Shown here: piece after piece, positions 1-64,000 of the stretch | How positions within the stretch are numbered: position 1 is the stretch's first letter | How the letters are laid out: each line of letters starts with the position of its first letter | Assembly (NCBI RefSeq): GCF_002087085.1 | Contig: NZ_MWQY01000021.1 | Span: 1-64,000 of the forward strand | Length of the DNA: 64,000 bases | Reading direction: 5' to 3' | The notes under the pieces: model-generated | Told to the model about the DNA's origin: nothing | Seen by the model: the letters and a program-made list of their open reading frames with translations, nothing else | The model's database searches: none | Program-made: the position numbers and the translations under genes

Positions 1-235
1 GCTAGGGTAAAACCGCTGGCGGAGTTCATTTCTATTCGGAATCGCTCACTTTAGGTTACAATTATATTCTCAAAACTATACGTCGAAACTAAGGATTTTC
101 AGTACTCACATATTACCTTTTTAACCAAAAGATTTTCATTCTGGATATTATTTCATTATCCTCATTGATCTTATGAATAAACAACCATTATTGTAAATGT
201 TAGTTAATTTTCTTTTCAATATCGTTGTAGAGGTT

Positions 236-670
236 CTAAAAATCATTCGACTCCATTTTAATTATTTTTGCTTTTTTATCAGTATCAATCAGTTCAATAT
301 TCAGATTATTTCTTGCATATATAAATGCGATATCACCATTCTCAAAGGCTTCCCCCGGTTCAGGTTTTACTATAACACGCAATCCTTTTTTCTTTAATTC
401 TGAAATCTCAGTACTCAAGTCTTCACATTTAAAACAAATATGGTGCAATCCTCCCCCTTTCATTGAAAAAGCAAAAACATTTGATGTAGCATCTGTTGGC
501 TCTATCAATTTTATCAAGATAGAACCTTTTTTTTCTAGAAAAACTACCTTAACCTTTTGCCTAGTATTAACAACGATTTCTGTCTTCTGTTTGTAATCAA
601 AAACTTTCTCCCAATGAGCAATTCCGTCTTTAACTGATTTGACTACAATTCCTATGTGATCAATTATCAT
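236..670 (-). CDS. VOC/glyoxalase superfamily protein (methylmalonyl-CoA epimerase-like)
   Basis: IDHIGIVV, IKLIEP, GGGLHHICF and NIELI motifs of the VOC fold. Confidence 0.8.
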   Translation of the reverse strand: MIIDHIGIVVKSVKDGIAHWEKVFDYKQKTEIVVNTRQKVKVVFLEKKGSILIKLIEPTDATSNVFAFSMKGGGLHHICFKCEDLSTEISELKKKGLRVIVKPEPGEAFENGDIAFIYARNNLNIELIDTDKKAKIIKMESNDF

Positions 671-932
671 TTTCCACCTAATTCCTTACTTTTCTCTATT
701 TCTAATAATATCCATGCTGTTTTTTATCATCAAGCATAGCGTACTTCTTCCCACAGAAACAACCATAAAGGCTTTTTCTACTTTTCAACTTTTCTGCCAC
801 TTCAATAAATTGTTGATCATCTCTGTCACTATCAATTTGGTTTTCTAACAAAATAAATAGATACTATAAATATATTTATACCTAACTTTCAATAATATAT
901 TTAATTGGAAATTCCCAGCATAAATAAATGAA

Positions 933-1712
933 CTATATTGAGATTATACTCTCAACGATTTTTTTATACATCTCTAATTTTTTATGAGAATGATCGTTTT
1001 CCAAGACTAATACTTTAACTCCATTTTTTTTATAAAACTGACTAATACTTTCCAGCTGCCCTTCCATCTGCTGTAGACGCTCAAGCAATTCTAACATAGA
1101 ACACTGCTTAATGCGTTCAGGTATTCCCTGATTCCTTTTCTGCATCCTACGCATACACTCATCAGGTGGCGTTTTTACGAATACTACCATAGAAGGCTTG
1201 GGTATTTTCCTAAGATAATTCACGATGGAATTATCCGGAATCTCTATATGCGACTGGTTAAAAAAAGAAAGAGAGCGCTGTGAAAGACTCTCATCGAATA
1301 GAACAATAGCATCGTCCCCTATACTTTCATTTAGGAAAGAATATCTGCTCGCGCCTAGTAAAAAATATTTTAAGGCCATTTTTCTCTCTTTCTCTGATAT
1401 TTTTTCATACTCCGGTAGCTCAAAGTATGTTGAAAGGCTTTTTCCGTAAATACTTAAATAGCGAATTAGGTAGTGGGAGAAGTAATTAGATTTGCAGAAT
1501 ATAACTCCTATACGGTTTTCAAACAGAAGACGGGGAAAATATTTAACAAGAAAATGATACTTTGAATCTACATTTACTCTCTTCATCCCTAGAAGCAAAG
1601 CTCGGTTAGGAGAATATATTGGTGATCGACGGAGCATTCGATGTAAGAGAATATCCTTCATAATTGTTGATTTTCCCGAACCTGGTAGACCTATAATATC
1701 AATAAATTTCAT
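933..1712 (-). CDS. P-loop kinase (thymidylate/nucleotide kinase-like) of the EPS locus
   Basis: N-terminal Walker A GLPGSGKST, VLFDE, PSMVVFVKTPPDECMRR lid-like region. Confidence 0.6.
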   Translation of the reverse strand: MKFIDIIGLPGSGKSTIMKDILLHRMLRRSPIYSPNRALLLGMKRVNVDSKYHFLVKYFPRLLFENRIGVIFCKSNYFSHYLIRYLSIYGKSLSTYFELPEYEKISEKERKMALKYFLLGASRYSFLNESIGDDAIVLFDESLSQRSLSFFNQSHIEIPDNSIVNYLRKIPKPSMVVFVKTPPDECMRRMQKRNQGIPERIKQCSMLELLERLQQMEGQLESISQFYKKNGVKVLVLENDHSHKKLEMYKKIVESIISI

Positions 1713-1791
1713 ATTCTTGTCTTTTCTTTCACTCTATGGAACGTTAAAATAGTTGTTGTGTCAAAGTAAACATTGAAAACGAGGAATTAGC

Positions 1792-2919
1792 ATGTCTTTC
1801 TTAAAAAAAAACAATAGTATTTCGATCACTGTATACCCACACACTGAAATCTTTATCCGGAATAAGGTCAAAAGAGTTAAAAATGGTAAAATCTCTATTC
1901 TACTTAAGAATGGTGTCTATCTATGTCGCTATAAATGTCCCGGAAAGCCTTCCTTCACGCGACTCCTCTTTCTTAACAATCTAAAAGATGAAATATCCTT
2001 TGACTACCGTTTATTGCAAGATATGAGTGAACATCACTATAATGTTAAGGTACATAATCCTGAAAGACTTCCTTTTGAACCTGAAACCCTTAAAATTCCT
2101 GGAGCTCATGTGCATCTTGGAGTTCAACTGGGAGAAGGTCCTTCGACATCCTTAGGTTCTTACTCCATAAAACTAAGAAGCTTTGCTATTAGCAAATATG
2201 AAGTCACAAATAAACAGTTTTCTACTTTTGTCCAATCGACAGGTTATGTCACAGATGCTGAGCAATCAGGAGGAGGATTTAGCACCGATGGAAGGGGTCA
2301 TTGGCAATGGCTACCTTCCGCGCAATGGAGGCATCCATTTTTAAAAAACCGAATTTCCCTACCAGATGATCATCCTGTTGTTATGGTTAGCTGGGATGAT
2401 GCCATGGCCTATTGTAAGTGGCTCAGCAACATGACGAACAGAAACTACAGGCTGCCCAAAGAAGCGGAATGGGAATACGCAGCACGAGGCGAAGATCATC
2501 GTCTATTCCCCTGGACACGTTCTTTTAATGGTGATTTTCACAACTACTGCAATCACGGAAAAAGCCATAAGAAATCTTTAGGTAGAGGTTCTATTCATGA
2601 CGGGTACCTTCTAACTTCGCCAGTTAATGCATTCCCACGAGGAGTTAGCCCCTTCGGTGTGTGGGACATGTTAGGAAATGTAAAAGAATGGATGGAAGAT
2701 GATTTCATCTACTATGACGAAAAAAAGAACTCGCAACACGCAAATCAAAAGGAAGAACAATACGGATCTATAACTATTCATGGCATTCCCAAAACACTCC
2801 GCGGAACCGGTTTTTACGGAGATCCCCAAGGTTATTTTCTGAATGCAATCGCACGTAACAGTCATGTACATAAAGCTCGTTTTTCAGCCCTTGGTTTCAG
2901 GCTCGTTGAAGAATTATAG
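1792..2919 (+). CDS. Formylglycine-generating enzyme (FGE/SUMF1)-family domain protein
   Basis: FAISKYEVTN, HPVVMVSWDDAMAYCKWL, RLPKEAEWEYAARG, DMLGNVKEW, GFRLV. Confidence 0.85.
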   Translation: MSFLKKNNSISITVYPHTEIFIRNKVKRVKNGKISILLKNGVYLCRYKCPGKPSFTRLLFLNNLKDEISFDYRLLQDMSEHHYNVKVHNPERLPFEPETLKIPGAHVHLGVQLGEGPSTSLGSYSIKLRSFAISKYEVTNKQFSTFVQSTGYVTDAEQSGGGFSTDGRGHWQWLPSAQWRHPFLKNRISLPDDHPVVMVSWDDAMAYCKWLSNMTNRNYRLPKEAEWEYAARGEDHRLFPWTRSFNGDFHNYCNHGKSHKKSLGRGSIHDGYLLTSPVNAFPRGVSPFGVWDMLGNVKEWMEDDFIYYDEKKNSQHANQKEEQYGSITIHGIPKTLRGTGFYGDPQGYFLNAIARNSHVHKARFSALGFRLVEEL

Positions 2920-2974
2920 CTTGCGTGCCAACTTCCAAGGTTATGATAGATTAGCTTACCTTATCTGACAGAAG

Positions 2975-4204
2975 TTAGGGAGTTAGCCTTTCGGTTAAGT
3001 AAATTGCCTTATAGTTTACCGAGTAGTCATCTGTTGCCCCTATCTGTTCTAACCATACAATTGGTAGGGAGTCAGCGTCAGCTGGTAAATATTGAGGAAT
3101 TTGTACGTAGCGACACTTAGCGTCTTGAGCACTTATGAGCAAGCGCTCTGACGCCCATCCATCCTCGAAATTCCATTCTTTAAGATACACCTTAGCCTCA
3201 TCGATATAGACCATGAACAGGCTATTTCCCCAGGCAGATAACAGCGGAAACATTTCAACCTGATAGGATGCTTCTACGGTTACCGATGTCGGCCATGAAT
3301 CCCTCCATTTCTTGTAAGAATGACGTATCTGATAATCTTTTTCTTCTCCCTGAACCTGATCTACCCAGACCACATGAATCCAGCCATCTTGTGTTTGTGT
3401 TGTTGAATACTGACGAGTCATATTATCATCCCATATGATGTCGATCGCATCGGTATCAGCACTAAACCCATTGGTATCGTTATCATAACGATATATTTTG
3501 ATAGTGTTTGGATCTCCAGATGTACCACTCCCCTCATTCCAAGAGACAAGTGCAATTGCCCCGTCAATGATCACTGAACCGATCCGTGACTCTCTTACTG
3601 GAGTGAAAATCTCATAAGGGCCATTCCAACTCTCACCATTGTTGGTAGAACGGTAATATTTAACAGCATCTTGATCATCGTTAGCATTTCGAGTAAATAT
3701 TATAACATCACTCCCAACAGCATTTATATTGCCAGATGTTTGGTCGTTTTGAGTATAAGCATCTATTTCAATCGCAGGATTGAATTCAAGGCTGCCGTTT
3801 TTGTTTACAAGGCGAAGATATTCACCTGGATCTCCTCGATTAATAAAGTGGATATTGTCATCTCCATCTCTTGCGATACTTAAATGACGTTCCCAGCCCT
3901 GAGAATCACTCCAATTCCAGCTATCCCCGCCATCTGAGGAGTAGTAGGTGTCTAAACCAGAATCGGACTCCATGGCAAGCCAGATTTTTTTCGGATCTAA
4001 AGACGATTGGACAATCTTATAACGAGGGATTCCGAGAAGTGAGTCTTTATTAGCACCGGAAGCTTTTATCGTCACAATCTCGGAACTGGGGGGATTAGGG
4101 TCAGTGTTAATAGATTCTGAGTCATTCTTTGTATCAGAAAAGCTACAGCCCATTAACAAGAATATAAGAACACAACGCCAGGCATCTTTATAAAAGCTAT
4201 TCAT
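2975..4204 (-). CDS. Lipoprotein with BNR/Asp-box repeats (sialidase-like beta-propeller)
   Basis: Lipobox LLMG-C; Asp boxes YSSDGGDSW and RSTNNGESW. Confidence 0.65.
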   Translation of the reverse strand: MNSFYKDAWRCVLIFLLMGCSFSDTKNDSESINTDPNPPSSEIVTIKASGANKDSLLGIPRYKIVQSSLDPKKIWLAMESDSGLDTYYSSDGGDSWNWSDSQGWERHLSIARDGDDNIHFINRGDPGEYLRLVNKNGSLEFNPAIEIDAYTQNDQTSGNINAVGSDVIIFTRNANDDQDAVKYYRSTNNGESWNGPYEIFTPVRESRIGSVIIDGAIALVSWNEGSGTSGDPNTIKIYRYDNDTNGFSADTDAIDIIWDDNMTRQYSTTQTQDGWIHVVWVDQVQGEEKDYQIRHSYKKWRDSWPTSVTVEASYQVEMFPLLSAWGNSLFMVYIDEAKVYLKEWNFEDGWASERLLISAQDAKCRYVQIPQYLPADADSLPIVWLEQIGATDDYSVNYKAIYLTERLTP

Positions 4205-5409
4205 TATACATCTCCAAGATTTTTATCTCTCTTAGCATTGTTCTCTACAACAGATTTTTCCAGACAATCAACTATTTTCTCTGCAATAACTCTATTATCA
4301 TAACGCTTCACTATTTTTTGATCTTCACGCGCATACTGTTTTAACTCTTCATAATTGAGATAGGCTGAAACTAACTTCTCAGAAAAAGATTCCAAGTTGT
4401 TTTCTGCAAAACTTATAGAACGAAATTCTTTTTTCAAGAAAAGTGTCGCCTCTGTACCAGTAGTTACAATGGGAACTGCCAGACTTAAGGCATCAAAAAT
4501 TTTTATAGGACGTATTGCCCGAGCCATCTCTTTTTTGTCGTCAATGGGTACTACATAAAGGTCGATTAACTCGGTGAAAAGAGGTGCATCTTGATAGTCT
4601 ACCTTACCAAATAAAGTAATAGGTAAGTGTTCCTTTTCTTCCAGTAATTTTAGCTCAGGCTCAAGAATCCCTTCCCCTCCTATCAAAAAATAGGATTCAG
4701 GAATTTTTTTATGAATGGTCTTTATGAGGGGAATTAGAATATCTTCTATACCTTTAAACGGAGACATATGCCCAAGCCAACCTATAACAAATTTCTGAGA
4801 TAAAAAGTCAAGCTCATGAGGTCGTTCTTTTTTGAGTGAATGAAAAACTTCAAGGTTAGTACCAAACCAAGTGACCTTTATCTTATCTTGCGGAGCACCA
4901 TTGTATATGAGTAATTTTCTTAATTCCTCTGTTGGTACTAAAACAAGATCGACACTCCGATAAATAGAGTTCATACACGATTTCAATTTTTTTGGTCTCT
5001 TTACCACACCAGAAGCTGTCTTATATTCATAGATAGGATCAACAGGGTCATAGACGAGTTTAATACTAAAAATTTTTAACAGCTTCACATAGAGTCGAAG
5101 ATAAGTATGGCTACGTTCATTCCATCCAGAGATCCAGAGCATCTTTATGCCATGAATTTTTAATACAACTGCTATATACAAGGGATAGAATAAGTATTTT
5201 AGTAATTTGGGTACTTTTTTCTCATTGAGAATTTTACAACTGAAGAATTCTTTGTAAAATCCCTGATTTTCAGTATTGCAAGTAAAGAACCACTTAACTT
5301 TATATCCTCGGGAAAGAAGAACGCGCGAAATATAATATTCCCTATAATTACTTGGTATCTTAATAGCCCTGTTAAACACAAAGGCAATCCGTGATATATT
5401 ATCCTGCAT
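4204..5409 (-). CDS. Glycosyltransferase family 4 (GT-B)
   Basis: VIGWLGHMSPFKGIE, PIKIFDALSLAVPIVTT; EPS operon context. Confidence 0.8.
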   Translation of the reverse strand: MQDNISRIAFVFNRAIKIPSNYREYYISRVLLSRGYKVKWFFTCNTENQGFYKEFFSCKILNEKKVPKLLKYLFYPLYIAVVLKIHGIKMLWISGWNERSHTYLRLYVKLLKIFSIKLVYDPVDPIYEYKTASGVVKRPKKLKSCMNSIYRSVDLVLVPTEELRKLLIYNGAPQDKIKVTWFGTNLEVFHSLKKERPHELDFLSQKFVIGWLGHMSPFKGIEDILIPLIKTIHKKIPESYFLIGGEGILEPELKLLEEKEHLPITLFGKVDYQDAPLFTELIDLYVVPIDDKKEMARAIRPIKIFDALSLAVPIVTTGTEATLFLKKEFRSISFAENNLESFSEKLVSAYLNYEELKQYAREDQKIVKRYDNRVIAEKIVDCLEKSVVENNAKRDKNLGDV

Positions 5410-6067
5410 CAGGTTCCTTTTCCTTTTTTAATCCGCTCCCCCATCCCATGAACGCACCAATTCTGCTTCTAGGGCCAACGACCTTGGCGGGATTTCCCGA
5501 AAGTACACTGTAAGGCTTGATGAACATCTTACCTACCACAGATTTCGGGAATACTACACAGCCCTCAGGAATAACAGTCCCAGGCTTGATAAAAGAATCT
5601 GCACCAATCCAGCAGTCAGCTCCAATAACAACAGGCTTTCCTTCAAACCCCTGTTGTAAAATAGGTATTTCTAAGTCTTTGAAGAGATGGTTAACAGTCC
5701 ATATTTTGACCCCAGGACCAAAAATAGTGTTTTCCCCTATCTCGATCCCCCCACCAGCCTGAAACATGCAACCAGAGGCAATACCAACATTATCTCCGAG
5801 TCGTATTTTATAGGGAAACTTAAATCGGTTACCCGGGTCTATCATTATCGATTTACCAGCAGCAGCAAAAAAGTGGGATACAATCCTATATCGAAAATAG
5901 CGACCTAAATAACCAGGCGTCTCGCGAAAAACACTTTCGATATATTCATAAATTCCTCTATGACTAAACAAATCTTTTTTTAGAGACGTGAAAAATCCAA
6001 ATACTTTAACAGGATTTGACTTAGTTATCAGCCATGGTTTATCTTTCACTTTTTCTCCTAGCTTCAA
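5399..6067 (-). CDS. Hexapeptide-repeat O-acyltransferase (WcaF/LacA-like)
   Basis: IRLGDNVGI, IEIGENTIFGPGV, VVIGADCWIG, GNPAKV. Confidence 0.85.
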   Translation of the reverse strand: MKLGEKVKDKPWLITKSNPVKVFGFFTSLKKDLFSHRGIYEYIESVFRETPGYLGRYFRYRIVSHFFAAAGKSIMIDPGNRFKFPYKIRLGDNVGIASGCMFQAGGGIEIGENTIFGPGVKIWTVNHLFKDLEIPILQQGFEGKPVVIGADCWIGADSFIKPGTVIPEGCVVFPKSVVGKMFIKPYSVLSGNPAKVVGPRSRIGAFMGWGSGLKKEKEPDAG

Positions 6068-7016
6068 TAGGCCTCGCTTTGTACCCCATCATCCGGATCA
6101 ACTCGTAATTCCACCCTAAACCCTGTGCAGGTTTCCATCGTTTGACTATTCTTAATTTATTAGGGAAAGAAATAAAAGTGTATAAAAAATACCCCCCCCA
6201 CTTAAAAAAAGATAGCACCCTCACGACAAGCCAGAATATAATGAAGCGATCATAAAGACGCTCTTCATACATAACCCGCAGCCTTGCTCCTCCTCGTCCA
6301 CTAGTGAAAGCCCGTTTAATAATACTACTTTTTTGTAGAAGACTCGCCGGAACTCGATGACCAATTTTTATAGAAGGATCGTAAAGAATAGAATACCCTT
6401 TTTTTCTAAGAGTATTTAAAAAAGAGGTTTCACTCCCCATTATCCTGTTTTTTGGTCGAGGTCCTATTGTTTCATCGAATCGCATACCTTGGTCAAAGAT
6501 TTCTTTTCGCATCCATATATTTGTACCTACAGGATTCTTATCGACACTAAAAGATTTTGCTTCTGATCCCAAATCAAGCTTTGAGAAAGCCAGACCCTGA
6601 GATGCAAGCACTTTCGCCCAATACGGAATCTCTTGTTCAGGCCATATCAGGAAAACATTACCACCGAACACAGAGTATTCATTCCACTTCCTAACAGAAG
6701 CTTTTAGACGAGAAAACAAGTCTCTCGGAAATGTCACATCATCATCAGTAAAAAAAACAACATCACCAAGCTCAAGTTTATCCAGAGCGCAGTTAAGGGC
6801 ACAGTTTTTCCCTTGCTTCCTTTCAAATATATATGAAATAGGTAGCTTTGCGGAGAATCTCTCAATAACAGAAATGGTAGAGTCAGTACTATTGTTATTT
6901 ATAATCGCGACCTCAACTCTGTGACCAGAAAAATCAACGACGCTGAGGGATTCTAGTGTTTTCTCAAGCATATCACTATTATTATAGGTAGGTATAAGCA
7001 TAGTAACATCAATCAA
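6039..7016 (-). CDS. Glycosyltransferase family 2
   Basis: LIPTYN, NNNSTD, GKNCALN, FTDDD. Confidence 0.9.
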   Translation of the reverse strand: MIDVTMLIPTYNNSDMLEKTLESLSVVDFSGHRVEVAIINNNSTDSTISVIERFSAKLPISYIFERKQGKNCALNCALDKLELGDVVFFTDDDVTFPRDLFSRLKASVRKWNEYSVFGGNVFLIWPEQEIPYWAKVLASQGLAFSKLDLGSEAKSFSVDKNPVGTNIWMRKEIFDQGMRFDETIGPRPKNRIMGSETSFLNTLRKKGYSILYDPSIKIGHRVPASLLQKSSIIKRAFTSGRGGARLRVMYEERLYDRFIIFWLVVRVLSFFKWGGYFLYTFISFPNKLRIVKRWKPAQGLGWNYELIRMMGYKARPIEARRKSER

Positions 7017-8424
7017 AAATAACTCCTTTTTCGCTTTTTCGAGCTACAAGCAGAATAGAAGATCCAAGGAGAACATCAAAAATATGCAGACTTATTTTTG
7101 AGAAAGCATGTGCTCTTCCCTTCATGAGGTATTTTCTCCGTGTTATGTGATAATCGCTCTGTACAAGCCATTTTTTTACTTTCCCGTAATCCGTTAAACG
7201 AAATGCTGAATTTATCTTTTTGGCTTCTGTTCCAAGTTTTTTCAGAATTTTTCTATACTTCAAATTTTTTCTATTTAAAGAAATAATAAAAAGCTGGCCA
7301 TCTTTATCAAGGAATTTCTTTAGTCCATATAGTAAACCGGTAGGATTTTCTATATATTCTAATACATACCGCACTAAAATAATATCAAATTTTCTGTTTT
7401 TCAATACTGTCTCGGCTTTATTCATATCGGCTGAAAGGACCTCTATACCTTTCATCCTGCTGCTAATACCAATTAAGTCATCGACTGGAATCGCAGTGAC
7501 TGTCTTGCCTTTTTTTATTAACTGTGCTTCAAACTCACCTGAACCACAGCCAACAGAAAGAACTCTTTTTCCGGGAACGTCGATATTTTTTTCAGGTAAC
7601 TCTTGAAGCTTTTCATAAATTAACTTATCAAAGTACCAAGTCTCTTTTAGTGCACCAGGATTAAAAAAAGATTTAAGTTTTACTTTATTGCTTCTCAACA
7701 AATCTAACTGTGCTGAAAATTCATCAAATGGAATGCCAAGTTTTCCGATATATATGTCCGGCAGATGATGTAGTAGACAGTCGTCGATTTCTGATATACA
7801 GATCATTTTATTAAAACCACACTGAGTATAAGGATCGGTCGCGGCTGAACATAGTAGATCATATTTTCCTGCATGTGGAGGAACCATAAATCCCTTCGAT
7901 CGAATTGCACTCTTAAGTTGTTTGCGTGTTAGCATAAACGAGGCAGAGTGCAGGTTAGAAAAGTAAGCAAAGGAATATGGTCCTACTTGCAATACTGAAT
8001 CGATATCCCAGTAAAAATGAGAATGTACTGAAGAAATATATTTTTTTTTATCCGAACTTTCTTCATACCTTAAAAAACCTGGGATATATGCATCTGGTAG
8101 ATATTCATTCCATATCATAAAGGAATCTACATGCCGTTCTTCGATCAATGTATCGTCTTCTGAATAGATAAAAAGATCGTATTCATCTTGTTGTCTAAAA
8201 AATATCTCTTTGTGTCTAAAAGGCAAACTCCAAGGATTTTTTGAAGGTAGACCTATACAGACTCTAATATCCGGTGCGTAATTTTTTGCGATATTCGACA
8301 TGATTACAATCTCTACATCATGCCGCATTCGCCTGTAAGACTCTATTAAAAGTTTCACATAATGATCGTTTTTACTACCATAATTTGCTATGGCTACTAA
8401 TATTTTTAATTTATTCTTCATCAC
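7009..8424 (-). CDS. Two-domain protein: N-terminal GT-A-like domain plus C-terminal class I SAM methyltransferase
   Basis: N-terminal FIYSEDD acidic motif; C-terminal VLSVGCGSG, FDIILVRYVLEYI, LDKDG. Confidence 0.6.
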   Translation of the reverse strand: MMKNKLKILVAIANYGSKNDHYVKLLIESYRRMRHDVEIVIMSNIAKNYAPDIRVCIGLPSKNPWSLPFRHKEIFFRQQDEYDLFIYSEDDTLIEERHVDSFMIWNEYLPDAYIPGFLRYEESSDKKKYISSVHSHFYWDIDSVLQVGPYSFAYFSNLHSASFMLTRKQLKSAIRSKGFMVPPHAGKYDLLCSAATDPYTQCGFNKMICISEIDDCLLHHLPDIYIGKLGIPFDEFSAQLDLLRSNKVKLKSFFNPGALKETWYFDKLIYEKLQELPEKNIDVPGKRVLSVGCGSGEFEAQLIKKGKTVTAIPVDDLIGISSRMKGIEVLSADMNKAETVLKNRKFDIILVRYVLEYIENPTGLLYGLKKFLDKDGQLFIISLNRKNLKYRKILKKLGTEAKKINSAFRLTDYGKVKKWLVQSDYHITRRKYLMKGRAHAFSKISLHIFDVLLGSSILLVARKSEKGVIFD

Positions 8425-9983
8425 ATTTTTCTCAGTTTTCGATATTTTCTTTCGAAAAGTTTTTTTAGGTCCTCTTTATCATTGGACATGAGACAGAACT
8501 TCAGAAGAACAAAAACGTACACTCCAAGACCTATCAGTGTCTCAATTCCTAAAAGAAACCAACTGTCTGGTGTTTTCAACACCTTGAGGAACAATAGGAA
8601 CATAAAGCTTATCACTGCTGGCATATTCCCAGGAATAATTGTTTCGTGAATCCACTGCTTATATCCGAGGTGAGCAAGCTTCAAGCCCAAAGGTATTTCT
8701 AAGAAAGGTTTTATAAAAATAAATACTAATGCTGTCGATAGAGCAGAACCAAAAGCTCCTAATTGTTTATATCCCACCAGGTAAAGAGTCAACAGTAGAT
8801 TGATAATCTGCATAAATATAGACCTTAAGGCCACCGGTTTTATCTGCCCTGATGCTACAGCAATTTTATGTGTCATACGGATACCTAAGGTTAAAATCTC
8901 AGACCCAAGTATTAATAGAGAAACTGTTCCAGCAAGAAGATATTTTTCACCCACATACAATCGCATAAACTCTTGATTAAAAACCATGACAGGGATACTA
9001 AAAAATAATACAGCCCAAGTAGCATACCTTCCGAACCGTGTGAAAGTCCTTCGTATCTTTTCAAAGTCTTTAGATACATATAATGAGGTAAGACCAGGCA
9101 TGATTGGCTCAGTGATCAATAAAAGGGCATCCTCAATTTGTTTCTGAAAAAGAAAGCCAAGATGAAATGAGGTTACGTCAAAGGGTGTTGCGAATTTATT
9201 GAGAATTATGGGATCCGCACTAGTTCTTATACGATTAGCAATCCGTCCCACAAAAGCCCAACCTCCATAAGAAAGTAGTTTTTTTCCTCTTTCCCAAGAA
9301 AATGAGTTAAATGAAAATCTTAGCTCGGGTAAAGCCTTTTTTGAGAAAAATACTGTCAATGACAATCTTATTATATTCGCAGTTTCCATAGAAACAACAA
9401 CCCAAAGCACTCTATTACTTATCCTGGTAAGCAAGAAAAAAAGAAGCAGAGCACGAAAAATTGTAGTTAGTACATTGAAAACATTTATAAGAATGAATTT
9501 TTGTTTAACAAAAAGACCTACAGTAAATGGCATCAATGCTAATTGTAGACAAAATGAGAAAACCATAATGCCAAACATTATTTTTGCATCCAATACAAAC
9601 TGGCTTTTTATATTTAGTATGATATTTACATGCAATGAGAAAAACAGACCCGCAACAAAAAGAACCGTAGCTACCGATACCTGGAGGATAACCATGGTAC
9701 TGGTCATCTCTTTCACACCATCGATATCATTAAGTGAATATGCTTCGGTGATATATCTGGCAACTCCACTAGTTAAAATTGTTCGTACGATTGTAACGAG
9801 CATCATAACCGATAAGACGACTGGGTAAATACTGTACTCAGCCGCACTTATTCTACGCAGCAAATACTGTTGAAGCCAAATTAGTATTATGAGATTGATT
9901 CCTCTGGCTATCACCGCACTCAAAGAGTTGAAAGCAAGAAGTTTTTTATTAAATTGAATTATATTATTTGATTTTTTCGTAAT
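8421..9983 (-). CDS. wzx: Oligosaccharide flippase (Wzx/MOP family); start either ATT at 9983 or TTG at 9923
   Basis: Many hydrophobic helices; LLSYGGWAFV, DPIILNKF, GAFGSALST; frame open up to an in-frame TAG at 9996-9998, with AGGAAGG just before ATT. Confidence 0.8.
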   Translation of the reverse strand: MTKKSNNIIQFNKKLLAFNSLSAVIARGINLIILIWLQQYLLRRISAAEYSIYPVVLSVMMLVTIVRTILTSGVARYITEAYSLNDIDGVKEMTSTMVILQVSVATVLFVAGLFFSLHVNIILNIKSQFVLDAKIMFGIMVFSFCLQLALMPFTVGLFVKQKFILINVFNVLTTIFRALLLFFLLTRISNRVLWVVVSMETANIIRLSLTVFFSKKALPELRFSFNSFSWERGKKLLSYGGWAFVGRIANRIRTSADPIILNKFATPFDVTSFHLGFLFQKQIEDALLLITEPIMPGLTSLYVSKDFEKIRRTFTRFGRYATWAVLFFSIPVMVFNQEFMRLYVGEKYLLAGTVSLLILGSEILTLGIRMTHKIAVASGQIKPVALRSIFMQIINLLLTLYLVGYKQLGAFGSALSTALVFIFIKPFLEIPLGLKLAHLGYKQWIHETIIPGNMPAVISFMFLLFLKVLKTPDSWFLLGIETLIGLGVYVFVLLKFCLMSNDKEDLKKLFERKYRKLRKM

Positions 9984-10155
9984 TTTTCTTCCTTCCTATG
10001 ATGAATAACAAATCTAAACAATATTTTTCTAATATAGAAGTAAACGAAAGTACTATAAGACTTATCAGATAGAAATGAAAAAGGGGCATATCCTTCTGAT
10101 GACGATAAAACCAACAGAAGGAGTAACGTATGCCCCACAACAAATATATCCCCTT

Positions 10156-11385
10156 TCAGTGGGAAGGCTTATTCCATCCATATTTTATTACCCGCACAAC
10201 AGTACCTATAATAATTCTTAGACGTGTTCTTAAGTCCAATTGTTTCCATGCTTTTCTTAATGGAACACCTTTAAATCGTGTTACAGGGATACCTAATAAC
10301 TTTAAAACAAAAAGTCTTCCCCAGATAGCGCATCGTCGGTTGATAATACCGGAATCAGTTCCCTGAGATCGAAGTATTTCATCCTTTTTAATTTCTCTTA
10401 GGACGAGATAACCATCTTTTATTGCATCCTCTACGATAGAACATCCTTTCTTTGTTCTGGCGACAACAATGGAAAGGCCTAGGTTGCCATCATGCTTATA
10501 TAAATGCCATGCATCGCCACATGCAATGTCAGCAAGATCACCCATACCATCTGCACACAGCCTACATCGCAACCCTCTAGAAGCTTGAAGTATATGCCAA
10601 GATTCTGCATATGAATATAAATTGTAATTCTGTAAATCTTTTGTTTTTATTCTAAACTCACCTGGCCAGCCATTACCCCTATAATGTACTTCTTGAAGAT
10701 TTTCCATCCTACCATCCATAAAATCATTTACCAGGTCAAACGCACTCTTGGTAGCAGGCACTCCTGCACAAAAAAAAGACAAAACTAAAGGTATACATTC
10801 TAATAATTCTGGCTGTTGTTTTATTGTCAGCGCCAATGCGGCTACGTCACAAGGTTTACCTACAAAAACATATTTTTTTTTATTTTCTCTTATAACTGAG
10901 AAATGTTCACATGGCGATGAAGGTGCATAACGAGATCCTGCCTTCTGTAAGATTTCAACAGAAGACTGACTGATTACATTACAGTTTTTCCAAGGTTCTG
11001 CAGCATCCATACCTGTATGCGCTACATAATCAATAAGATCATTTTCGAGACAGTATGTTGAAATAGCAGTTATTATACCTCCGGAAGAACCGATCCTCCG
11101 AACATCCTGATTTGCTGCATGTCCAATCCAAGCCTTAACAACCGGCCCTACCAAAGGATCAACAGAGATTTTGTTAACCTGTGCTGGTACACATATTCCC
11201 GGACATACCTTAAGAGACTTCTTGTTTTCTTCTGGAGTTAGATCTCTTAACAAAGCTGGGCGTAACCCCTCCTCTGGATAGTCAATCATAATAGCAACAT
11301 CGCTTCCTAATATATGAGTGCATGCACCACAACCGATACAAAGCCGGTTATTAATTACATCTAATAGTGTATTACAGTTCCGCAT
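10156..11385 (-). CDS. Coenzyme F420 hydrogenase beta subunit (FrhB)-family Fe-S protein
   Basis: CIGCGAC ferredoxin motif, SSGGIIT, GSRY, VGKPC, FCAG, YRGNGWPG, CRLC, ADIACGDAW. Confidence 0.85.
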   Translation of the reverse strand: MRNCNTLLDVINNRLCIGCGACTHILGSDVAIMIDYPEEGLRPALLRDLTPEENKKSLKVCPGICVPAQVNKISVDPLVGPVVKAWIGHAANQDVRRIGSSGGIITAISTYCLENDLIDYVAHTGMDAAEPWKNCNVISQSSVEILQKAGSRYAPSSPCEHFSVIRENKKKYVFVGKPCDVAALALTIKQQPELLECIPLVLSFFCAGVPATKSAFDLVNDFMDGRMENLQEVHYRGNGWPGEFRIKTKDLQNYNLYSYAESWHILQASRGLRCRLCADGMGDLADIACGDAWHLYKHDGNLGLSIVVARTKKGCSIVEDAIKDGYLVLREIKKDEILRSQGTDSGIINRRCAIWGRLFVLKLLGIPVTRFKGVPLRKAWKQLDLRTRLRIIIGTVVRVIKYGWNKPSH

Positions 11386-12676
11386 AATTCCTCAACTTTT
11401 GTTCATCTACTTCTTGTTTAATATTTCCTACTAGACCAAGAAATGAGAAAAAGAAAAACAATATCTGTCCAAAATACGAGACTCCGACGAAAGAAACAGC
11501 ATGTGTAAAAATAACAGCGAACAAAGACCATATATATATTTTTTTATTCGTTTCAACAGTACTTCTATATGATATCACAAGGATCTTGAAACTGTTTAAA
11601 AGAATCAAAATAAACAATACCAAAGTGATTATTCCACCTCGAACTCCTTGAAGAATATACATATTTGTAATATCTTGTAATCCCCATCCCCAATGTGCTG
11701 TTGATCTTATTCCAAATATCATCCACTCATTTAAATTTGTTACAGCTCTATCTATTAATAAATACCTATGATATCCTGTAGATCCACCTGTTATATCGAT
11801 TCTAGATAACAAATGCCAGACAGGAGCATCCATAAAATAATTTAATGCGATTATACAAATAACTCCTATAACTATAATATCTTTTAATCTATTTTGATAT
11901 TTTCGCAATGAAACTGCAAATAAACCAGCCATTAAAGAGAGTATTGGCCCACTTGAACCCGAGGCAAATGTTATAAATATTCCTGCTAATAAACTGACCC
12001 AAATGATTCTATTTCCACGATTGAATTTACTTTTCAGTAATCCGTATGAGAACGTGAAAATTGTTGCACCATATGTACCAAATAAAATAGCATGTGAGAA
12101 TGAACTCTGAACCCTCACCTGTCCATTACGAATCCATACTACTTCTCGAACACCGCCCAATGCACCAAAAGGATTTATATGTGTAATATATTCATAAGCA
12201 GCAAAAAAAGCCAATATAGAAGTGAACATTAAAAGTGATTTACCGAAGATTTTTAGCTGCGTCCTTGACCTTGTATAGATCCGTACAACAAGATAAGCCC
12301 CTAAGGAATCAATACTGTAGCCGATTCTATTAAGTAAAGCTGAAATACTTGTCCACAGGAATGTATAAGCTACCATGAGCACAATAATGTACATCACTAT
12401 CAACACATCAAAATTAGTAATAACAAAACCAGAATATTCATTCCTTATAATTTTTCGAATGAAAATGCAAATTATAAGTATTCTTAGATATGGAAAGTCA
12501 ATACCATAGACGACAATGCGTTGTCTCGCAGCAACAAATAAACCAACAAATATCAGTCCTACGATCACATAGTTTTTATCAGAAAAAAATACCCATATTA
12601 TTGATGATAACAATATAAAAATTGTAATAGGATGAGTAATAGTCTCATTATAGCTATACCAGTTTATTTGTCTCAT
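11372..12676 (-). CDS. Wzy/O-antigen polymerase-ligase family membrane protein
   Basis: Multiple TM segments; RVQSSFSHAILFG, ASGSSGP, STGYHR, DITNMYI; likely start MRQINWY. Confidence 0.7.
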   Translation of the reverse strand: MRQINWYSYNETITHPITIFILLSSIIWVFFSDKNYVIVGLIFVGLFVAARQRIVVYGIDFPYLRILIICIFIRKIIRNEYSGFVITNFDVLIVMYIIVLMVAYTFLWTSISALLNRIGYSIDSLGAYLVVRIYTRSRTQLKIFGKSLLMFTSILAFFAAYEYITHINPFGALGGVREVVWIRNGQVRVQSSFSHAILFGTYGATIFTFSYGLLKSKFNRGNRIIWVSLLAGIFITFASGSSGPILSLMAGLFAVSLRKYQNRLKDIIVIGVICIIALNYFMDAPVWHLLSRIDITGGSTGYHRYLLIDRAVTNLNEWMIFGIRSTAHWGWGLQDITNMYILQGVRGGIITLVLFILILLNSFKILVISYRSTVETNKKIYIWSLFAVIFTHAVSFVGVSYFGQILFFFFSFLGLVGNIKQEVDEQKLRNYAEL

Positions 12677-12686
12677 CGAATATATT

Positions 12687-13937
12687 TCAACTCTTTCTGA
12701 GAACACGCTCGATTTGATCTTTACTTTTATCCAAGAAATCAGGTATTATTTTCTCTAAATACCTTTTTGTTTTTTCACGGTTCCTATAAGAATCTATCAC
12801 AAGTTTCATAACATTTTTATTTTCTTCATATATACGTAAGTCTATAACACACTTATCTGCGCCACATATTTCAAATACGCCCTTAGCTTTATCGCTGTAA
12901 GATAATGATGCTGTTGGTACCTTTGACGAAATAGATGCAATTGTCGAATGCATCCGAGCACCACAGAACCAATTCAATTGAGCAATCACCCATTTTACTT
13001 CATTTTGATTGTAGTTTACATCGACCAATTTTACTCTATTTCTATCTGAAGCTTTCACTTTTTGATAAGTTTCATAACATGCACTTGAATCAGAAGTCTC
13101 ATCATCCTCATTACCCAACACATGGGATATTAAATAAATATTCACGGCTGTATTAGAAAGGAACCAATCTATTATTTCATCCATTATTTCTTCATAATGT
13201 ATTTTTATTTTGAAGTCTTTATAATTTTTTGATCGATTATACAGCAAACCATTTATATTAATTCCTATATTATTTTTTTTATTTTTTCCTTCCAGACACT
13301 GAACCAGGTGACTATTTTGGGGTTTTATCGCTGGTAGTTGAAATGCAAGATCCGCTCCTATATGAATCTTTTCTAAAACTTCACTGCCAATATTCAAATT
13401 TTTTATAACTTCTACACTTAATCTATCACGTGTCCAAATGCAGCTAGCTTTTTCCATAATCCTTTTTGCTTCTTTTCGTGCATAAATACTTTTAAATGGT
13501 CCATAAGTCTGTGGCAGTAGGATTAAAGGTGTTTTCATTCTCAAAACTATCTTCTTTCTTAAGAGTGTAGCCTTAAATCTTTTTGCACCATACATATCGG
13601 TGAAGCTATCTCCACCTGTGATATCCAATACAAAATCAGCATTTTTTATATTTTTAACACATTTATTGTAAAGTCCACCGAAAAAGCTACAAAAAGTCAT
13701 ATTCCATAAATTGTCTGGCCTTAGGAACCTTTTCGAGTAAAAGCTTCCATACGTTTCTAACTCTATCACCCTTCCATCAATAATGACATACTCAGTTCTC
13801 CATCCTTTAGTGAAACATAGCATAGTTATTTTAGCATCGGGATATATTCTTGCAATCCCAGCCAGTATTGAATATCCTAGTGCAGACACACCCAAATTTC
13901 CAGTGTCAAATGAAGCACCCATTATCACTATATTCAT
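12687..13937 (-). CDS. Polysaccharide pyruvyl transferase (WcaK-like)
   Basis: GNLGVSAL, GGDSFTDMYG, PQTYGPF, TRDRLS, GARMHSTI. Confidence 0.85.
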   Translation of the reverse strand: MNIVIMGASFDTGNLGVSALGYSILAGIARIYPDAKITMLCFTKGWRTEYVIIDGRVIELETYGSFYSKRFLRPDNLWNMTFCSFFGGLYNKCVKNIKNADFVLDITGGDSFTDMYGAKRFKATLLRKKIVLRMKTPLILLPQTYGPFKSIYARKEAKRIMEKASCIWTRDRLSVEVIKNLNIGSEVLEKIHIGADLAFQLPAIKPQNSHLVQCLEGKNKKNNIGININGLLYNRSKNYKDFKIKIHYEEIMDEIIDWFLSNTAVNIYLISHVLGNEDDETSDSSACYETYQKVKASDRNRVKLVDVNYNQNEVKWVIAQLNWFCGARMHSTIASISSKVPTASLSYSDKAKGVFEICGADKCVIDLRIYEENKNVMKLVIDSYRNREKTKRYLEKIIPDFLDKSKDQIERVLRKS

Positions 13938-13960
13938 AATATTTGTATGTTACTTTCCTT

Positions 13961-15427
13961 TTATCGGAAATTCTTTTTTAACCTTTCGCGTAATCGTTTA
14001 GGAATTTTTTTGGTCCAATTACGTCCATTTTTGCAGTATGAAACATCCAAAAGTTCGGGCCACATAAAATCGACTAATGATACTAAAAAATCATTTTTTA
14101 AAAATTCATTCACATTTATACTGGACACTATTTCTAGGATTAGTCGATTATTAAAAGGTGATAGTGACTCATAAAACAGTTGCGAGCCTGTTTCCCCAGG
14201 ACTCATCCATCTTGATCGTTGTTCAAGATACATAAGATTATATGCTGTAATCGGTGAAACATCAGGAAGAGATTGAAACCATCTGTTCACTGCATACTTT
14301 ATTTTCACTGGCCTGTTATAAAACTCCTTTAGTAGACTCTCTATTTTCACATTTTTAGGTTTTTTTCTATGCCAGTAAAAGCTTTTACATATTGCACCTA
14401 GATTACCATTCACGTGAACTGTATTATGTCCAGATAACAAATTGCATGTAGAGACAATCTCTCTTCTTTTTCCTATCGACATAAATGAACTATTTTGATC
14501 ATATAATTTCAATAGCCACTTTTCAGGCCTAAGGATTGGATAAACCTTGTGATTCAAATTGAAAGTATCTGCCAATCTTTTGCTTAAAACGTAATCACAG
14601 TTTTTTAGATCTTTATCAGCAATAGTAAAATAATGGAGACTATTTTTAATGTTTCGTGATGCGGATAGATTAACTCTAGTATCTTTACCACCTGTCAATG
14701 AAACTATTAAGTCCCATTCCTTAGAAGCATATTCAAGAGTATTTCTAAGAATTTTAGAAACTTTTTCTAATGCATCAGAGTAGGAAATATTCTGTGTTGA
14801 TTTCTTAGGCCAAAACCTTTCTATAACGCCAGTCGTTAAATTCAATTTATGATTTGCCATTAGTGCTCTGATATTTTTATATGGCGTTAAATCACCAGGA
14901 TACCATTCATCTGACGATCCAAAAGGAAAACATGAATCCAAATCTTTGTCTCTTTCTACATTTTTTGATATTAACAAAGGAGTGGATGCAACTGAATAAG
15001 AAGAATAATACACCCCTCTGAGAGCCGCAGGATCGGTAAAAATGCTAATCGATTCGGATTCACATAAAACTATTACATACGACCCAGATAAGAACTCACA
15101 AAAATCATCAATTTCGTTTCCTATATCCAAAGATTTCTTAATGAAATTAGTGGATTCTAAGAGAGTGTCTAAATGAGGAACTAGTAAAATACCTAATATA
15201 ATTATCCGCTTAACTTTTGGTTCACTTATATTTATCATCCGGACATTCAGATCCGGATGATAATATAAAACAAAATCTTTCGATAGTACTACATTATTCC
15301 AATTTTTATAGTAAAAATCACTATTCTTTCTAAGGATAACCCATTGTCTTCTGAATTTATATTTATTCTGTGAAAATGAGGTTATGGTCATAAAGTCACC
15401 AATAATTCTCGGCTTACAAATACTCAA
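13961..15427 (-). CDS. Divergent asparagine-synthetase-like protein (adenine nucleotide alpha-hydrolase)
   Basis: TDPAALRGVYY Ntn-like segment, PP-loop variant SLTGGKDTR, SPFNNR. Confidence 0.6.
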   Translation of the reverse strand: MSICKPRIIGDFMTITSFSQNKYKFRRQWVILRKNSDFYYKNWNNVVLSKDFVLYYHPDLNVRMINISEPKVKRIIILGILLVPHLDTLLESTNFIKKSLDIGNEIDDFCEFLSGSYVIVLCESESISIFTDPAALRGVYYSSYSVASTPLLISKNVERDKDLDSCFPFGSSDEWYPGDLTPYKNIRALMANHKLNLTTGVIERFWPKKSTQNISYSDALEKVSKILRNTLEYASKEWDLIVSLTGGKDTRVNLSASRNIKNSLHYFTIADKDLKNCDYVLSKRLADTFNLNHKVYPILRPEKWLLKLYDQNSSFMSIGKRREIVSTCNLLSGHNTVHVNGNLGAICKSFYWHRKKPKNVKIESLLKEFYNRPVKIKYAVNRWFQSLPDVSPITAYNLMYLEQRSRWMSPGETGSQLFYESLSPFNNRLILEIVSSINVNEFLKNDFLVSLVDFMWPELLDVSYCKNGRNWTKKIPKRLRERLKKNFR

Positions 15428-16845
15428 TAATTGTTGCGATATTCATTCCACATATCAGTCACAAAATCAGAATTACCACATTGATAATCTTCAGGATCAG
15501 CTGAGCTGTAAAGCGATTTAATATAACTCCCAGACTCTCTCATCCATCGATCTAAATAATCAAAATATGCAGGATGATCCCATTCATTTTTAATACCCAA
15601 AACTATTGCTGAGAAACCAACCCCCAGCCATGCCCTACTATTAATGACGCGGTACACCTCCCGCTTTCCACCACCACCATCACTAACAAGATCCCATTCA
15701 CTCGGGTCTAAATGCTCATGTTCTTGGCTGCCATTGGTAGAAGATTGCCTCCAAAACGGTATTGGTGTTCTACTATAAGAAGTCCAAGTATTTCCCGCTG
15801 TAACTATGCTACTTGAAATTGATGAATGATGATCAGACCAATAGTAAGTTTTATCAACGGAACGCGATAATGTTTTATTAGACCCGCTCGTAAAAGCACT
15901 TAAAATTGTATTATCTCCCAGCATTAAGCCAGCGAATAATACCGGCCACTCTATAAATGCACTATCACCATTACCAAGAATACACATGTGGTACCAATCA
16001 ATTCCATTCTGTATAGCGTACAACACTAAATCTTCATTCTGTATACCTTCTGTTAAAAGAAGTGTTGCTATTGTGCTTAAGTTGCTAACCACCTCTCTAT
16101 GGTAACTAGGCATATTCATTGCTGGATGAATTGACCGGGCTAACCAATCAGTATTATGTGTGATCCATGGTCTTTGAATTAATCTTGAATAATAATCAAT
16201 ATTCGAAGGGGCACTATTGGTGGGCGAAAGCTGTGGTAATAAATTAAAATTTAGATTATCGGCACTATATACAGGTTTATCATCTCCAACAAATGGTGGC
16301 CGGAAAGTATTAGCAGTCTGTTCCTCGGATACACATGTTAATACTGCAGCTGACCAAAGTGAGCAATGATTTAAACTTGGTTTTTTCCCATCAACAGTCT
16401 CTATTTGCCCATCAGAATTTAATCGGAAATCGCTTATACTTTCTGTAGAAACAATTGATTGACCAGGAAATAATGTTATTGGAAAAGAAATAACTTTGCT
16501 CGCATTCCAACCATTTGCATTCTCATCATATGCCTGTCCATTTCCAGTCATTGGATTTATCATCGATCCATTCCCAAATCTTGTGACTCCATTTGCAGTT
16601 ACAGTTCCTGGTGCAGGAGAAACAGATTCGATTGTTACCGGACCGACGACCCAGTAATCTCCTGTTATATAAGTACCGAAAAAAACAGGTTCACTGAATG
16701 TCCAGGTAATTCCATACTGAGATATTTCAGTTGTTTTCGATGCTGTTAAAACCTTCAAACCAGACAGCTTAGCCTGAGCATGTAAAATCATAGAGCTATA
16801 TGCTACTATCAACAAACATATTATTTTAAGGCATTTAAATTTCAT
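15424..16845 (-). CDS. Secreted hypothetical protein of the EPS locus
   Basis: GGGAGG RBS, signal peptide MKFKCLKII...LHA; aromatic-rich, WDHPAYFDYLDRW. Confidence 0.55.
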   Translation of the reverse strand: MKFKCLKIICLLIVAYSSMILHAQAKLSGLKVLTASKTTEISQYGITWTFSEPVFFGTYITGDYWVVGPVTIESVSPAPGTVTANGVTRFGNGSMINPMTGNGQAYDENANGWNASKVISFPITLFPGQSIVSTESISDFRLNSDGQIETVDGKKPSLNHCSLWSAAVLTCVSEEQTANTFRPPFVGDDKPVYSADNLNFNLLPQLSPTNSAPSNIDYYSRLIQRPWITHNTDWLARSIHPAMNMPSYHREVVSNLSTIATLLLTEGIQNEDLVLYAIQNGIDWYHMCILGNGDSAFIEWPVLFAGLMLGDNTILSAFTSGSNKTLSRSVDKTYYWSDHHSSISSSIVTAGNTWTSYSRTPIPFWRQSSTNGSQEHEHLDPSEWDLVSDGGGGKREVYRVINSRAWLGVGFSAIVLGIKNEWDHPAYFDYLDRWMRESGSYIKSLYSSADPEDYQCGNSDFVTDMWNEYRNNY

Positions 16846-16989
16846 AGTATCCCTCCCAAGGCGTTTCCATGCACTAAATATATCTCGTCTAACTGATAAA
16901 ATCATAACAATAGTTAATTTTTCACAAAAAATAGGCTTACTGTACTTAACACATTTTAGCGATACCATCATCTTCGACGGGTTAATACA

Positions 16990-17487
16990 CTATGCATCAG
17001 ATTTTGGTATGCTGTTACGGATAAAATATTGAATATGAGCAATAAGCGAATCAGAAGCAGATTTGGATATAGCGCTACCGCTTGTAAACGTTATGGCAAC
17101 ATCCAGAAGATCTTCAACATCAGTTTCACTTTTCGCAACTAAAACACCTTCATATTTTCCAATGTTCTCTGCTGTGTGTACCTGATGATTATTCCTGTGT
17201 TCACCATATATCTGTAGCCGAGGAAGTATAATGATAGGCTTGGCAAGTTCAAGAGACTTTAGAATACTGCCCATTCCTGCATGAGAAACAACCACATCAG
17301 CTTTCTTCACATACTGCTCAAACTGTTCCGGTTTAATAAATTGTGATGCAGAAAATCCGGAAGGAAAGTATCCACCAGGACCAACCTGAAAGATAACATC
17401 ACTAGCTTTGTGCTTTTTTGCCCAAGCTTCAACAGTTCTCACCAAGCGGTTAAAAGGGAGCTGCATTCCAACAGTAACAAAAATCAC
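16990..17487 (-). CDS. PssE/Cps14G/Alg13-like glycosyltransferase (GT28 C-terminal subunit)
   Basis: GTG start giving (M)IFVTVGMQLPFNRL; SHAGMGSI; GEHRNNHQ. Confidence 0.85.
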   Translation of the reverse strand: MIFVTVGMQLPFNRLVRTVEAWAKKHKASDVIFQVGPGGYFPSGFSASQFIKPEQFEQYVKKADVVVSHAGMGSILKSLELAKPIIILPRLQIYGEHRNNHQVHTAENIGKYEGVLVAKSETDVEDLLDVAITFTSGSAISKSASDSLIAHIQYFIRNSIPKSDA

Positions 17488-17933
17488 ATAACAGCTCCTT
17501 TGTATTCTGGCCCCTTCGGACAGGCTAAATCGTTCCATTGTGTCAGCCATTGATCTGAAAACCATCTGGCGAGTCGACCAGACATAGACATCTTTTCAAC
17601 ATTCGCAATGCTGTCAAGCCACAAAGTTTTTGCACCAAGTAATTTCCCAAATACAAGAACAAAAAGCCCTGGAGCAGCCCCTGTGGTAATCACTACCCTT
17701 GGCTTTACCCGAATAACGATCCATAGCGCAGAAAACATGCATCTAACTAAAGACAGCTTCGTCCACCTATTGGCGTCAGGTATTATATAAAGCGGACATC
17801 CCGCAATATCTAACTGTGAATCGGGATTTACGGTTGCATAAACCACATTGAAACCTTCGAATGCGGTTCTCAAACGTAAGAGTTGAACCCAATGTCCGCC
17901 CCCTGAGGAAACAGCTAGAACTTTATCTCTCAT
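17484..17933 (-). CDS. PssD/Cps14F/Alg14-like glycosyltransferase subunit
   Basis: SSGGGHWVQL, ITTGAAPG, DSIAN, LTQW. Confidence 0.9.
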   Translation of the reverse strand: MRDKVLAVSSGGGHWVQLLRLRTAFEGFNVVYATVNPDSQLDIAGCPLYIIPDANRWTKLSLVRCMFSALWIVIRVKPRVVITTGAAPGLFVLVFGKLLGAKTLWLDSIANVEKMSMSGRLARWFSDQWLTQWNDLACPKGPEYKGAVM

Positions 17934-17951
17934 TATTGTTTCTCTTTCCTT

Positions 17952-18791
17952 TTAACTCTTGATCCGAGATGATTCATCTCGCTCCCATTTCTTTCTTCCA
18001 GTAAATTGATTCATCTTACCCTTAAATTTGGCAACGAGTGAAACATAAATGTAAATAAGTGAATCTTTTATTGAAACTTTTTGTTCAATCATTCGTTTTA
18101 AACTTAATGTCGGTGAAGTGGTCTCATTGTTAAATAGTTTAGGGTATTTTTTTCGTAATTCATAAGTTCCACCATGTGATCTGCTTTTTATTTTTATAAG
18201 ATTAGCAAGATCCCTTGGGGTAGTAACAACTACGCTGCTCGATTTCACTGTAACCCTTTCTGAAGGGTGGAAGTGCAGCCGAACAAAGCCGTCATCTGCT
18301 ATTATATCTGGAAATTCTTCAAACCGTCTGCGTCCCTCTTCAGATAAACCATAAGCACCGGCGATTCTCCCGGATTCAAAATAGGGCATCCGTCTCCAGA
18401 CCCTATAATATGCTTTAACTGCTGAACTGGCCGTTGAATCGTCAAAAATAAACTCTGGTGCTGCTGCTAAAACACCGACCTTCTCAAGTTCATCGGCAAC
18501 TTTTTTAAGGTCTGCAAAGGTAAAAATGATGTCAGAATCTACATAAAAACGAGGAAAGCTTGAAACAAGTTTATCCCCGATATTAAGTGATTGTACCTTT
18601 GATGGAATATCTGATTCTATTACCGTTATTGGTCCCGGTATGCTTCTTGCGACTTCAGCCGTTTTATCAGAACAACCATTGCAAACAACAACGACTTCCA
18701 TTTGATCAGGAGGAGCACCTTTTGTAATAGCCCTTAAAGATCGAGCAATAAATTTCTCCTCATTGTGAGCAGGCATCACAACAGATATCAT
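17952..18791 (-). CDS. Glycosyltransferase family 2
   Basis: SVVMPAHNEE, NGCSDKT, YVDSD. Confidence 0.9.
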   Translation of the reverse strand: MISVVMPAHNEEKFIARSLRAITKGAPPDQMEVVVVCNGCSDKTAEVARSIPGPITVIESDIPSKVQSLNIGDKLVSSFPRFYVDSDIIFTFADLKKVADELEKVGVLAAAPEFIFDDSTASSAVKAYYRVWRRMPYFESGRIAGAYGLSEEGRRRFEEFPDIIADDGFVRLHFHPSERVTVKSSSVVVTTPRDLANLIKIKSRSHGGTYELRKKYPKLFNNETTSPTLSLKRMIEQKVSIKDSLIYIYVSLVAKFKGKMNQFTGRKKWERDESSRIKS

Positions 18792-18792
18792 T

Positions 18793-19719
18793 CTAAACAG
18801 TCTCCCATTCGCTTCGCCTATACCATACTTTTTTCCAGGAATGAAATGATGGAGAATTATTTTTTTTGACCATAGAAATAAAAAACAAGACTGTCATCCG
18901 TGAAAAAGTCCACATTTCCAGCATCAAGATTGCATATTTTCTCTTAATCCCTTTCCAGTGTTTCCGGAAAAGCTGAACCTTAGCTGTTAGTAATCTGATC
19001 ATCTTATCCTCTTTAACTACTTCTGACGCACCCCCAAAATGGATAATTTTAGCGTCAGGGACAATAATACAAAACCTATTAATAGCCGCCGACCGCAGAC
19101 AAAGGTCGGCATCTTCTCCATACATATAAAACCGTGTATCAAAGCCTTCTAGACGATTCCATAAATCTCTATGGATCAGCAAAAAGCACCCGGTAACAAT
19201 GTCTACCCTGCGTGGTCTTTTCCAGTCCCACCACGATAGAGATTCCGGATTAAAGAAGCGTGACTTTCTGAATATAGAACTCAGGCCCGAAGCTGTAGAG
19301 AACAAACTCCATACGGTTGCCATATTCCAACCCGCAGTAGGATTACGGCTCATATCTCCAAAGAAGGTAGATCCACCATATATTCCGTATTCGGTATTTT
19401 TATCAGCAAAGTTCACAAGCTTATCGATAGCACCATCAAGAACCAAAGTGTCAGGATTCAATAATAAAATATAACGACCTTCAGCTTCTTCCGCTGCAAT
19501 GTTGTTGGCCGCGGCGAATCCCTTGTTACTGTAGAGACGGATTAATCGTACGCTGGGAAAACTTTTTTCTATCATATCAGCCGAATCATCGGTGGAATTA
19601 TTGTCTATTACCAGTATTTCAAAGTTAACCTGTTTCGTCTGCTCATAGACAGACGCAATGGCAGCACAGGTAAGCTCTGCAGTGTTGTAACTAACTATAA
19701 TTACAGAAACATCAATCAT
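18793..19719 (-). CDS. Glycosyltransferase family 2 (WbbL/rhamnosyltransferase-like)
   Basis: MIDVSVIIVSYN, DNNSTD, GFAAANN, LLNPD, FYMYGEDADLC. Confidence 0.9.
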   Translation of the reverse strand: MIDVSVIIVSYNTAELTCAAIASVYEQTKQVNFEILVIDNNSTDDSADMIEKSFPSVRLIRLYSNKGFAAANNIAAEEAEGRYILLLNPDTLVLDGAIDKLVNFADKNTEYGIYGGSTFFGDMSRNPTAGWNMATVWSLFSTASGLSSIFRKSRFFNPESLSWWDWKRPRRVDIVTGCFLLIHRDLWNRLEGFDTRFYMYGEDADLCLRSAAINRFCIIVPDAKIIHFGGASEVVKEDKMIRLLTAKVQLFRKHWKGIKRKYAILMLEMWTFSRMTVLFFISMVKKNNSPSFHSWKKVWYRRSEWETV

Positions 19720-20350
19720 TGTCTTCTTCAATTTCTCCGTTTGAGATAGCTTGTTTAAACAGATAAACAGTGACACCAATGGAAGCCTGATTTCCTAAAT
19801 CGCTAATATCTGTTCCGATTCTGTAATTAAAAGAAGTATCTCCGTCGCTGCTGCTCCGGCTAAATGCAAAACCCATACCATATTCAGCAAAAAGAGACAA
19901 AAAATCAAAAACATAAATCTCCGCACCTAACAATGCAGTTATACCGGCTGTATAAGATGTAGTTTCACTGCTGCTTAAATCATCTTCACCATCGAATTCG
20001 TACCCTAATATCAGTGAACCTCCCCAATAGGGAGATACCCTGCCGGTAAAAAAAGGTCGTTCATAGGTGCCACCCAATCCCATTTCAAAAATATTGTCGC
20101 TGCTCTCATAGTCCACATTGACTGAAGCACGTATGGCATAATCATCGGCTTTTAACTTGATGCCGACTCCGGACTGATAGTCTCCCAGGCTCAGCAGGAT
20201 ATCGCTGGTGGTAAATATCAGGCCAGGTGTATACCGACCAAAGATTAGCCCATCGGGCTCTTTGTCTGATGTATCACTTGATTCCTGTGCGTTCACAATA
20301 GCGATATTTACAAACAGGAAAAATAGAACAAATAGAAAACTCTTTTTCAT
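19712..20350 (-). CDS. Small outer-membrane beta-barrel protein
   Basis: Signal peptide (...VNA-QE), alternating amphipathic strands, SPYWGG, LFAEYG, terminal strand IGVTVYLF. Confidence 0.65.
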   Translation of the reverse strand: MKKSFLFVLFFLFVNIAIVNAQESSDTSDKEPDGLIFGRYTPGLIFTTSDILLSLGDYQSGVGIKLKADDYAIRASVNVDYESSDNIFEMGLGGTYERPFFTGRVSPYWGGSLILGYEFDGEDDLSSSETTSYTAGITALLGAEIYVFDFLSLFAEYGMGFAFSRSSSDGDTSFNYRIGTDISDLGNQASIGVTVYLFKQAISNGEIEEDND

Positions 20351-20379
20351 ATTACACCTTTTAAAACGACAGTATGTAA

Positions 20380-20847
20380 TTATTCTTTTGGCTGAGTGAG
20401 CACCAAATACCAGCCACCGGCAGGTTTAGCAGAAAAATCGGTAGAGGAGTGTATATCCAATTCCCGACCGTTGTTGAGAACTTCAGAAACTCCCAGTTCA
20501 TAGGTTCCATATCCACCAAGTTCCACGGCTGAGAGTGTTATACAAAGCTTGAAACCTGAAGTCGACTTAATATAATTCCATTTTTCTTGATCAGGATTTC
20601 GATAGTAAATATTGAAATGCTCAATTGAAGATGGCAAATCAGGTATTCGGGGTTCTTCAGCTTCCCAGGCCAGCATAAAGGAGTCCCGTTCTAAATGGAC
20701 AGGTAGGGCACCCATCTCTCCAAAGAAATCTTCCAGGGGTAGTTTACAGCCGGAAAGGTATATAAGGGCAAAGAAAAATAGTAAATACCGCAGCAGGCCG
20801 TCTGGAAAATTGTAAAAACCGCCAGGTTTGCATGACTTCATCTCCAC
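20380..20847 (-). CDS. Lipoprotein with fibronectin type III-like domain (paralog of 38875..39303)
   Basis: Lipobox LSG-C; DSFMLAW, NIYYR, YELGVS, GWYLV. Confidence 0.6.
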   Translation of the reverse strand: MEMKSCKPGGFYNFPDGLLRYLLFFFALIYLSGCKLPLEDFFGEMGALPVHLERDSFMLAWEAEEPRIPDLPSSIEHFNIYYRNPDQEKWNYIKSTSGFKLCITLSAVELGGYGTYELGVSEVLNNGRELDIHSSTDFSAKPAGGWYLVLTQPKE

Positions 20848-21038
20848 CTACCACTCTGTTCGCAATACTTGGTTGCCGTATACGTCAAACTAATAAAAAC
20901 TCCCTTAATAAGCTTATCTCCTTAATTCCTTAAGATCCAACTTATCAGGTAACTCAAAAGACTATCCTGCTTTTATGTCATGATTATGGCAGATTGACAG
21001 CAATACACCTGCTGAGTATTGTCAGTTAGGGGGCCAGC

Positions 21039-22250
21039 ATGGTGTATGAATACAGCTCCAACGAAGAAAAGCTGATTATAGCTCTTCTTAATAGAAACAA
21101 TGTCTCTGCTCTCGACATTGCCGAAAACACAACCCTGAATACACGAAAACTGGTATCCATGGCTGACCGGCACATGGTTTTCCCCCTCATTCTTGATCGC
21201 CTTTTCCACCTTCCTCTTCAGAATATCCCCGCTGATGAACTCTTCCCGAAGGGCAGAAGAATCATAATCGCTGCTGCTGCAGTCAATATGAAACTCCGCA
21301 GTGAACTTTCTCGTACTACTCGTATTCTGGGAAAAGAAGGGATCAGCTTTCTTCTGATAAAGGGTTTCGCCGTCGACAAGAATCCGCTTCGTAAAACCAA
21401 CGATATTGATATTCTCATTCACAGGGAAGATCTCCACAGGACTGTAGCCCTTCTCGAAAAAGCCGGCTATAACTATACCGGAAGCGGGGTTATGTCAGCA
21501 AAAGAAATACAAAACCCCTTCGGCACCCTTGACTGGAACAACCAGTTTCAGTTCGAAACTCCCTCCGGTGGAGTCAGCCTCGAAGTGCACACAAATCTTT
21601 TTGAAAGGGACAGAATACGCCTCGAAAAACTCGACAAGTTTCTGGATAATGTGGATCTCTTCTGGAAAGAAAGCCGTTTTGACGAAGAACTCGGATGCAG
21701 TATCCCCTCCACGGAAGCCACACTGGCGCTCTTATGCGTCCATTCGTCAACAAAGAGATCCCCGGCACACAATACCTATATAGCACGGCACGCCTACGAC
21801 ATACTGCAAACCCTCAAGTGTGGTGTAGACCAGAGCCGTTTCATCTCGCTGTGCACTTCCTGGGGTCTGGAATACTACGCCTATACTGCTTTATACCTGA
21901 CATCCTTGTGTCTGAATACTGACGCTCCCCTGAATGCAGCAGCACCACTTGAAGATTTACTTTCAAAAAGATGTAAACGTCTCGCGGATATACACCTGAA
22001 ATGCTTTCGCGGCCTTGGGCATGCGTCTTTTTTCTATCGGATGCTTTTTGCTCTTCTTATGCCGATGGCTATTGGCGGAAACCTTCGCAAAATTCTCAGG
22101 CACTATCGTCTTATTGTTTTTCCGCCTCTATGGCAGCAGGAAAACCTCTTTGGCGTAAGGCGTGACTCGGCGGCTATATACCTGACGTATCTGTACGGAC
22201 CCTTTGTACGCGCCTTTGTTATTATGAAGCGCTGGTTATCAGATGGCTGA
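21039..22250 (+). CDS. Nucleotidyltransferase (NTP_transf_5 type), lasso-cluster associated
   Basis: LLIKG, RKTNDIDILI, LEVH motifs; this family occurs in paeninodin/pseudomycoidin-type clusters. Confidence 0.8.
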   Translation: MVYEYSSNEEKLIIALLNRNNVSALDIAENTTLNTRKLVSMADRHMVFPLILDRLFHLPLQNIPADELFPKGRRIIIAAAAVNMKLRSELSRTTRILGKEGISFLLIKGFAVDKNPLRKTNDIDILIHREDLHRTVALLEKAGYNYTGSGVMSAKEIQNPFGTLDWNNQFQFETPSGGVSLEVHTNLFERDRIRLEKLDKFLDNVDLFWKESRFDEELGCSIPSTEATLALLCVHSSTKRSPAHNTYIARHAYDILQTLKCGVDQSRFISLCTSWGLEYYAYTALYLTSLCLNTDAPLNAAAPLEDLLSKRCKRLADIHLKCFRGLGHASFFYRMLFALLMPMAIGGNLRKILRHYRLIVFPPLWQQENLFGVRRDSAAIYLTYLYGPFVRAFVIMKRWLSDG

Positions 22251-22275
22251 TAAAAATCTTTTCCTCATCAAGCGT

Positions 22276-23727
22276 TTATAAATCTCTGCGCACTATAACG
22301 TAGTACACTCCTCCCTGAAGTTTAACATCAAAGCTTATACTTTCACTCCCAGGTAAAGGGGCTCCTACAGAGACAAGGCGCCCAGCAATATTATAAAGAT
22401 ACATTCCTATACCGGCCTCGTTTTCCGGAATCTCCAAAGAGATTTCCATAACTCCTGCATCCGCGTGTATTTGCCAGCAATGAGAAAAACTCCCCTCCTC
22501 TATCCTGCGGGCAGCGAAACCAGTAATGTTTTCATAGAGATTTATTCCGAAGGACAGTGCCGCCACAGGGTCGATGAGACCCTTTCCGTAGTACGGGTCC
22601 GTGTAAGGTTCTCCGAGGTCCACAGCGGTATTCTCCATAGCAGCTCGGATCTCAGCAGGAGAAAGCGAAGGTTGAGCAGACTTCAGTAGCGCTGCGAGGG
22701 CAGAAACATGGGGTGCTGCCTGCGAGGTACCCGCAAGGTACCAGAAATCTTCATTCCCGTATTGAACTGCCGGTAAAGGTACATAAATTACTGTATGCTG
22801 CAGGATCGCATCCCGCAGTCCGTCACCTACTACATTTGCCGTTGAGCCGCCTCCGGGTGCCACGACATCCAGTTCAGGACCGTAATTGGAATATTCCGTC
22901 CGGTTGCCTGCGAAATCAACTGCACCGACGGCTACAACTTCCTCAAACGCTGCAGGATACCGGACACTATCGTTGTTGTTGCCCGCTGCAGCTACAATAG
23001 TGACGCCCATGGAAACGGCGTTCTGAATGGCCGTATGAAGACCTTCCATGCCCTCCGGAGTTACAGCTTCGGGGTCCCCAATGCTGAGATTAATAATATC
23101 GGCGCCGTTGGAAGCAGCCCAATCAATCCCTTGAGCAATAAGGTCGCTGCTGCTCATCATATCGTTTTGAATGACCTTGACCGGCATTAAACTCACCCCG
23201 AAGGCCATCCCGGCAGTACCAAAGGCATTGTTCGTCGCCTGTGCTATTGTGCCAGCAACGTGGGTACCGTGTCCGATAGAATCCGAAGTGTCACCGTTGT
23301 TGTCAACGATGTTTCTTCCAGTAACAAAATTTACCCCGTTAAAATCCGGGAGTTCTTGATTTATACCCGTATCAAGAACAGCAACCACAACGCTGGGGTC
23401 TCCTGTTACAGAAGCCCAGACTGCCGGCATTTCGAGATGCTGCAGGTTCCACTGCTCATTATACAGTGTATCGTCGGGAGTAGAATCAATATCCGGGTTG
23501 TATACCGGGCCGTTATAAGGATCAAAATCAACCCCAGGACTATCTGAAACAGGAACAAAATTGTCTAGGAATTTCGAAAACCAGGTACCCGACAGTGTAT
23601 ATGAGGATGTGTCTGTTAGAACATCCGACTCAATTTTATCCGAATCAAGGCTGCAGGAAATAAAGTAAAAAAACTCAATAAAAAAAAAGAGGTATGTAAT
23701 TACAGTTGAATACCTGGTATTAATCAC
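22276..23727 (-). CDS. Subtilisin-like S8 serine protease, probable lipoprotein, with a C-terminal beta domain
   Basis: Catalytic triad VAVLDTG / HGTHVAG / GTSQAAPHV; AAAGN oxyanion site; FIS-C lipobox-like. Confidence 0.9.
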   Translation of the reverse strand: MINTRYSTVITYLFFFIEFFYFISCSLDSDKIESDVLTDTSSYTLSGTWFSKFLDNFVPVSDSPGVDFDPYNGPVYNPDIDSTPDDTLYNEQWNLQHLEMPAVWASVTGDPSVVVAVLDTGINQELPDFNGVNFVTGRNIVDNNGDTSDSIGHGTHVAGTIAQATNNAFGTAGMAFGVSLMPVKVIQNDMMSSSDLIAQGIDWAASNGADIINLSIGDPEAVTPEGMEGLHTAIQNAVSMGVTIVAAAGNNNDSVRYPAAFEEVVAVGAVDFAGNRTEYSNYGPELDVVAPGGGSTANVVGDGLRDAILQHTVIYVPLPAVQYGNEDFWYLAGTSQAAPHVSALAALLKSAQPSLSPAEIRAAMENTAVDLGEPYTDPYYGKGLIDPVAALSFGINLYENITGFAARRIEEGSFSHCWQIHADAGVMEISLEIPENEAGIGMYLYNIAGRLVSVGAPLPGSESISFDVKLQGGVYYVIVRRDL

Positions 23728-25562
23728 ACGACTTCTCTTTCCTGATAATTCCTCGCCTGAGTTTCGAATAGTTCAGCATAGATACCACCCTCAGAGAGGA
23801 GCTCTTCGTGAGTACCACTCTCAACTATGCGACCCGAGTTAAGCACAAAGATTCTGTCTGCCATCCTCACCGTGGACATTCTGTGACTGATAAGAAGAGC
23901 TGTCCGGCCATCGAGAATATCCCTGAAACCGCTGAACAGTTCGAATTCCGCTCGGGGATCCATTGAACTGGTTGGTTCGTCAAGAACAACCACAGGGGCA
24001 TCGCGGAAGAATGCTCGTGCAAGAGCTATTTTCTGCCATTGTCCGATACTGAGTTCACTTCCCTTATCAAAGAAACGACCAAGAACTTCATTATAGCCTT
24101 CGGCAAGCTTCTCTATTTCTTCGTGGATGCCAGCTTTCCTGGCGGCATTTTCGATATCAGGCGAAATCTCAGAATAATCCACGTTACCAAACCAGATATT
24201 ATCCCGCACCGTCAAATTGTAATGGGCGTAATCCTGGAAGATAACTCCAAGCTTTTTTCTCAACTCCTCAGGTTCCATTCCCCGGATATTTGTTCCGTCC
24301 AGGAACACACTGCCCTTATCCGGGTCGTAGAGACGGCAGAGGAGTTTTACCAGTGTTGTTTTACCTGCTCCATTCAAACCCACAAGCGCGGCAACCTCAC
24401 CATGATGGAGACGAAGGTTTACACCGCGCAGGATCTCCTTGTCCGTTCCGGGATAAGTAAACCAGAGATTTTCGAAAGCAATGGCCGCATGTTGATCTTC
24501 AACCTGCTTGGTATGCAGGATGTTTTTTTCAGCAGCGATCCGGGATTTGATGTCAAGAAACTCGTAGAGGTTTGTAAGAAACAGATTGTTCTCGTAGAGC
24601 TTCGCTGCGTTTTCCAGTACCGCCTGAAGAAAGGACTGCCCCCTTTGAAAGGCCTGGTAAAACATGACAAAGGCCCCCAGGGAGATTCTACCCACCAACG
24701 CATCCCGGGCAACCCAGAAGTATGCACCAAACACGAGGACTGTGGAAAACACGTGAGATGCGGCCCCGTATTTGGCAGTTCTGAGATCCAGAGCAAGACG
24801 AATCTTTCGCAGCTCTTTCCTCAAAGCCTGAAAACGCCTGATAAACGTAGGACCAAGGCCGAACATCCTGATTTCTTTCGCGAATTCCCTTCCCACGAGC
24901 ATAAAGTGGTAATACGCAGCCCTGCGCTCCCGGGAGGTATACCTGCGCTCCAGTAGATACTCCCGTTCGGAAAATAGAATACGGATGAACAAAGGCGGTA
25001 ACATGGCGGCAACAAGCAGTAAAAGTACCTGGGGCTTGAAAGAAAAGAGAAGCCAGCCGACCCCGATCAGAGAAATACCGTTCCGAAACAGGGCAGCCAG
25101 GGAGTTTACAATGACCCCGGGCCTGTAAACCGCCTCTTCCTGGGCTCTGTGCAGGGTATCCTGATAGGCGGAGTTCTCGTAGTACTCAAGGTCTACAGCG
25201 GTCGCCTTCTTCTGGATCACATCGTGCATGTGATCTACAACCCGTCTGCTTTGCTCTTTGTTGACAACGAGGCCCAGGGTTCTGGAAATACCGGTCAGCA
25301 GTGCTGCCATGCCGACCGCTGTAAGTACAATAAGCACTTTTCCAGACATAGCTTCAGGACCGGCCGCAACCGTGCCTTCCGCAACAGTATCAACCAGGAC
25401 TTTCAGCAGATAGAGGGTCACAACAGGAAGCATACCCTGAATAAAGAGCAGCACAAGATTCGCAATGGTCCAGCCCCGAGAGCTTTTCCATACGAAACCA
25501 AATGCCCTCTTTACATTGAAAGTTGTAAGTACAACGTCCTTAAGCTTTTCCTGAATTTTCAT
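23724..25562 (-). CDS. ABC exporter, fused TMD plus NBD (lasso cluster D protein)
   Basis: GLNGAGKTT, LSIGQWQK, VVLDEPT, ISHR; ATGA overlap with the kinase stop. Confidence 0.9.
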   Translation of the reverse strand: MKIQEKLKDVVLTTFNVKRAFGFVWKSSRGWTIANLVLLFIQGMLPVVTLYLLKVLVDTVAEGTVAAGPEAMSGKVLIVLTAVGMAALLTGISRTLGLVVNKEQSRRVVDHMHDVIQKKATAVDLEYYENSAYQDTLHRAQEEAVYRPGVIVNSLAALFRNGISLIGVGWLLFSFKPQVLLLLVAAMLPPLFIRILFSEREYLLERRYTSRERRAAYYHFMLVGREFAKEIRMFGLGPTFIRRFQALRKELRKIRLALDLRTAKYGAASHVFSTVLVFGAYFWVARDALVGRISLGAFVMFYQAFQRGQSFLQAVLENAAKLYENNLFLTNLYEFLDIKSRIAAEKNILHTKQVEDQHAAIAFENLWFTYPGTDKEILRGVNLRLHHGEVAALVGLNGAGKTTLVKLLCRLYDPDKGSVFLDGTNIRGMEPEELRKKLGVIFQDYAHYNLTVRDNIWFGNVDYSEISPDIENAARKAGIHEEIEKLAEGYNEVLGRFFDKGSELSIGQWQKIALARAFFRDAPVVVLDEPTSSMDPRAEFELFSGFRDILDGRTALLISHRMSTVRMADRIFVLNSGRIVESGTHEELLSEGGIYAELFETQARNYQEREVV

Positions 25563-26488
25563 GCTCCGTCTCCGAGGCATTCTTCTTTTTCCGACAGCAC
25601 ATAATCTACCCGGGCTGCGACTTCCTGGAGTACATCGAAGCGACGCGGACGGGCAAGACGAAAAACCCGTACTTTGGAGGCGAGATTAGCAATCTCCCTG
25701 AAATAGCGTTCCTGACCAAAAATGGGCAACAGTTGTCCATCGAAAAGGGCTCCGTACCAGTGGGGCAGGAGCGCGCGAACAGCTTTAAACCCCGATAACC
25801 TCTCAATCACAATTTCATCGGCTGTTTCGAGCACAAAAACCGCTTTCAGGAAGGCCTGTGTCGTGATAAAACGGTCGTTTACCGTGCGAGACATCTTTTT
25901 AAACCCGGGGAAAATCATGGAAAGCGTGTCATCTCCGTCTGTCAGAGCCTCGGCGGATTCTGTCCAGAGTTTTGAGCGGGGAAAACCAGGGGAAACCAAG
26001 GGATGTTCGTTATCGAAAGAAACCGCCGTTAGGTCGTCGCTTATCATTCCATACCCTGCATTGTACATGGCGGCGGCCATTGTCGATTTTCCCTCTCCTT
26101 TTACAGCCGCAAAGGCAACAGCAGCTCCTGTAAGGGGACACGCTACCCCTGCAGCGTGGAATACCGCCCATCCCCTTTGTATAAGAAGGACTCCAAGGAC
26201 AGGCCCTGTCAAAACCAGGCGTACAAGGGCTTCATCAACTCCATGCCGGGGAGATATTGTCACCTGCCTTCCTTCCTGTACAAGGAATGAACCAATAGCG
26301 TTCCAGTGCAGAAGAACTCCTCCATTGAAGGGAACCATGAGACGAACGTTCTCCCCCTCGGGACAACCGGGAGGAGGGGCAAGCTCTCTCGTCAGCATGA
26401 TCACATCCGGTTCTCCCTGGGTGGGAGAAAATTCCGGTATATGTATATCTGATCCGATGCGTAACCCGAATGCGGTGGAATAGTACAT
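25559..26488 (-). CDS. HPr-kinase-like lasso peptide kinase (PadeK/ThcoK type)
   Basis: MYYSTAFGLRIGSD, FHAAGV, KGEGKST, ISDD; AGAGGA RBS; directly downstream of the precursor. Confidence 0.8.
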   Translation of the reverse strand: MYYSTAFGLRIGSDIHIPEFSPTQGEPDVIMLTRELAPPPGCPEGENVRLMVPFNGGVLLHWNAIGSFLVQEGRQVTISPRHGVDEALVRLVLTGPVLGVLLIQRGWAVFHAAGVACPLTGAAVAFAAVKGEGKSTMAAAMYNAGYGMISDDLTAVSFDNEHPLVSPGFPRSKLWTESAEALTDGDDTLSMIFPGFKKMSRTVNDRFITTQAFLKAVFVLETADEIVIERLSGFKAVRALLPHWYGALFDGQLLPIFGQERYFREIANLASKVRVFRLARPRRFDVLQEVAARVDYVLSEKEECLGDGA

Positions 26489-26585
26489 GGTTCCTCTTGT
26501 CACTTTTTATACATGGCAGGCTGGCGGGAAGGGCTCACAGCCCCTAAAAAATGTAATGAAAAAGAACGATTAGAAAATAAGCGCG

Positions 26586-26606
26586 CCGGCTAATTGTATC
26601 AGCCGG
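26586..26606 (-). terminator. Short stem-loop overlapping the precursor stop codon (possible stabiliser or weak terminator)
   Basis: CCGGCT-N9-AGCCGG, followed on the minus strand by CGCGCTTATTTTCT. Confidence 0.3.
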
Positions 26607-26721
26607 ACACACCCCAGGAAAAGATCCAGAAGCTGTCTGAGTTTCCTCTCCAGCCTTCCCCACGGGTCAGTTCGGCGATATCACCGAGAATGACCAATTG
26701 GGGCGATTCATATTTTTTCAT
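26599..26721 (-). CDS. Lasso peptide precursor A, 40 aa: MKKYESPQLVILGDIAELTR-GEGWRGNSDSFWIFSWGVSG
   Basis: Hand-translated, not in the ORF track; GGAGG RBS; leader YxxPxL...G...T(-2); core Gly1 with Asp9 acceptor; lies between cyclase and kinase. Confidence 0.93.
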   Translation of the reverse strand: MKKYESPQLVILGDIAELTRGEGWRGNSDSFWIFSWGVSG

Positions 26722-26756
26722 AAATACCTCCGAAAAAAAGAACTTTTATAAATTTG

Positions 26757-28805
26757 TTATTCAACAGCAGAATACTGTGAGCCCTTCCCGCCAGGCTGCT
26801 TTGAATTACCATTTTTCATCCAGCGGTCCAGAACCGCTGCTTGCCATATATTGGTGATAACAGTGTCTTTATCCTGCCCGCCCCCATTCTTGAAGTCTCC
26901 CAAAGTTTCCTTGAGACGTTCCTGGTTCATAAAATGCTTGGCATTATTCGAAAGATACTCTGTAAGACCAAGAATGCGGGAGCTTTCAAAACGCTTAAGC
27001 CCTTGCCGAAGAACATCAGCAAGATCCCCCTTACCTGAACGGGTCCTTATTTCCTCCGGAAGAATCCCCTTAAGGGACTCACGGAGTATATATCTGCTGA
27101 CTCCATTCCGCAGCTTGAGATGCGGGGGAACGGAAAGACAAAACTCTGCAAGTCGGGCATCGCAGAAAGGATGACGTACCTCTATATCATAATAGGAGGC
27201 CATTCTATCCAGGCATTCCAGCGTATAAGGAAGAGCACCGGAAGTCAGCCTGTCGTAATGACTCTGCCGGAGATGTGCAGGGAAACGGGATGATCGGTAA
27301 CGATTGTCTATCTCCTGGAGTTTATCTTTTACCCTGTACTTGGCTGCAAGCCCGACATCCATAATACCCGTGTCGAAAACGGAAGATTTTTTACCGTACG
27401 AAATCAACGCCTTAAGCCCGTGGTCTATCAGCAGCTGTTTTCGGGAATACCCGAATAATCGATGTATATGCCGAAGGGCATGAAAATATTTGATCCACTG
27501 TCCGGTTTTCGCAAGGTATTCCAGGTAAGGAATACCGTGGGCCTTGAGCATTCCTGTCTTCGAAGCATACGTGCGGCTGTTATCAAAGGCACGAACAACC
27601 GCCTCGCATTCTTCCGCAAAGATTTGCCAGGAACCGCTCTGAACGAGCTGCAGAAGAAAATCGATTCCGTGTGAGACCGTTGTGTCTCCGTCCTCTCCGT
27701 CGAGGATAATTTTTACCCCGTCATCCCTTGCTGCTCGATAAATATCCAGATGTATAAAATAATTCGCTCCGTAAAACGGCCCATCATGAAGCCATATCAT
27801 AGCGTCCAGGTCCGATAGAGGACTTCTCTGATCAGGGTGGACTTTCCTGCTCACGACCCCCTGGCGATCATGTAAAGCAGCGTCTATCCAATGGCGTTCG
27901 TCCGCGGAAGGTACACTATCGAAAACCGCTGAGTACGTAAAAAGCGGCAGCCGGCTCTGCTTTTCGAGAATATCACGGGAAGCACATGCAATGGATGAGG
28001 AATCGAGTCCTCCGCTCAGGGTGCAACCGATCTTCGATTTTCCCCGGAGCCGGTTTTCGACCGAACGGAGGAAGACGTCCTTAAACGCATCGAAATACTC
28101 TTTTTCAGAGGAGTATTCCGCTTCCCGGTACGGGTCGAGTTTCCAGTAGTGCTCTTTGTGAATAGACTCACGGGAAACAAGGACACGGTGTGCCGGCTCC
28201 AGGCGTTTTACACTCCGGTACATTGTTATTGTTTTGTCCCCAAGAAGAAGTTCAGGGAAAAAGTGTACGCATATTCGTTCTTCGTTTATATCCTCTGGGA
28301 CTTCCGTCAGAGCAATCAGTGCTTTGGGTTCAGACGCAAAGGCGAAAATATGGTCGGAACTATAAAGACACAAGGGCTTCACACCAAAATGGTCTCGGGC
28401 GCAGAACAGGGTTTTCGTGCGTATGTCCCAGACAGCAAATGTGAAATCACCATAGAAATGATCTACGCATGATGTACCCCACCGGCGGTATGCAGCAAGT
28501 ACAATCTGGCCATCAGTGACATTTGCACCAAAACATTCAGCGGGGTCTAAAGCTGCGGTTATTTCAGTCCGATTGTCCAGTCGAATATCTCCGACTAAAT
28601 ACAGGTTGTCATCTTTGAGAAGCGTGCCGCCAAAGGTCTCTTCGATGGAATTTGAAGAAAATCCAAAAGCGAAAGCTACGGGACCATCAGATATTGACTG
28701 GATACCCTTTCCACAGCGATGAGGCATGGACAGGATCATGTTCTCTACCGTTTCCGTCTGCGCAGGTCTGCCATCCCGGTAGAATAATCCTGCTATTCCG
28801 CTCAG
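26757..28805 (-). CDS. Lasso peptide cyclase C (asparagine-synthetase-like), probable CTG start
   Basis: In-frame extension gives (M)SGIAGLFYRDG; RLDNR, RDHFGVKPL, LSGGLDSSS, DGEDGD, RHPFCD; no Cys2 nucleophile. Confidence 0.9.
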   Translation of the reverse strand: MSGIAGLFYRDGRPAQTETVENMILSMPHRCGKGIQSISDGPVAFAFGFSSNSIEETFGGTLLKDDNLYLVGDIRLDNRTEITAALDPAECFGANVTDGQIVLAAYRRWGTSCVDHFYGDFTFAVWDIRTKTLFCARDHFGVKPLCLYSSDHIFAFASEPKALIALTEVPEDINEERICVHFFPELLLGDKTITMYRSVKRLEPAHRVLVSRESIHKEHYWKLDPYREAEYSSEKEYFDAFKDVFLRSVENRLRGKSKIGCTLSGGLDSSSIACASRDILEKQSRLPLFTYSAVFDSVPSADERHWIDAALHDRQGVVSRKVHPDQRSPLSDLDAMIWLHDGPFYGANYFIHLDIYRAARDDGVKIILDGEDGDTTVSHGIDFLLQLVQSGSWQIFAEECEAVVRAFDNSRTYASKTGMLKAHGIPYLEYLAKTGQWIKYFHALRHIHRLFGYSRKQLLIDHGLKALISYGKKSSVFDTGIMDVGLAAKYRVKDKLQEIDNRYRSSRFPAHLRQSHYDRLTSGALPYTLECLDRMASYYDIEVRHPFCDARLAEFCLSVPPHLKLRNGVSRYILRESLKGILPEEIRTRSGKGDLADVLRQGLKRFESSRILGLTEYLSNNAKHFMNQERLKETLGDFKNGGGQDKDTVITNIWQAAVLDRWMKNGNSKQPGGKGSQYSAVE

Positions 28806-29269
28806 AACAGTACTCCTTCGATTCCCTCGAACAATTTGAAATCCTTAATGCCGGGGATATCTCCAACTACTATTTTCCCGTCCGATTCAAGCCAGGCGTG
28901 GGCGGTAAAATCCGATCCACTTGAACGAACGGCACCTATACGGAGAACCGTGTTATAGCCATAACGGGCAAAAAGGATTCGGCCGGCCAGGGCTTTTGGC
29001 AGACAGTCACAGTTTCCATGAAATATACCGGAACAGCGTTCAACAGCAAGACTAATATCATCTGCAGAAATCTTCACATTGCTGACGGATTTTCTTTTTT
29101 CTGCCAATTTGTTGACATTGGAAAGAACAGTTTTAAAAGGTTTTTTCCTGAGAGACTTCCGGACCCGACTAAGCCACAACCAGGAACTAAGAAATAAGTA
29201 TTTTTCCGCCGAAGTAAGCAGGAAAAATTTTTTAAACCTTTCGATCGACAATTTCAATAAGACCTTCAT
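28802..29269 (-). CDS. Lasso leader peptidase B2 (transglutaminase-like)
   Basis: CLPKALA (catalytic Cys), LRIGA, FTAHAWLE (His). Confidence 0.9.
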   Translation of the reverse strand: MKVLLKLSIERFKKFFLLTSAEKYLFLSSWLWLSRVRKSLRKKPFKTVLSNVNKLAEKRKSVSNVKISADDISLAVERCSGIFHGNCDCLPKALAGRILFARYGYNTVLRIGAVRSSGSDFTAHAWLESDGKIVVGDIPGIKDFKLFEGIEGVLF

Positions 29270-29516
29270 CCTTGAGTTTTTCCAGTAAAGCCTGGATATC
29301 TGGTGAACAAACTTTTAAACTAACGTCAAATTCCTCAGTAACTGCATCACAAAGGTTGCGCACAAGCACCGGAGTGGTCATGAGTTTCCACACGAATGCA
29401 CCAACCTCGTTAAGTCCAAAATAGATGCCCCTCTCGACATGCATTAAAACGGCCTCGCCATCCAGCTGTGTGGCTAAAACACCATCGTGTGCCTTTACTT
29501 TCGTTTCCAAATCCAT
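29232..29516 (-). CDS. Lasso B1, PqqD-family RiPP recognition element
   Basis: LDGEAVLM, YFGLNEVGAFVWKL, EFDV, DIQALLEKLKDEGLI. Confidence 0.92.
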   Translation of the reverse strand: MDLETKVKAHDGVLATQLDGEAVLMHVERGIYFGLNEVGAFVWKLMTTPVLVRNLCDAVTEEFDVSLKVCSPDIQALLEKLKDEGLIEIVDRKV

Positions 29517-29766
29517 TTTTAAACCTTTTTTTAAGATTAATAGTCCTGAAGAATCCCTTCCATTATGGTTCTATCCATAGAGCTCCAGAACGCTGTAAAT
29601 CAACTTCATTCCTCACATAGAACACAGACAAATATCATCGATTTTTCAATCGACGTTTTGTCGTATTCTCTGAGGAAAATCGTCCGACCTTCCGATGCCG
29701 CCGAAACAGGCTATCCAGGCCATTATGTAAGGTACATACAACGGGAAGTCCTATCCCGCAGTATGC

Positions 29767-30474
29767 TTATAATTCAAAAACAACTCCGGTTCTGATTGTC
29801 ACACTAAAATCCATCTTGTCAGTCATTACCGGCTCGCCACCGATATAGAATGTCCGGCCTTGGGGGCTCTTTTTCATTGCTGTCAGGTTGCCGCCGTATT
29901 TGAGAAGCGTTTCTCTTTCCGGAGCGATCTCACGCCCCTCCTCGGTTTCAAGACCGGTTAACTGGATGGTGTAATTATAATTCCGGTAGCCACCAAAGAT
30001 ACCGAAACGCAGGTGAAAAGAGTCACTGAGGGCAAAGTCTCTGAGTAGTTGAAGCTGGATATTATAGCCATGACCTTCGGTTTGCAGGTCATTATCCTCG
30101 AAGTAACTGCTATCAAGAATCGAATAGCCATAGCTTCCTGACAATTCCAGGGAGACCGGGGAGAAGTTCTCCTGTTTTACAAGTACAATCCCGTAGAAAA
30201 TCCCGATGTTGGTTTCGGTTGAGGATTGGGACTCGATCTCATCCATATTGACAGAGAATACCGCGCCCACATCGAGGACTCCGCCGATTGAATACCCAAG
30301 ACGACCTCCAACATCTTTAAGGCTTCCGTCGTCGTTCAATGAAGATTCAATGTTAAACAGAGCTGCGTTGATCCCGCTACGGGTATAACTGCTCTGAGCA
30401 CAGACCGGAACGCTTATTCCCAGAAGCAGTAAAATAAGGAGCCATATTCTTTTGTGAGCAGTTTTTTTATACAT
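29767..30474 (-). CDS. Outer-membrane beta-barrel protein
   Basis: Signal peptide (...VCA-QS), amphipathic strands, C-terminal strand TGVVFEL. Confidence 0.6.
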   Translation of the reverse strand: MYKKTAHKRIWLLILLLLGISVPVCAQSSYTRSGINAALFNIESSLNDDGSLKDVGGRLGYSIGGVLDVGAVFSVNMDEIESQSSTETNIGIFYGIVLVKQENFSPVSLELSGSYGYSILDSSYFEDNDLQTEGHGYNIQLQLLRDFALSDSFHLRFGIFGGYRNYNYTIQLTGLETEEGREIAPERETLLKYGGNLTAMKKSPQGRTFYIGGEPVMTDKMDFSVTIRTGVVFEL

Positions 30475-30490
30475 TGAACCCTTTCCTTTT

Positions 30491-31489
30491 TTACAGCACG
30501 TTTTCAACAAGCTGCGGAGCCATATGCAGGTAGGAAGTTGTCCTCCGCTTCTGTTCTATATCCGCGTAGACCCGTTCCAGCTGTTCGAGATTTATGCCGG
30601 CGGCGGAAGCAACCTGTTCCCGGGGAATACCCTTGTTTTTTCCGTACAGGCACAGATCCATCTTTTTGTAGGAGAGGGAAAAATAGAACTCCTCCTGGGA
30701 CTGGGGCAGGGAGTACGTATCCGTTGTAGGCGGTCTGCTGCGGATCTTCTCCGGTACACCGAGGTACTCCGCAAGCTGATACACCTGACTCTTGTACAGG
30801 TGGGCTATGGGTTTTATATCCGCCGCTCCGTCGCCAAGCTTGACGAAAAATCCCTGGTCGTATTCCAGGCGGTTCGGGGTGCCCGTAACCGCATAATTCA
30901 GCCGGTCCGCATGATAGTACTCGAACATCTTGCGCACCCGCTGTTTAAAGTTTGTTGCCGCCACAATCTCCAGGTAGGACTTATGGTCCAGACGCTTTTT
31001 TATTTCCCTGCCCTCCGGCGAAACAGCTACAAGGGAAAACAAACGTAACTGGCCGCTTTCCAGAACTCCGGGAAGTACAATCTTTGCCCGCCATCCCGGT
31101 CCATATTCCGGAATAAGTCTGCGGTAGGCCGCCTCTTGTCGGGCATAGCACCCCAAGGCAGTAAGAACTTCGGTTATATCCTGGTGCCCCGCCTCTATGC
31201 CGAAGTGCCCTGCTACCAGTCCGCTTAATTCCAGGGTATCCTCCGAGGAGTGTTGCTCCGGCATCTGCAGGCCGAAGACCTTATCCGGCCCCAGGGCCCT
31301 GACGCACAATGCTGCGACTGTGCTGCTGTCTATGCCGCCGGAAAGGGCTACCACTACACCCTGACGCTTCATTTTTAAGGCGATGGTCTCCTGAATCCAT
31401 CGACAGATACGTTCAACCTCAGCTGACGCATCAATCTCCAGGCTCTTCAGATTAAACACAGACTCAACTGTTCGCACCGGCCTCTCCAT
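30491..31489 (-). CDS. nadE: NH3-dependent NAD+ synthetase-like enzyme (NadE paralog)
   Basis: LSGGIDS, NFKQRVR, GTPNRLE, GFFVKLGDG, PIAHLYKSQV. Confidence 0.75.
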   Translation of the reverse strand: MERPVRTVESVFNLKSLEIDASAEVERICRWIQETIALKMKRQGVVVALSGGIDSSTVAALCVRALGPDKVFGLQMPEQHSSEDTLELSGLVAGHFGIEAGHQDITEVLTALGCYARQEAAYRRLIPEYGPGWRAKIVLPGVLESGQLRLFSLVAVSPEGREIKKRLDHKSYLEIVAATNFKQRVRKMFEYYHADRLNYAVTGTPNRLEYDQGFFVKLGDGAADIKPIAHLYKSQVYQLAEYLGVPEKIRSRPPTTDTYSLPQSQEEFYFSLSYKKMDLCLYGKNKGIPREQVASAAGINLEQLERVYADIEQKRRTTSYLHMAPQLVENVL

Positions 31490-31754
31490 TCAGCTTTCTC
31501 CGTACAAAGGCGTCCACCGCGTTTACCGAATCCAGGTTTTCCGGGACCAGCTCATCGTCTTCTATGCTTATTGCATAGGTATCTTCCAGGTAACCTATCA
31601 GTTCAAGGATTCCGGTTGAGTCAATTATTCCTCTTTCAAGGAAGGAGTCATTGTTATCAAAATTCAAACCATCCTGACCAAACATGAAATTGGTGACAAT
31701 GAACTCCTTAAGAGCATTTTTTACCTCATTAGATTTAACCACGATATCAGACAT
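31464..31754 (-). CDS. Acyl carrier protein
   Basis: GIIDSTGILEL (phosphopantetheine Ser), ENLDSV. Confidence 0.9.
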   Translation of the reverse strand: MSDIVVKSNEVKNALKEFIVTNFMFGQDGLNFDNNDSFLERGIIDSTGILELIGYLEDTYAISIEDDELVPENLDSVNAVDAFVRRKLNGEAGANS

Positions 31755-31779
31755 TTACTATCTCCCTCTATTTATTAAT

Positions 31780-32928
31780 TTATTCATACACCTTTTGTTC
31801 ACCAAAAAAACGGCGGGCCACACTTTCACCGACCATTGCAATAACCGCCGGCAGGGTAAGAAGAATGATTTTCAGATCCAGTGCCAGGGTCATTTTCCGG
31901 GAATAGGCAATATCCAGAGCAATCATCTCACGGAAGGTCAGCTTGTTCTTGCCGCTCACCTGCCACAGCCCGGTCAAACCGGGAACGATATTAAAGCGGT
32001 GGGCGTGCCAGCGAAGATAACTTTCCGCTTCGTAGGGAATGCAGGGCCGGGGACCTACAAGACTCATCTGGCCCCGTAAAATGTTTATCAGCTGGGGCAG
32101 TTCATCTATACAGGCCTTCCGCAGTATCCGGCCGCCGGGAATTATTCTCGGGTCCTGTGCATCCAGCTTTTCCATAGGTACGTCACTCTGGGTTATAAAG
32201 TTTGTAGCGTGCTGGGAGTGAATACCCTGATCGTTATTGACATGCATGGTCCGGAATTTAAGAAAGGTAAAATTCTGCCCCTTGTACCCTACCCGCACGG
32301 ACTTATAGAAAACCGGTCCCGGGGAAACTATTTTTATATAAAGCGCAACAAGAGCAAGCAGAGGTGCAAGAACAACGAGACCAAAGAGGGACCCGAATAT
32401 ATCCAGCAGACGCTTCCAGGCCGGCATGTTTCTGCTCAACCTTTTAATCAAGCGAGTGTCGATTCGGAGCTTGTTATTTTTATAGATCCCGGTCTCGTCG
32501 GCATTGTTGCCGCTCTCGTTATGGTGTTTCTCATCGGGATATCGGAATACCGCCAATGTATAGTGCGGGTAGGTGCCGTTCTGATATCTGGAATCCAGAA
32601 TACTCTTAACTTTATTTGCAAACAGATTTGCCCCTTCGATTTCCGTTGCGGTCAGCAGAACACAGAGGCTTGTTTCATCGTACCAGCCAAGGTGATCAAT
32701 AAGGCGGGTGCAGTTTTTCAACACCTCAATTAGACTTTTTATCTTATCCGCACCCCCTTTTTCTTCCGGGGTTAAAAGTAGCCCGGAAAAACAGCCGCCC
32801 TCCCGGTCTACCCTGCTGCGTTCATATTGCAGTATCCGGTCCATGGCGTCTTGAGAATAGATTCCATATTTTCCCAGGTCTTTGGTTAACGACGGACTCC
32901 ATAAGGTTCCCACTTTTACTCTTCTCAT
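31780..32928 (-). CDS. Priming sugar (phosphoglycosyl) transferase with a degenerate GGDEF-like N-terminal domain
   Basis: KRLLDI, KFRTM, DPRI, DELPQLINIL, SLVGPRP, PGLTGLWQVSG. Confidence 0.9.
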   Translation of the reverse strand: MRRVKVGTLWSPSLTKDLGKYGIYSQDAMDRILQYERSRVDREGGCFSGLLLTPEEKGGADKIKSLIEVLKNCTRLIDHLGWYDETSLCVLLTATEIEGANLFANKVKSILDSRYQNGTYPHYTLAVFRYPDEKHHNESGNNADETGIYKNNKLRIDTRLIKRLSRNMPAWKRLLDIFGSLFGLVVLAPLLALVALYIKIVSPGPVFYKSVRVGYKGQNFTFLKFRTMHVNNDQGIHSQHATNFITQSDVPMEKLDAQDPRIIPGGRILRKACIDELPQLINILRGQMSLVGPRPCIPYEAESYLRWHAHRFNIVPGLTGLWQVSGKNKLTFREMIALDIAYSRKMTLALDLKIILLTLPAVIAMVGESVARRFFGEQKVYE

Positions 32929-32943
32929 ACTAATGCCCCCCTT

Positions 32944-33312
32944 TCAGGCATCTTCTTTTAAATCCTCTGCCGGGGGAGTGTCGATGTCTCCCATGCTCGG
33001 CAGAATGGTATAGCGCTTGTCGAAACTGATTCCAACGCCCCCCTGCTCAATCCTGATGACTTCTCCTCTTACCTTTACACAAACTTGTTCGTGAAGCTTG
33101 AAAAACTCCTGAAGTTTGTTAATGGAGAGGTAAAGTTCGATCTCCACCCGGCGTCCCAGCTCAAGGGGTTGCTTCATCTTCAGGAAAGTACCTTGAGATG
33201 AGACGTCCCGAGTGTAGGCTTGAAACCCCTTTAAACCACGATGACTGTTAGCAACCTTCACCACGGCAGGAACGACAAGATCGTATCTCGTCATACCACG
33301 TTTTTCTTCCAT
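32944..33312 (-). CDS. PilZ-domain protein (c-di-GMP receptor)
   Basis: RxxxR (RGMTR) and DxSxxG (DVSSQG). Confidence 0.85.
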   Translation of the reverse strand: MEEKRGMTRYDLVVPAVVKVANSHRGLKGFQAYTRDVSSQGTFLKMKQPLELGRRVEIELYLSINKLQEFFKLHEQVCVKVRGEVIRIEQGGVGISFDKRYTILPSMGDIDTPPAEDLKEDA

Positions 33313-33463
33313 AACTTTCTTCCGTGGAATAAGTGTACGCCTCTGATAAGAGAGATGTAAATAATGCGGACTCATGATTTTTTGAAGAAAAAAAAGCTGC
33401 TTTATTTAAATATCAGGTACTAGTCTTTTTACAGAGAGGTAACAATTGCGCACTAGTCATGTT

Positions 33464-34132
33464 TTATAAATTTCGTGCCGCCCAAAGAGCGGCCTGAAGT
33501 CGGTTGGAGACCTGTATCTTTTTATAGATATTGTACATGTGGGTTTTAACAGTGTTTACGCTTATGCATAATCTGTCGCCGATCTCTTCGTTACCGACGC
33601 CGGCACTCATAAGAGAGAGAATCTGCTGTTCCCGCTGGGTCAACTGAACAGCCTGGCCTGCATCTTTCTTGTGCCCCTCGACATGGTTCATTATATACCG
33701 CAGCAGTATCTGACGGCTGATCCATACCTCTCCCTCAAAGATTGCATTTACCCCTTTAAGAAAGAGCTCCATACTGTCGTCGGTGTAAAAAAATCCCCGT
33801 ACTCTTTTGGTTAGGGCCTTTACCTCGGATTCAGAATAGTCTGAAAGATTATAAAACGCTATCAGATGGTTATTTAGCTGCGGATTGTCAATTACACTTC
33901 GTGTCACAGTCTCGATGTCTGCGTCCTTACAATCGATAAGAAACAGAAAGCTGCTCTCCCCGGAGGAAAGAGTATCCGGGTTGAACCTGGAGCCCTCAGG
34001 GAAATTATTCAGGGAATGACTGTAGATCGTGCAGTCGACATCCAGCTCTTTTTTTATGGAATACACCAACATCTGGTTACTGAGATTGTCGGCACTCATT
34101 AAAACAATCTGTCGGCCGCTCGGACTATCCAT
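33464..34132 (-). CDS. LuxR-family regulator, CsgD/VpsT-like
   Basis: Atypical REC-like N-terminus, GEVWISR, C-terminal HTH LTQREQQIL...ISVNTVKTHMYNIYKKI. Confidence 0.85.
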   Translation of the reverse strand: MDSPSGRQIVLMSADNLSNQMLVYSIKKELDVDCTIYSHSLNNFPEGSRFNPDTLSSGESSFLFLIDCKDADIETVTRSVIDNPQLNNHLIAFYNLSDYSESEVKALTKRVRGFFYTDDSMELFLKGVNAIFEGEVWISRQILLRYIMNHVEGHKKDAGQAVQLTQREQQILSLMSAGVGNEEIGDRLCISVNTVKTHMYNIYKKIQVSNRLQAALWAARNL

Positions 34133-34391
34133 GCTGAAACACCTTATTAAAAAGCAACATTGTTAATACGCAATACCCTTGTATAGTAATGATAATATAC
34201 GCAATATAAATAGTAAAGAGCACTAATAGCTTTGAATTACTATTTCCAGAATTGTGCTCAACTTGTCCTAGACCTGGTGAAAGGAAAATAGCACTAACGA
34301 TAGTATCGCCCGGAAAACTCTCGCAAAAGGCACATCCTATGATATAGTTTTGAATGTATATGAAAGTGAAGATAGAAATTGGAAAAAGCCG

Positions 34392-34601
34392 ATGGATACA
34401 ACAGCTGTAGAAAAGATAATCTCGGAACTCAGGGAAATGCAGAAAAGCCGGGGCTGTCCCGAAATCGATCTTCTGGAAACCGCCATGTTTCTGGAGGACG
34501 TCTTCGGAATACGCCTCGACGAATCGGAGATAGACGAATCCGTCCTTGGTCCCCCTGCAGATCTGACCGCATTTGTATCCTATAAACTGGGGGACTCCTG
34601 A
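34392..34601 (+). CDS. Small ACP-like protein lacking the canonical DS Ser
   Basis: IDLLETAMFLEDVFGIRLDESEI resembles ACP helix II-III; stop codon 1 nt before the asnB ATG. Confidence 0.55.
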   Translation: MDTTAVEKIISELREMQKSRGCPEIDLLETAMFLEDVFGIRLDESEIDESVLGPPADLTAFVSYKLGDS

Positions 34602-34602
34602 T

Positions 34603-36537
34603 ATGTGCGGAATCTGCGGTATCTTCGACACCTCCGGCAGCCCCGTCCGGCGGGAAACCCTGGATGCCATGACAGACTCCCTGCGTCACCGCGGACCGGA
34701 AGCCCGGGGAACCTGGCTTGAGCGGGGTATCGGACTCGGTCATGCCCGGCTCTCCATAATCGACCTTGCCACCGGCGACCAGCCCATGAGCAACGAGGAC
34801 GCTTCCCTGTGGATCAGCTTTAACGGCGAAGTCTTCAACTATCTGGAGCTGCGGGATGAGCTTATGGCCCGGGGACACATCTTCAAAACCACGAGCGATA
34901 CGGAGGTCATACTTCACGGCTATGAGGAGTACGGGACCGATTTTTTCCGCCGGATGAACGGTCAGTGGGCCTGTGCGCTCTGGAACACCGGCAGGAGGGA
35001 GCTCCTTCTCTGCCGGGACAGGGTGGGCATCGCCCCCCTTTTTTTTACCAGTGTCTCAAGCAAAGGAGGCAGACGCATCCTATTTGCTTCGGAACCGAAG
35101 GCCCTTTTCCGCGATCCCGGGGTTCCCAGAGAGCTCGATCCCCGGGGCCTGGCGGAAAGTTTTACCTTCTGGACCACCGTAGCGCCCCGGAGTGTTTTTA
35201 AAGGTATCCGGGATCTCCCGCCGGGCAGGTGGATACGCTTTACTGAAGGCTCCGAACAGGAGGGTTCGTACTGGGAGCTCAGGTACCCCCCCCGCTCCGC
35301 CGAAACAGCAGGAAGCGCCGCCGAACATGCCCGGCACCTGCGGGAGACCCTTGTGGAAGCGACCCGGCTGCGCTTTACCCGAAGCGATGTACCGGTGGCG
35401 GCTTACCTTTCCGGGGGAATCGACTCCTCCGTTACCACCGCCGTTATCAGGAATTTCACCGATACCAGGATCAAGACCTTTTCCCTGCGTTTTGCGGATA
35501 CCGAATTCGACGAGGGGGGCTACCAGGAGCAGATGGTTTCCCGCCTGGGCACCGATCACGAGACTCTGACAGTAACAAACCAGGACATCGGAGAGGTCTT
35601 TCCCGAGGTTGTGGCGCAGGCGGAAAAACCCCTCCTGCGGACGGCCCCGGCGCCCATGTTTCTGCTCTCCCGCTTTGTCCGGGACTCGGGCTACAAGGTC
35701 GTGGTTACCGGAGAGGGCTCGGACGAGATGCTCGGAGGCTACGACATCTTCCGGGAAGCCCTGGTTCGCGACTTTATCGCCAGGGCCCCGGAATCCGCCC
35801 TGCGCCCGGAGATTATCCGGCACCTCTATCCCTGGCTGCAGCGGAACCCGGCGTCGGCTCCGGCCTTCGCGAAGAGTTTTTTCAGCCAGTCTCTGGATCC
35901 GGCTGACGCTGCCCTCTCCCACAGGCCCCGCTGGCAGAGCGCCTCGGGGATCATGCGCCTTCTGCATCCGGATCTGCAGGACGAGGTCGCTCAATACCGG
36001 GTAGCGGATGTACTGCTTGAACGGATGCCCGCGGGGGCCGCCGGCTGGCACCCCCTCTCCCGTGCCCAGTGGCTCGAGATTACCACCCTGCTTGCAGGAT
36101 ACCTGCTTGCCTCCCAGGGAGACAGGATGCTGATGGCTCACGGCGTGGAGGGGCGTTTTCCCTTTCTCGATCCGGATCTTATCGATCTTGCAGCGGCCCT
36201 GCCCCCGCGCTACAAGATCATGGGCCTGGATGAGAAGTACCTGCTTAAATACGCCTTCGCAGATCTTGTACCGGAACAGATTCTCCGGCGACCCAAGCAG
36301 CCCTACCGGGCACCGGACGCCGGGAGTTTCTTCAGTCGGGAACCGGAATGGCTCAAGGAGATCACCGAGCCCCGGCAGGTGCGGAATTCCGGGGTCTTCA
36401 ATCCACAGGCGGTGGAAAACCTGATACAGAAGTGCCGCAGAAAGAAGGGTCAGGGAATGAGCAACTTTGACAATATGGCAGTTACCGCTGTGCTTTCTAC
36501 CCTTCTGCTTCAGAGGCAGACAGCAGGGTCTTCATAA
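34603..36537 (+). CDS. asnB: Glutamine-hydrolysing asparagine synthetase-family amidotransferase
   Basis: MCGICG (Cys2), HRGP, RLSIID, FNGEVFN, SDTEV, YLSGGIDSS, TGEGSDE, RFPFLD. Confidence 0.9.
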   Translation: MCGICGIFDTSGSPVRRETLDAMTDSLRHRGPEARGTWLERGIGLGHARLSIIDLATGDQPMSNEDASLWISFNGEVFNYLELRDELMARGHIFKTTSDTEVILHGYEEYGTDFFRRMNGQWACALWNTGRRELLLCRDRVGIAPLFFTSVSSKGGRRILFASEPKALFRDPGVPRELDPRGLAESFTFWTTVAPRSVFKGIRDLPPGRWIRFTEGSEQEGSYWELRYPPRSAETAGSAAEHARHLRETLVEATRLRFTRSDVPVAAYLSGGIDSSVTTAVIRNFTDTRIKTFSLRFADTEFDEGGYQEQMVSRLGTDHETLTVTNQDIGEVFPEVVAQAEKPLLRTAPAPMFLLSRFVRDSGYKVVVTGEGSDEMLGGYDIFREALVRDFIARAPESALRPEIIRHLYPWLQRNPASAPAFAKSFFSQSLDPADAALSHRPRWQSASGIMRLLHPDLQDEVAQYRVADVLLERMPAGAAGWHPLSRAQWLEITTLLAGYLLASQGDRMLMAHGVEGRFPFLDPDLIDLAAALPPRYKIMGLDEKYLLKYAFADLVPEQILRRPKQPYRAPDAGSFFSREPEWLKEITEPRQVRNSGVFNPQAVENLIQKCRRKKGQGMSNFDNMAVTAVLSTLLLQRQTAGSS

Positions 36538-38029
36538 TCTTTCCCGACTTGTTCTTCGGAAGCTCCTGTCTGAACTCAACCTGTTTCGGCAGCTTGAAGG
36601 CGCTCAAGTGAGGCTGTAAACGTTTGAGGACCTCCTGCTCATCGAGACCGGACGCGTCCTTCAGAACAATAAAGGCCTTTACCGCCTCTCCCAGTACCGG
36701 ATCGGGAATGCCGATTACCGCGGCCTCCACCACCTCGTCCATCTCCATGAGGCGCTCTTCTATCTCCTTGGCGCTGACCCGGAATCCCTTTACCTTGATG
36801 ATGTCCTTTTTACGCCCCACGATAAAGATATAGCCGTCATTGTCGGCCCTGCCCAGATCGCCGGTAAAGTAGAGACCGTTTTTCAGCACCTCCGCCGTCC
36901 CGTCGGGGTCCTTCCAGTAGCCCTTCATAATGTTCGATCCCCGGGCCACGATCTCCCCCTCCTCGCCAATGGGTAAAGGATTCCCCTCCTCATCGGCGAC
37001 AAAAAGATCCACGTTGGGCACCGGCGTACCGATGGAGCCTATCTTGGTCTCCAGCATGGAGGGATGCAGGTAGGAGAGCCGGGGAGCCGCCTCGGTTGCT
37101 CCGTACATGACCCAGAGTTCGGCGGGACTGACAGCCTCCTTGACCTCCTGTGCAAGGGAGACAGCCATGTGTCCCCCGGCCTGGGAAACATAGCGCAGGG
37201 ACGGGAAGCTCATCTTCTTCAGGGAGGAACGGCTCACAAGGATCGAGTAGGTCGAAGGAACCCCGGCAAAACCGGTCACCGAGGTCTTCTGCATGGTCTT
37301 CAGTATCGTATTGGGAAAGGTAAAGCGGTTGTCAATAACCAGAGAACCCCCGATCATGATATGGGACAGGAGAAGGGACTTTCCGTAGATATAGGTGAAG
37401 GGAAGAATCACCATCATCCTGTCTTCCGGCGTAAGGCCGAAATACTCGACGATGGAGCGCATGTTGCTTACCAGGTTCAGATGGGTCAGCATGACCCCCT
37501 TGGGGATGCCCGTACTGCCCGAGGTGTAGACAATCTCCGCCAGGTCCAGGTCGATGCCCCATACCCCCGGGGGATCCGCCGGCCCGGACTCCATTATGGA
37601 GTTCAGATACACTGCATCCGACCTGTCGGAATCCTCTGAATCGCCGTTCAGAATGATCCTCTTCAGCTGACCGAGCTTTTCCCGGACAGCCTCATAGAGG
37701 TGCAGACGGTTCCCGTCGATAAACAGAACCTCGGCGTCGGAATTGACAACCAGGTACTCCAGGTCCTCCGCCGTTATCTCCGTATTCAGGCCCACCACAA
37801 CTCCGCCGGCCTTGAGGATGCCGAAATAGGCGCAGACGAAGGCAAAAGAGTTCTCCAGAAGCAGTACCACCCGGTCTCCCCGCCTCAGATTCTCACTTAT
37901 CAGAAAGCGGGCGATCCGGTTCGCCCTTTCTTCTATTTCCCGGTAGCTCATCCAGTTTTCTTTAAACCAGAGGGCCTCCTTGTCGGGATACCGCCTGCAT
38001 GACTCTTCGAGTAATCTGTGTACCAGCAT
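36497..38029 (-). CDS. AMP-dependent acyl-CoA/acyl-ACP ligase (ANL superfamily)
   Basis: YTSGSTGIPKG, MYGATE, TGDLG, GRKKDIIK, PKNKSGK; 41-bp convergent overlap with asnB. Confidence 0.9.
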   Translation of the reverse strand: MLVHRLLEESCRRYPDKEALWFKENWMSYREIEERANRIARFLISENLRRGDRVVLLLENSFAFVCAYFGILKAGGVVVGLNTEITAEDLEYLVVNSDAEVLFIDGNRLHLYEAVREKLGQLKRIILNGDSEDSDRSDAVYLNSIMESGPADPPGVWGIDLDLAEIVYTSGSTGIPKGVMLTHLNLVSNMRSIVEYFGLTPEDRMMVILPFTYIYGKSLLLSHIMIGGSLVIDNRFTFPNTILKTMQKTSVTGFAGVPSTYSILVSRSSLKKMSFPSLRYVSQAGGHMAVSLAQEVKEAVSPAELWVMYGATEAAPRLSYLHPSMLETKIGSIGTPVPNVDLFVADEEGNPLPIGEEGEIVARGSNIMKGYWKDPDGTAEVLKNGLYFTGDLGRADNDGYIFIVGRKKDIIKVKGFRVSAKEIEERLMEMDEVVEAAVIGIPDPVLGEAVKAFIVLKDASGLDEQEVLKRLQPHLSAFKLPKQVEFRQELPKNKSGKIMKTLLSASEAEG

Positions 38030-38032
38030 GGT

Positions 38033-38431
38033 TTACCTCTTTACTTCAGATTTCTGCCCGGTCAGGGCCAGGGCGACGGCATAAGCATATTCACTGCAAT
38101 GGGATATGGAGAGCAGGATCTCCGGCACCTGGTCCGGCGGGTACCTTTTCAGTATGGCCGGCGATAGCCTCACCAGGGGGGCATGGTCCGGGCCTGAGAC
38201 GATCTCAATCTCCTTCCAGCTGAAGGGCCGGTCCCACTTCAGCCTCAGAGCCTTGAAAACCGCCTCCTTGGCCGCCCATCGGCCGGCGAAATGTACCGGC
38301 GGGTTGGCTTTTCCCAGACAATCCGATACTTCCGCAGGGGTAAAACAGCGTCTCATAAAGCGGTCACCCCCTCTGGTAAGCAGGGAGGCTATTCTCGGTA
38401 TTGAAACGATATCGTTGCCCAGGGCGGACAT
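38033..38431 (-). CDS. acpS: Holo-ACP synthase (AcpS-type phosphopantetheinyl transferase)
   Basis: LGNDIV, FTPAE, AGRWAAKEAVFKAL, LSISH. Confidence 0.9.
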   Translation of the reverse strand: MSALGNDIVSIPRIASLLTRGGDRFMRRCFTPAEVSDCLGKANPPVHFAGRWAAKEAVFKALRLKWDRPFSWKEIEIVSGPDHAPLVRLSPAILKRYPPDQVPEILLSISHCSEYAYAVALALTGQKSEVKR

Positions 38432-38874
38432 TCTCCGTTCCGTTAAAAAGGTATTCAGGGGCAGTTCAGGCAGATTCCTGCAGATCGGCATACTTTTATC
38501 CATCTGTCCTTTCCATGGCCAGTATAAAACGGAAAGCTCTGAATGTCGATCGAAGCCTGAAATTTTCCAAAAGACTAGAAGGCACTAGTACTTTTTTACT
38601 ATCTTTTGTTTAGGTATTTACCTGTTTTTTATTATATTTTTTACTTCGGGCCTGATTTTTTTTTATTACGCGCTATATTATTCCCTGAGCAGTTCAATTC
38701 ATAAAGTTCAACTTATTTAGTCATTAACTTAATTTTATAGATTAACTCCATAGTTGACGGCAGACAGTACCACCAATACTGTGCCCCGACGTTTCATCAG
38801 AGCTGGTAACTCTGATGCGCTTGAGGTGTGCCCGAGCTGTGGACCGGAGATTTTTTAATCGGGAGGGAATATCG

Positions 38875-39303
38875 ATGAAATCCGGAAAGCTTCTTTTTAT
38901 ACTGATAACACTCGCTGCAGTAATTCTTACCGCAGGCTGCGTAGAACCGGGAATGGAGATTGCATCCTCCTCTTTTCCGCCTGCTGAATTACCGCCTGTT
39001 GGATCTTCACTGACCCCCTATACCGTGGAGGGAGACTCCTTTACCCTGGCATGGAACCCCTCGGAATCAGAAGATCTTCTGGGATACAACGTCTATTACC
39101 GGCCCCACGAGACGGAAACCTGGCTCTTTCTTATCGACTCCGATGAGGCCCAGCTGGAAGTAACCTCCGCCATGCTCCCCGGCGGGGATTATGAGTTCGC
39201 AGTCTCCTCCTACACTGCCACCGAAGAGTCGGACCTCCACACATCCCTTGACGACACCGCCAACCCGGATACCGGCTGGTACCTGGTCTGGAATCAGGTC
39301 TGA
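38875..39303 (+). CDS. Lipoprotein with fibronectin type III-like domain (paralog of 20380..20847)
   Basis: GGGAGG RBS; lipobox TAG-C; DSFTLAW, YNVYYR, YEFAVS, GWYLV. Confidence 0.7.
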   Translation: MKSGKLLFILITLAAVILTAGCVEPGMEIASSSFPPAELPPVGSSLTPYTVEGDSFTLAWNPSESEDLLGYNVYYRPHETETWLFLIDSDEAQLEVTSAMLPGGDYEFAVSSYTATEESDLHTSLDDTANPDTGWYLVWNQV

Positions 39304-39322
39304 ACAGAAATCCAAAAAAGCC

Positions 39323-40102
39323 CTACCAGTCCATTCTGACCGATACGCCCTGGTCCCGCAGAAACTCCTTGATCTGACGGACAGAATAGTCGCCGTAGTG
39401 AACCATGGAGGCGATCAGGGCGGCATCGGCAGCCCCTTTTGTAAAGACCTCCGCCAGATGCTCCGGCTTCCCGGCACCGCCGGAGGCGACCACGGGAATA
39501 TTGACGGCCGTGGAGATCATTCTGGTCAGGTCGAGTTCGTAGCCGTCCCGGGTGCCGTCTGCATCGATGGAGTTCAGGACGATCTCTCCGGCTCCCAGCC
39601 GCTCGGCGGTCAGAGCCCATTCCAGGGCATCCAGATCGGTGGGAGTACGGCCGCCGTTGATTACGACCCGGTAGCCTGAAGGCATTTCCGCATCCTTCAG
39701 GGCATCCATACCCAGAACGATACACTGGCGGCCGAAAAGCCCCGCCCCTTCTTCGATGATTCCGGGAAACTTGACCGCCTGGGAGTTGACGCTTATCTTC
39801 TCTGCCCCTGCCAGCAGACAGGCCCGCATGTCCGAGGGCGAAGAGATTCCGCCTCCCACCGAAAAGGGGATAAAAATCTGCTGGGCCACCCGTTCAACCA
39901 CATCGATCATGATGCCCCGTCCCTCGGATGAGGCGGTAATATCGTAAAAGACAAGCTCGTCAACCCCGCCCTGGTAATACTCTTTTGCCATTTGTACAGG
40001 ATCGCCGATGTCGACGTTTCCCTTGAACTTGATACCCTTGGTGGTCTTGCCGTCCCGAACATCCAGGCAGACGATGATCCTTTTGCGGTACATACTATTC
40101 AA
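39323..40102 (-). CDS. hisF: Imidazole glycerol phosphate synthase, cyclase subunit
   Basis: [41 protein letters not shown]. Confidence 0.95.
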
Positions 40103-40709
40103 GCCCCCCTTTCAGGAAATTCTCCAGCAGCTGGAGACCGAAGCGTCCCGACTTTTCCGGATGGAACTGGGTTGCCACTATATTGTCCCTGGCGTAGATT
40201 GCAGAGAAGCGCTCACCGTATTCACAGGTACCGATCTCCAGGGTCCTGTCTGCCACCTCCGGGTAGTAGGAGTGGACAAAATAGAAGGAGGCGCCGTCGG
40301 GTACGTCCCTGAAGATAGGGTGCCTCCTGTTCTGCGTCACGGTATTCCAGCCCATGTGGGGTATCTTCAGCCCCTGGCCTCCCTTGAAGAGCCTGACTCT
40401 GCCGGGAATAATGCCAAGGCAGCTGGTGTCCGCCTCTTCGGAGTGGTCCAGAAGCACCTGGCAGCCTATACAGATACCGAACAGGGGCTTACCCGCCTCT
40501 ACGAACTCACGGATAGCCTGGTCAAGGCCGCGGTGCCGTAAAACCCGCATGGAGGATGATGCCTCTCCCACCCCGGGAAATACTATTCCGTCGCACTTTA
40601 GAATGGATTCGGGGTCTTCATGAACGCTGAAGTCCGCCCCTATATGGCGCAGGGCGGTTTCCACGCTCCTTAAGTTTCCTGCTTCATAATCTATTACACC
40701 GATTTTCAC
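40095..40709 (-). CDS. hisH: Imidazole glycerol phosphate synthase, glutaminase subunit
   Basis: [35 protein letters not shown]. Confidence 0.95.
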
Positions 40710-40727
40710 AGCCAGCTCCTTGTTCTG

Positions 40728-41585
40728 TTATGAGCCGATTCTCCCCCAGGCCTGAAGATCAACATACTCGGTGAGCAGCTGTTCTATACTGCCTGGGTTC
40801 ATGCGGATGCCGCCGATCTGAACCTCCGACCCGTCTATCCGGGAACTCAAGGTCCGCCGGTCAAAATCCGGATCCAGACCTTTCATAAAGCCCCATAAAA
40901 GGAGCTTCGCGAGGGGGAGCGCGGTCCTTGCCTGGCGGGCGTCCTCAAAACGCCATAAAAAGGAGAGCTCCAGATCCGTCTCCCTCCAGGTACCGACTAT
41001 ACGGCATTCTCCCCCCAGGGGCAATCCTGGGGAGAAATTTTTCATTTCGGGGATAAGGATGACAAGATCATTCTCCCGGACAAGCCCCTTTTCGAAGCGA
41101 TCTTCCCAGGCCCTGAGGATCCGGTCTGTTCCCAGGCTGCTGAAAAGGAGCGTCCCGCCTTCGGGCAGGCTTACCTGTGCATCAGCCTCCCTTAAGGTCC
41201 AGGTATCGGGGTTTCGGCCCGTGAGCTCCCAGCTCCGGCTGAAGCCCAGAGCCAGGGAGGTCCTGAAGCGGGGAAAATTCCCCTCCAGCAGCAGTTCCGC
41301 AGCACCGTCGTCGAAAAGGGAGAGATTGAGTTCTTCAGTCCTCTTCATAATCCCCGCGATATCATCCCCGTAGACACGGAATATGGAGTTTTCGAGACCG
41401 GGGGGGAGGGATCCGGCATGCAGGGATGCCGTCAGCACGGCCTCCGGAGGCAGGGGAGCAACATAGGCTGCGGCCTCCCGGGGGATACTGCGGCAGCCCG
41501 CAAAAAAAAGCAGCGCCGCGATGAGCGCGGCGCCGACTTTACCTAGACCTTTTCCAGGGCGATAAGGCATGAGGTCTCTCCGCAC
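40728..41585 (-). CDS. Hypothetical lipoprotein
   Basis: Lipobox FAG-C; co-oriented between ileS and hisH; start uncertain. Confidence 0.55.
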   Translation of the reverse strand: MRRDLMPYRPGKGLGKVGAALIAALLFFAGCRSIPREAAAYVAPLPPEAVLTASLHAGSLPPGLENSIFRVYGDDIAGIMKRTEELNLSLFDDGAAELLLEGNFPRFRTSLALGFSRSWELTGRNPDTWTLREADAQVSLPEGGTLLFSSLGTDRILRAWEDRFEKGLVRENDLVILIPEMKNFSPGLPLGGECRIVGTWRETDLELSFLWRFEDARQARTALPLAKLLLWGFMKGLDPDFDRRTLSSRIDGSEVQIGGIRMNPGSIEQLLTEYVDLQAWGRIGS

Positions 41586-44500
41586 TCGATGCTGGCACCG
41601 TCGGAGATCTCTTCCCAGGTGAACTCCTCCGCAAGGGTCTCTTCGGTAAGGTAGTCCCTGAAGTCCTGTACCGAGGCCTGCACCTTCTCGTCGCCGAAAA
41701 GGCTGAGCCGGATCCGGTCGGTTACCTCCAGCCCGGTCTCCTTGCGCAGATTCTGAACCCCCCGCACGATATCCCGTACAACCCCTTCCCGTTCAAGCTC
41801 TTCGGTAATCTCCGGGTCCAGGGCCACGGTCAGAGAGCCCTCGTTGAGAACCTTGAGACCCGACTTCTCGGTCCGCTGAATGATAATGCTCTCTTCGGTT
41901 ATTTCGATGGGACTGCCGTCCACATCTATTGAGAGGGTTGCCCCCTCCAGAATGGACTGGATTTCCCTCATGGAAAGTTCCTGAATCTTTGCGGCGGCGC
42001 TCTTCATCATCTTGCCCAGGCTCTTGCCCAGGATCTTGAAATTGGCCTTGGCGCTGTACTCCACCAGGTCTTCCTCGTTCTCCCGGTAGATAACCTCTTT
42101 GACGTTGAGCTCTTCCCGGATGATGTCTTCCATCTCGATAAGCACCTTCCGCTCCGTCTCTTCCCGGGTTACCAGGTGAATCGCCTTCAGGGGCTGACGG
42201 GTTTTCAGGGAGTGCATGGCCCTCAGGGCCCGGCCCATGGAGACCGCCTGCCGGGTCACCTTCATCTTGAGTTCCAGCTCATAGTCCCGTTTGGACTCGT
42301 CCGCCTCGGGATAGTCGGCCAGATGAACTGAATCGGGCATATCCTTTATCTTGAGGTTCTGGTAAATCTCCTCGGTAATAAATGGAGTAAAGGGAGCGGC
42401 TACGTGGACCAGCTTCATCAACACCTCGAAGAGGGTCCCGTAGGCCTGGAGCTTGTCGCCGTCGTTTTCGCTCTTCCAGAAACGGCGGCGGGAACGGCGG
42501 ATGTACCAGTTGTTCAAGAGGTCGACAAAATCCACGATGGGTCCGATGGCCTTCTGCAGGTCATAGGCATCAAGATACCCGGTAACCTGCCCCACGAGGT
42601 TCTCGGTTTCACTGAGAATCCAGCGATCCAGGGGATTGTCGGGATGCTCCGGCGCCCCTTCAGGGCTGATACCGTCGATATTGGCGTAGGTTACAAAGAA
42701 GCTGTAGGCGTTCCAGATGGGAAGAATTACCCCTTTCAGAACGTCCCGCACCCCGTCGTCGGAGTAGCGCAGGTCCTCCGCCCGGACAACCGCGGAATGC
42801 ATAAGAAAGAGCCGCAGGGCATCGGCACCGAACTGGTCCATGACCTCCATGGGGTCCGAATAATTCCTGAGGGACTTGGACATCTTTTTGCCGTCCGAGG
42901 CAAGAACCAGTCCGTTGACAACCACATTCCGGAAAGCGGGCTTGTCAAAGAGGGCTGCCGCCAGGATGGTCAGGGTATAGAACCAGCCCCGGGTCTGGTC
43001 GAGACCTTCGGAGACGAAGTTGGCGGGAAAATGGGATTCGAAAAACTCCTGGTCCTCGAAGGGGTAATGGTTCTGGGCATAGGGCATGGCGCCGGATTCG
43101 AACCAGCAGTCCAGGACCTCCGGAACCCGGCTCATTGTTCCTCCGCAGGAGCAGGGAAAGCTTATTTCGTCAACATAATGCTTGTGCAGGTCCGTGACCT
43201 TGACGCCGGATTTTTCTTCGAGCTCCGCCCGGCTCTCGATGCAGTGGACCTCGTCGCAGGTATCGCATTTCCAGACGGGAATGGGGTTTCCCCAGTAGCG
43301 GTTCCGGGAGATCGCCCAGTCCCGGGCGCCCTCCAGCCACTTGCCGAAACGTCCGTCCTTCAGGTGATCGGGTACCCAGTTGATCTGCTGGTTCGCATCG
43401 AGCATGCTCTGTTTGATCTTGCCAATATCAACGAACCAGGAGGAGATCGCCCGGTAGATAAGGGGACTGGAACAGCGCCAGCAGTGGGGATAGGAGTGCA
43501 GGTAATTGTCCCGCTTTATCAGCTTGCCCTCATCCCGGAGGCGCTGGATGATCGCCTTGTCGGCGTCCTTTACAAAGGTTCCCTGAAAATCGCTGACCTC
43601 TGGTGTGAACTTGCACTCCCCGTCCACGGGACAGACCGTGGGAACGTCGGTATCCTTCAGGACATTGTAGTCATCCTCGCCAAAGCCGGGGGCGGTGTGG
43701 ACAATGCCGGTACCGTCCTCTGTGGTAACGTAATCAGCGGTATAGGTTTTGAAGGCGTCCCGGCTCTCTATATCGGCAAAATAGGGAAAGAGGGGTTCGT
43801 ACTCGATTCCCGTCAGGTCCCTGCCCTTCTTTGTCCAGAGAACCCTGTACTCTTCTTCATTCTTGTAGTAGGCGGAGAGCCGTTCGGCCGCCATAATATA
43901 GAAGTCATCACCATCGGCGACCTTTACATAGTCGATATCCGGCCCCAGGGTAAGGGCCAGGTTGGACGGCAGGGTCCAGGGGGTCGTGGTCCAGGCAAGG
44001 AGATAGGAGTTCTCTTCTCCCTTGATTTTGAATCGCACCGTTATGGCCGGATCGGTTACGTCCTGGTAGCCGCCAAGGTTCAACTCGTGGTTCGACAGTA
44101 CCGTTGAGCAGCGGGGACAGTAGGGCAGAATGTAATGTCCCTCGTAGAGAAGGCCCTTGTTCCACAGCTGCTTTACGACCCACCAGATGGACTCCATGTA
44201 GTCCGGTTCCATGGTCTTATAATCGTTTTCAAAATCGACCCAGCGGCCGGCACGGGTCATGACGGTTTCCCATTCCTTTGTGTAGCGCAGAACAATGGAG
44301 CGGCAGGATTCGTTGAATTTGGCGATACCGAAATCCTCGATCTCCTTTTTACCGGAGATACCGAGCTCCTTCTCCATTTCGTACTCCACCGGAAGACCGT
44401 GGCAGTCCCAGCCGAAACGGCGTTCAACCCTTTTTCCCTTCATGGTCTGGTAGCGCGGGATTATGTCCTTTATGGTGCCCGGTACGAAATGGCCGAAGTG

Positions 44501-44662
44501 GGGCAGACCGGTGGCAAAGGGAGGCCCGTCGTAAAATGAGTAGTGCTCGCAGTCGCAGCGGTTTTCGATGGATTTCTTGAAGATGTTATTTCCCTTCCAG
44601 AACTCGAGGATGGCTTCTTCCATTCTGGGAAAACTCACTTTCGGGTCCACGGGATTGTACAC
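41543..44662 (-). CDS. ileS: Isoleucine--tRNA ligase (type 2)
   Basis: DGPPFATGLPHFGH, WDCHGLP, WTTTPWTL, GTGIVH, DQTRGWFY, KMSKS. Confidence 0.97.
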   Translation of the reverse strand: MYNPVDPKVSFPRMEEAILEFWKGNNIFKKSIENRCDCEHYSFYDGPPFATGLPHFGHFVPGTIKDIIPRYQTMKGKRVERRFGWDCHGLPVEYEMEKELGISGKKEIEDFGIAKFNESCRSIVLRYTKEWETVMTRAGRWVDFENDYKTMEPDYMESIWWVVKQLWNKGLLYEGHYILPYCPRCSTVLSNHELNLGGYQDVTDPAITVRFKIKGEENSYLLAWTTTPWTLPSNLALTLGPDIDYVKVADGDDFYIMAAERLSAYYKNEEEYRVLWTKKGRDLTGIEYEPLFPYFADIESRDAFKTYTADYVTTEDGTGIVHTAPGFGEDDYNVLKDTDVPTVCPVDGECKFTPEVSDFQGTFVKDADKAIIQRLRDEGKLIKRDNYLHSYPHCWRCSSPLIYRAISSWFVDIGKIKQSMLDANQQINWVPDHLKDGRFGKWLEGARDWAISRNRYWGNPIPVWKCDTCDEVHCIESRAELEEKSGVKVTDLHKHYVDEISFPCSCGGTMSRVPEVLDCWFESGAMPYAQNHYPFEDQEFFESHFPANFVSEGLDQTRGWFYTLTILAAALFDKPAFRNVVVNGLVLASDGKKMSKSLRNYSDPMEVMDQFGADALRLFLMHSAVVRAEDLRYSDDGVRDVLKGVILPIWNAYSFFVTYANIDGISPEGAPEHPDNPLDRWILSETENLVGQVTGYLDAYDLQKAIGPIVDFVDLLNNWYIRRSRRRFWKSENDGDKLQAYGTLFEVLMKLVHVAAPFTPFITEEIYQNLKIKDMPDSVHLADYPEADESKRDYELELKMKVTRQAVSMGRALRAMHSLKTRQPLKAIHLVTREETERKVLIEMEDIIREELNVKEVIYRENEEDLVEYSAKANFKILGKSLGKMMKSAAAKIQELSMREIQSILEGATLSIDVDGSPIEITEESIIIQRTEKSGLKVLNEGSLTVALDPEITEELEREGVVRDIVRGVQNLRKETGLEVTDRIRLSLFGDEKVQASVQDFRDYLTEETLAEEFTWEEISDGASIECGETSCLIALEKV

Positions 44663-44912
44663 AGCTTGCGCTCCTTGGTAGGAATATTCTTGTTCCAGGG
44701 TCGCAACATTCTAGAGAAAATGGAGTACCGCTGTCAAGGGAGCCTGGATTCCGCAGCCCCGGATGAATCGCCAGGAATTAATGGCACCTCAAAAAACTAC
44801 TCTTTTTACCACGTTTTTATAGATGCCCGTATCAAAAGTTCCTTGTAAACATTATTTTATTGATATATATTTATCTATATATGTTTCATTCACACGACAC
44901 AGGGAGAACAGC

Positions 44913-47375
44913 ATGAAATACCTGATCATCGGCGGTGTTGCAGGAGGGGCGACCACAGCGGCACGCTTGAGAAGACTTGACGAAGATTCCCAAATAATTC
45001 TCTTCGAGCGGGGAGCATACATCTCCTACGCCAACTGCGGCCTGCCCTATTATATCGGCGGAACCATCGCCGAGAGGGACGATCTGTTTGTTCAGACCCC
45101 TGAATCCTTCTACGACCGCTTCCATATCGAAGTGCGGATCAACAGCGAGGTTCTCTCCATTGACCGGAAAGAAAAAAGCATCGAAGTCCGGGACCTCACA
45201 GGCGGCAGAACCTACAGTGAATCCTACGACAAGCTGGTACTCTCTCCCGGGGCGGAACCGGTAAAACCGCCGATCCCCGGTATTGAATCGGAGGGTATAT
45301 TTACCCTGCGGAGCGTTCCGGATACGGATAGAATCCATGAATATATAGCGGAGAAGAAACCGGAACGGGCGGTAATCGTGGGCGCCGGATTCATCGGTCT
45401 TGAAATGGCCGAGAACCTGCACAGGCGCGGAATCTTTGTCACCATTGTAGAGATGGCCAACCAGGTAATGAATATCCTGGACTACGAGATGGCCGCGGAG
45501 GTCCATCAGCACCTGAAGCTGAAGAATGTGGAGTTCTACCTGGAGGATGCGGTCAGCGCTTTCAAGCCGGACCGGAACAAAAAACTGAGCGTACATCTGC
45601 GCTCCGGAAAGGTCCTGCCAGCGGATATGGTCATCCTTTCCATAGGGGTAAAACCGGACACAACCCTCGCACAGAAGGCGGGCCTCGAAATCGGGGAGTC
45701 CGGGGGCATAAAGGTGGACAGCCATCTTCTCACCTCCGACAGGGATATCTACGCCCTGGGAGACGCCATAGAGTTTCCCAACCCCATAAGCGGCCATCCC
45801 ATGAAAATCCCCCTGGCGGGTCCCGCAAACAAGCAGGGACGAATTGTGGCGGACAACATTGTCAGGGGAAACAGCAGAACCTACAAGGGGACCATCGGCA
45901 CGGGTATCGCCAAGGTCTTTGATATTACCGTTGCCTCCACGGGTCTCCCGGAAAAACTGCTCAAGGGGATCGGAATCCCCCACACCTCGGTTATCACCCA
46001 CTCCGGGTCCCACGCGGGCTATTATCCCGGAGCAATTCCCATGACCATCAAGATCCTTTTTAATCCGGAAGACGGCAGGCTTCTGGGGGGACAGGTCGTG
46101 GGCTACGAGGGGGTGGACAAGAGAATTGACCTGATAGCCTCGATCATCGGCATGGGGGGCAATGTCAGCGACCTTGCGGAGATCGAACACGCCTACGCCC
46201 CGCCCTTCTCCTCCGCCAAAGACCCGGTGAACATCTCCGGTATGGTGGCGGAAAACGTAATAAAGGGTACCAGCCTGCAGGCAAGCTGGACCGAGGTATT
46301 CAATCCGGAAAAAAAGAAGGACATCCTGCTGCTGGATGTGCGCACTGAGGAAGAACACGCCCTGGGAAGCGTCGAATCTGCGCTGAACATTCCCGTCGAC
46401 GATCTGCGCCGAAGGATCGGAGAACTCCCCCGGGACAGGAAAATCGTTCTTTTCTGCAGTGTGGGACTCCGGGCCTACGTGGCGGAGCGGATTCTCCGGC
46501 AGCACGGATTCTCCAATGTCGCCAACCTCTCGGGAGGTTATAAAACCTACTCCATCTCCACCCAGAAACAGAGCAACGAGGATATCTTCTCCGGAGAGTT
46601 CATAGGAAAGGACGACCATATCTACCAGGGGGTCCCGAGAAAAAGTGAAGGCATACAGGTCAAACGGATCGATGCCTCCGGAATGCAGTGTCCGGGACCG
46701 ATAATGCGCCTTAAAAAGGAGATAGAAAGCCTCGATTCCGGCGACAGGCTTGTTCAGACCGCGACGGATCCCGGTTTTGCCCGGGACGTGGAATCCTGGT
46801 GCCGGATGACAGGGAACAGCCTGCTCTCCGTCAGCCACGAGGGAGGAGTCATAACAGCGGAAATAGAGAAAGGCCGCCCCCTTGCGCCGAACCCGATGCG
46901 TCAGGGCAACGGAACCACCCTGGTGGTCTTCTCGGATGATCTGGACAGGGCCCTGGCCTCCTTCGTGATCGCCAACGGCGCCGCGGCTTCCGGACGGGAG
47001 GTTACCCTCTTTTTTACCTTCTGGGGCCTGAACGTCATCAAGGCGCAGCACAAACCGAAGGTAAAAAAAGACCTCATGGGAAGGATGTTTTCCCTGATGA
47101 TGCCCGCCTCCAGCCGGAAGCTGTCCTTGAGCAAGATAAACATGGGCGGCATGGGCAGCCGCATGATGCGGCGGCGAATGAAATCCAGGGGTGTCGATTC
47201 CCTCGAGACCATGATCGACCAGGCCCGGGAGGCGGGAGTACGCCTCGTGGCATGCCAGATGTCCATGGACATAATGGGGGTACAGAAGGAGGAGCTTATC
47301 GACGGGGTTGAGGTCGGAGGCGTCGCCACATTCCTCGAGAGCGCCCAGGAATCCAGCGCAAGCCTGTTCGTATAG
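44913..47375 (+). CDS. CoA-disulfide reductase fused to rhodanese, TusA/SirA and DsrE/F-like domains
   Basis: GGVAGG, SYANCGLPY, YAPPFS; LLDVR...FCSVGLR; DASGMQCPGP; FFTFWGL...ACQMSMD. Confidence 0.88.
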   Translation: MKYLIIGGVAGGATTAARLRRLDEDSQIILFERGAYISYANCGLPYYIGGTIAERDDLFVQTPESFYDRFHIEVRINSEVLSIDRKEKSIEVRDLTGGRTYSESYDKLVLSPGAEPVKPPIPGIESEGIFTLRSVPDTDRIHEYIAEKKPERAVIVGAGFIGLEMAENLHRRGIFVTIVEMANQVMNILDYEMAAEVHQHLKLKNVEFYLEDAVSAFKPDRNKKLSVHLRSGKVLPADMVILSIGVKPDTTLAQKAGLEIGESGGIKVDSHLLTSDRDIYALGDAIEFPNPISGHPMKIPLAGPANKQGRIVADNIVRGNSRTYKGTIGTGIAKVFDITVASTGLPEKLLKGIGIPHTSVITHSGSHAGYYPGAIPMTIKILFNPEDGRLLGGQVVGYEGVDKRIDLIASIIGMGGNVSDLAEIEHAYAPPFSSAKDPVNISGMVAENVIKGTSLQASWTEVFNPEKKKDILLLDVRTEEEHALGSVESALNIPVDDLRRRIGELPRDRKIVLFCSVGLRAYVAERILRQHGFSNVANLSGGYKTYSISTQKQSNEDIFSGEFIGKDDHIYQGVPRKSEGIQVKRIDASGMQCPGPIMRLKKEIESLDSGDRLVQTATDPGFARDVESWCRMTGNSLLSVSHEGGVITAEIEKGRPLAPNPMRQGNGTTLVVFSDDLDRALASFVIANGAAASGREVTLFFTFWGLNVIKAQHKPKVKKDLMGRMFSLMMPASSRKLSLSKINMGGMGSRMMRRRMKSRGVDSLETMIDQAREAGVRLVACQMSMDIMGVQKEELIDGVEVGGVATFLESAQESSASLFV

Positions 47376-47430
47376 GGGCTCGATGAGAAAAAACTTGAAA
47401 TTAAGGGCTTAACAATCTATCATCGAGGTA

Positions 47431-49347
47431 ATGCAAAATCGGCTTTCCACCCGTATGCTTTTCATGGTACTGCTACCTGTTTTTGTCTGTACACTTCTTC
47501 TGGTTTTTCTGCTTATCGCCTTCAACGCCGCCTATGATGTTGTGGTGGGCGTACAGGAGGAAAACCTCAGAGAACTTGTACGCCTGGGCAGCAGTTCCAT
47601 AGATCGCTTATGGATATCTCCCCGGGAGAAATCCGTTGAAGCCCTCGCCCGAAGTCCTCTTTTACAGAAACGGATACGGGGGGAGGTTCCTTTTTCCGAA
47701 CTGCATGCCGATTGGGAATCCATACACCCTGCCCTGGAAGGCTGTTTCTTCATTTACTATGGTCTGGAAGACGGAACCATAGAGCTGTATCCCGATCTCG
47801 ATCTGCCGGAGGATTACGATCACAGGGAACGGCTCTCGTATAAAAAGGGAATAAACCTCGAAACCACCTCTCCGGCATGGACCGCTCCCTACGCTGAAAT
47901 CATTACCGGGCAGATTATCGTCAGTACCGTGGTCCAGCTCCGGGATGCGCAGAACAGGCCCATCGGTGTCTTTGCAGCGGATATAACCCTCAAGGGACTC
48001 CAGGAGATCCTGAATCAGATTCAGCTTCCCCGGGGGAGCTCTATATTCCTGCTGGACACCGAAGGAACTCCCTTTGTGGGAACCGACGTTGAAGATGTGC
48101 GTACCGGAGGGCTTCCCGGGGAGAGCGACAAGACCTTTGTGGAATACAGCAGTCCCCTTTCCAACGGCTGGAGAATCGCGGTGGTTGTGCCGCGAAAGTC
48201 CATGGCAAGGAGCTTTGAACGCCTGCGAAGCCTGGTCCTGGGCTTCTCGTTTCTGCTGTTCATCCTCTCCGCCGGAATCCTCGCTTTTCATGTGATAAAG
48301 CTCGCCTCGAGGGCACACCGGCTGGCCTCCTACTTTGAAGAGGTCATGATGGAAAATCGACCACTGGGCAGGGTATTCAGAAGCAACGATGAGTTTTCCT
48401 TTCTGAACAAGCAGTTCAATAAGGTCATACTGGCTACCCGCAGAGCGGAAAACGAAAGACTGTCCCGGGAACAGGTATTCCGCTTTATCATAGAGCGTTC
48501 CCCCATTGGCTTTTTCCGAACCCGCAGCGAGGGATCCCTTCTGTACGCAAACCCCTATTTTATCCGGCTCCTGGGTTATTCCCCTGAAGAGATGGAGACG
48601 ATCGACTCTGTTGAACGTTTTTATGCCGACAGGGAGGACAGAAAGACCTTTCTGGCCGAGCTTTCAGAAAAACACGAGGTCCAGGGCCGACGGATCCGTT
48701 TTCAACGGAAGTCGGGGGATTTCTTCTGGATCTCCATGAACTCCCTGATTGTTCCCGGACAGGAAAACAGGGAGGTTTTCGAGATCGAGGGTTTCCTCAT
48801 CGATGCAACTGACGAGGTTGAAGAACAGGAACGGCTGCGGATTCTTGCCGAGACCGATCCTCTCACGACCCTGGCCAATCGCCGCGCCTTTTTCGAAAGG
48901 TTTTCAATTGCCCTGGGACAGGCGCGTCAGAACGGAGAATCCATCAGCCTGATCATCTTCGACGTGGACCGCTTCAAGCCGGTAAACGACACCTATGGAC
49001 ACGATCTGGGGGATGAAATCCTGCGGCTGATAGCAGCTGCGGGAGAAAAAATCATCCGCAAGGGAGACGTATTTGCCAGGCTTGGAGGAGATGAGTTCGC
49101 CCTGCTTCTGCCTGCCAGCAGCGGAGAGGAGGCAAAAGGTCTGGCATCCCGACTGCAGGCGGGTATTGCGCAGATCGACCCGCCGGATCCCCTGGATTCA
49201 TTTCCCAGCATCAGCATCGGCATCTGCTGTCATGGAGACGCTGAAGACTGCAGCATTGATGAATTATACAAAAAAGCTGATACCGCCCTCTATGAAGCAA
49301 AAGCCGCGGGACGCAACAGAATCGTCCTTTACACTCCCCCCACCTGA
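47431..49347 (+). CDS. Diguanylate cyclase (Cache-PAS-GGDEF)
   Basis: TM-Cache (WTAPY)-TM, PAS, DPLTTLANR, DVDRFKPVNDTYGH, intact GGDEF. Confidence 0.9.
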   Translation: MQNRLSTRMLFMVLLPVFVCTLLLVFLLIAFNAAYDVVVGVQEENLRELVRLGSSSIDRLWISPREKSVEALARSPLLQKRIRGEVPFSELHADWESIHPALEGCFFIYYGLEDGTIELYPDLDLPEDYDHRERLSYKKGINLETTSPAWTAPYAEIITGQIIVSTVVQLRDAQNRPIGVFAADITLKGLQEILNQIQLPRGSSIFLLDTEGTPFVGTDVEDVRTGGLPGESDKTFVEYSSPLSNGWRIAVVVPRKSMARSFERLRSLVLGFSFLLFILSAGILAFHVIKLASRAHRLASYFEEVMMENRPLGRVFRSNDEFSFLNKQFNKVILATRRAENERLSREQVFRFIIERSPIGFFRTRSEGSLLYANPYFIRLLGYSPEEMETIDSVERFYADREDRKTFLAELSEKHEVQGRRIRFQRKSGDFFWISMNSLIVPGQENREVFEIEGFLIDATDEVEEQERLRILAETDPLTTLANRRAFFERFSIALGQARQNGESISLIIFDVDRFKPVNDTYGHDLGDEILRLIAAAGEKIIRKGDVFARLGGDEFALLLPASSGEEAKGLASRLQAGIAQIDPPDPLDSFPSISIGICCHGDAEDCSIDELYKKADTALYEAKAAGRNRIVLYTPPT

Positions 49348-49487
49348 GCTATCGGATACCATGGGACATGGATTCTGCAGGGATGCGACTGCCGGAGGGA
49401 ATAAGCAGCTTGCGTCATTCTATTCTTGACTAATCCTATCATCTTTATATACTTTACAATATAAGTAACATATATGGAGGATTAATC

Positions 49488-50843
49488 ATGGGTGCTTCCT
49501 TTTTTATCTGGCTCGCAGTTTTTCTGCTCCTTCTCGTGATTCTCGCTCTGCCGAAATTCCGGGCTGGAGTTCCGTTTTCCCTCAGGGTCTTCATCGCCAT
49601 GCTCCTTGGCGGAGGAACAGGCCTGGCGATCTATGCAACTCAAAGCCCGGAGGTATCGGCGGAACTGAGGCGCTGGTTTTCCCTGGTGGGCTACGGCTAT
49701 GTCGACCTGCTGCGAATGCTCATCATTCCCCTGGTCCCCACCAGTATTATTGCCGGGCTGCTTAAACTGGAAAACACCCGGGAACTGAAGGTCCTGGGAT
49801 TACGGACGATCACCCTGTTTTTATCCACCGCCGTTGTCGCCAGTATTCTGGGTCTTGTAATCGGCTCCCTTTTCAAGGTCGGTGCGGGAGTGGCAACTGC
49901 AGGTCTGGCCGCCCGGGAATCCCAGCAGATCACCGATGTGATTGCCAGATTCCGGGATTTTATACCGTCTAATCCTGTTGCAGCGGCAGCGGAGACAAAG
50001 ATAATTCCTCTGGTGGTGTTCTCCCTGTTCATCGGAACCGCAGCGGTAATAGAGTCAGGAAAAAACAAGGAACGCATAGAACCGTTCAAAGCACTGATCG
50101 ATTCCTTTGTCAGAGTAGTTATCCGCCTGACCAGGATCATCATAGGCCTGACACCCTACGGTGTACTGGGGCTCATGGCCTACTGGATGTCCAACACGGG
50201 AATGGCAGCCCTTGCGGATCTGGGTCTCTTTGTCCTGGCCATTGTCGCTGCCTGCGCCGTCCAGATCCTTGTTGTATACGGCGGTCTTCTGACCAGCCTC
50301 GCCAGGATTAATCCCTTCCGCTTTTACCGTGCCGCCTCTCCGGCCATGCTCCTGGCCTTTACATCCCGTTCGAGCCTGGGGACCCTTACCCTGACGATAG
50401 ACACCATGAAAAACCGCCTCAAGGTAAACTCCCGGGTAGCCAATTTCGTCGGTCCCATCGGCGCGGTCATGAACATGGATGCCTGCGGAGGAATTTTTCC
50501 CGCCATGGTGGCGGTATTCGCGGCCAACGCTTTTGGCATTGTGTTGGAACCGTTTCAGTATCTTCTTATAGTCATCGTATCGGTACTGGCGAGTATCGGC
50601 AGTGCGGCGGTCCCCATGGGGGCAACCGCCTTTACGATTATCACCCTCTCCACCGTCGGTCTGCCGGTAGAGGCGGTAGGACTGGTCGCCGGAGTCGATT
50701 TTCTGGTGGACATGTTCCGTACCAGTACCAACGTTACCGGAGATCTGACCGCTTCGGTGATCGTGGGAAACTCCCTGGGCGAGTTCGACCGGGAGGCCTT
50801 CAACAGCCAGGACTTCAGTGAACTCGCCCCTGAAGGGGTTTAG
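49488..50843 (+). CDS. Dicarboxylate/amino acid:cation symporter (DAACS)
   Basis: AFTSRSS, NMDA, DMFRTSTNVTGD. Confidence 0.9.
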   Translation: MGASFFIWLAVFLLLLVILALPKFRAGVPFSLRVFIAMLLGGGTGLAIYATQSPEVSAELRRWFSLVGYGYVDLLRMLIIPLVPTSIIAGLLKLENTRELKVLGLRTITLFLSTAVVASILGLVIGSLFKVGAGVATAGLAARESQQITDVIARFRDFIPSNPVAAAAETKIIPLVVFSLFIGTAAVIESGKNKERIEPFKALIDSFVRVVIRLTRIIIGLTPYGVLGLMAYWMSNTGMAALADLGLFVLAIVAACAVQILVVYGGLLTSLARINPFRFYRAASPAMLLAFTSRSSLGTLTLTIDTMKNRLKVNSRVANFVGPIGAVMNMDACGGIFPAMVAVFAANAFGIVLEPFQYLLIVIVSVLASIGSAAVPMGATAFTIITLSTVGLPVEAVGLVAGVDFLVDMFRTSTNVTGDLTASVIVGNSLGEFDREAFNSQDFSELAPEGV

Positions 50844-50851
50844 AAGACTGT

Positions 50852-51919
50852 TCAGTCCAGCCAGATATCGCAGGGTATCCCCAGGGATTCTCCCATGGCT
50901 TCCAGTTCTTTCGCGATGTTTTCATGGAGGGGGATACCCGTTTTATGCCGCTCTTCCACTGACTGAGCGGCCCGCTCTCCGGGATAGCGCACAGAGGAAA
51001 TTCCTTCCTGAACCGGGGAGCGGTGCAGCTTTTCGATCATTTCGTCCATAAGAGTTGTGAACTGCCCGCCTTCGAGGCATCCGATCTTCATGGCGAAGAA
51101 ACTGTGGGTATCCACCCCCTTCTTTCGCAGCATGCTCCCCCCGTCACCGGAGAGCATCCCGGCCAGAATATCCACCATCAGCAGAAGGCCGAAACCCTTG
51201 TGGACGCCGTGGCTCAAGCTGCTTCCCAGGGGCAGAACGGCGGAATCGGGACCGAAATATCCTTCAGGATCGGTAACAGGATTCCCTTTTCCGTCGATCA
51301 CATAGCCTTCCGGCATGGTCTCACCGTCCCAGGACATCAGATGGGCCTTGTTGGCTATGGACATGGTGGGGGCCATATCAAAGATAAATGGGGGATTCTT
51401 TCCTGCAGGGGCTGCAAAGGCAAGAACATTGTTCCCCACCAGCTTGCCTTTACCCCCCGGGGCGGCCACGGAATTACCTCCGGTGGAAAACTGCATTCCC
51501 AGCATGCCCGCTTCCGCGGCCATGTTCACGTAGTAGGAACCGGCTCCGTTGTGGTTGCTGTTGAAGACATTTACCCATCCCATGCCGTACTCTTCGGCCA
51601 TCTCCATGGCAAGTTCCATGGCCCGGTGACTGGCGATAAATCCCAGTCCGTTATCCGCATCCAGGAGGGCTGTTGTGGGTGTGCAGCGCTCAACAGAGAG
51701 TTCGGGCTTTCCATTGATAATACCGTCCTGCACCTTCTTTACATAATAGCTGTAAAGATTCATTACACCATGAGTCTTTATTCCCCTCAAATCGGCATCC
51801 ACCAGAATGGCGGCTGTGAGATCCGCATCATCCCTGGACACCCCGACTTTCTGAAGGGATAAAGAGGCCAGTTCCGTCAGTCGTTTCGCATCTGCTCTTC
51901 GATAGTTCTTCTTTTCCAT
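50852..51919 (-). CDS. Ldh_2 family (malate/L-lactate/sulfolactate) oxidoreductase
   Basis: ADLRGIKTHG, SNHNGA, GNNVLAFA, DMA, HKGFGL, RYPGE. Confidence 0.85.
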   Translation of the reverse strand: MEKKNYRRADAKRLTELASLSLQKVGVSRDDADLTAAILVDADLRGIKTHGVMNLYSYYVKKVQDGIINGKPELSVERCTPTTALLDADNGLGFIASHRAMELAMEMAEEYGMGWVNVFNSNHNGAGSYYVNMAAEAGMLGMQFSTGGNSVAAPGGKGKLVGNNVLAFAAPAGKNPPFIFDMAPTMSIANKAHLMSWDGETMPEGYVIDGKGNPVTDPEGYFGPDSAVLPLGSSLSHGVHKGFGLLLMVDILAGMLSGDGGSMLRKKGVDTHSFFAMKIGCLEGGQFTTLMDEMIEKLHRSPVQEGISSVRYPGERAAQSVEERHKTGIPLHENIAKELEAMGESLGIPCDIWLD

Positions 51920-52032
51920 GTGGATATTGTAACAGGCAGGATCGGAATCAACAACGGAAGGCCCCATATCCGGTACTCGATGCTTGCGAAATTTCTGTCC
52001 CGCCTGCATACTCTGCAGTGGAGGCAGATATA

Positions 52033-52509
52033 ATGGACACGAAAACCCTTGAAAACAGAATTGCCCGGTGTATTCAGGAAGAAGAGGAGCTTCAGTTCAG
52101 AACATTCACCAACCGGGATGCCCTGGAGCTCGGTCTCGGGATACTGAAACGGGCGGAAGAACAGAACATACATATTACAATCGACATCGAGCGCCACGGA
52201 CAGCGTCTTTTTCATTATGCCATGGACGGGACGACCATGGACAATGACCAGTGGGTGGAACGCAAAAAACGCGTCGTTAACCGGGTTTTCAGGAGTTCCT
52301 ACCATTTCTTCCTCCTGCTGCAACAGCGGGGTCAGAACCTGAGAGACCGGGGACTTGATGAAAAGGATTACGCCCCCTCGGGAGGAGCTTTCCCCTTGAA
52401 AATCAGGGATGCCGGGGTAATCGGGGTCATAGCGGTTTCGGGACTTCCCCACGAGGAAGACCATGCCCTGGTGGTTTCGGAGATCAGGAAATTCCTGACC
52501 CGGGGGTAA
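52033..52509 (+). CDS. Heme-degrading/GlcG-like domain protein (UPF0303)
   Basis: WVERKKRVV, GGAFPL, IAVSGLPHEEDH. Confidence 0.8.
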   Translation: MDTKTLENRIARCIQEEEELQFRTFTNRDALELGLGILKRAEEQNIHITIDIERHGQRLFHYAMDGTTMDNDQWVERKKRVVNRVFRSSYHFFLLLQQRGQNLRDRGLDEKDYAPSGGAFPLKIRDAGVIGVIAVSGLPHEEDHALVVSEIRKFLTRG

Positions 52510-52595
52510 GTAATATACCATTTATGAATTATCACGTGAAATTGTTCAGACACCCCCCTTGATTGTCGCCAAGATTCAGTCACATAATGGGGCGC

Positions 52596-53789
52596 ATGAG
52601 TCAGCCCAAGAAAATCAATCCCAGTCTGATGATCACCATGCTGGTTATCGCCATATTTCTGTCCATGACGTCACGGACGATATTCTCTCCCCTTATGCCG
52701 ATGCTGCAGAAGGAACTCGGAATCAGCCTCTCCACTGCGGGAACCCTGTTTTTCATGATCAGCCTGAGTTACGGTGTAACCATACTCTTTGCCGGATTTC
52801 TTTCCTCCAGGATAGGTCACGGTAAGGCAATCGTCACTGCTCTGGCGGCCATATCCCTGGGTCTTCTTCTTTCTGCGGTATCCTGGGGGATTCTGCCTCT
52901 TTCCATGGGAATGGTGCTGATCGGAGCCGGTGCCGGGATTTATCCTCCCTCCGGGCTTGTAATGATAAACACCACCATCAGCCTTGAACACCGGAGTACG
53001 GCATTTTCTTTTCATGAAATCGGACCCAACCTGGCACTGCTTGTCTCTCCTCTGATTGTCCTTGCCCTGGAGCCGTGGTTCGGCTGGCGGGGTGTTCTAT
53101 TATGTCTCTCCGTGGCTGTTTTCCTCGGGAGCATGGTGTTTCTCCGCTGGGGAGCACCCGGCAGCGGCATGGGGGCCCCGCCCCGGCTCAGTACCATCGG
53201 GAAAATCCTCAGACTGCGAACCACCATACTGGGCATGGTAATCATGTCCGCAGCCCTTTCGGGTCAGCAGGGTGTCTACGCCATATTACCCGCCTATCTG
53301 GTTACCGAACACGGACTCTCCTCCCAGTACGTGAATGTCCTTCTCTCCATCTCCCGGGTAACCGGCATAATCCTGCTGCTTCGCTCGGGACCGGTTATCA
53401 ACCATATCGGCAGACGGGCCACCATTTTCGGAGTGCTCTTCTTCTCCGCCCTGTGTACCGCCCTGCTCGGTATTTTGAAGGGTATACCCCTGGCTGTGGC
53501 GGTAATTGCCCAGCCGGCGCTTCTGACAGTGCTGTTCCCCGCGGCCCTCTCTTCCCTTTCCGAGATAGGCGAAGCCCAGTATCAGAATATTACCTATGCC
53601 CTGATAATAACCATCGGTGTGGGAGGCGGAGTCGGTGTGGCTCCGGCGATACTCGGGGTAATGGGAGATCTCGGTATCGGATGGCTCGGCTTTATTCTGC
53701 TGGCGGTCTATATGGCTTTTGCCATGCTGTTTCTGAAATCAACCCCGGTATTCGGCAGGGAAGTACGGAACAGGGAGAACCGGCAGTAA
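52596..53789 (+). CDS. MFS transporter
   Basis: About 12 TM helices, GFLSSRIGH motif A-like, FGWRG. Confidence 0.8.
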   Translation: MSQPKKINPSLMITMLVIAIFLSMTSRTIFSPLMPMLQKELGISLSTAGTLFFMISLSYGVTILFAGFLSSRIGHGKAIVTALAAISLGLLLSAVSWGILPLSMGMVLIGAGAGIYPPSGLVMINTTISLEHRSTAFSFHEIGPNLALLVSPLIVLALEPWFGWRGVLLCLSVAVFLGSMVFLRWGAPGSGMGAPPRLSTIGKILRLRTTILGMVIMSAALSGQQGVYAILPAYLVTEHGLSSQYVNVLLSISRVTGIILLLRSGPVINHIGRRATIFGVLFFSALCTALLGILKGIPLAVAVIAQPALLTVLFPAALSSLSEIGEAQYQNITYALIITIGVGGGVGVAPAILGVMGDLGIGWLGFILLAVYMAFAMLFLKSTPVFGREVRNRENRQ

Positions 53790-53803
53790 AACATCTTCCA
53801 GCT

Positions 53804-54775
53804 TTACTGTGCCGCAATTGTTATTAACAGCATATCAGTATAAAAGCCTTCGGTGGCCATACCGAAATCCTCGATCTCCACGCCCACGTCGTAGCGATCT
53901 CCCCTGATGGTACTGGGTCCTCCCAGGGGTACCACGGGCACATCCGTCCCGGAAGAGAGGTCGACCCCGCCGCCGGCCACCGACAGGGAATAGGGAACGC
54001 TGCTGGTATCGGTGGCGTCCTGAATCATCATGACCCCGCTGTTCTGGGAGCGCATATAAACTGAATAGCCGCTGTTGGCTCGGACCATCAGGTCCGCGTG
54101 GCGCCTGCTGCCGGCATAGAGTTCGCCGAAATCCAGGGTCAATTCAGTCCTGCTGGAATCGAAGCTTCCTCCAGAGGGTACCAGGGAGATATCCATAACC
54201 TGGTCCATTTGCGCGCTCATGCTCATGATGGCCGTGTCTTCAGGTCCTCCTCCACGGGGATTATCCGGCGTACCTGCCCACAATTCCAGACGGAGTTCCT
54301 CGGCGTACTGACCCGCCAGAGGGAACTGGTCGGGATCGAGAATCACGACAAAAGTCAGGTCCTTTGTGGTACCGCCTCCGGCTGCTGCTTCCGCATCGGA
54401 AAAACTGCCTGAGAGAACCTGGGACAGAGAGGGCCCGGCGCTCAGGTCCACCAGGATCCTGCGGTCCGCCGCATTATCGTACACCTGATAGTACATTATC
54501 CCCCCCGAGACCGGATCAAGAAGATAACGGTTGGCAAACTGTCCGCTTTGTCCGGTGGAAAAGGTAATGAAAAAGTCCGTCCCCTGGCCCTTGTGGTTGA
54601 CCCGGATTGTTTCACTGATTATGACCTCCTGGTCAAGGAGAAACTGGGCATTGTTAATCTTTGGCGTTCTGCCCCTGAAGGACAGAGACCATAATCCCTC
54701 AGTCACGAAAAAGGAGACCGCCAGCATAGTCACAAGCATAAGGATGTGCCGTTTTAAATAACCGTCCATACCCAT
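53804..54775 (-). CDS. Two-domain pilus tip/adhesin subunit (spore coat U/CsuE-like)
   Basis: Signal peptide; AGQYAEEL and EGFYTDMLLITI pilin end strands; last gene of the chaperone-usher operon. Confidence 0.65.
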   Translation of the reverse strand: MGMDGYLKRHILMLVTMLAVSFFVTEGLWSLSFRGRTPKINNAQFLLDQEVIISETIRVNHKGQGTDFFITFSTGQSGQFANRYLLDPVSGGIMYYQVYDNAADRRILVDLSAGPSLSQVLSGSFSDAEAAAGGGTTKDLTFVVILDPDQFPLAGQYAEELRLELWAGTPDNPRGGGPEDTAIMSMSAQMDQVMDISLVPSGGSFDSSRTELTLDFGELYAGSRRHADLMVRANSGYSVYMRSQNSGVMMIQDATDTSSVPYSLSVAGGGVDLSSGTDVPVVPLGGPSTIRGDRYDVGVEIEDFGMATEGFYTDMLLITIAAQ

Positions 54776-54791
54776 TTTTCGTTCCTCCTGT

Positions 54792-57314
54792 TCAGGGGCT
54801 GAGTTCTTTCCGTATCACCGGCAGAACCAGCGGTTCCAGGCTGACCCGACCCTCCGGACTTTCCGGTATGGAAAGCTCGATCTGGGCCCCGGTACTGGAA
54901 AAAAGGACCAGCAGGTATCGTCCTGCCTCTATATCATGAAGCTGAAAAAAACCCTCTTCATCGGAAAAAAAGAGCTGCCGTTCATCCCCGGGAGAATCCA
55001 GGGGAATAAGCTCCCCTGCCTGCAGGGCAATCGGCTCTGCCTGGAGTGTAAGCAGCCTCCCTGAGACAAACAGATTGTGGCGAAGGCGGACGGGAACGGT
55101 AATCCCGCTGCGGTAGGAGGGAACAAGCGTCACAATATCCTCCTTCAGAAGAACCTCCGGAGATGTATTGGGGAGCTCTATCTGCAGGGTTGCAGGGGTA
55201 TAGGAGCTCAGCTCGCTGTAGGTAATAACACCTCCCCTGCTCTCTTTTGTGCCGCCGCTTCCCCGGCTGTTGCGGACGCTCACAAGCTCATTCTGCAGTT
55301 CATCATCAGGTACCAGCATGATAAAACTGTCCTGCACCTGCCGGCTCAGCGCGAAATTTCCACCTGCAAAAAGGACGGCCCCGCCGAGACCGGCCCCCAG
55401 CCTATTGCTTGTGGTGTTGCTGCCGGTATCATAATTTGTCCGGGACAGGGAATTGTTTATACTGGCTCGAAGAAAGGGCGCATCGTAGTGGAAGCCCATA
55501 TCCGCGACAGTCTGATCAGCGGAGGCAGGCGGGTAGCCCTGAACCGATGCGGTATAAACCCATTGCTGAGGGTCCTCCGTATCCCGCCAGCTGAATCCCA
55601 GGCCCCCTTCTCCGGATTTAAGATCCTGGGAATACTGCAGGTTCTGTCCGGAATTATCGGGACTCAGGGAGAAGGCAAGATGCCCCCGCCACTCCCAGCC
55701 CTCCTGGGTATCGTGGTTCAGGGAAAAACTCAAAGACATGGAAGCACTGCGGCCGAAGCCCTTCAACAGGGTCAGGGAGCCTTGCAGACTGTCCGGGCTC
55801 TCTCCCCGTCCAAGGGCATAGGCTGTCATGATACTCGCATATGCGGAAAAGGGCAGGACCTGGCCGATACTCGAGCTGAAACGCCAGATATAGTCCGACG
55901 GGGCCTCGCTGAGTACAGAGCTGCGGTAGGCATCGTCATAATACTCGACCTGGACCCCCAGACTCGGTATGCTGCGCCGGGACGGAAAGGCAACGCGATA
56001 CTGAAGACGGGAATGTATCCCGGGATCCCGGTCCAACCCGGCGGAAGCTCCAAAGCCGAGACCCAGATTGCCGAACGGGAGGGCTGAAACCAGGGAGAGA
56101 TTGCCGATATATGTATCCCGGTCTATCTGCAGAGCTGTTCCCCCGGTAAGCCGGGGAAGCAGTCCGTAGGAAAAAAAACCCGCCGCCAGGGGATCGGAAA
56201 ATTCATGCTGAGGGGTTCCTCCGCTTACTGCGAAGGAGTATTCCTGCTGCCGGAGCAGACCGGAATCAAAGGGAACGATGGTTTCGATGGTCCGCTCCCT
56301 GCCGTCCTGTTCGGTAATAACGATCCTGATTTCGTTGAGACCGCCCACGTAGGGAAAATCCAGCAGATTATGTACCCCCGCGTCGAGGCGCTCGGTTTTC
56401 AGAAGGCGGCCGTTGAGATAGATGGAGACCTCCGCCGGCTGTTCAAGGAGAAGTTCCCGGGAGAGGGAGCGGTAGGGGCTGGCGATATCGGAGAGGGCTT
56501 TTTCCGTACCGATGCCAACTCCATCCAGAGGGACCGAGGGAATAGATGCATAGGAGGGACTGTCCAGGGTTCCTGCGGCAAGACGCAGTCCGTTCTCCGG
56601 GAAATCCCGGATCAGCCGCAGGGAATCCAGTTCCACCTCTTTTTCCGGATAGCTGGTCATGTTGACTCCCCCGGTAAGAACCCATCGCCGGAACTGCAGA
56701 TTAGGAAACAGATTCAGCTGGAGGGGAACATCGTATACGGCCTCCTCCCCATCGGCCCGGTACAGGAGTTCCGCTTTGCTGTAGTAGTTCATGTATGCGC
56801 TGTAGGGGTCGGCAGAAATATCCGCCGGATCGATATGCTGCGGGGCATGCCGCAGTCTGAGGTCTCTGCTCCGGCGCAGTTCGGGGGGAGTGAGGATCTC
56901 GACCTGCAGCATGGAAGAATCGTACCAGGCATCGAAACCGTACGAAACCAGATCCTCGAGCCTGACAGAGTCCCCCCCGAAGCTCTCCCGGATGCCGCTG
57001 ATGCCCTCCGGAGAAAGCCCCGGTTCCAGAAGTTCAAAAAGGGCTTCCCGGGGCAGATGGACCTCGTTATCAGCCGTGATATGCGCCGAGAGCTCGCCGG
57101 AGAATTCTCCGTCTATTCGAATCAAAAGAAGGATCTCCGCATCCTCCTGCGCCGGGGCCTCTGCTGTGTCACCAAAGGCCTGCATGAAGATCTCTGCAGC
57201 CGGGTCCGGAGCATCCTGTCCGCTTATCCGCATGGCCAGGAGAAAGAGTATGGAGATGCCGGTACTAATTCTCCGAATCATAGCTGAGTTCGACATCCAG
57301 AGGCCCTTTCTCAA
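54792..57314 (-). CDS. Fimbrial outer-membrane usher
   Basis: VSIYLNG...LDAG plug domain, YSAYMNY, YGLLPRLTGG, beta-barrel strands; exact start uncertain. Confidence 0.85.
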   Translation of the reverse strand: MRKGLWMSNSAMIRRISTGISILFLLAMRISGQDAPDPAAEIFMQAFGDTAEAPAQEDAEILLLIRIDGEFSGELSAHITADNEVHLPREALFELLEPGLSPEGISGIRESFGGDSVRLEDLVSYGFDAWYDSSMLQVEILTPPELRRSRDLRLRHAPQHIDPADISADPYSAYMNYYSKAELLYRADGEEAVYDVPLQLNLFPNLQFRRWVLTGGVNMTSYPEKEVELDSLRLIRDFPENGLRLAAGTLDSPSYASIPSVPLDGVGIGTEKALSDIASPYRSLSRELLLEQPAEVSIYLNGRLLKTERLDAGVHNLLDFPYVGGLNEIRIVITEQDGRERTIETIVPFDSGLLRQQEYSFAVSGGTPQHEFSDPLAAGFFSYGLLPRLTGGTALQIDRDTYIGNLSLVSALPFGNLGLGFGASAGLDRDPGIHSRLQYRVAFPSRRSIPSLGVQVEYYDDAYRSSVLSEAPSDYIWRFSSSIGQVLPFSAYASIMTAYALGRGESPDSLQGSLTLLKGFGRSASMSLSFSLNHDTQEGWEWRGHLAFSLSPDNSGQNLQYSQDLKSGEGGLGFSWRDTEDPQQWVYTASVQGYPPASADQTVADMGFHYDAPFLRASINNSLSRTNYDTGSNTTSNRLGAGLGGAVLFAGGNFALSRQVQDSFIMLVPDDELQNELVSVRNSRGSGGTKESRGGVITYSELSSYTPATLQIELPNTSPEVLLKEDIVTLVPSYRSGITVPVRLRHNLFVSGRLLTLQAEPIALQAGELIPLDSPGDERQLFFSDEEGFFQLHDIEAGRYLLVLFSSTGAQIELSIPESPEGRVSLEPLVLPVIRKELSP

Positions 57315-58008
57315 AACCTTCCGGAATTTTCAGTCTGACTGTTCTTGTTCCACCGGCAAGGAGATTCTCTCCGTTTATACCGCCCAGAAGCTCGGGGGGA
57401 TACTCAAGGAGAACAGCCCCATTGACTGCACTGCGGATGCTAATATTCAGGTCGTTCAGGATACTGTGTTTATTTCCCCGGTTATGCAGGCTTATCTCAA
57501 GGGTTTCAGACCCCTCTCCGCCGCTGATCTCTGCTTTCTGAACCACCACGTCGGCGGAAGCTTCGGGGGGGCATATATAAATGGCGCCGAGATAGCGGAA
57601 AAGAATCTGTATTCCGCTGTCCGTGGCGGCTTCTCCGCCAAAATCCACCGGAACCTGTTCTATCAGTATACGGTAGGCCTGTTCGCTGGATATATCCGCC
57701 GGTCCTTTCCACTGAACCCGTACGGTCTGCACCGATTCAGGCTTCAGCACTACCTGCCGGGGGTAGACGGTAAAAAGCTCATCTGCAGCTTCCCGGGCCT
57801 CCTGACCGTCACTGTCGATTCTTCGTGTAAACATGCTGATACGAATAGCTATATAGTCCTGGCCATCGTTTTTCAGACGGAAACTCTGGGTCGCCCCGCG
57901 TCCCGAAGGGGTAAAGCTGCGGGATATTGGTTCAAAAGAGAAGGACCAGAGTCCTGCGAGCACCAGAGTATTCAGAAACAGGAAAACCAGTATCTTTTTA
58001 GCCTTCAT
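57265..58008 (-). CDS. PapD-like periplasmic pilus chaperone
   Basis: VYPRQVVLKP, QTVRV, EQAYRILIEQVP, NRGNKH. Confidence 0.85.
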   Translation of the reverse strand: MKAKKILVFLFLNTLVLAGLWSFSFEPISRSFTPSGRGATQSFRLKNDGQDYIAIRISMFTRRIDSDGQEAREAADELFTVYPRQVVLKPESVQTVRVQWKGPADISSEQAYRILIEQVPVDFGGEAATDSGIQILFRYLGAIYICPPEASADVVVQKAEISGGEGSETLEISLHNRGNKHSILNDLNISIRSAVNGAVLLEYPPELLGGINGENLLAGGTRTVRLKIPEGFEKGPLDVELSYDSEN

Positions 58009-58065
58009 CAGGACCCCCTTCATCTTCTTCTACACCATCTATAATATCGGATTCTTCCGTTCAAC

Positions 58066-58097
58066 AAAAAAGCCGCCCAGGCTAAACGGACGGCTTT
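58066..58097 (-). terminator. Rho-independent terminator/attenuator after the major pilin gene
   Basis: Minus strand AAAGCCGTCC-loop-GGGCGGCTTTTTT. Confidence 0.7.
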
Positions 58098-58138
58098 GCG
58101 GCATCAGCTGCAGACCTGGTATTTCAGGCCACCCTGCT

Positions 58139-58633
58139 CTACTTTGCCGCAATGGTGAAGGTCAGGGTGTCGCTGTAGGTGCCTTCATAGGGGAAATCGG
58201 TGGCTCCATTGTAGCTTATGGCCACATCGTTGGCCGCTCCGCTTCCGGGGGACTTGGTACTGACATCGGAGATGACCGCTGATCCGCTGCTGAGAGTAAT
58301 TCCAGATCCTCCGTAGCTGATGCTGTAGTTCAGGCTTGCAGTGCCGGTGGTGTCCACAAATTGGGGGGTATCGCTGCCGGCGGCCATGGCGTTGCTCGAT
58401 TCCAGGGTTACGGTATAACCGGTCCGTTTGTTGCTGCGCTCGATTACCGTGGCGACCTTGACGCCCGAGGCGTCTATGGAAAGATCAAGGGCATCGCTTC
58501 CGGGTTCGGCATTCACTGTAATTTCAAGAATCTCGGGTACGCTTCCCTGAAGGAACAGGGTACCGCTTGTCTGGGCACTTACTACAACGGTAAGAACAGC
58601 AAGAACGGCTGTTACAATAATCAATTTCTTCAT
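58139..58633 (-). CDS. Major pilin subunit (archaic chaperone-usher type)
   Basis: Signal peptide, SGTLFLQGSVP donor-strand-like N-terminus, C-terminal EGTYSDTLTFTI; AGGAGG RBS. Confidence 0.8.
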   Translation of the reverse strand: MKKLIIVTAVLAVLTVVVSAQTSGTLFLQGSVPEILEITVNAEPGSDALDLSIDASGVKVATVIERSNKRTGYTVTLESSNAMAAGSDTPQFVDTTGTASLNYSISYGGSGITLSSGSAVISDVSTKSPGSGAANDVAISYNGATDFPYEGTYSDTLTFTIAAK

Positions 58634-58671
58634 ATAATCCTCCTGACCCTTTCGGGTTTCACTAACAGTAA

Positions 58672-58687
58672 TGCAATTTATGTGCCA
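58672..58687 (-). promoter_or_regulatory. Sigma54 (-24/-12) promoter of the pilus operon
   Basis: Minus strand TGGCAC-ATAAA-TTGCA, about 40 nt upstream of the pilin ATG. Confidence 0.85.
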
Positions 58688-58795
58688 ACTTCACCGAACA
58701 AAAAAAGGAACCAACATAAATATTTATATTACAATTACTTACGCGCATACCGTCTTCACGTATCTTCTTTTCTTATACCAGATATCTCCAGAAGC

Positions 58796-60277
58796 TCAAT
58801 CCTGAATTCCCCGGTCTCGACGGTCATGACGAGGCAGCTCGACATTTGCGTCGAGACCGCTGCCGGACGCTTCCTGGTCGGGAGAATTATGGATTCCCAG
58901 GATTTCAAGGCGTGACCGCAGCCTGCGTTCGCTGATTTTCAGTCTCCGGGCCGCCTCGCTCTGGTTACCCTTTGCTTCCTTCAGGGCGCAGCTGATCAGC
59001 TGCTTTTCGAAGCTGTTCATCTTCTCCTGATAGTCGGTTCCGGTGGCTGAATCGCAGAGCTGATGAATCTCGTCCTCAAAGGATGTTTTGACTCCTGCAC
59101 TTTCCAGATCCCGAAGACTTATATGCGTACCCCGGGCCATAATGATTCCCCGCTCTATCATGTTCTCGAGTTCCCGCACATTACCGTGAAAAGGCAGTCT
59201 CATAAGAAGATCCAGGGCCTCCCGGGTGATCCCCTGTATGGAACGATTGTTCTTCAGATTGAAAATCCGGATAAAATGCTCAACCAGGGGGGGGATATCC
59301 TCTTTCCTGGCCCTCAGGGGCGGGATGGTTACATTCACGACATTGAGACGCCAGTACAGATCCGTCCTGAAGCTTCCTTCCGCCACCAGTCCTTCCAGAT
59401 CCCGGTTGGTGGCAGCAATTATGCGCACATTGAGCTGGCGGGTATGGTTTTCTCCCAGACGCTGGATCTGGCCGAACTGAATTGCCCGGAGCAGCTTTAC
59501 CTGTATGGAGGGGGGAATGTCTCCGACCTCATCAATAAAGAGGGAGCCTCCGTCGGCCTCCTCGAATCTGCCGGCACGGTCCTGATCCGCCCCGGTAAAA
59601 GAGCCCTTCGCATGGCCGAAGAGTTCACTCTCCATGAGGGACTCCGGCAGGGCCGCAATGTTTACCGTGACAAAGGGCTGTTCCTTCCGCAGGCTGGATT
59701 TGTGGATAAGCCGCGCCATGAGTTCTTTTCCCGTACCGCTTTCTCCGGTGATCAGTATAATTGCGTCGCTCCGGGCTGAACGGGATACGAGGTTAAGAAC
59801 CTGCTGCATTGCCCTGCTCTGAAACACAACCATGGAAAGGCCGTCAAAACTCTCCTCGATCTCCCGCTGTACTATCTGATTTTCCCGGACAACACAGCTC
59901 TTTTCAAAAATCCGGACAATGAGATGCTCGATCTCATCTTTTCTGGTGGGCTTTACCAGGTAATCGTCTCCGCCGTTCTGCAGGATGTGAACTGCATCCC
60001 GGGCATCTTCAAAAGCGGTCATTACCACGACACTGACAAGGGGGTTATCGGCCTTGATGCGCTTAAGAACCTCCAGACCGTTAATATCGGGAAGCCGGTA
60101 GTCCGTCAGAACAAGGTCCACGCTGCGGCTTTTTACTGTTTCCAGCCCCTGGGTACCGGTTTCGGCGCTCAGATATTCTATGGAGGGAAACTCGATTTTT
60201 TCGCAAATTACCCTGAGCAGCTCCAGCTGTGTCGCATCGTCATCAACAGCCAGAAGAGTGAACTGTGGGTTTTCCAT
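58796..60277 (-). CDS. NtrC-family sigma54-dependent response regulator (REC-AAA+-Fis HTH)
   Basis: VDDD, LTDYRLP, GESGTGKE, ESELFGH, GSFTGA, FIDEVG, GNVRELEN, GNQSEAAR. Confidence 0.93.
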   Translation of the reverse strand: MENPQFTLLAVDDDATQLELLRVICEKIEFPSIEYLSAETGTQGLETVKSRSVDLVLTDYRLPDINGLEVLKRIKADNPLVSVVVMTAFEDARDAVHILQNGGDDYLVKPTRKDEIEHLIVRIFEKSCVVRENQIVQREIEESFDGLSMVVFQSRAMQQVLNLVSRSARSDAIILITGESGTGKELMARLIHKSSLRKEQPFVTVNIAALPESLMESELFGHAKGSFTGADQDRAGRFEEADGGSLFIDEVGDIPPSIQVKLLRAIQFGQIQRLGENHTRQLNVRIIAATNRDLEGLVAEGSFRTDLYWRLNVVNVTIPPLRARKEDIPPLVEHFIRIFNLKNNRSIQGITREALDLLMRLPFHGNVRELENMIERGIIMARGTHISLRDLESAGVKTSFEDEIHQLCDSATGTDYQEKMNSFEKQLISCALKEAKGNQSEAARRLKISERRLRSRLEILGIHNSPDQEASGSGLDANVELPRHDRRDRGIQD

Positions 60278-60312
60278 ATATAGTTTATCGGCATTAAAGG
60301 GGAATACCCCAA

Positions 60313-61164
60313 TTACTGGGTATTTATATAGAGAATTGATTCGTGCTCGGGGCTCTGCCCGATAAGCTGACGGTAGAGATTGCGATAGTTTTTTGGGGAG
60401 CGTCCGGTATATTTCTTGAAAACCCGGGAAAAGTGGAACTCCGAGTTGAACTGAAGTCGCTCGGCGATCTGGTAGATATACATGTCACTGGAAATCAGCA
60501 TACTGGTGGCGGCTTCGATGCGCAATTTGGTCAGGTATTTCATGGGAGTGGTCTTGAGCTTATGCCTGAACAGACGGATAAGATGCTCCTCGGATATCCG
60601 CAGACGTCCTGCCAGGCTCTTCAGACTCGTACGTTTAAAAACAGAGTTCTGCATATGCATAAGGGCCTTTTCTATATGGATATTCTCCGTGTTCCCCTGC
60701 CGAAGGCTGCTGTCACCGCCCATAAGCAGGTATATAAAGGAGACAAGCTGATGTACGGCAGACATCTGCATATAGGCCGCCGCGGAAAGAGCTTTTTCCC
60801 TCAACTCCTCAAAGAAAAAGCGATAGGTGTTCCCTATCCTGTAGCAGCGCTGCCAGTTCAGATCCTGTTCCAGAAGTGAGCGAAGCTCACCGTCTTCGTC
60901 GTCAACCTGGAGCAGAAGGGCATAATAGGAGATCGGGTCTTCCGTATCGCTGGCTTCGATACGGTGCCGTACCCCCGGAGGGGAGATAAACAGGGAGCCC
61001 GGCTCAAGAATGAACCTCTGGTTGCCGTTCAGAAACCTTCCCTGGCCGCCCAGGAAATAGTGAACCTCGTATTCATCCGATCCATGGTAGTGAAAGCGGC
61101 TGTGCCACTGCATCTCATCGGGCTCCCTGAGATGATAGACAAAGACCGCTTCTTTTATAGTCAT
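60313..61164 (-). CDS. AraC-family regulator, divergent from xylBA
   Basis: Cupin N-terminus; IAERLQFNSEFHFSRVFKKYTGRSP. Confidence 0.88.
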   Translation of the reverse strand: MTIKEAVFVYHLREPDEMQWHSRFHYHGSDEYEVHYFLGGQGRFLNGNQRFILEPGSLFISPPGVRHRIEASDTEDPISYYALLLQVDDEDGELRSLLEQDLNWQRCYRIGNTYRFFFEELREKALSAAAYMQMSAVHQLVSFIYLLMGGDSSLRQGNTENIHIEKALMHMQNSVFKRTSLKSLAGRLRISEEHLIRLFRHKLKTTPMKYLTKLRIEAATSMLISSDMYIYQIAERLQFNSEFHFSRVFKKYTGRSPKNYRNLYRQLIGQSPEHESILYINTQ

Positions 61165-61253
61165 ATATCAATTTTATGCATGTTTTATCACTCCTGTCCA
61201 TGGGTTTTCTGCATCTCCGGGCTGATACTTTAAACAGTGACGGAGGAAAATTT

Positions 61254-62744
61254 ATGAGGACAGTAATAGGGATCGATGTAGGAACCCAAAGCACCAAGGT
61301 TGTCTTCTACGATTATGAAAATAAGCGTATTGCCGCTACAGGCAGCGCGTCTCACAATATCCTGTCCGGGGATGACGGAACCAGCGAACAGGAGGCTTCC
61401 TGGTGGATATCCGCCATTCAGGAGTCCATGTCCCGGGTTCCAGCAGAAATCCGCGAAACAGCCGTTGCGGTCGGGGTCTCAGGACAGCAGCACGGCTTTG
61501 TTCCCCTGGACAAGGACGGAAATGTGCTGTACCGGGTAAAACTCTGGAACGATACATCCACCGTGGCGGAATGCGAGGAGATTACCCGCGCCTTCGGGGG
61601 AGAGGAAAAACTGTTTCAGCAGGCCGGGAACCTTATCCTTCCCGGATACACCGCCGCCAAGATCCTCTGGCTTAAAAAACACAAACCGGAACTCTTTGCC
61701 CGCATGGCCCACGTGCTGCTTCCCCACGATTATGTGAACTTTGTATTGACCGGGGAATACAGCATGGAGTACGGCGACGCCTCGGGTACCGGTCTGCTGA
61801 ACATACGGGATCGCAGCTGGAACGCTGAACTCTGCGGGGTGATCGATCCGAAGCTGATTACCATGCTCCCGGAACACCGGGCTCCCGGAGACGGTGCAGG
61901 CACGGTCAGCGGAGAAGCAGCGGAGCGTTTCGGAATCCCCCGGGGAATTCCCGTTTCCACCGGCGGCGGAGACAACATGATGGCTGCCCTCGGAACAGGC
62001 ACTGTCCGGGACGGACAGGTCAGCATGAGTCTGGGCACATCCGGGACCCTCTTTGCCTTCTCGTCAAAGCCCATAATCGACTCTGCAGGCACCATTGCGG
62101 CTTTCTGCTCATCCAATGACGGATGGCTGCCCCTGTTATGCACCATGAACTGCACCGTGGCGACGGAACAGACCAGAAAGCTCTTTGATGTTGATGTTGA
62201 TCAGCTGGATGCACTGGTCGGCTCCGTCCCTCCCGGCAGCAACGGGGTTACCGTCCTGCCCTTCTTTACCGGCGAGCGGGTGCCGAACCTGCCCTTTGCC
62301 AGGGCAAGCATTATGGGGCTTTCTTCGACAAATACCGGCAGGGAGAACATTCTGAAGGCCTCCATGGAAGCTGCGATTTACGGCATGCGCCTCGGCTTGA
62401 ACAGCCTGTCAGAACTCGGTCTGTCGGCCCGGCAGATTACCCTGACCGGCGGAGGATCGAAGAGCAGGGTTTGGCGGCAACTGGCGGCGGACATCACCGG
62501 TGTCCCGGTCCGGCTGCCAAACTTTCACGACAGCGCAGCACTGGGGGCTGCCCTGCAGGCCCTCTGGTACCGGGATGTTTTTGAAAACACGGCAGGAGTC
62601 TCCTCCATGGCGGATTACGTGGAAGAGCATACCGGCAGCCAGGAGACGGAACTTATTGAACCCGGAAAAAACAGAGACGGATACCAGGAGGGCTACAAAC
62701 GTTACGCCCGTTATATTGAACTGCTGACACCACTGTACAAATAA
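61254..62744 (+). CDS. xylB: Xylulokinase
   Basis: GIDVGTQSTK, SGQQHG, LWND, DASGTG, GGGDN, SLGTSG; GGAGG RBS. Confidence 0.92.
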   Translation: MRTVIGIDVGTQSTKVVFYDYENKRIAATGSASHNILSGDDGTSEQEASWWISAIQESMSRVPAEIRETAVAVGVSGQQHGFVPLDKDGNVLYRVKLWNDTSTVAECEEITRAFGGEEKLFQQAGNLILPGYTAAKILWLKKHKPELFARMAHVLLPHDYVNFVLTGEYSMEYGDASGTGLLNIRDRSWNAELCGVIDPKLITMLPEHRAPGDGAGTVSGEAAERFGIPRGIPVSTGGGDNMMAALGTGTVRDGQVSMSLGTSGTLFAFSSKPIIDSAGTIAAFCSSNDGWLPLLCTMNCTVATEQTRKLFDVDVDQLDALVGSVPPGSNGVTVLPFFTGERVPNLPFARASIMGLSSTNTGRENILKASMEAAIYGMRLGLNSLSELGLSARQITLTGGGSKSRVWRQLAADITGVPVRLPNFHDSAALGAALQALWYRDVFENTAGVSSMADYVEEHTGSQETELIEPGKNRDGYQEGYKRYARYIELLTPLYK

Positions 62745-62762
62745 ACTCTCAGAGGAGGAGAT

Positions 62763-64000
62763 ATGAGCAAGGTATTTATTGGTGGGAAAGAGTATTTTCC
62801 CGGAATAGGCAAAATCAACTACGAAGGAAAAGAGTCGGACAATCCCCTGGCCTTCAAGTTCTACGACGAGAACTGGATTGTTGCAGGCAAAAGCATGAAG
62901 GAGCATCTGCGTTTCGCCGTCGCCTACTGGCACACCCTGACGGAAGACGGTTCGGATCCCTTCGGCGACGCCACCCAGGACCGTCCCTGGAATCAGGCCA
63001 AGGATCCTTTGAAGGAGGCGGAAGAGAAGGCCGATGCCGCTTTTGAGTTCTTTACAAAACTGGGAGCTCCCTACTACTGCTTCCACGATGTAGACGCAGC
63101 CCCCGATGCCGACGACGTGAAGGAATACGAAAAGAACGTCGAAACCGTCACTTCCATGCTGCTGGAACGGCAGAAGGCAACGGGAATGAAACTCCTGTGG
63201 AATACGGCAAACATGTTTTCCCATCCGCGCTACATGAACGGAGCAGCCACGAACCCGGATTTCCGGGTACTCTCCCGGGCTGCAGTCCAGGTAAAGGCGA
63301 TGCTTGATGCAAACGTAAAGCTGGGGGGAGAAAACTATGTATTCTGGGGCGGCCGTGAAGGATACACCCAGCTCTTCAACACCGACATGAAACGGGAACA
63401 GGAACACCTGGCCCGTTTTCTCTCCTTGGCACGGGATTATGGGCGTAAGATCGGCTTTAAAGGGCCCTTCCTCATCGAACCGAAACCCATGGAACCCTCC
63501 AAGCACCAGTACGACAGCGATGCCGCCGCGGTAATCGCCTTCCTGAAAACCTACGATCTGGCCGGAGATTTCATGATCAACATAGAAGCCAACCATGCCA
63601 CCCTGGCTGGAAAGGCTTTTCCTCACGACCTTGCCGTGGCCGCCAACGCGGGCCTTCTCGGCTCCATTGATGCCAACCGTGGGGATCCCCAGAACGGCTG
63701 GGATACCGACCAGTTTCCCACAGATGTCTACGACGCCACCCACGCAATGCTGGTTGTACTTCAGAACGGTGGGCTTGGAAGCGGCGGCCTGAACTTCGAT
63801 GCCAAGGTACGGCGTAACTCCACCGATCTTGAGGATCTTTTCCATGCCCATATCGGGGGAATGGACACCTTTGCCATCGCCCTGGAGGCAGCGGACAGGA
63901 TAATCGCCCGGGGTCTTGTGAAGAAATTCCGGGACTCCCGCTACGAAAGCTATAACAGCGGCAGGGGAGCAGAGTTTGAGCAGGGTAAACTCAGCTTTGA
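62763..64000 (+). CDS. xylA: Xylose isomerase (class II), truncated by the window end; not in the ORF track
   Basis: GAGGAGG RBS; hand translation [22 protein letters not shown]...[43 protein letters not shown]. Confidence 0.95.

Follow-up and report, generated by a model that had tools for sequence, protein, structure and literature searches.

A class II lasso peptide precursor ending in Ser-Gly and its kinase-bearing gene cluster

Lasso peptides, which have antibiotic and receptor-binding activities, are small scaffolds of great stability, and new cores make useful leads. The DNA considered here (the window) is a stretch of 64,000 nucleotides from contig NZ_MWQY01000021.1. It contains a 40-codon reading frame that an earlier note, made from the sequence alone, had taken for the precursor of such a peptide. 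Is this frame a genuine lasso precursor gene, and how would its product be tailored by a cluster that includes a kinase, given that the peptide ends in Ser-Gly rather than in a terminal Ser?

The precursor gene and its biosynthetic operon

The precursor gene, lasA (the A gene), and its parts are as follows.

26599..26721, minus strand: lasA precursor gene (A), 40 aa, from the list of open reading frames, its translation, NF033521 and the family profile
26662-26721, minus strand: leader, MKKYESPQLVILGDIAELTR
26602-26661, minus strand: core, GEGWRGNSDSFWIFSWGVSG
26599-26601, minus strand: stop codon TGA
26727-26731, minus strand: Shine-Dalgarno sequence GGAGG, read from the DNA, with a 5-nt spacer to the ATG at 26719-26721

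The earlier note gave the coordinates and the peptide exactly and left the strand unsaid; the GGAGG that it reported lies 5 nt ahead of the ATG. The gene starts 35 nt downstream of the lasso cyclase gene and its full translation is MKKYESPQLVILGDIAELTRGEGWRGNSDSFWIFSWGVSG (40 aa, then TGA), in which the leader is followed directly by the core. The leader contains Y-17, P-14, L-12, G-8 and T-2, and so has both the YxxPxL motif, which is described in the available portion of PMC6784204, and the Thr at -2 that had been claimed for it. The NCBIfam model NF033521 (“lasso RiPP family leader peptide-containing protein”) matches the precursor with 28.5 bits (E 1e-6) against a cutoff of 19. The 20-residue core begins with G1 and has D9 as its sole acid at positions 7-9, and thus as its single ring-competent acid. 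It lacks Cys, so can form no disulfide and would be held by steric plugs; F11, W12, F14 and W16, all at the positions first reported, are available as candidate plugs. The monoisotopic masses were recomputed as 2229.9868 (linear), 2211.9763 (cyclised) and 2291.9426 (with one HPO3). Both earlier hand calculations (about 2211.98 and 2291.94) were right in value, but the phosphorylated form is less secure than had been implied, the C-terminus being V-S-G, that is Ser-Gly and not a terminal Ser.

A precursor-family profile of 17 sequences, searched against the 4.2-Mb genome, matched lasA only (77.8 bits) and found no second precursor gene. An identical 40-aa protein is a called gene in a collection of 5.8 billion proteins and is present in the ESM Atlas too, where the cluster closest to it bears the name “Lasso RiPP family leader peptide-containing protein” and was matched at a score of 0.90, with 194 features in common. 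The lasA frame genuinely encodes a precursor, that of a lasso peptide of class II for which a Gly1-Asp9 ring is predicted.

The remaining genes of the cluster are listed below.

29232..29516, minus strand: B1, PqqD-like RiPP recognition element (RRE), 94 aa (PF05402, 71.1 bits)
28802..29269, minus strand: B2, transglutaminase-like leader peptidase, 155 aa (PF13471, 66.5 bits; NF033537, 71.1 bits, cutoff 33)
26757..28805, minus strand: C, lasso macrolactam cyclase (NF033535, 589.6 bits, cutoff 525; PF00733)
25559..26488, minus strand: K, HprK-related P-loop kinase, 309 aa from its MYYST start (weak TIGR04352 and TIGR04355 matches)
23724..25580, minus strand: D, ABC exporter, 618 aa (PF00005, PF00664)
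22276..23727, minus strand: S8 subtilisin-like serine peptidase, 483 aa (PF00082, 206.6 bits)
21039..22250, plus strand: N, “uncharacterised nucleotidyltransferase”, 403 aa (PF14907, 90.8 bits)

Seven same-strand genes, overlapping or closely spaced, form an operon in the order B1-B2-C-A-kinase-ABC exporter-S8 protease, and the nucleotidyltransferase gene on the plus strand is convergent with the operon end. The RRE, leader peptidase and cyclase genes all lie within 2.8 kb upstream of lasA on its own strand. The B2 gene overlaps the B1 gene by 38 nt, the D gene overlaps the end of the kinase gene by 22 nt, and the start of the S8 gene overlaps the exporter stop by 4 nt. All eight cluster genes are full length and have no internal stops. 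B1 reaches 70.5 bits on NF033536 (lasso_PqqD_Bac), under the cutoff of 80. The lasso reading of the earlier note is thus borne out by a complete split-B lasso cluster around the reading frame, with B1, B2 and cyclase recognised above cutoff by Pfam models and the latter two also by NCBIfam models.

The best explanation, held at a probability of about 0.87, is that the reading frame is the A gene of a class II lasso peptide that is matured by the cluster enzymes and likely tailored by the kinase. Judging by the families present, the B1 RRE would bind the leader via Y-17, P-14 and L-12, B2 would cut after Thr(-2)-Arg(-1), and the cyclase would couple the Gly1 amine to the Asp9 side chain. In the predicted product, of mass 2211.976 Da, an aromatic tail of 11 residues, SFWIFSWGVSG, threads a 9-residue ring; the ABC transporter would export it. 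A structure prediction for the complex of B1 with the precursor lends weak support to the first of these steps. Its score is 0.59, with 0.01 for the best control, agreement between runs in at least 82% of contacts and a partner pLDDT of at least 53; the mark that it passes is reached by 116 of 157 solved complexes and by 2 of 215 mismatched pairs, and the range from that mark up to 0.60 holds only 18 of the 157 solved complexes together with both passing mismatches. RRE-leader complexes have been solved, and the pass may merely reflect likeness to them.

The start of the cyclase gene departs from the usual pattern. The first canonical ATG, at 28739, gives a protein of 660 aa that the NF033535 profile matches only from position 23, and the form read from the first ATG, GTG or TTG lacks the first ~22 profile positions. 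The conserved N-terminus SGIAGLFY is encoded in frame upstream of the first canonical start, and a CTG at 28803-28805, which overlaps the B2 stop, stands 7 nt after an AGGAG. A cyclase homologue, P0003, begins VSGIAGLFY. The gene has either a CTG start or an N-terminus that is short by ~22 residues; because SGIAGLFY lies in frame upstream, behind the AGGAG, this CTG is the likely start and the simplest reading of the sequence. The database copy of the cyclase (P0002) has been called from an Ile codon.

Relatives of the peptide and distribution of the cluster

A query profile of three peptides, the precursors of this cluster and of the clusters in G167 and G663 (two genomes of the same class as that of the window), was searched against 1.84 billion representatives. 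At E<=1e-3 it gave 32 matches, 28 of which are short peptides; P0164 (2535 aa) and P0166, P0174 and P0178 (111-268 aa, with repeated leader-like units) were left out of this set. The 28 short relatives share G1, G6 and D9. In a 17-sequence alignment of related precursors Y-17, P-14, G-8, T-2, G1, G6 and D9 are invariant, and the invariance of the last three supports the Gly1-Asp9 ring predicted in the earlier note. The relatives end in Ser-Gly (10 of 28), in Ser (10), in Ser-Gly-X (3) or otherwise (5). The recurrence of Ser-Gly in the first of these groups, with Ser-Gly-X in three more, suggests that Ser-Gly itself is a selected feature.

The database peptide P0165 has the core GEGWNGSSDSFWIFSWGVSG, in which 18 of 20 residues are identical to those of lasA (2 differences), and a leader in which 11 of 19 aligned residues are identical. 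A core that is nearly constant beside a leader that has drifted points to selection on the mature peptide. The group with the pattern GxGxxGxxD...Ser-Gly also contains P0167, P0168, P0169, P0173, P0177, P0179, P0185, P0187 and P0190. The core had at first been reported as unrecognised, and neither the core nor its fragments were found in the text of the papers searched, which likewise yielded nothing on P0165 or the Ser-Gly peptide group; but the core of P0165 was already present in public sequence data. The peptide is a new member of the kinase-associated lasso group rather than a new kind, with a core that is uncharacterised in the literature searched.

Other searches returned more distant material. 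A word-indexed search of the 5.8 billion proteins with the precursor found only the precursor itself, comparison with the genomes of 40 relatives gave matches at chance level (E of at least 0.06), and a regular-expression scan of 95 loci found no core resembling that of lasA. In the 5.8-billion-protein collection the nearest cyclases reach 44-48% identity, and the name of one places it in a Spirochaetaceae MAG. The cyclase query found one weak locus in genome contigs, and a 14-sequence cyclase alignment found 80 loci in metagenome contigs at 24-40% identity, with search patterns that were generic and recovered none of the 44-48% relatives.

The cluster lies within a segment that is variable within the genus.

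20688..29668, unstranded: accessory block of ~9 kb holding the whole cluster, from the DNA search against same-genus genomes

In that search positions 14000-33900 of the window were compared with five genomes of the same genus. In one of these genomes (G002) only 267 bp separate the flanks that match the window up to 20687 and from 29669, and in another (G001) the corresponding gap is 756 bp, so that the cluster as a whole, S8 and PF14907 genes included, forms a presence/absence block of ~9 kb. The cyclase query matched 2 of 301 sampled genomes of the class (G000 and G167), 1 of 401 sampled genomes of the phylum and 1 of 7 genomes of the order; in the order of G167 it matched 2 of 38 (G167 and G663). 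Contigs of the public run X2 contain a relative of the cluster at roughly 90-95% DNA identity that covers 26 of 30 bins, and those of runs X1, X3 and X4 cover only scattered pieces of 21000-29600. No RNA sequencing run is listed as containing this stretch.

The rarity of the cluster in its order and phylum, together with a cyclase that has no canonical start before its conserved N-terminus, could mean that the cluster is silent or decaying and that a lasso-derived reading frame gives no product in this host. Such decay is improbable, since all eight genes are intact and complete on the family models and the conserved N-terminus of the cyclase is restored by an in-frame CTG that has the AGGAG, a good Shine-Dalgarno sequence, 7 nt ahead of it. 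The 90% conservation of the core relative to P0165, beside a drifted leader, and the X2 relative also speak against it. The preferred reading thus remains an A gene whose product is matured by the surrounding enzymes.

Likely tailoring of the C-terminus and predicted RNA structure around lasA

The kinase gives partial matches of ~30 bits to TIGR04352 and TIGR04355, whose cutoffs are 200; it reaches no Pfam model, and a sequence search of the PDB gave 0 matches. Its AF2 model (pLDDT 94.4) has PEP carboxykinases as nearest folds and also matches the HPr(Ser) kinase 3tqf_B (E 7.6e-6, TM 0.59 on the target). The closest kinases in the 5.8-billion-protein collection are 44-54% identical, and four of them agree with a cyclase match in the length of their longest contig (5669, 6819, 14978 and 54234). 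Residues H111, K134, D151 and D152 are invariant across 36 homologues, in agreement with the His-Lys-Asp-Asp motif that the accessible text of PMC9266682 gives as common to lasso kinases. According to the same text, these enzymes act on the linear intracellular precursor before leader removal and (poly)phosphorylate the C-terminal Ser, a residue called “extremely conserved” where clusters have a kinase; PadeK, ThcoK, SyanK and PsmK all target this residue in the portions of PMC9266682 and PMC6993621 at hand.

The last precursor residue, which is Ser in kinase-tailored peptides of the paeninodin type, is here the Gly of Ser-Gly. The co-transcribed kinase would likely phosphorylate Ser19, the only Ser near the C-terminus, a step predicted with moderate confidence; it is an extrapolation, because the known relatives of the kinase use a C-terminal Ser and this peptide ends in Ser-Gly. 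Five distant kinase-linked metagenome loci (L018, L020, L021, L024 and L025) have candidate precursors between C and K, chosen by eye, and none of these ends in Ser, which indicates that the presence of a kinase alone does not predict a C-terminal phospho-Ser. The PF14907 protein contains a DxD motif (D122-I-D124) that is invariant with its homologues in G167 and G663 (35-36% identity). In the available part of PMC6993621, PsmN is a putative, uncharacterised NTP transferase that needs D134 and D136 and is required for the hexose on phospho-Ser. By analogy with pseudomycoidin, the nucleotidyltransferase may then add a hexose to the phosphate, the acceptor here being the penultimate residue. The S8 peptidase begins with a hydrophobic segment ending ...FISC, a probable lipoprotein signal, and no homologue of it was found in the lasso loci of G167 or G663.

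The S8 peptidase bears on a further reading, in which the lasso precursor is real and the mature peptide is not phosphorylated as a Ser19 still followed by Gly20. Either Gly20 would first be removed, for instance by the S8 peptidase or a host carboxypeptidase, and Ser19 would become the canonical C-terminal acceptor, or the kinase would act on something else or play no part, leaving the unmodified lasso of 2211.976 Da. The use of a C-terminal Ser by all four kinases named above, as far as those sources go, fits this reading. Removal of Gly20 also agrees with the place of the S8 gene, which shares the 9-kb block, is coupled in translation to that of the exporter, and is missing in the clusters of G167 and G663, where the precursors have a terminal Ser. 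Against it, the studied kinases are described as acting inside the cell before leader removal and the S8 enzyme appears to be exported, so that its encounter with the peptide would come too late. Subtilases of the S8 type, moreover, are endopeptidases rather than single-residue carboxypeptidases, and 10 of the 28 relatives have the Ser-Gly end as well, with Ser-Gly-X in 3 more. This reading is accordingly unlikely, though not negligible, and phosphorylation of Ser19 ahead of a retained Gly20 is preferred. The cluster allows the specificity of lasso kinases to be tested, namely whether they accept a C-terminal Ser only; as 10 of the 28 relatives end in Ser-Gly, the result would hold for a group and not for one peptide.

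Three RNA features surround the precursor gene.

26579..26614, minus strand: 16-bp hairpin overlapping the A stop, then a U-rich tract (fold -22.6 kcal/mol, z -4.37, 0 of 200 shuffles as good)
26775..26806, minus strand: upstream arm of the helix bracketing A, inside the non-conserved 3' end of the cyclase gene
26509..26540, minus strand: downstream arm of this helix, between the A stop and the kinase start

The hairpin looks like an intrinsic terminator or attenuator in its predicted fold; a simple terminator scan did not pick it up. The two arms form an inverted repeat of 32 nt that is 88% complementary and has a 20-nt perfect core. They are its only two copies in the genome, and their pairing closes the MFE and centroid folds around the ribosome-binding site and the entire A gene (z -6.75). 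Bracketing was assessed as the best contiguous helix between 120-nt flanks, with 200 shuffles per locus.

This locus: best helix 21 bp, 0 of 200 shuffles as good
G663: best helix 20 bp including two G.U pairs, 0 of 200 shuffles as good
G167: best helix 11 bp, 9 of 200 shuffles as good
Five distant metagenome loci: helix not significant, 15, 63, 36, 35 and 153 of 200 shuffles as good

This test was relied on in place of a noisy duplexfold test of the flanks, in which the shuffles as good out of 300 were 0 for this locus, 16 for G167, 15 for G663, 7 for L021, 8 for L025, 34 for L024, 163 for L018 and 188 for L020. The arm sequences of this locus, G167 and G663 are unrelated and their positions are similar, the upstream arms ending 37-52 nt ahead of the start codon and the downstream arms beginning 29-57 nt past the stop. 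Rfam gave 0 matches on 26300-27000, and nothing relevant to stem-loops or RNase processing of lasso precursor transcripts appeared among the literature matches listed. A MITE, a dispersed repeat and an inverton were each rejected as the main reading of the inverted repeat, which has only two copies in the genome and lies in a block with no recombinase.

As an inverton, the repeat would be a DNA inversion switch that flips the precursor gene on or off, instead of an RNA helix. Described invertons have a similar geometry, and here the 20-nt perfect inverted repeat, unique in the genome, flanks a 234-bp segment with the ribosome-binding site and the whole A gene. Such a switch is very improbable, given that no recombinase gene was found in the 9-kb block and that arms of unrelated sequence occupy similar positions in different loci. 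The analogous 20-bp helix of G663 includes two G.U pairs, which pair only in the sense RNA. Contigs of the four public runs contain no strand-changing joints in 21000-29600, a weak test, since rare variants are lost from contigs. Between DNA inversion and a role in RNA, in processing or stabilising the A message, the G.U pairs and the missing recombinase speak for the latter. On the strength of these folds, the terminator-like hairpin after A and the 21-bp helix would probably raise the A mRNA relative to that of the enzyme genes, and such bracketing of the gene by an RNA helix could account for the over-production of a precursor from its RiPP operon.

These features could tentatively be drawn together as an undescribed sub-group of kinase-linked lasso peptides, a possible but doubtful proposal. 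Its members would have a GxGxxGxxD ring, an aromatic loop and a conserved Ser-Gly, with modification of the penultimate Ser by the kinase and then by the PsmN-type transferase or a Gly cap removed by the S8 peptidase, and an A mRNA excised or stabilised by the helix. The helix would act much as the RNase III stems that bracket rRNAs, and it recurs, with unrelated sequence, in the two other clusters of the same class.

Comparison with known lasso systems

The general picture of lasso biosynthesis is unchanged by these results; the points of interest are the Ser-Gly terminus, the near-identical P0165 core, the co-transcribed S8 peptidase and the bracketing helix. The cluster resembles the paeninodin (Paenibacillus dendritiformis C454), ThcoK and SyanK systems in its split B1/B2 genes, a contiguous C-A-K block, an HprK-related kinase with His-Lys-Asp-Asp (likened by its motif, not by alignment with PadeK or ThcoK), an ABC exporter and a ring closed on Asp. 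This Asp is residue 9 in paeninodin as well. By contrast, the paeninodin ring begins with Ala (PMC6993621, in the portion available) and the ring here with Gly, and the acceptor in paeninodin is a C-terminal Ser where this peptide ends in Ser-Gly. The gene order is B1 B2 C A K D, against the firmicute order C A K B1 B2 D given in the accessible part of PMC5067487, and an S8 peptidase and a nucleotidyltransferase are present in addition.

Pseudomycoidin (Bacillus pseudomycoides DSM 12442) is similar in combining a kinase (PsmK, with a DD metal site) and a putative NTP transferase (PsmN, with DxD), the counterparts here being D151-D152 of the kinase and D122-x-D124 of the PF14907 protein, which is likened to PsmN by motif and not by alignment. 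According to the portion of PMC6993621 at hand, pseudomycoidin carries a phosphate and one or two hexoses on the phosphorylated Ser. Its precursor PsmA has Ser as its last residue, once a sequencing error in the final codon is corrected, and the core is unrelated to the present one. PsmN lies between B2 and D, whereas N is here convergent at the operon end.

Class II lassos of the capistruin type have a nine-residue Gly1-Asp9 ring, no disulfides, ~19-20 residues and bulky plugs. They share these features with the peptide predicted here, but the core sequences are unrelated, and their clusters have a fused B protein and are not known to have a kinase.

Within the class of the window's genome, G167 and G663 carry A, K, C, D, B1, B2 and N, the cyclase being 34% identical to that of this cluster, the kinases 33-35% and the ABC proteins 47-49%. 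Their gene order is A-K-C, they have no S8 peptidase, and their cores, of 35 and 34 aa, are longer and acidic, with Ser as the last residue. The GxGxxGxxD ring motif is common to G167 (GVGKLGWHD...), G663 (GTGGFGWND...) and lasA, and a long-range helix brackets A in all three. In G167, as here, a sugar-transferase gene lies ~2.5 kb from the lasso cluster, the two genes being homologous at 48% identity. P0165 and the rest of the Ser-Gly group differ from lasA in their leaders, but share with it the leader motif, G1, G6 and D9, the aromatic stretch past D9 and the C-terminal Ser-Gly.

The lasso block and its surroundings

Compared with two genomes of the same genus (G001 and G002), the entire lasso cluster behaves as a presence/absence block of ~9 kb (window 20688-29668). 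Neither an integrase nor a tRNA is seen there, and no direct repeats flank it. The genes around it encode glycosyltransferase, sugar-transferase, acyl-carrier and Asn-synthase-like proteins, and the surrounding locus is probably devoted to polysaccharide synthesis. A sugar-transferase gene is located ~2.5 kb away from the lasso cluster both in the window and in G167, a distantly related genome of the same class, which could reflect a common neighbourhood or chance.

Genes in and around the block
22276-23727, minus strand: S8 subtilase; its start overlaps the ABC exporter stop by 4 nt
20973-21437, minus strand: 154-aa ORF, probably spurious; runs antisense to the PF14907 gene and overlaps its start
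31780-32928, minus strand: sugar-transferase with an N-terminal extension
6711-7919 of the G167 lasso locus (L013): sugar-transferase homologue, 48% identity

The S8 subtilase carries a probable lipoprotein signal (...FISC), and its gene is absent from the lasso loci of G167 and of G663, another genome of the class. The protease may serve in trimming or immunity, or may be unrelated to the lasso peptide.

Cyclase start and precursor helix

The conserved N-terminus of the cyclase (SGIAGLFY...) is encoded 5' of the first canonical start codon (window 28739-28805, minus strand). A CTG is likely the start codon, because it is in frame, lies 7 nt past an AGGAG and overlaps the stop codon of the leader peptidase gene (B2). 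The database copy has its start called at an Ile codon instead of this CTG.

Downstream, the precursor gene and its RBS are entirely enclosed by a long-range helix.

Helix positions
26509-26540 and 26775-26806: arms in the window
7630-7950 of the G663 lasso locus (L097): corresponding region
13400-13720 of L013: corresponding region

The helix measures 21 bp in the window; that of G663 has 20 bp, two of which are G.U pairs, and that of G167 is 11 bp long. Across the three loci the arms have similar positions but unrelated sequences. Nothing significant is found at five more distant kinase-linked loci.

Related sequences elsewhere

Four long proteins matching the precursor profile (P0164, P0166, P0174 and P0178; 111-2535 aa) contain 2-9 tandem lasso-leader-like units, for example ...YE.P....IGRV.ELT.... 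They could be precursors with several units, or the repeats could be unrelated.

In public sequencing data, run X1, labelled marine metagenome, includes a 159-nt contig that aligns to window 26542-26683 with no differences. Contigs of run X2 cover 26 of the 30 cluster bins (window 21000-29600), with identities mostly between 90 and 99%, so another sample contains a close relative of the cluster.
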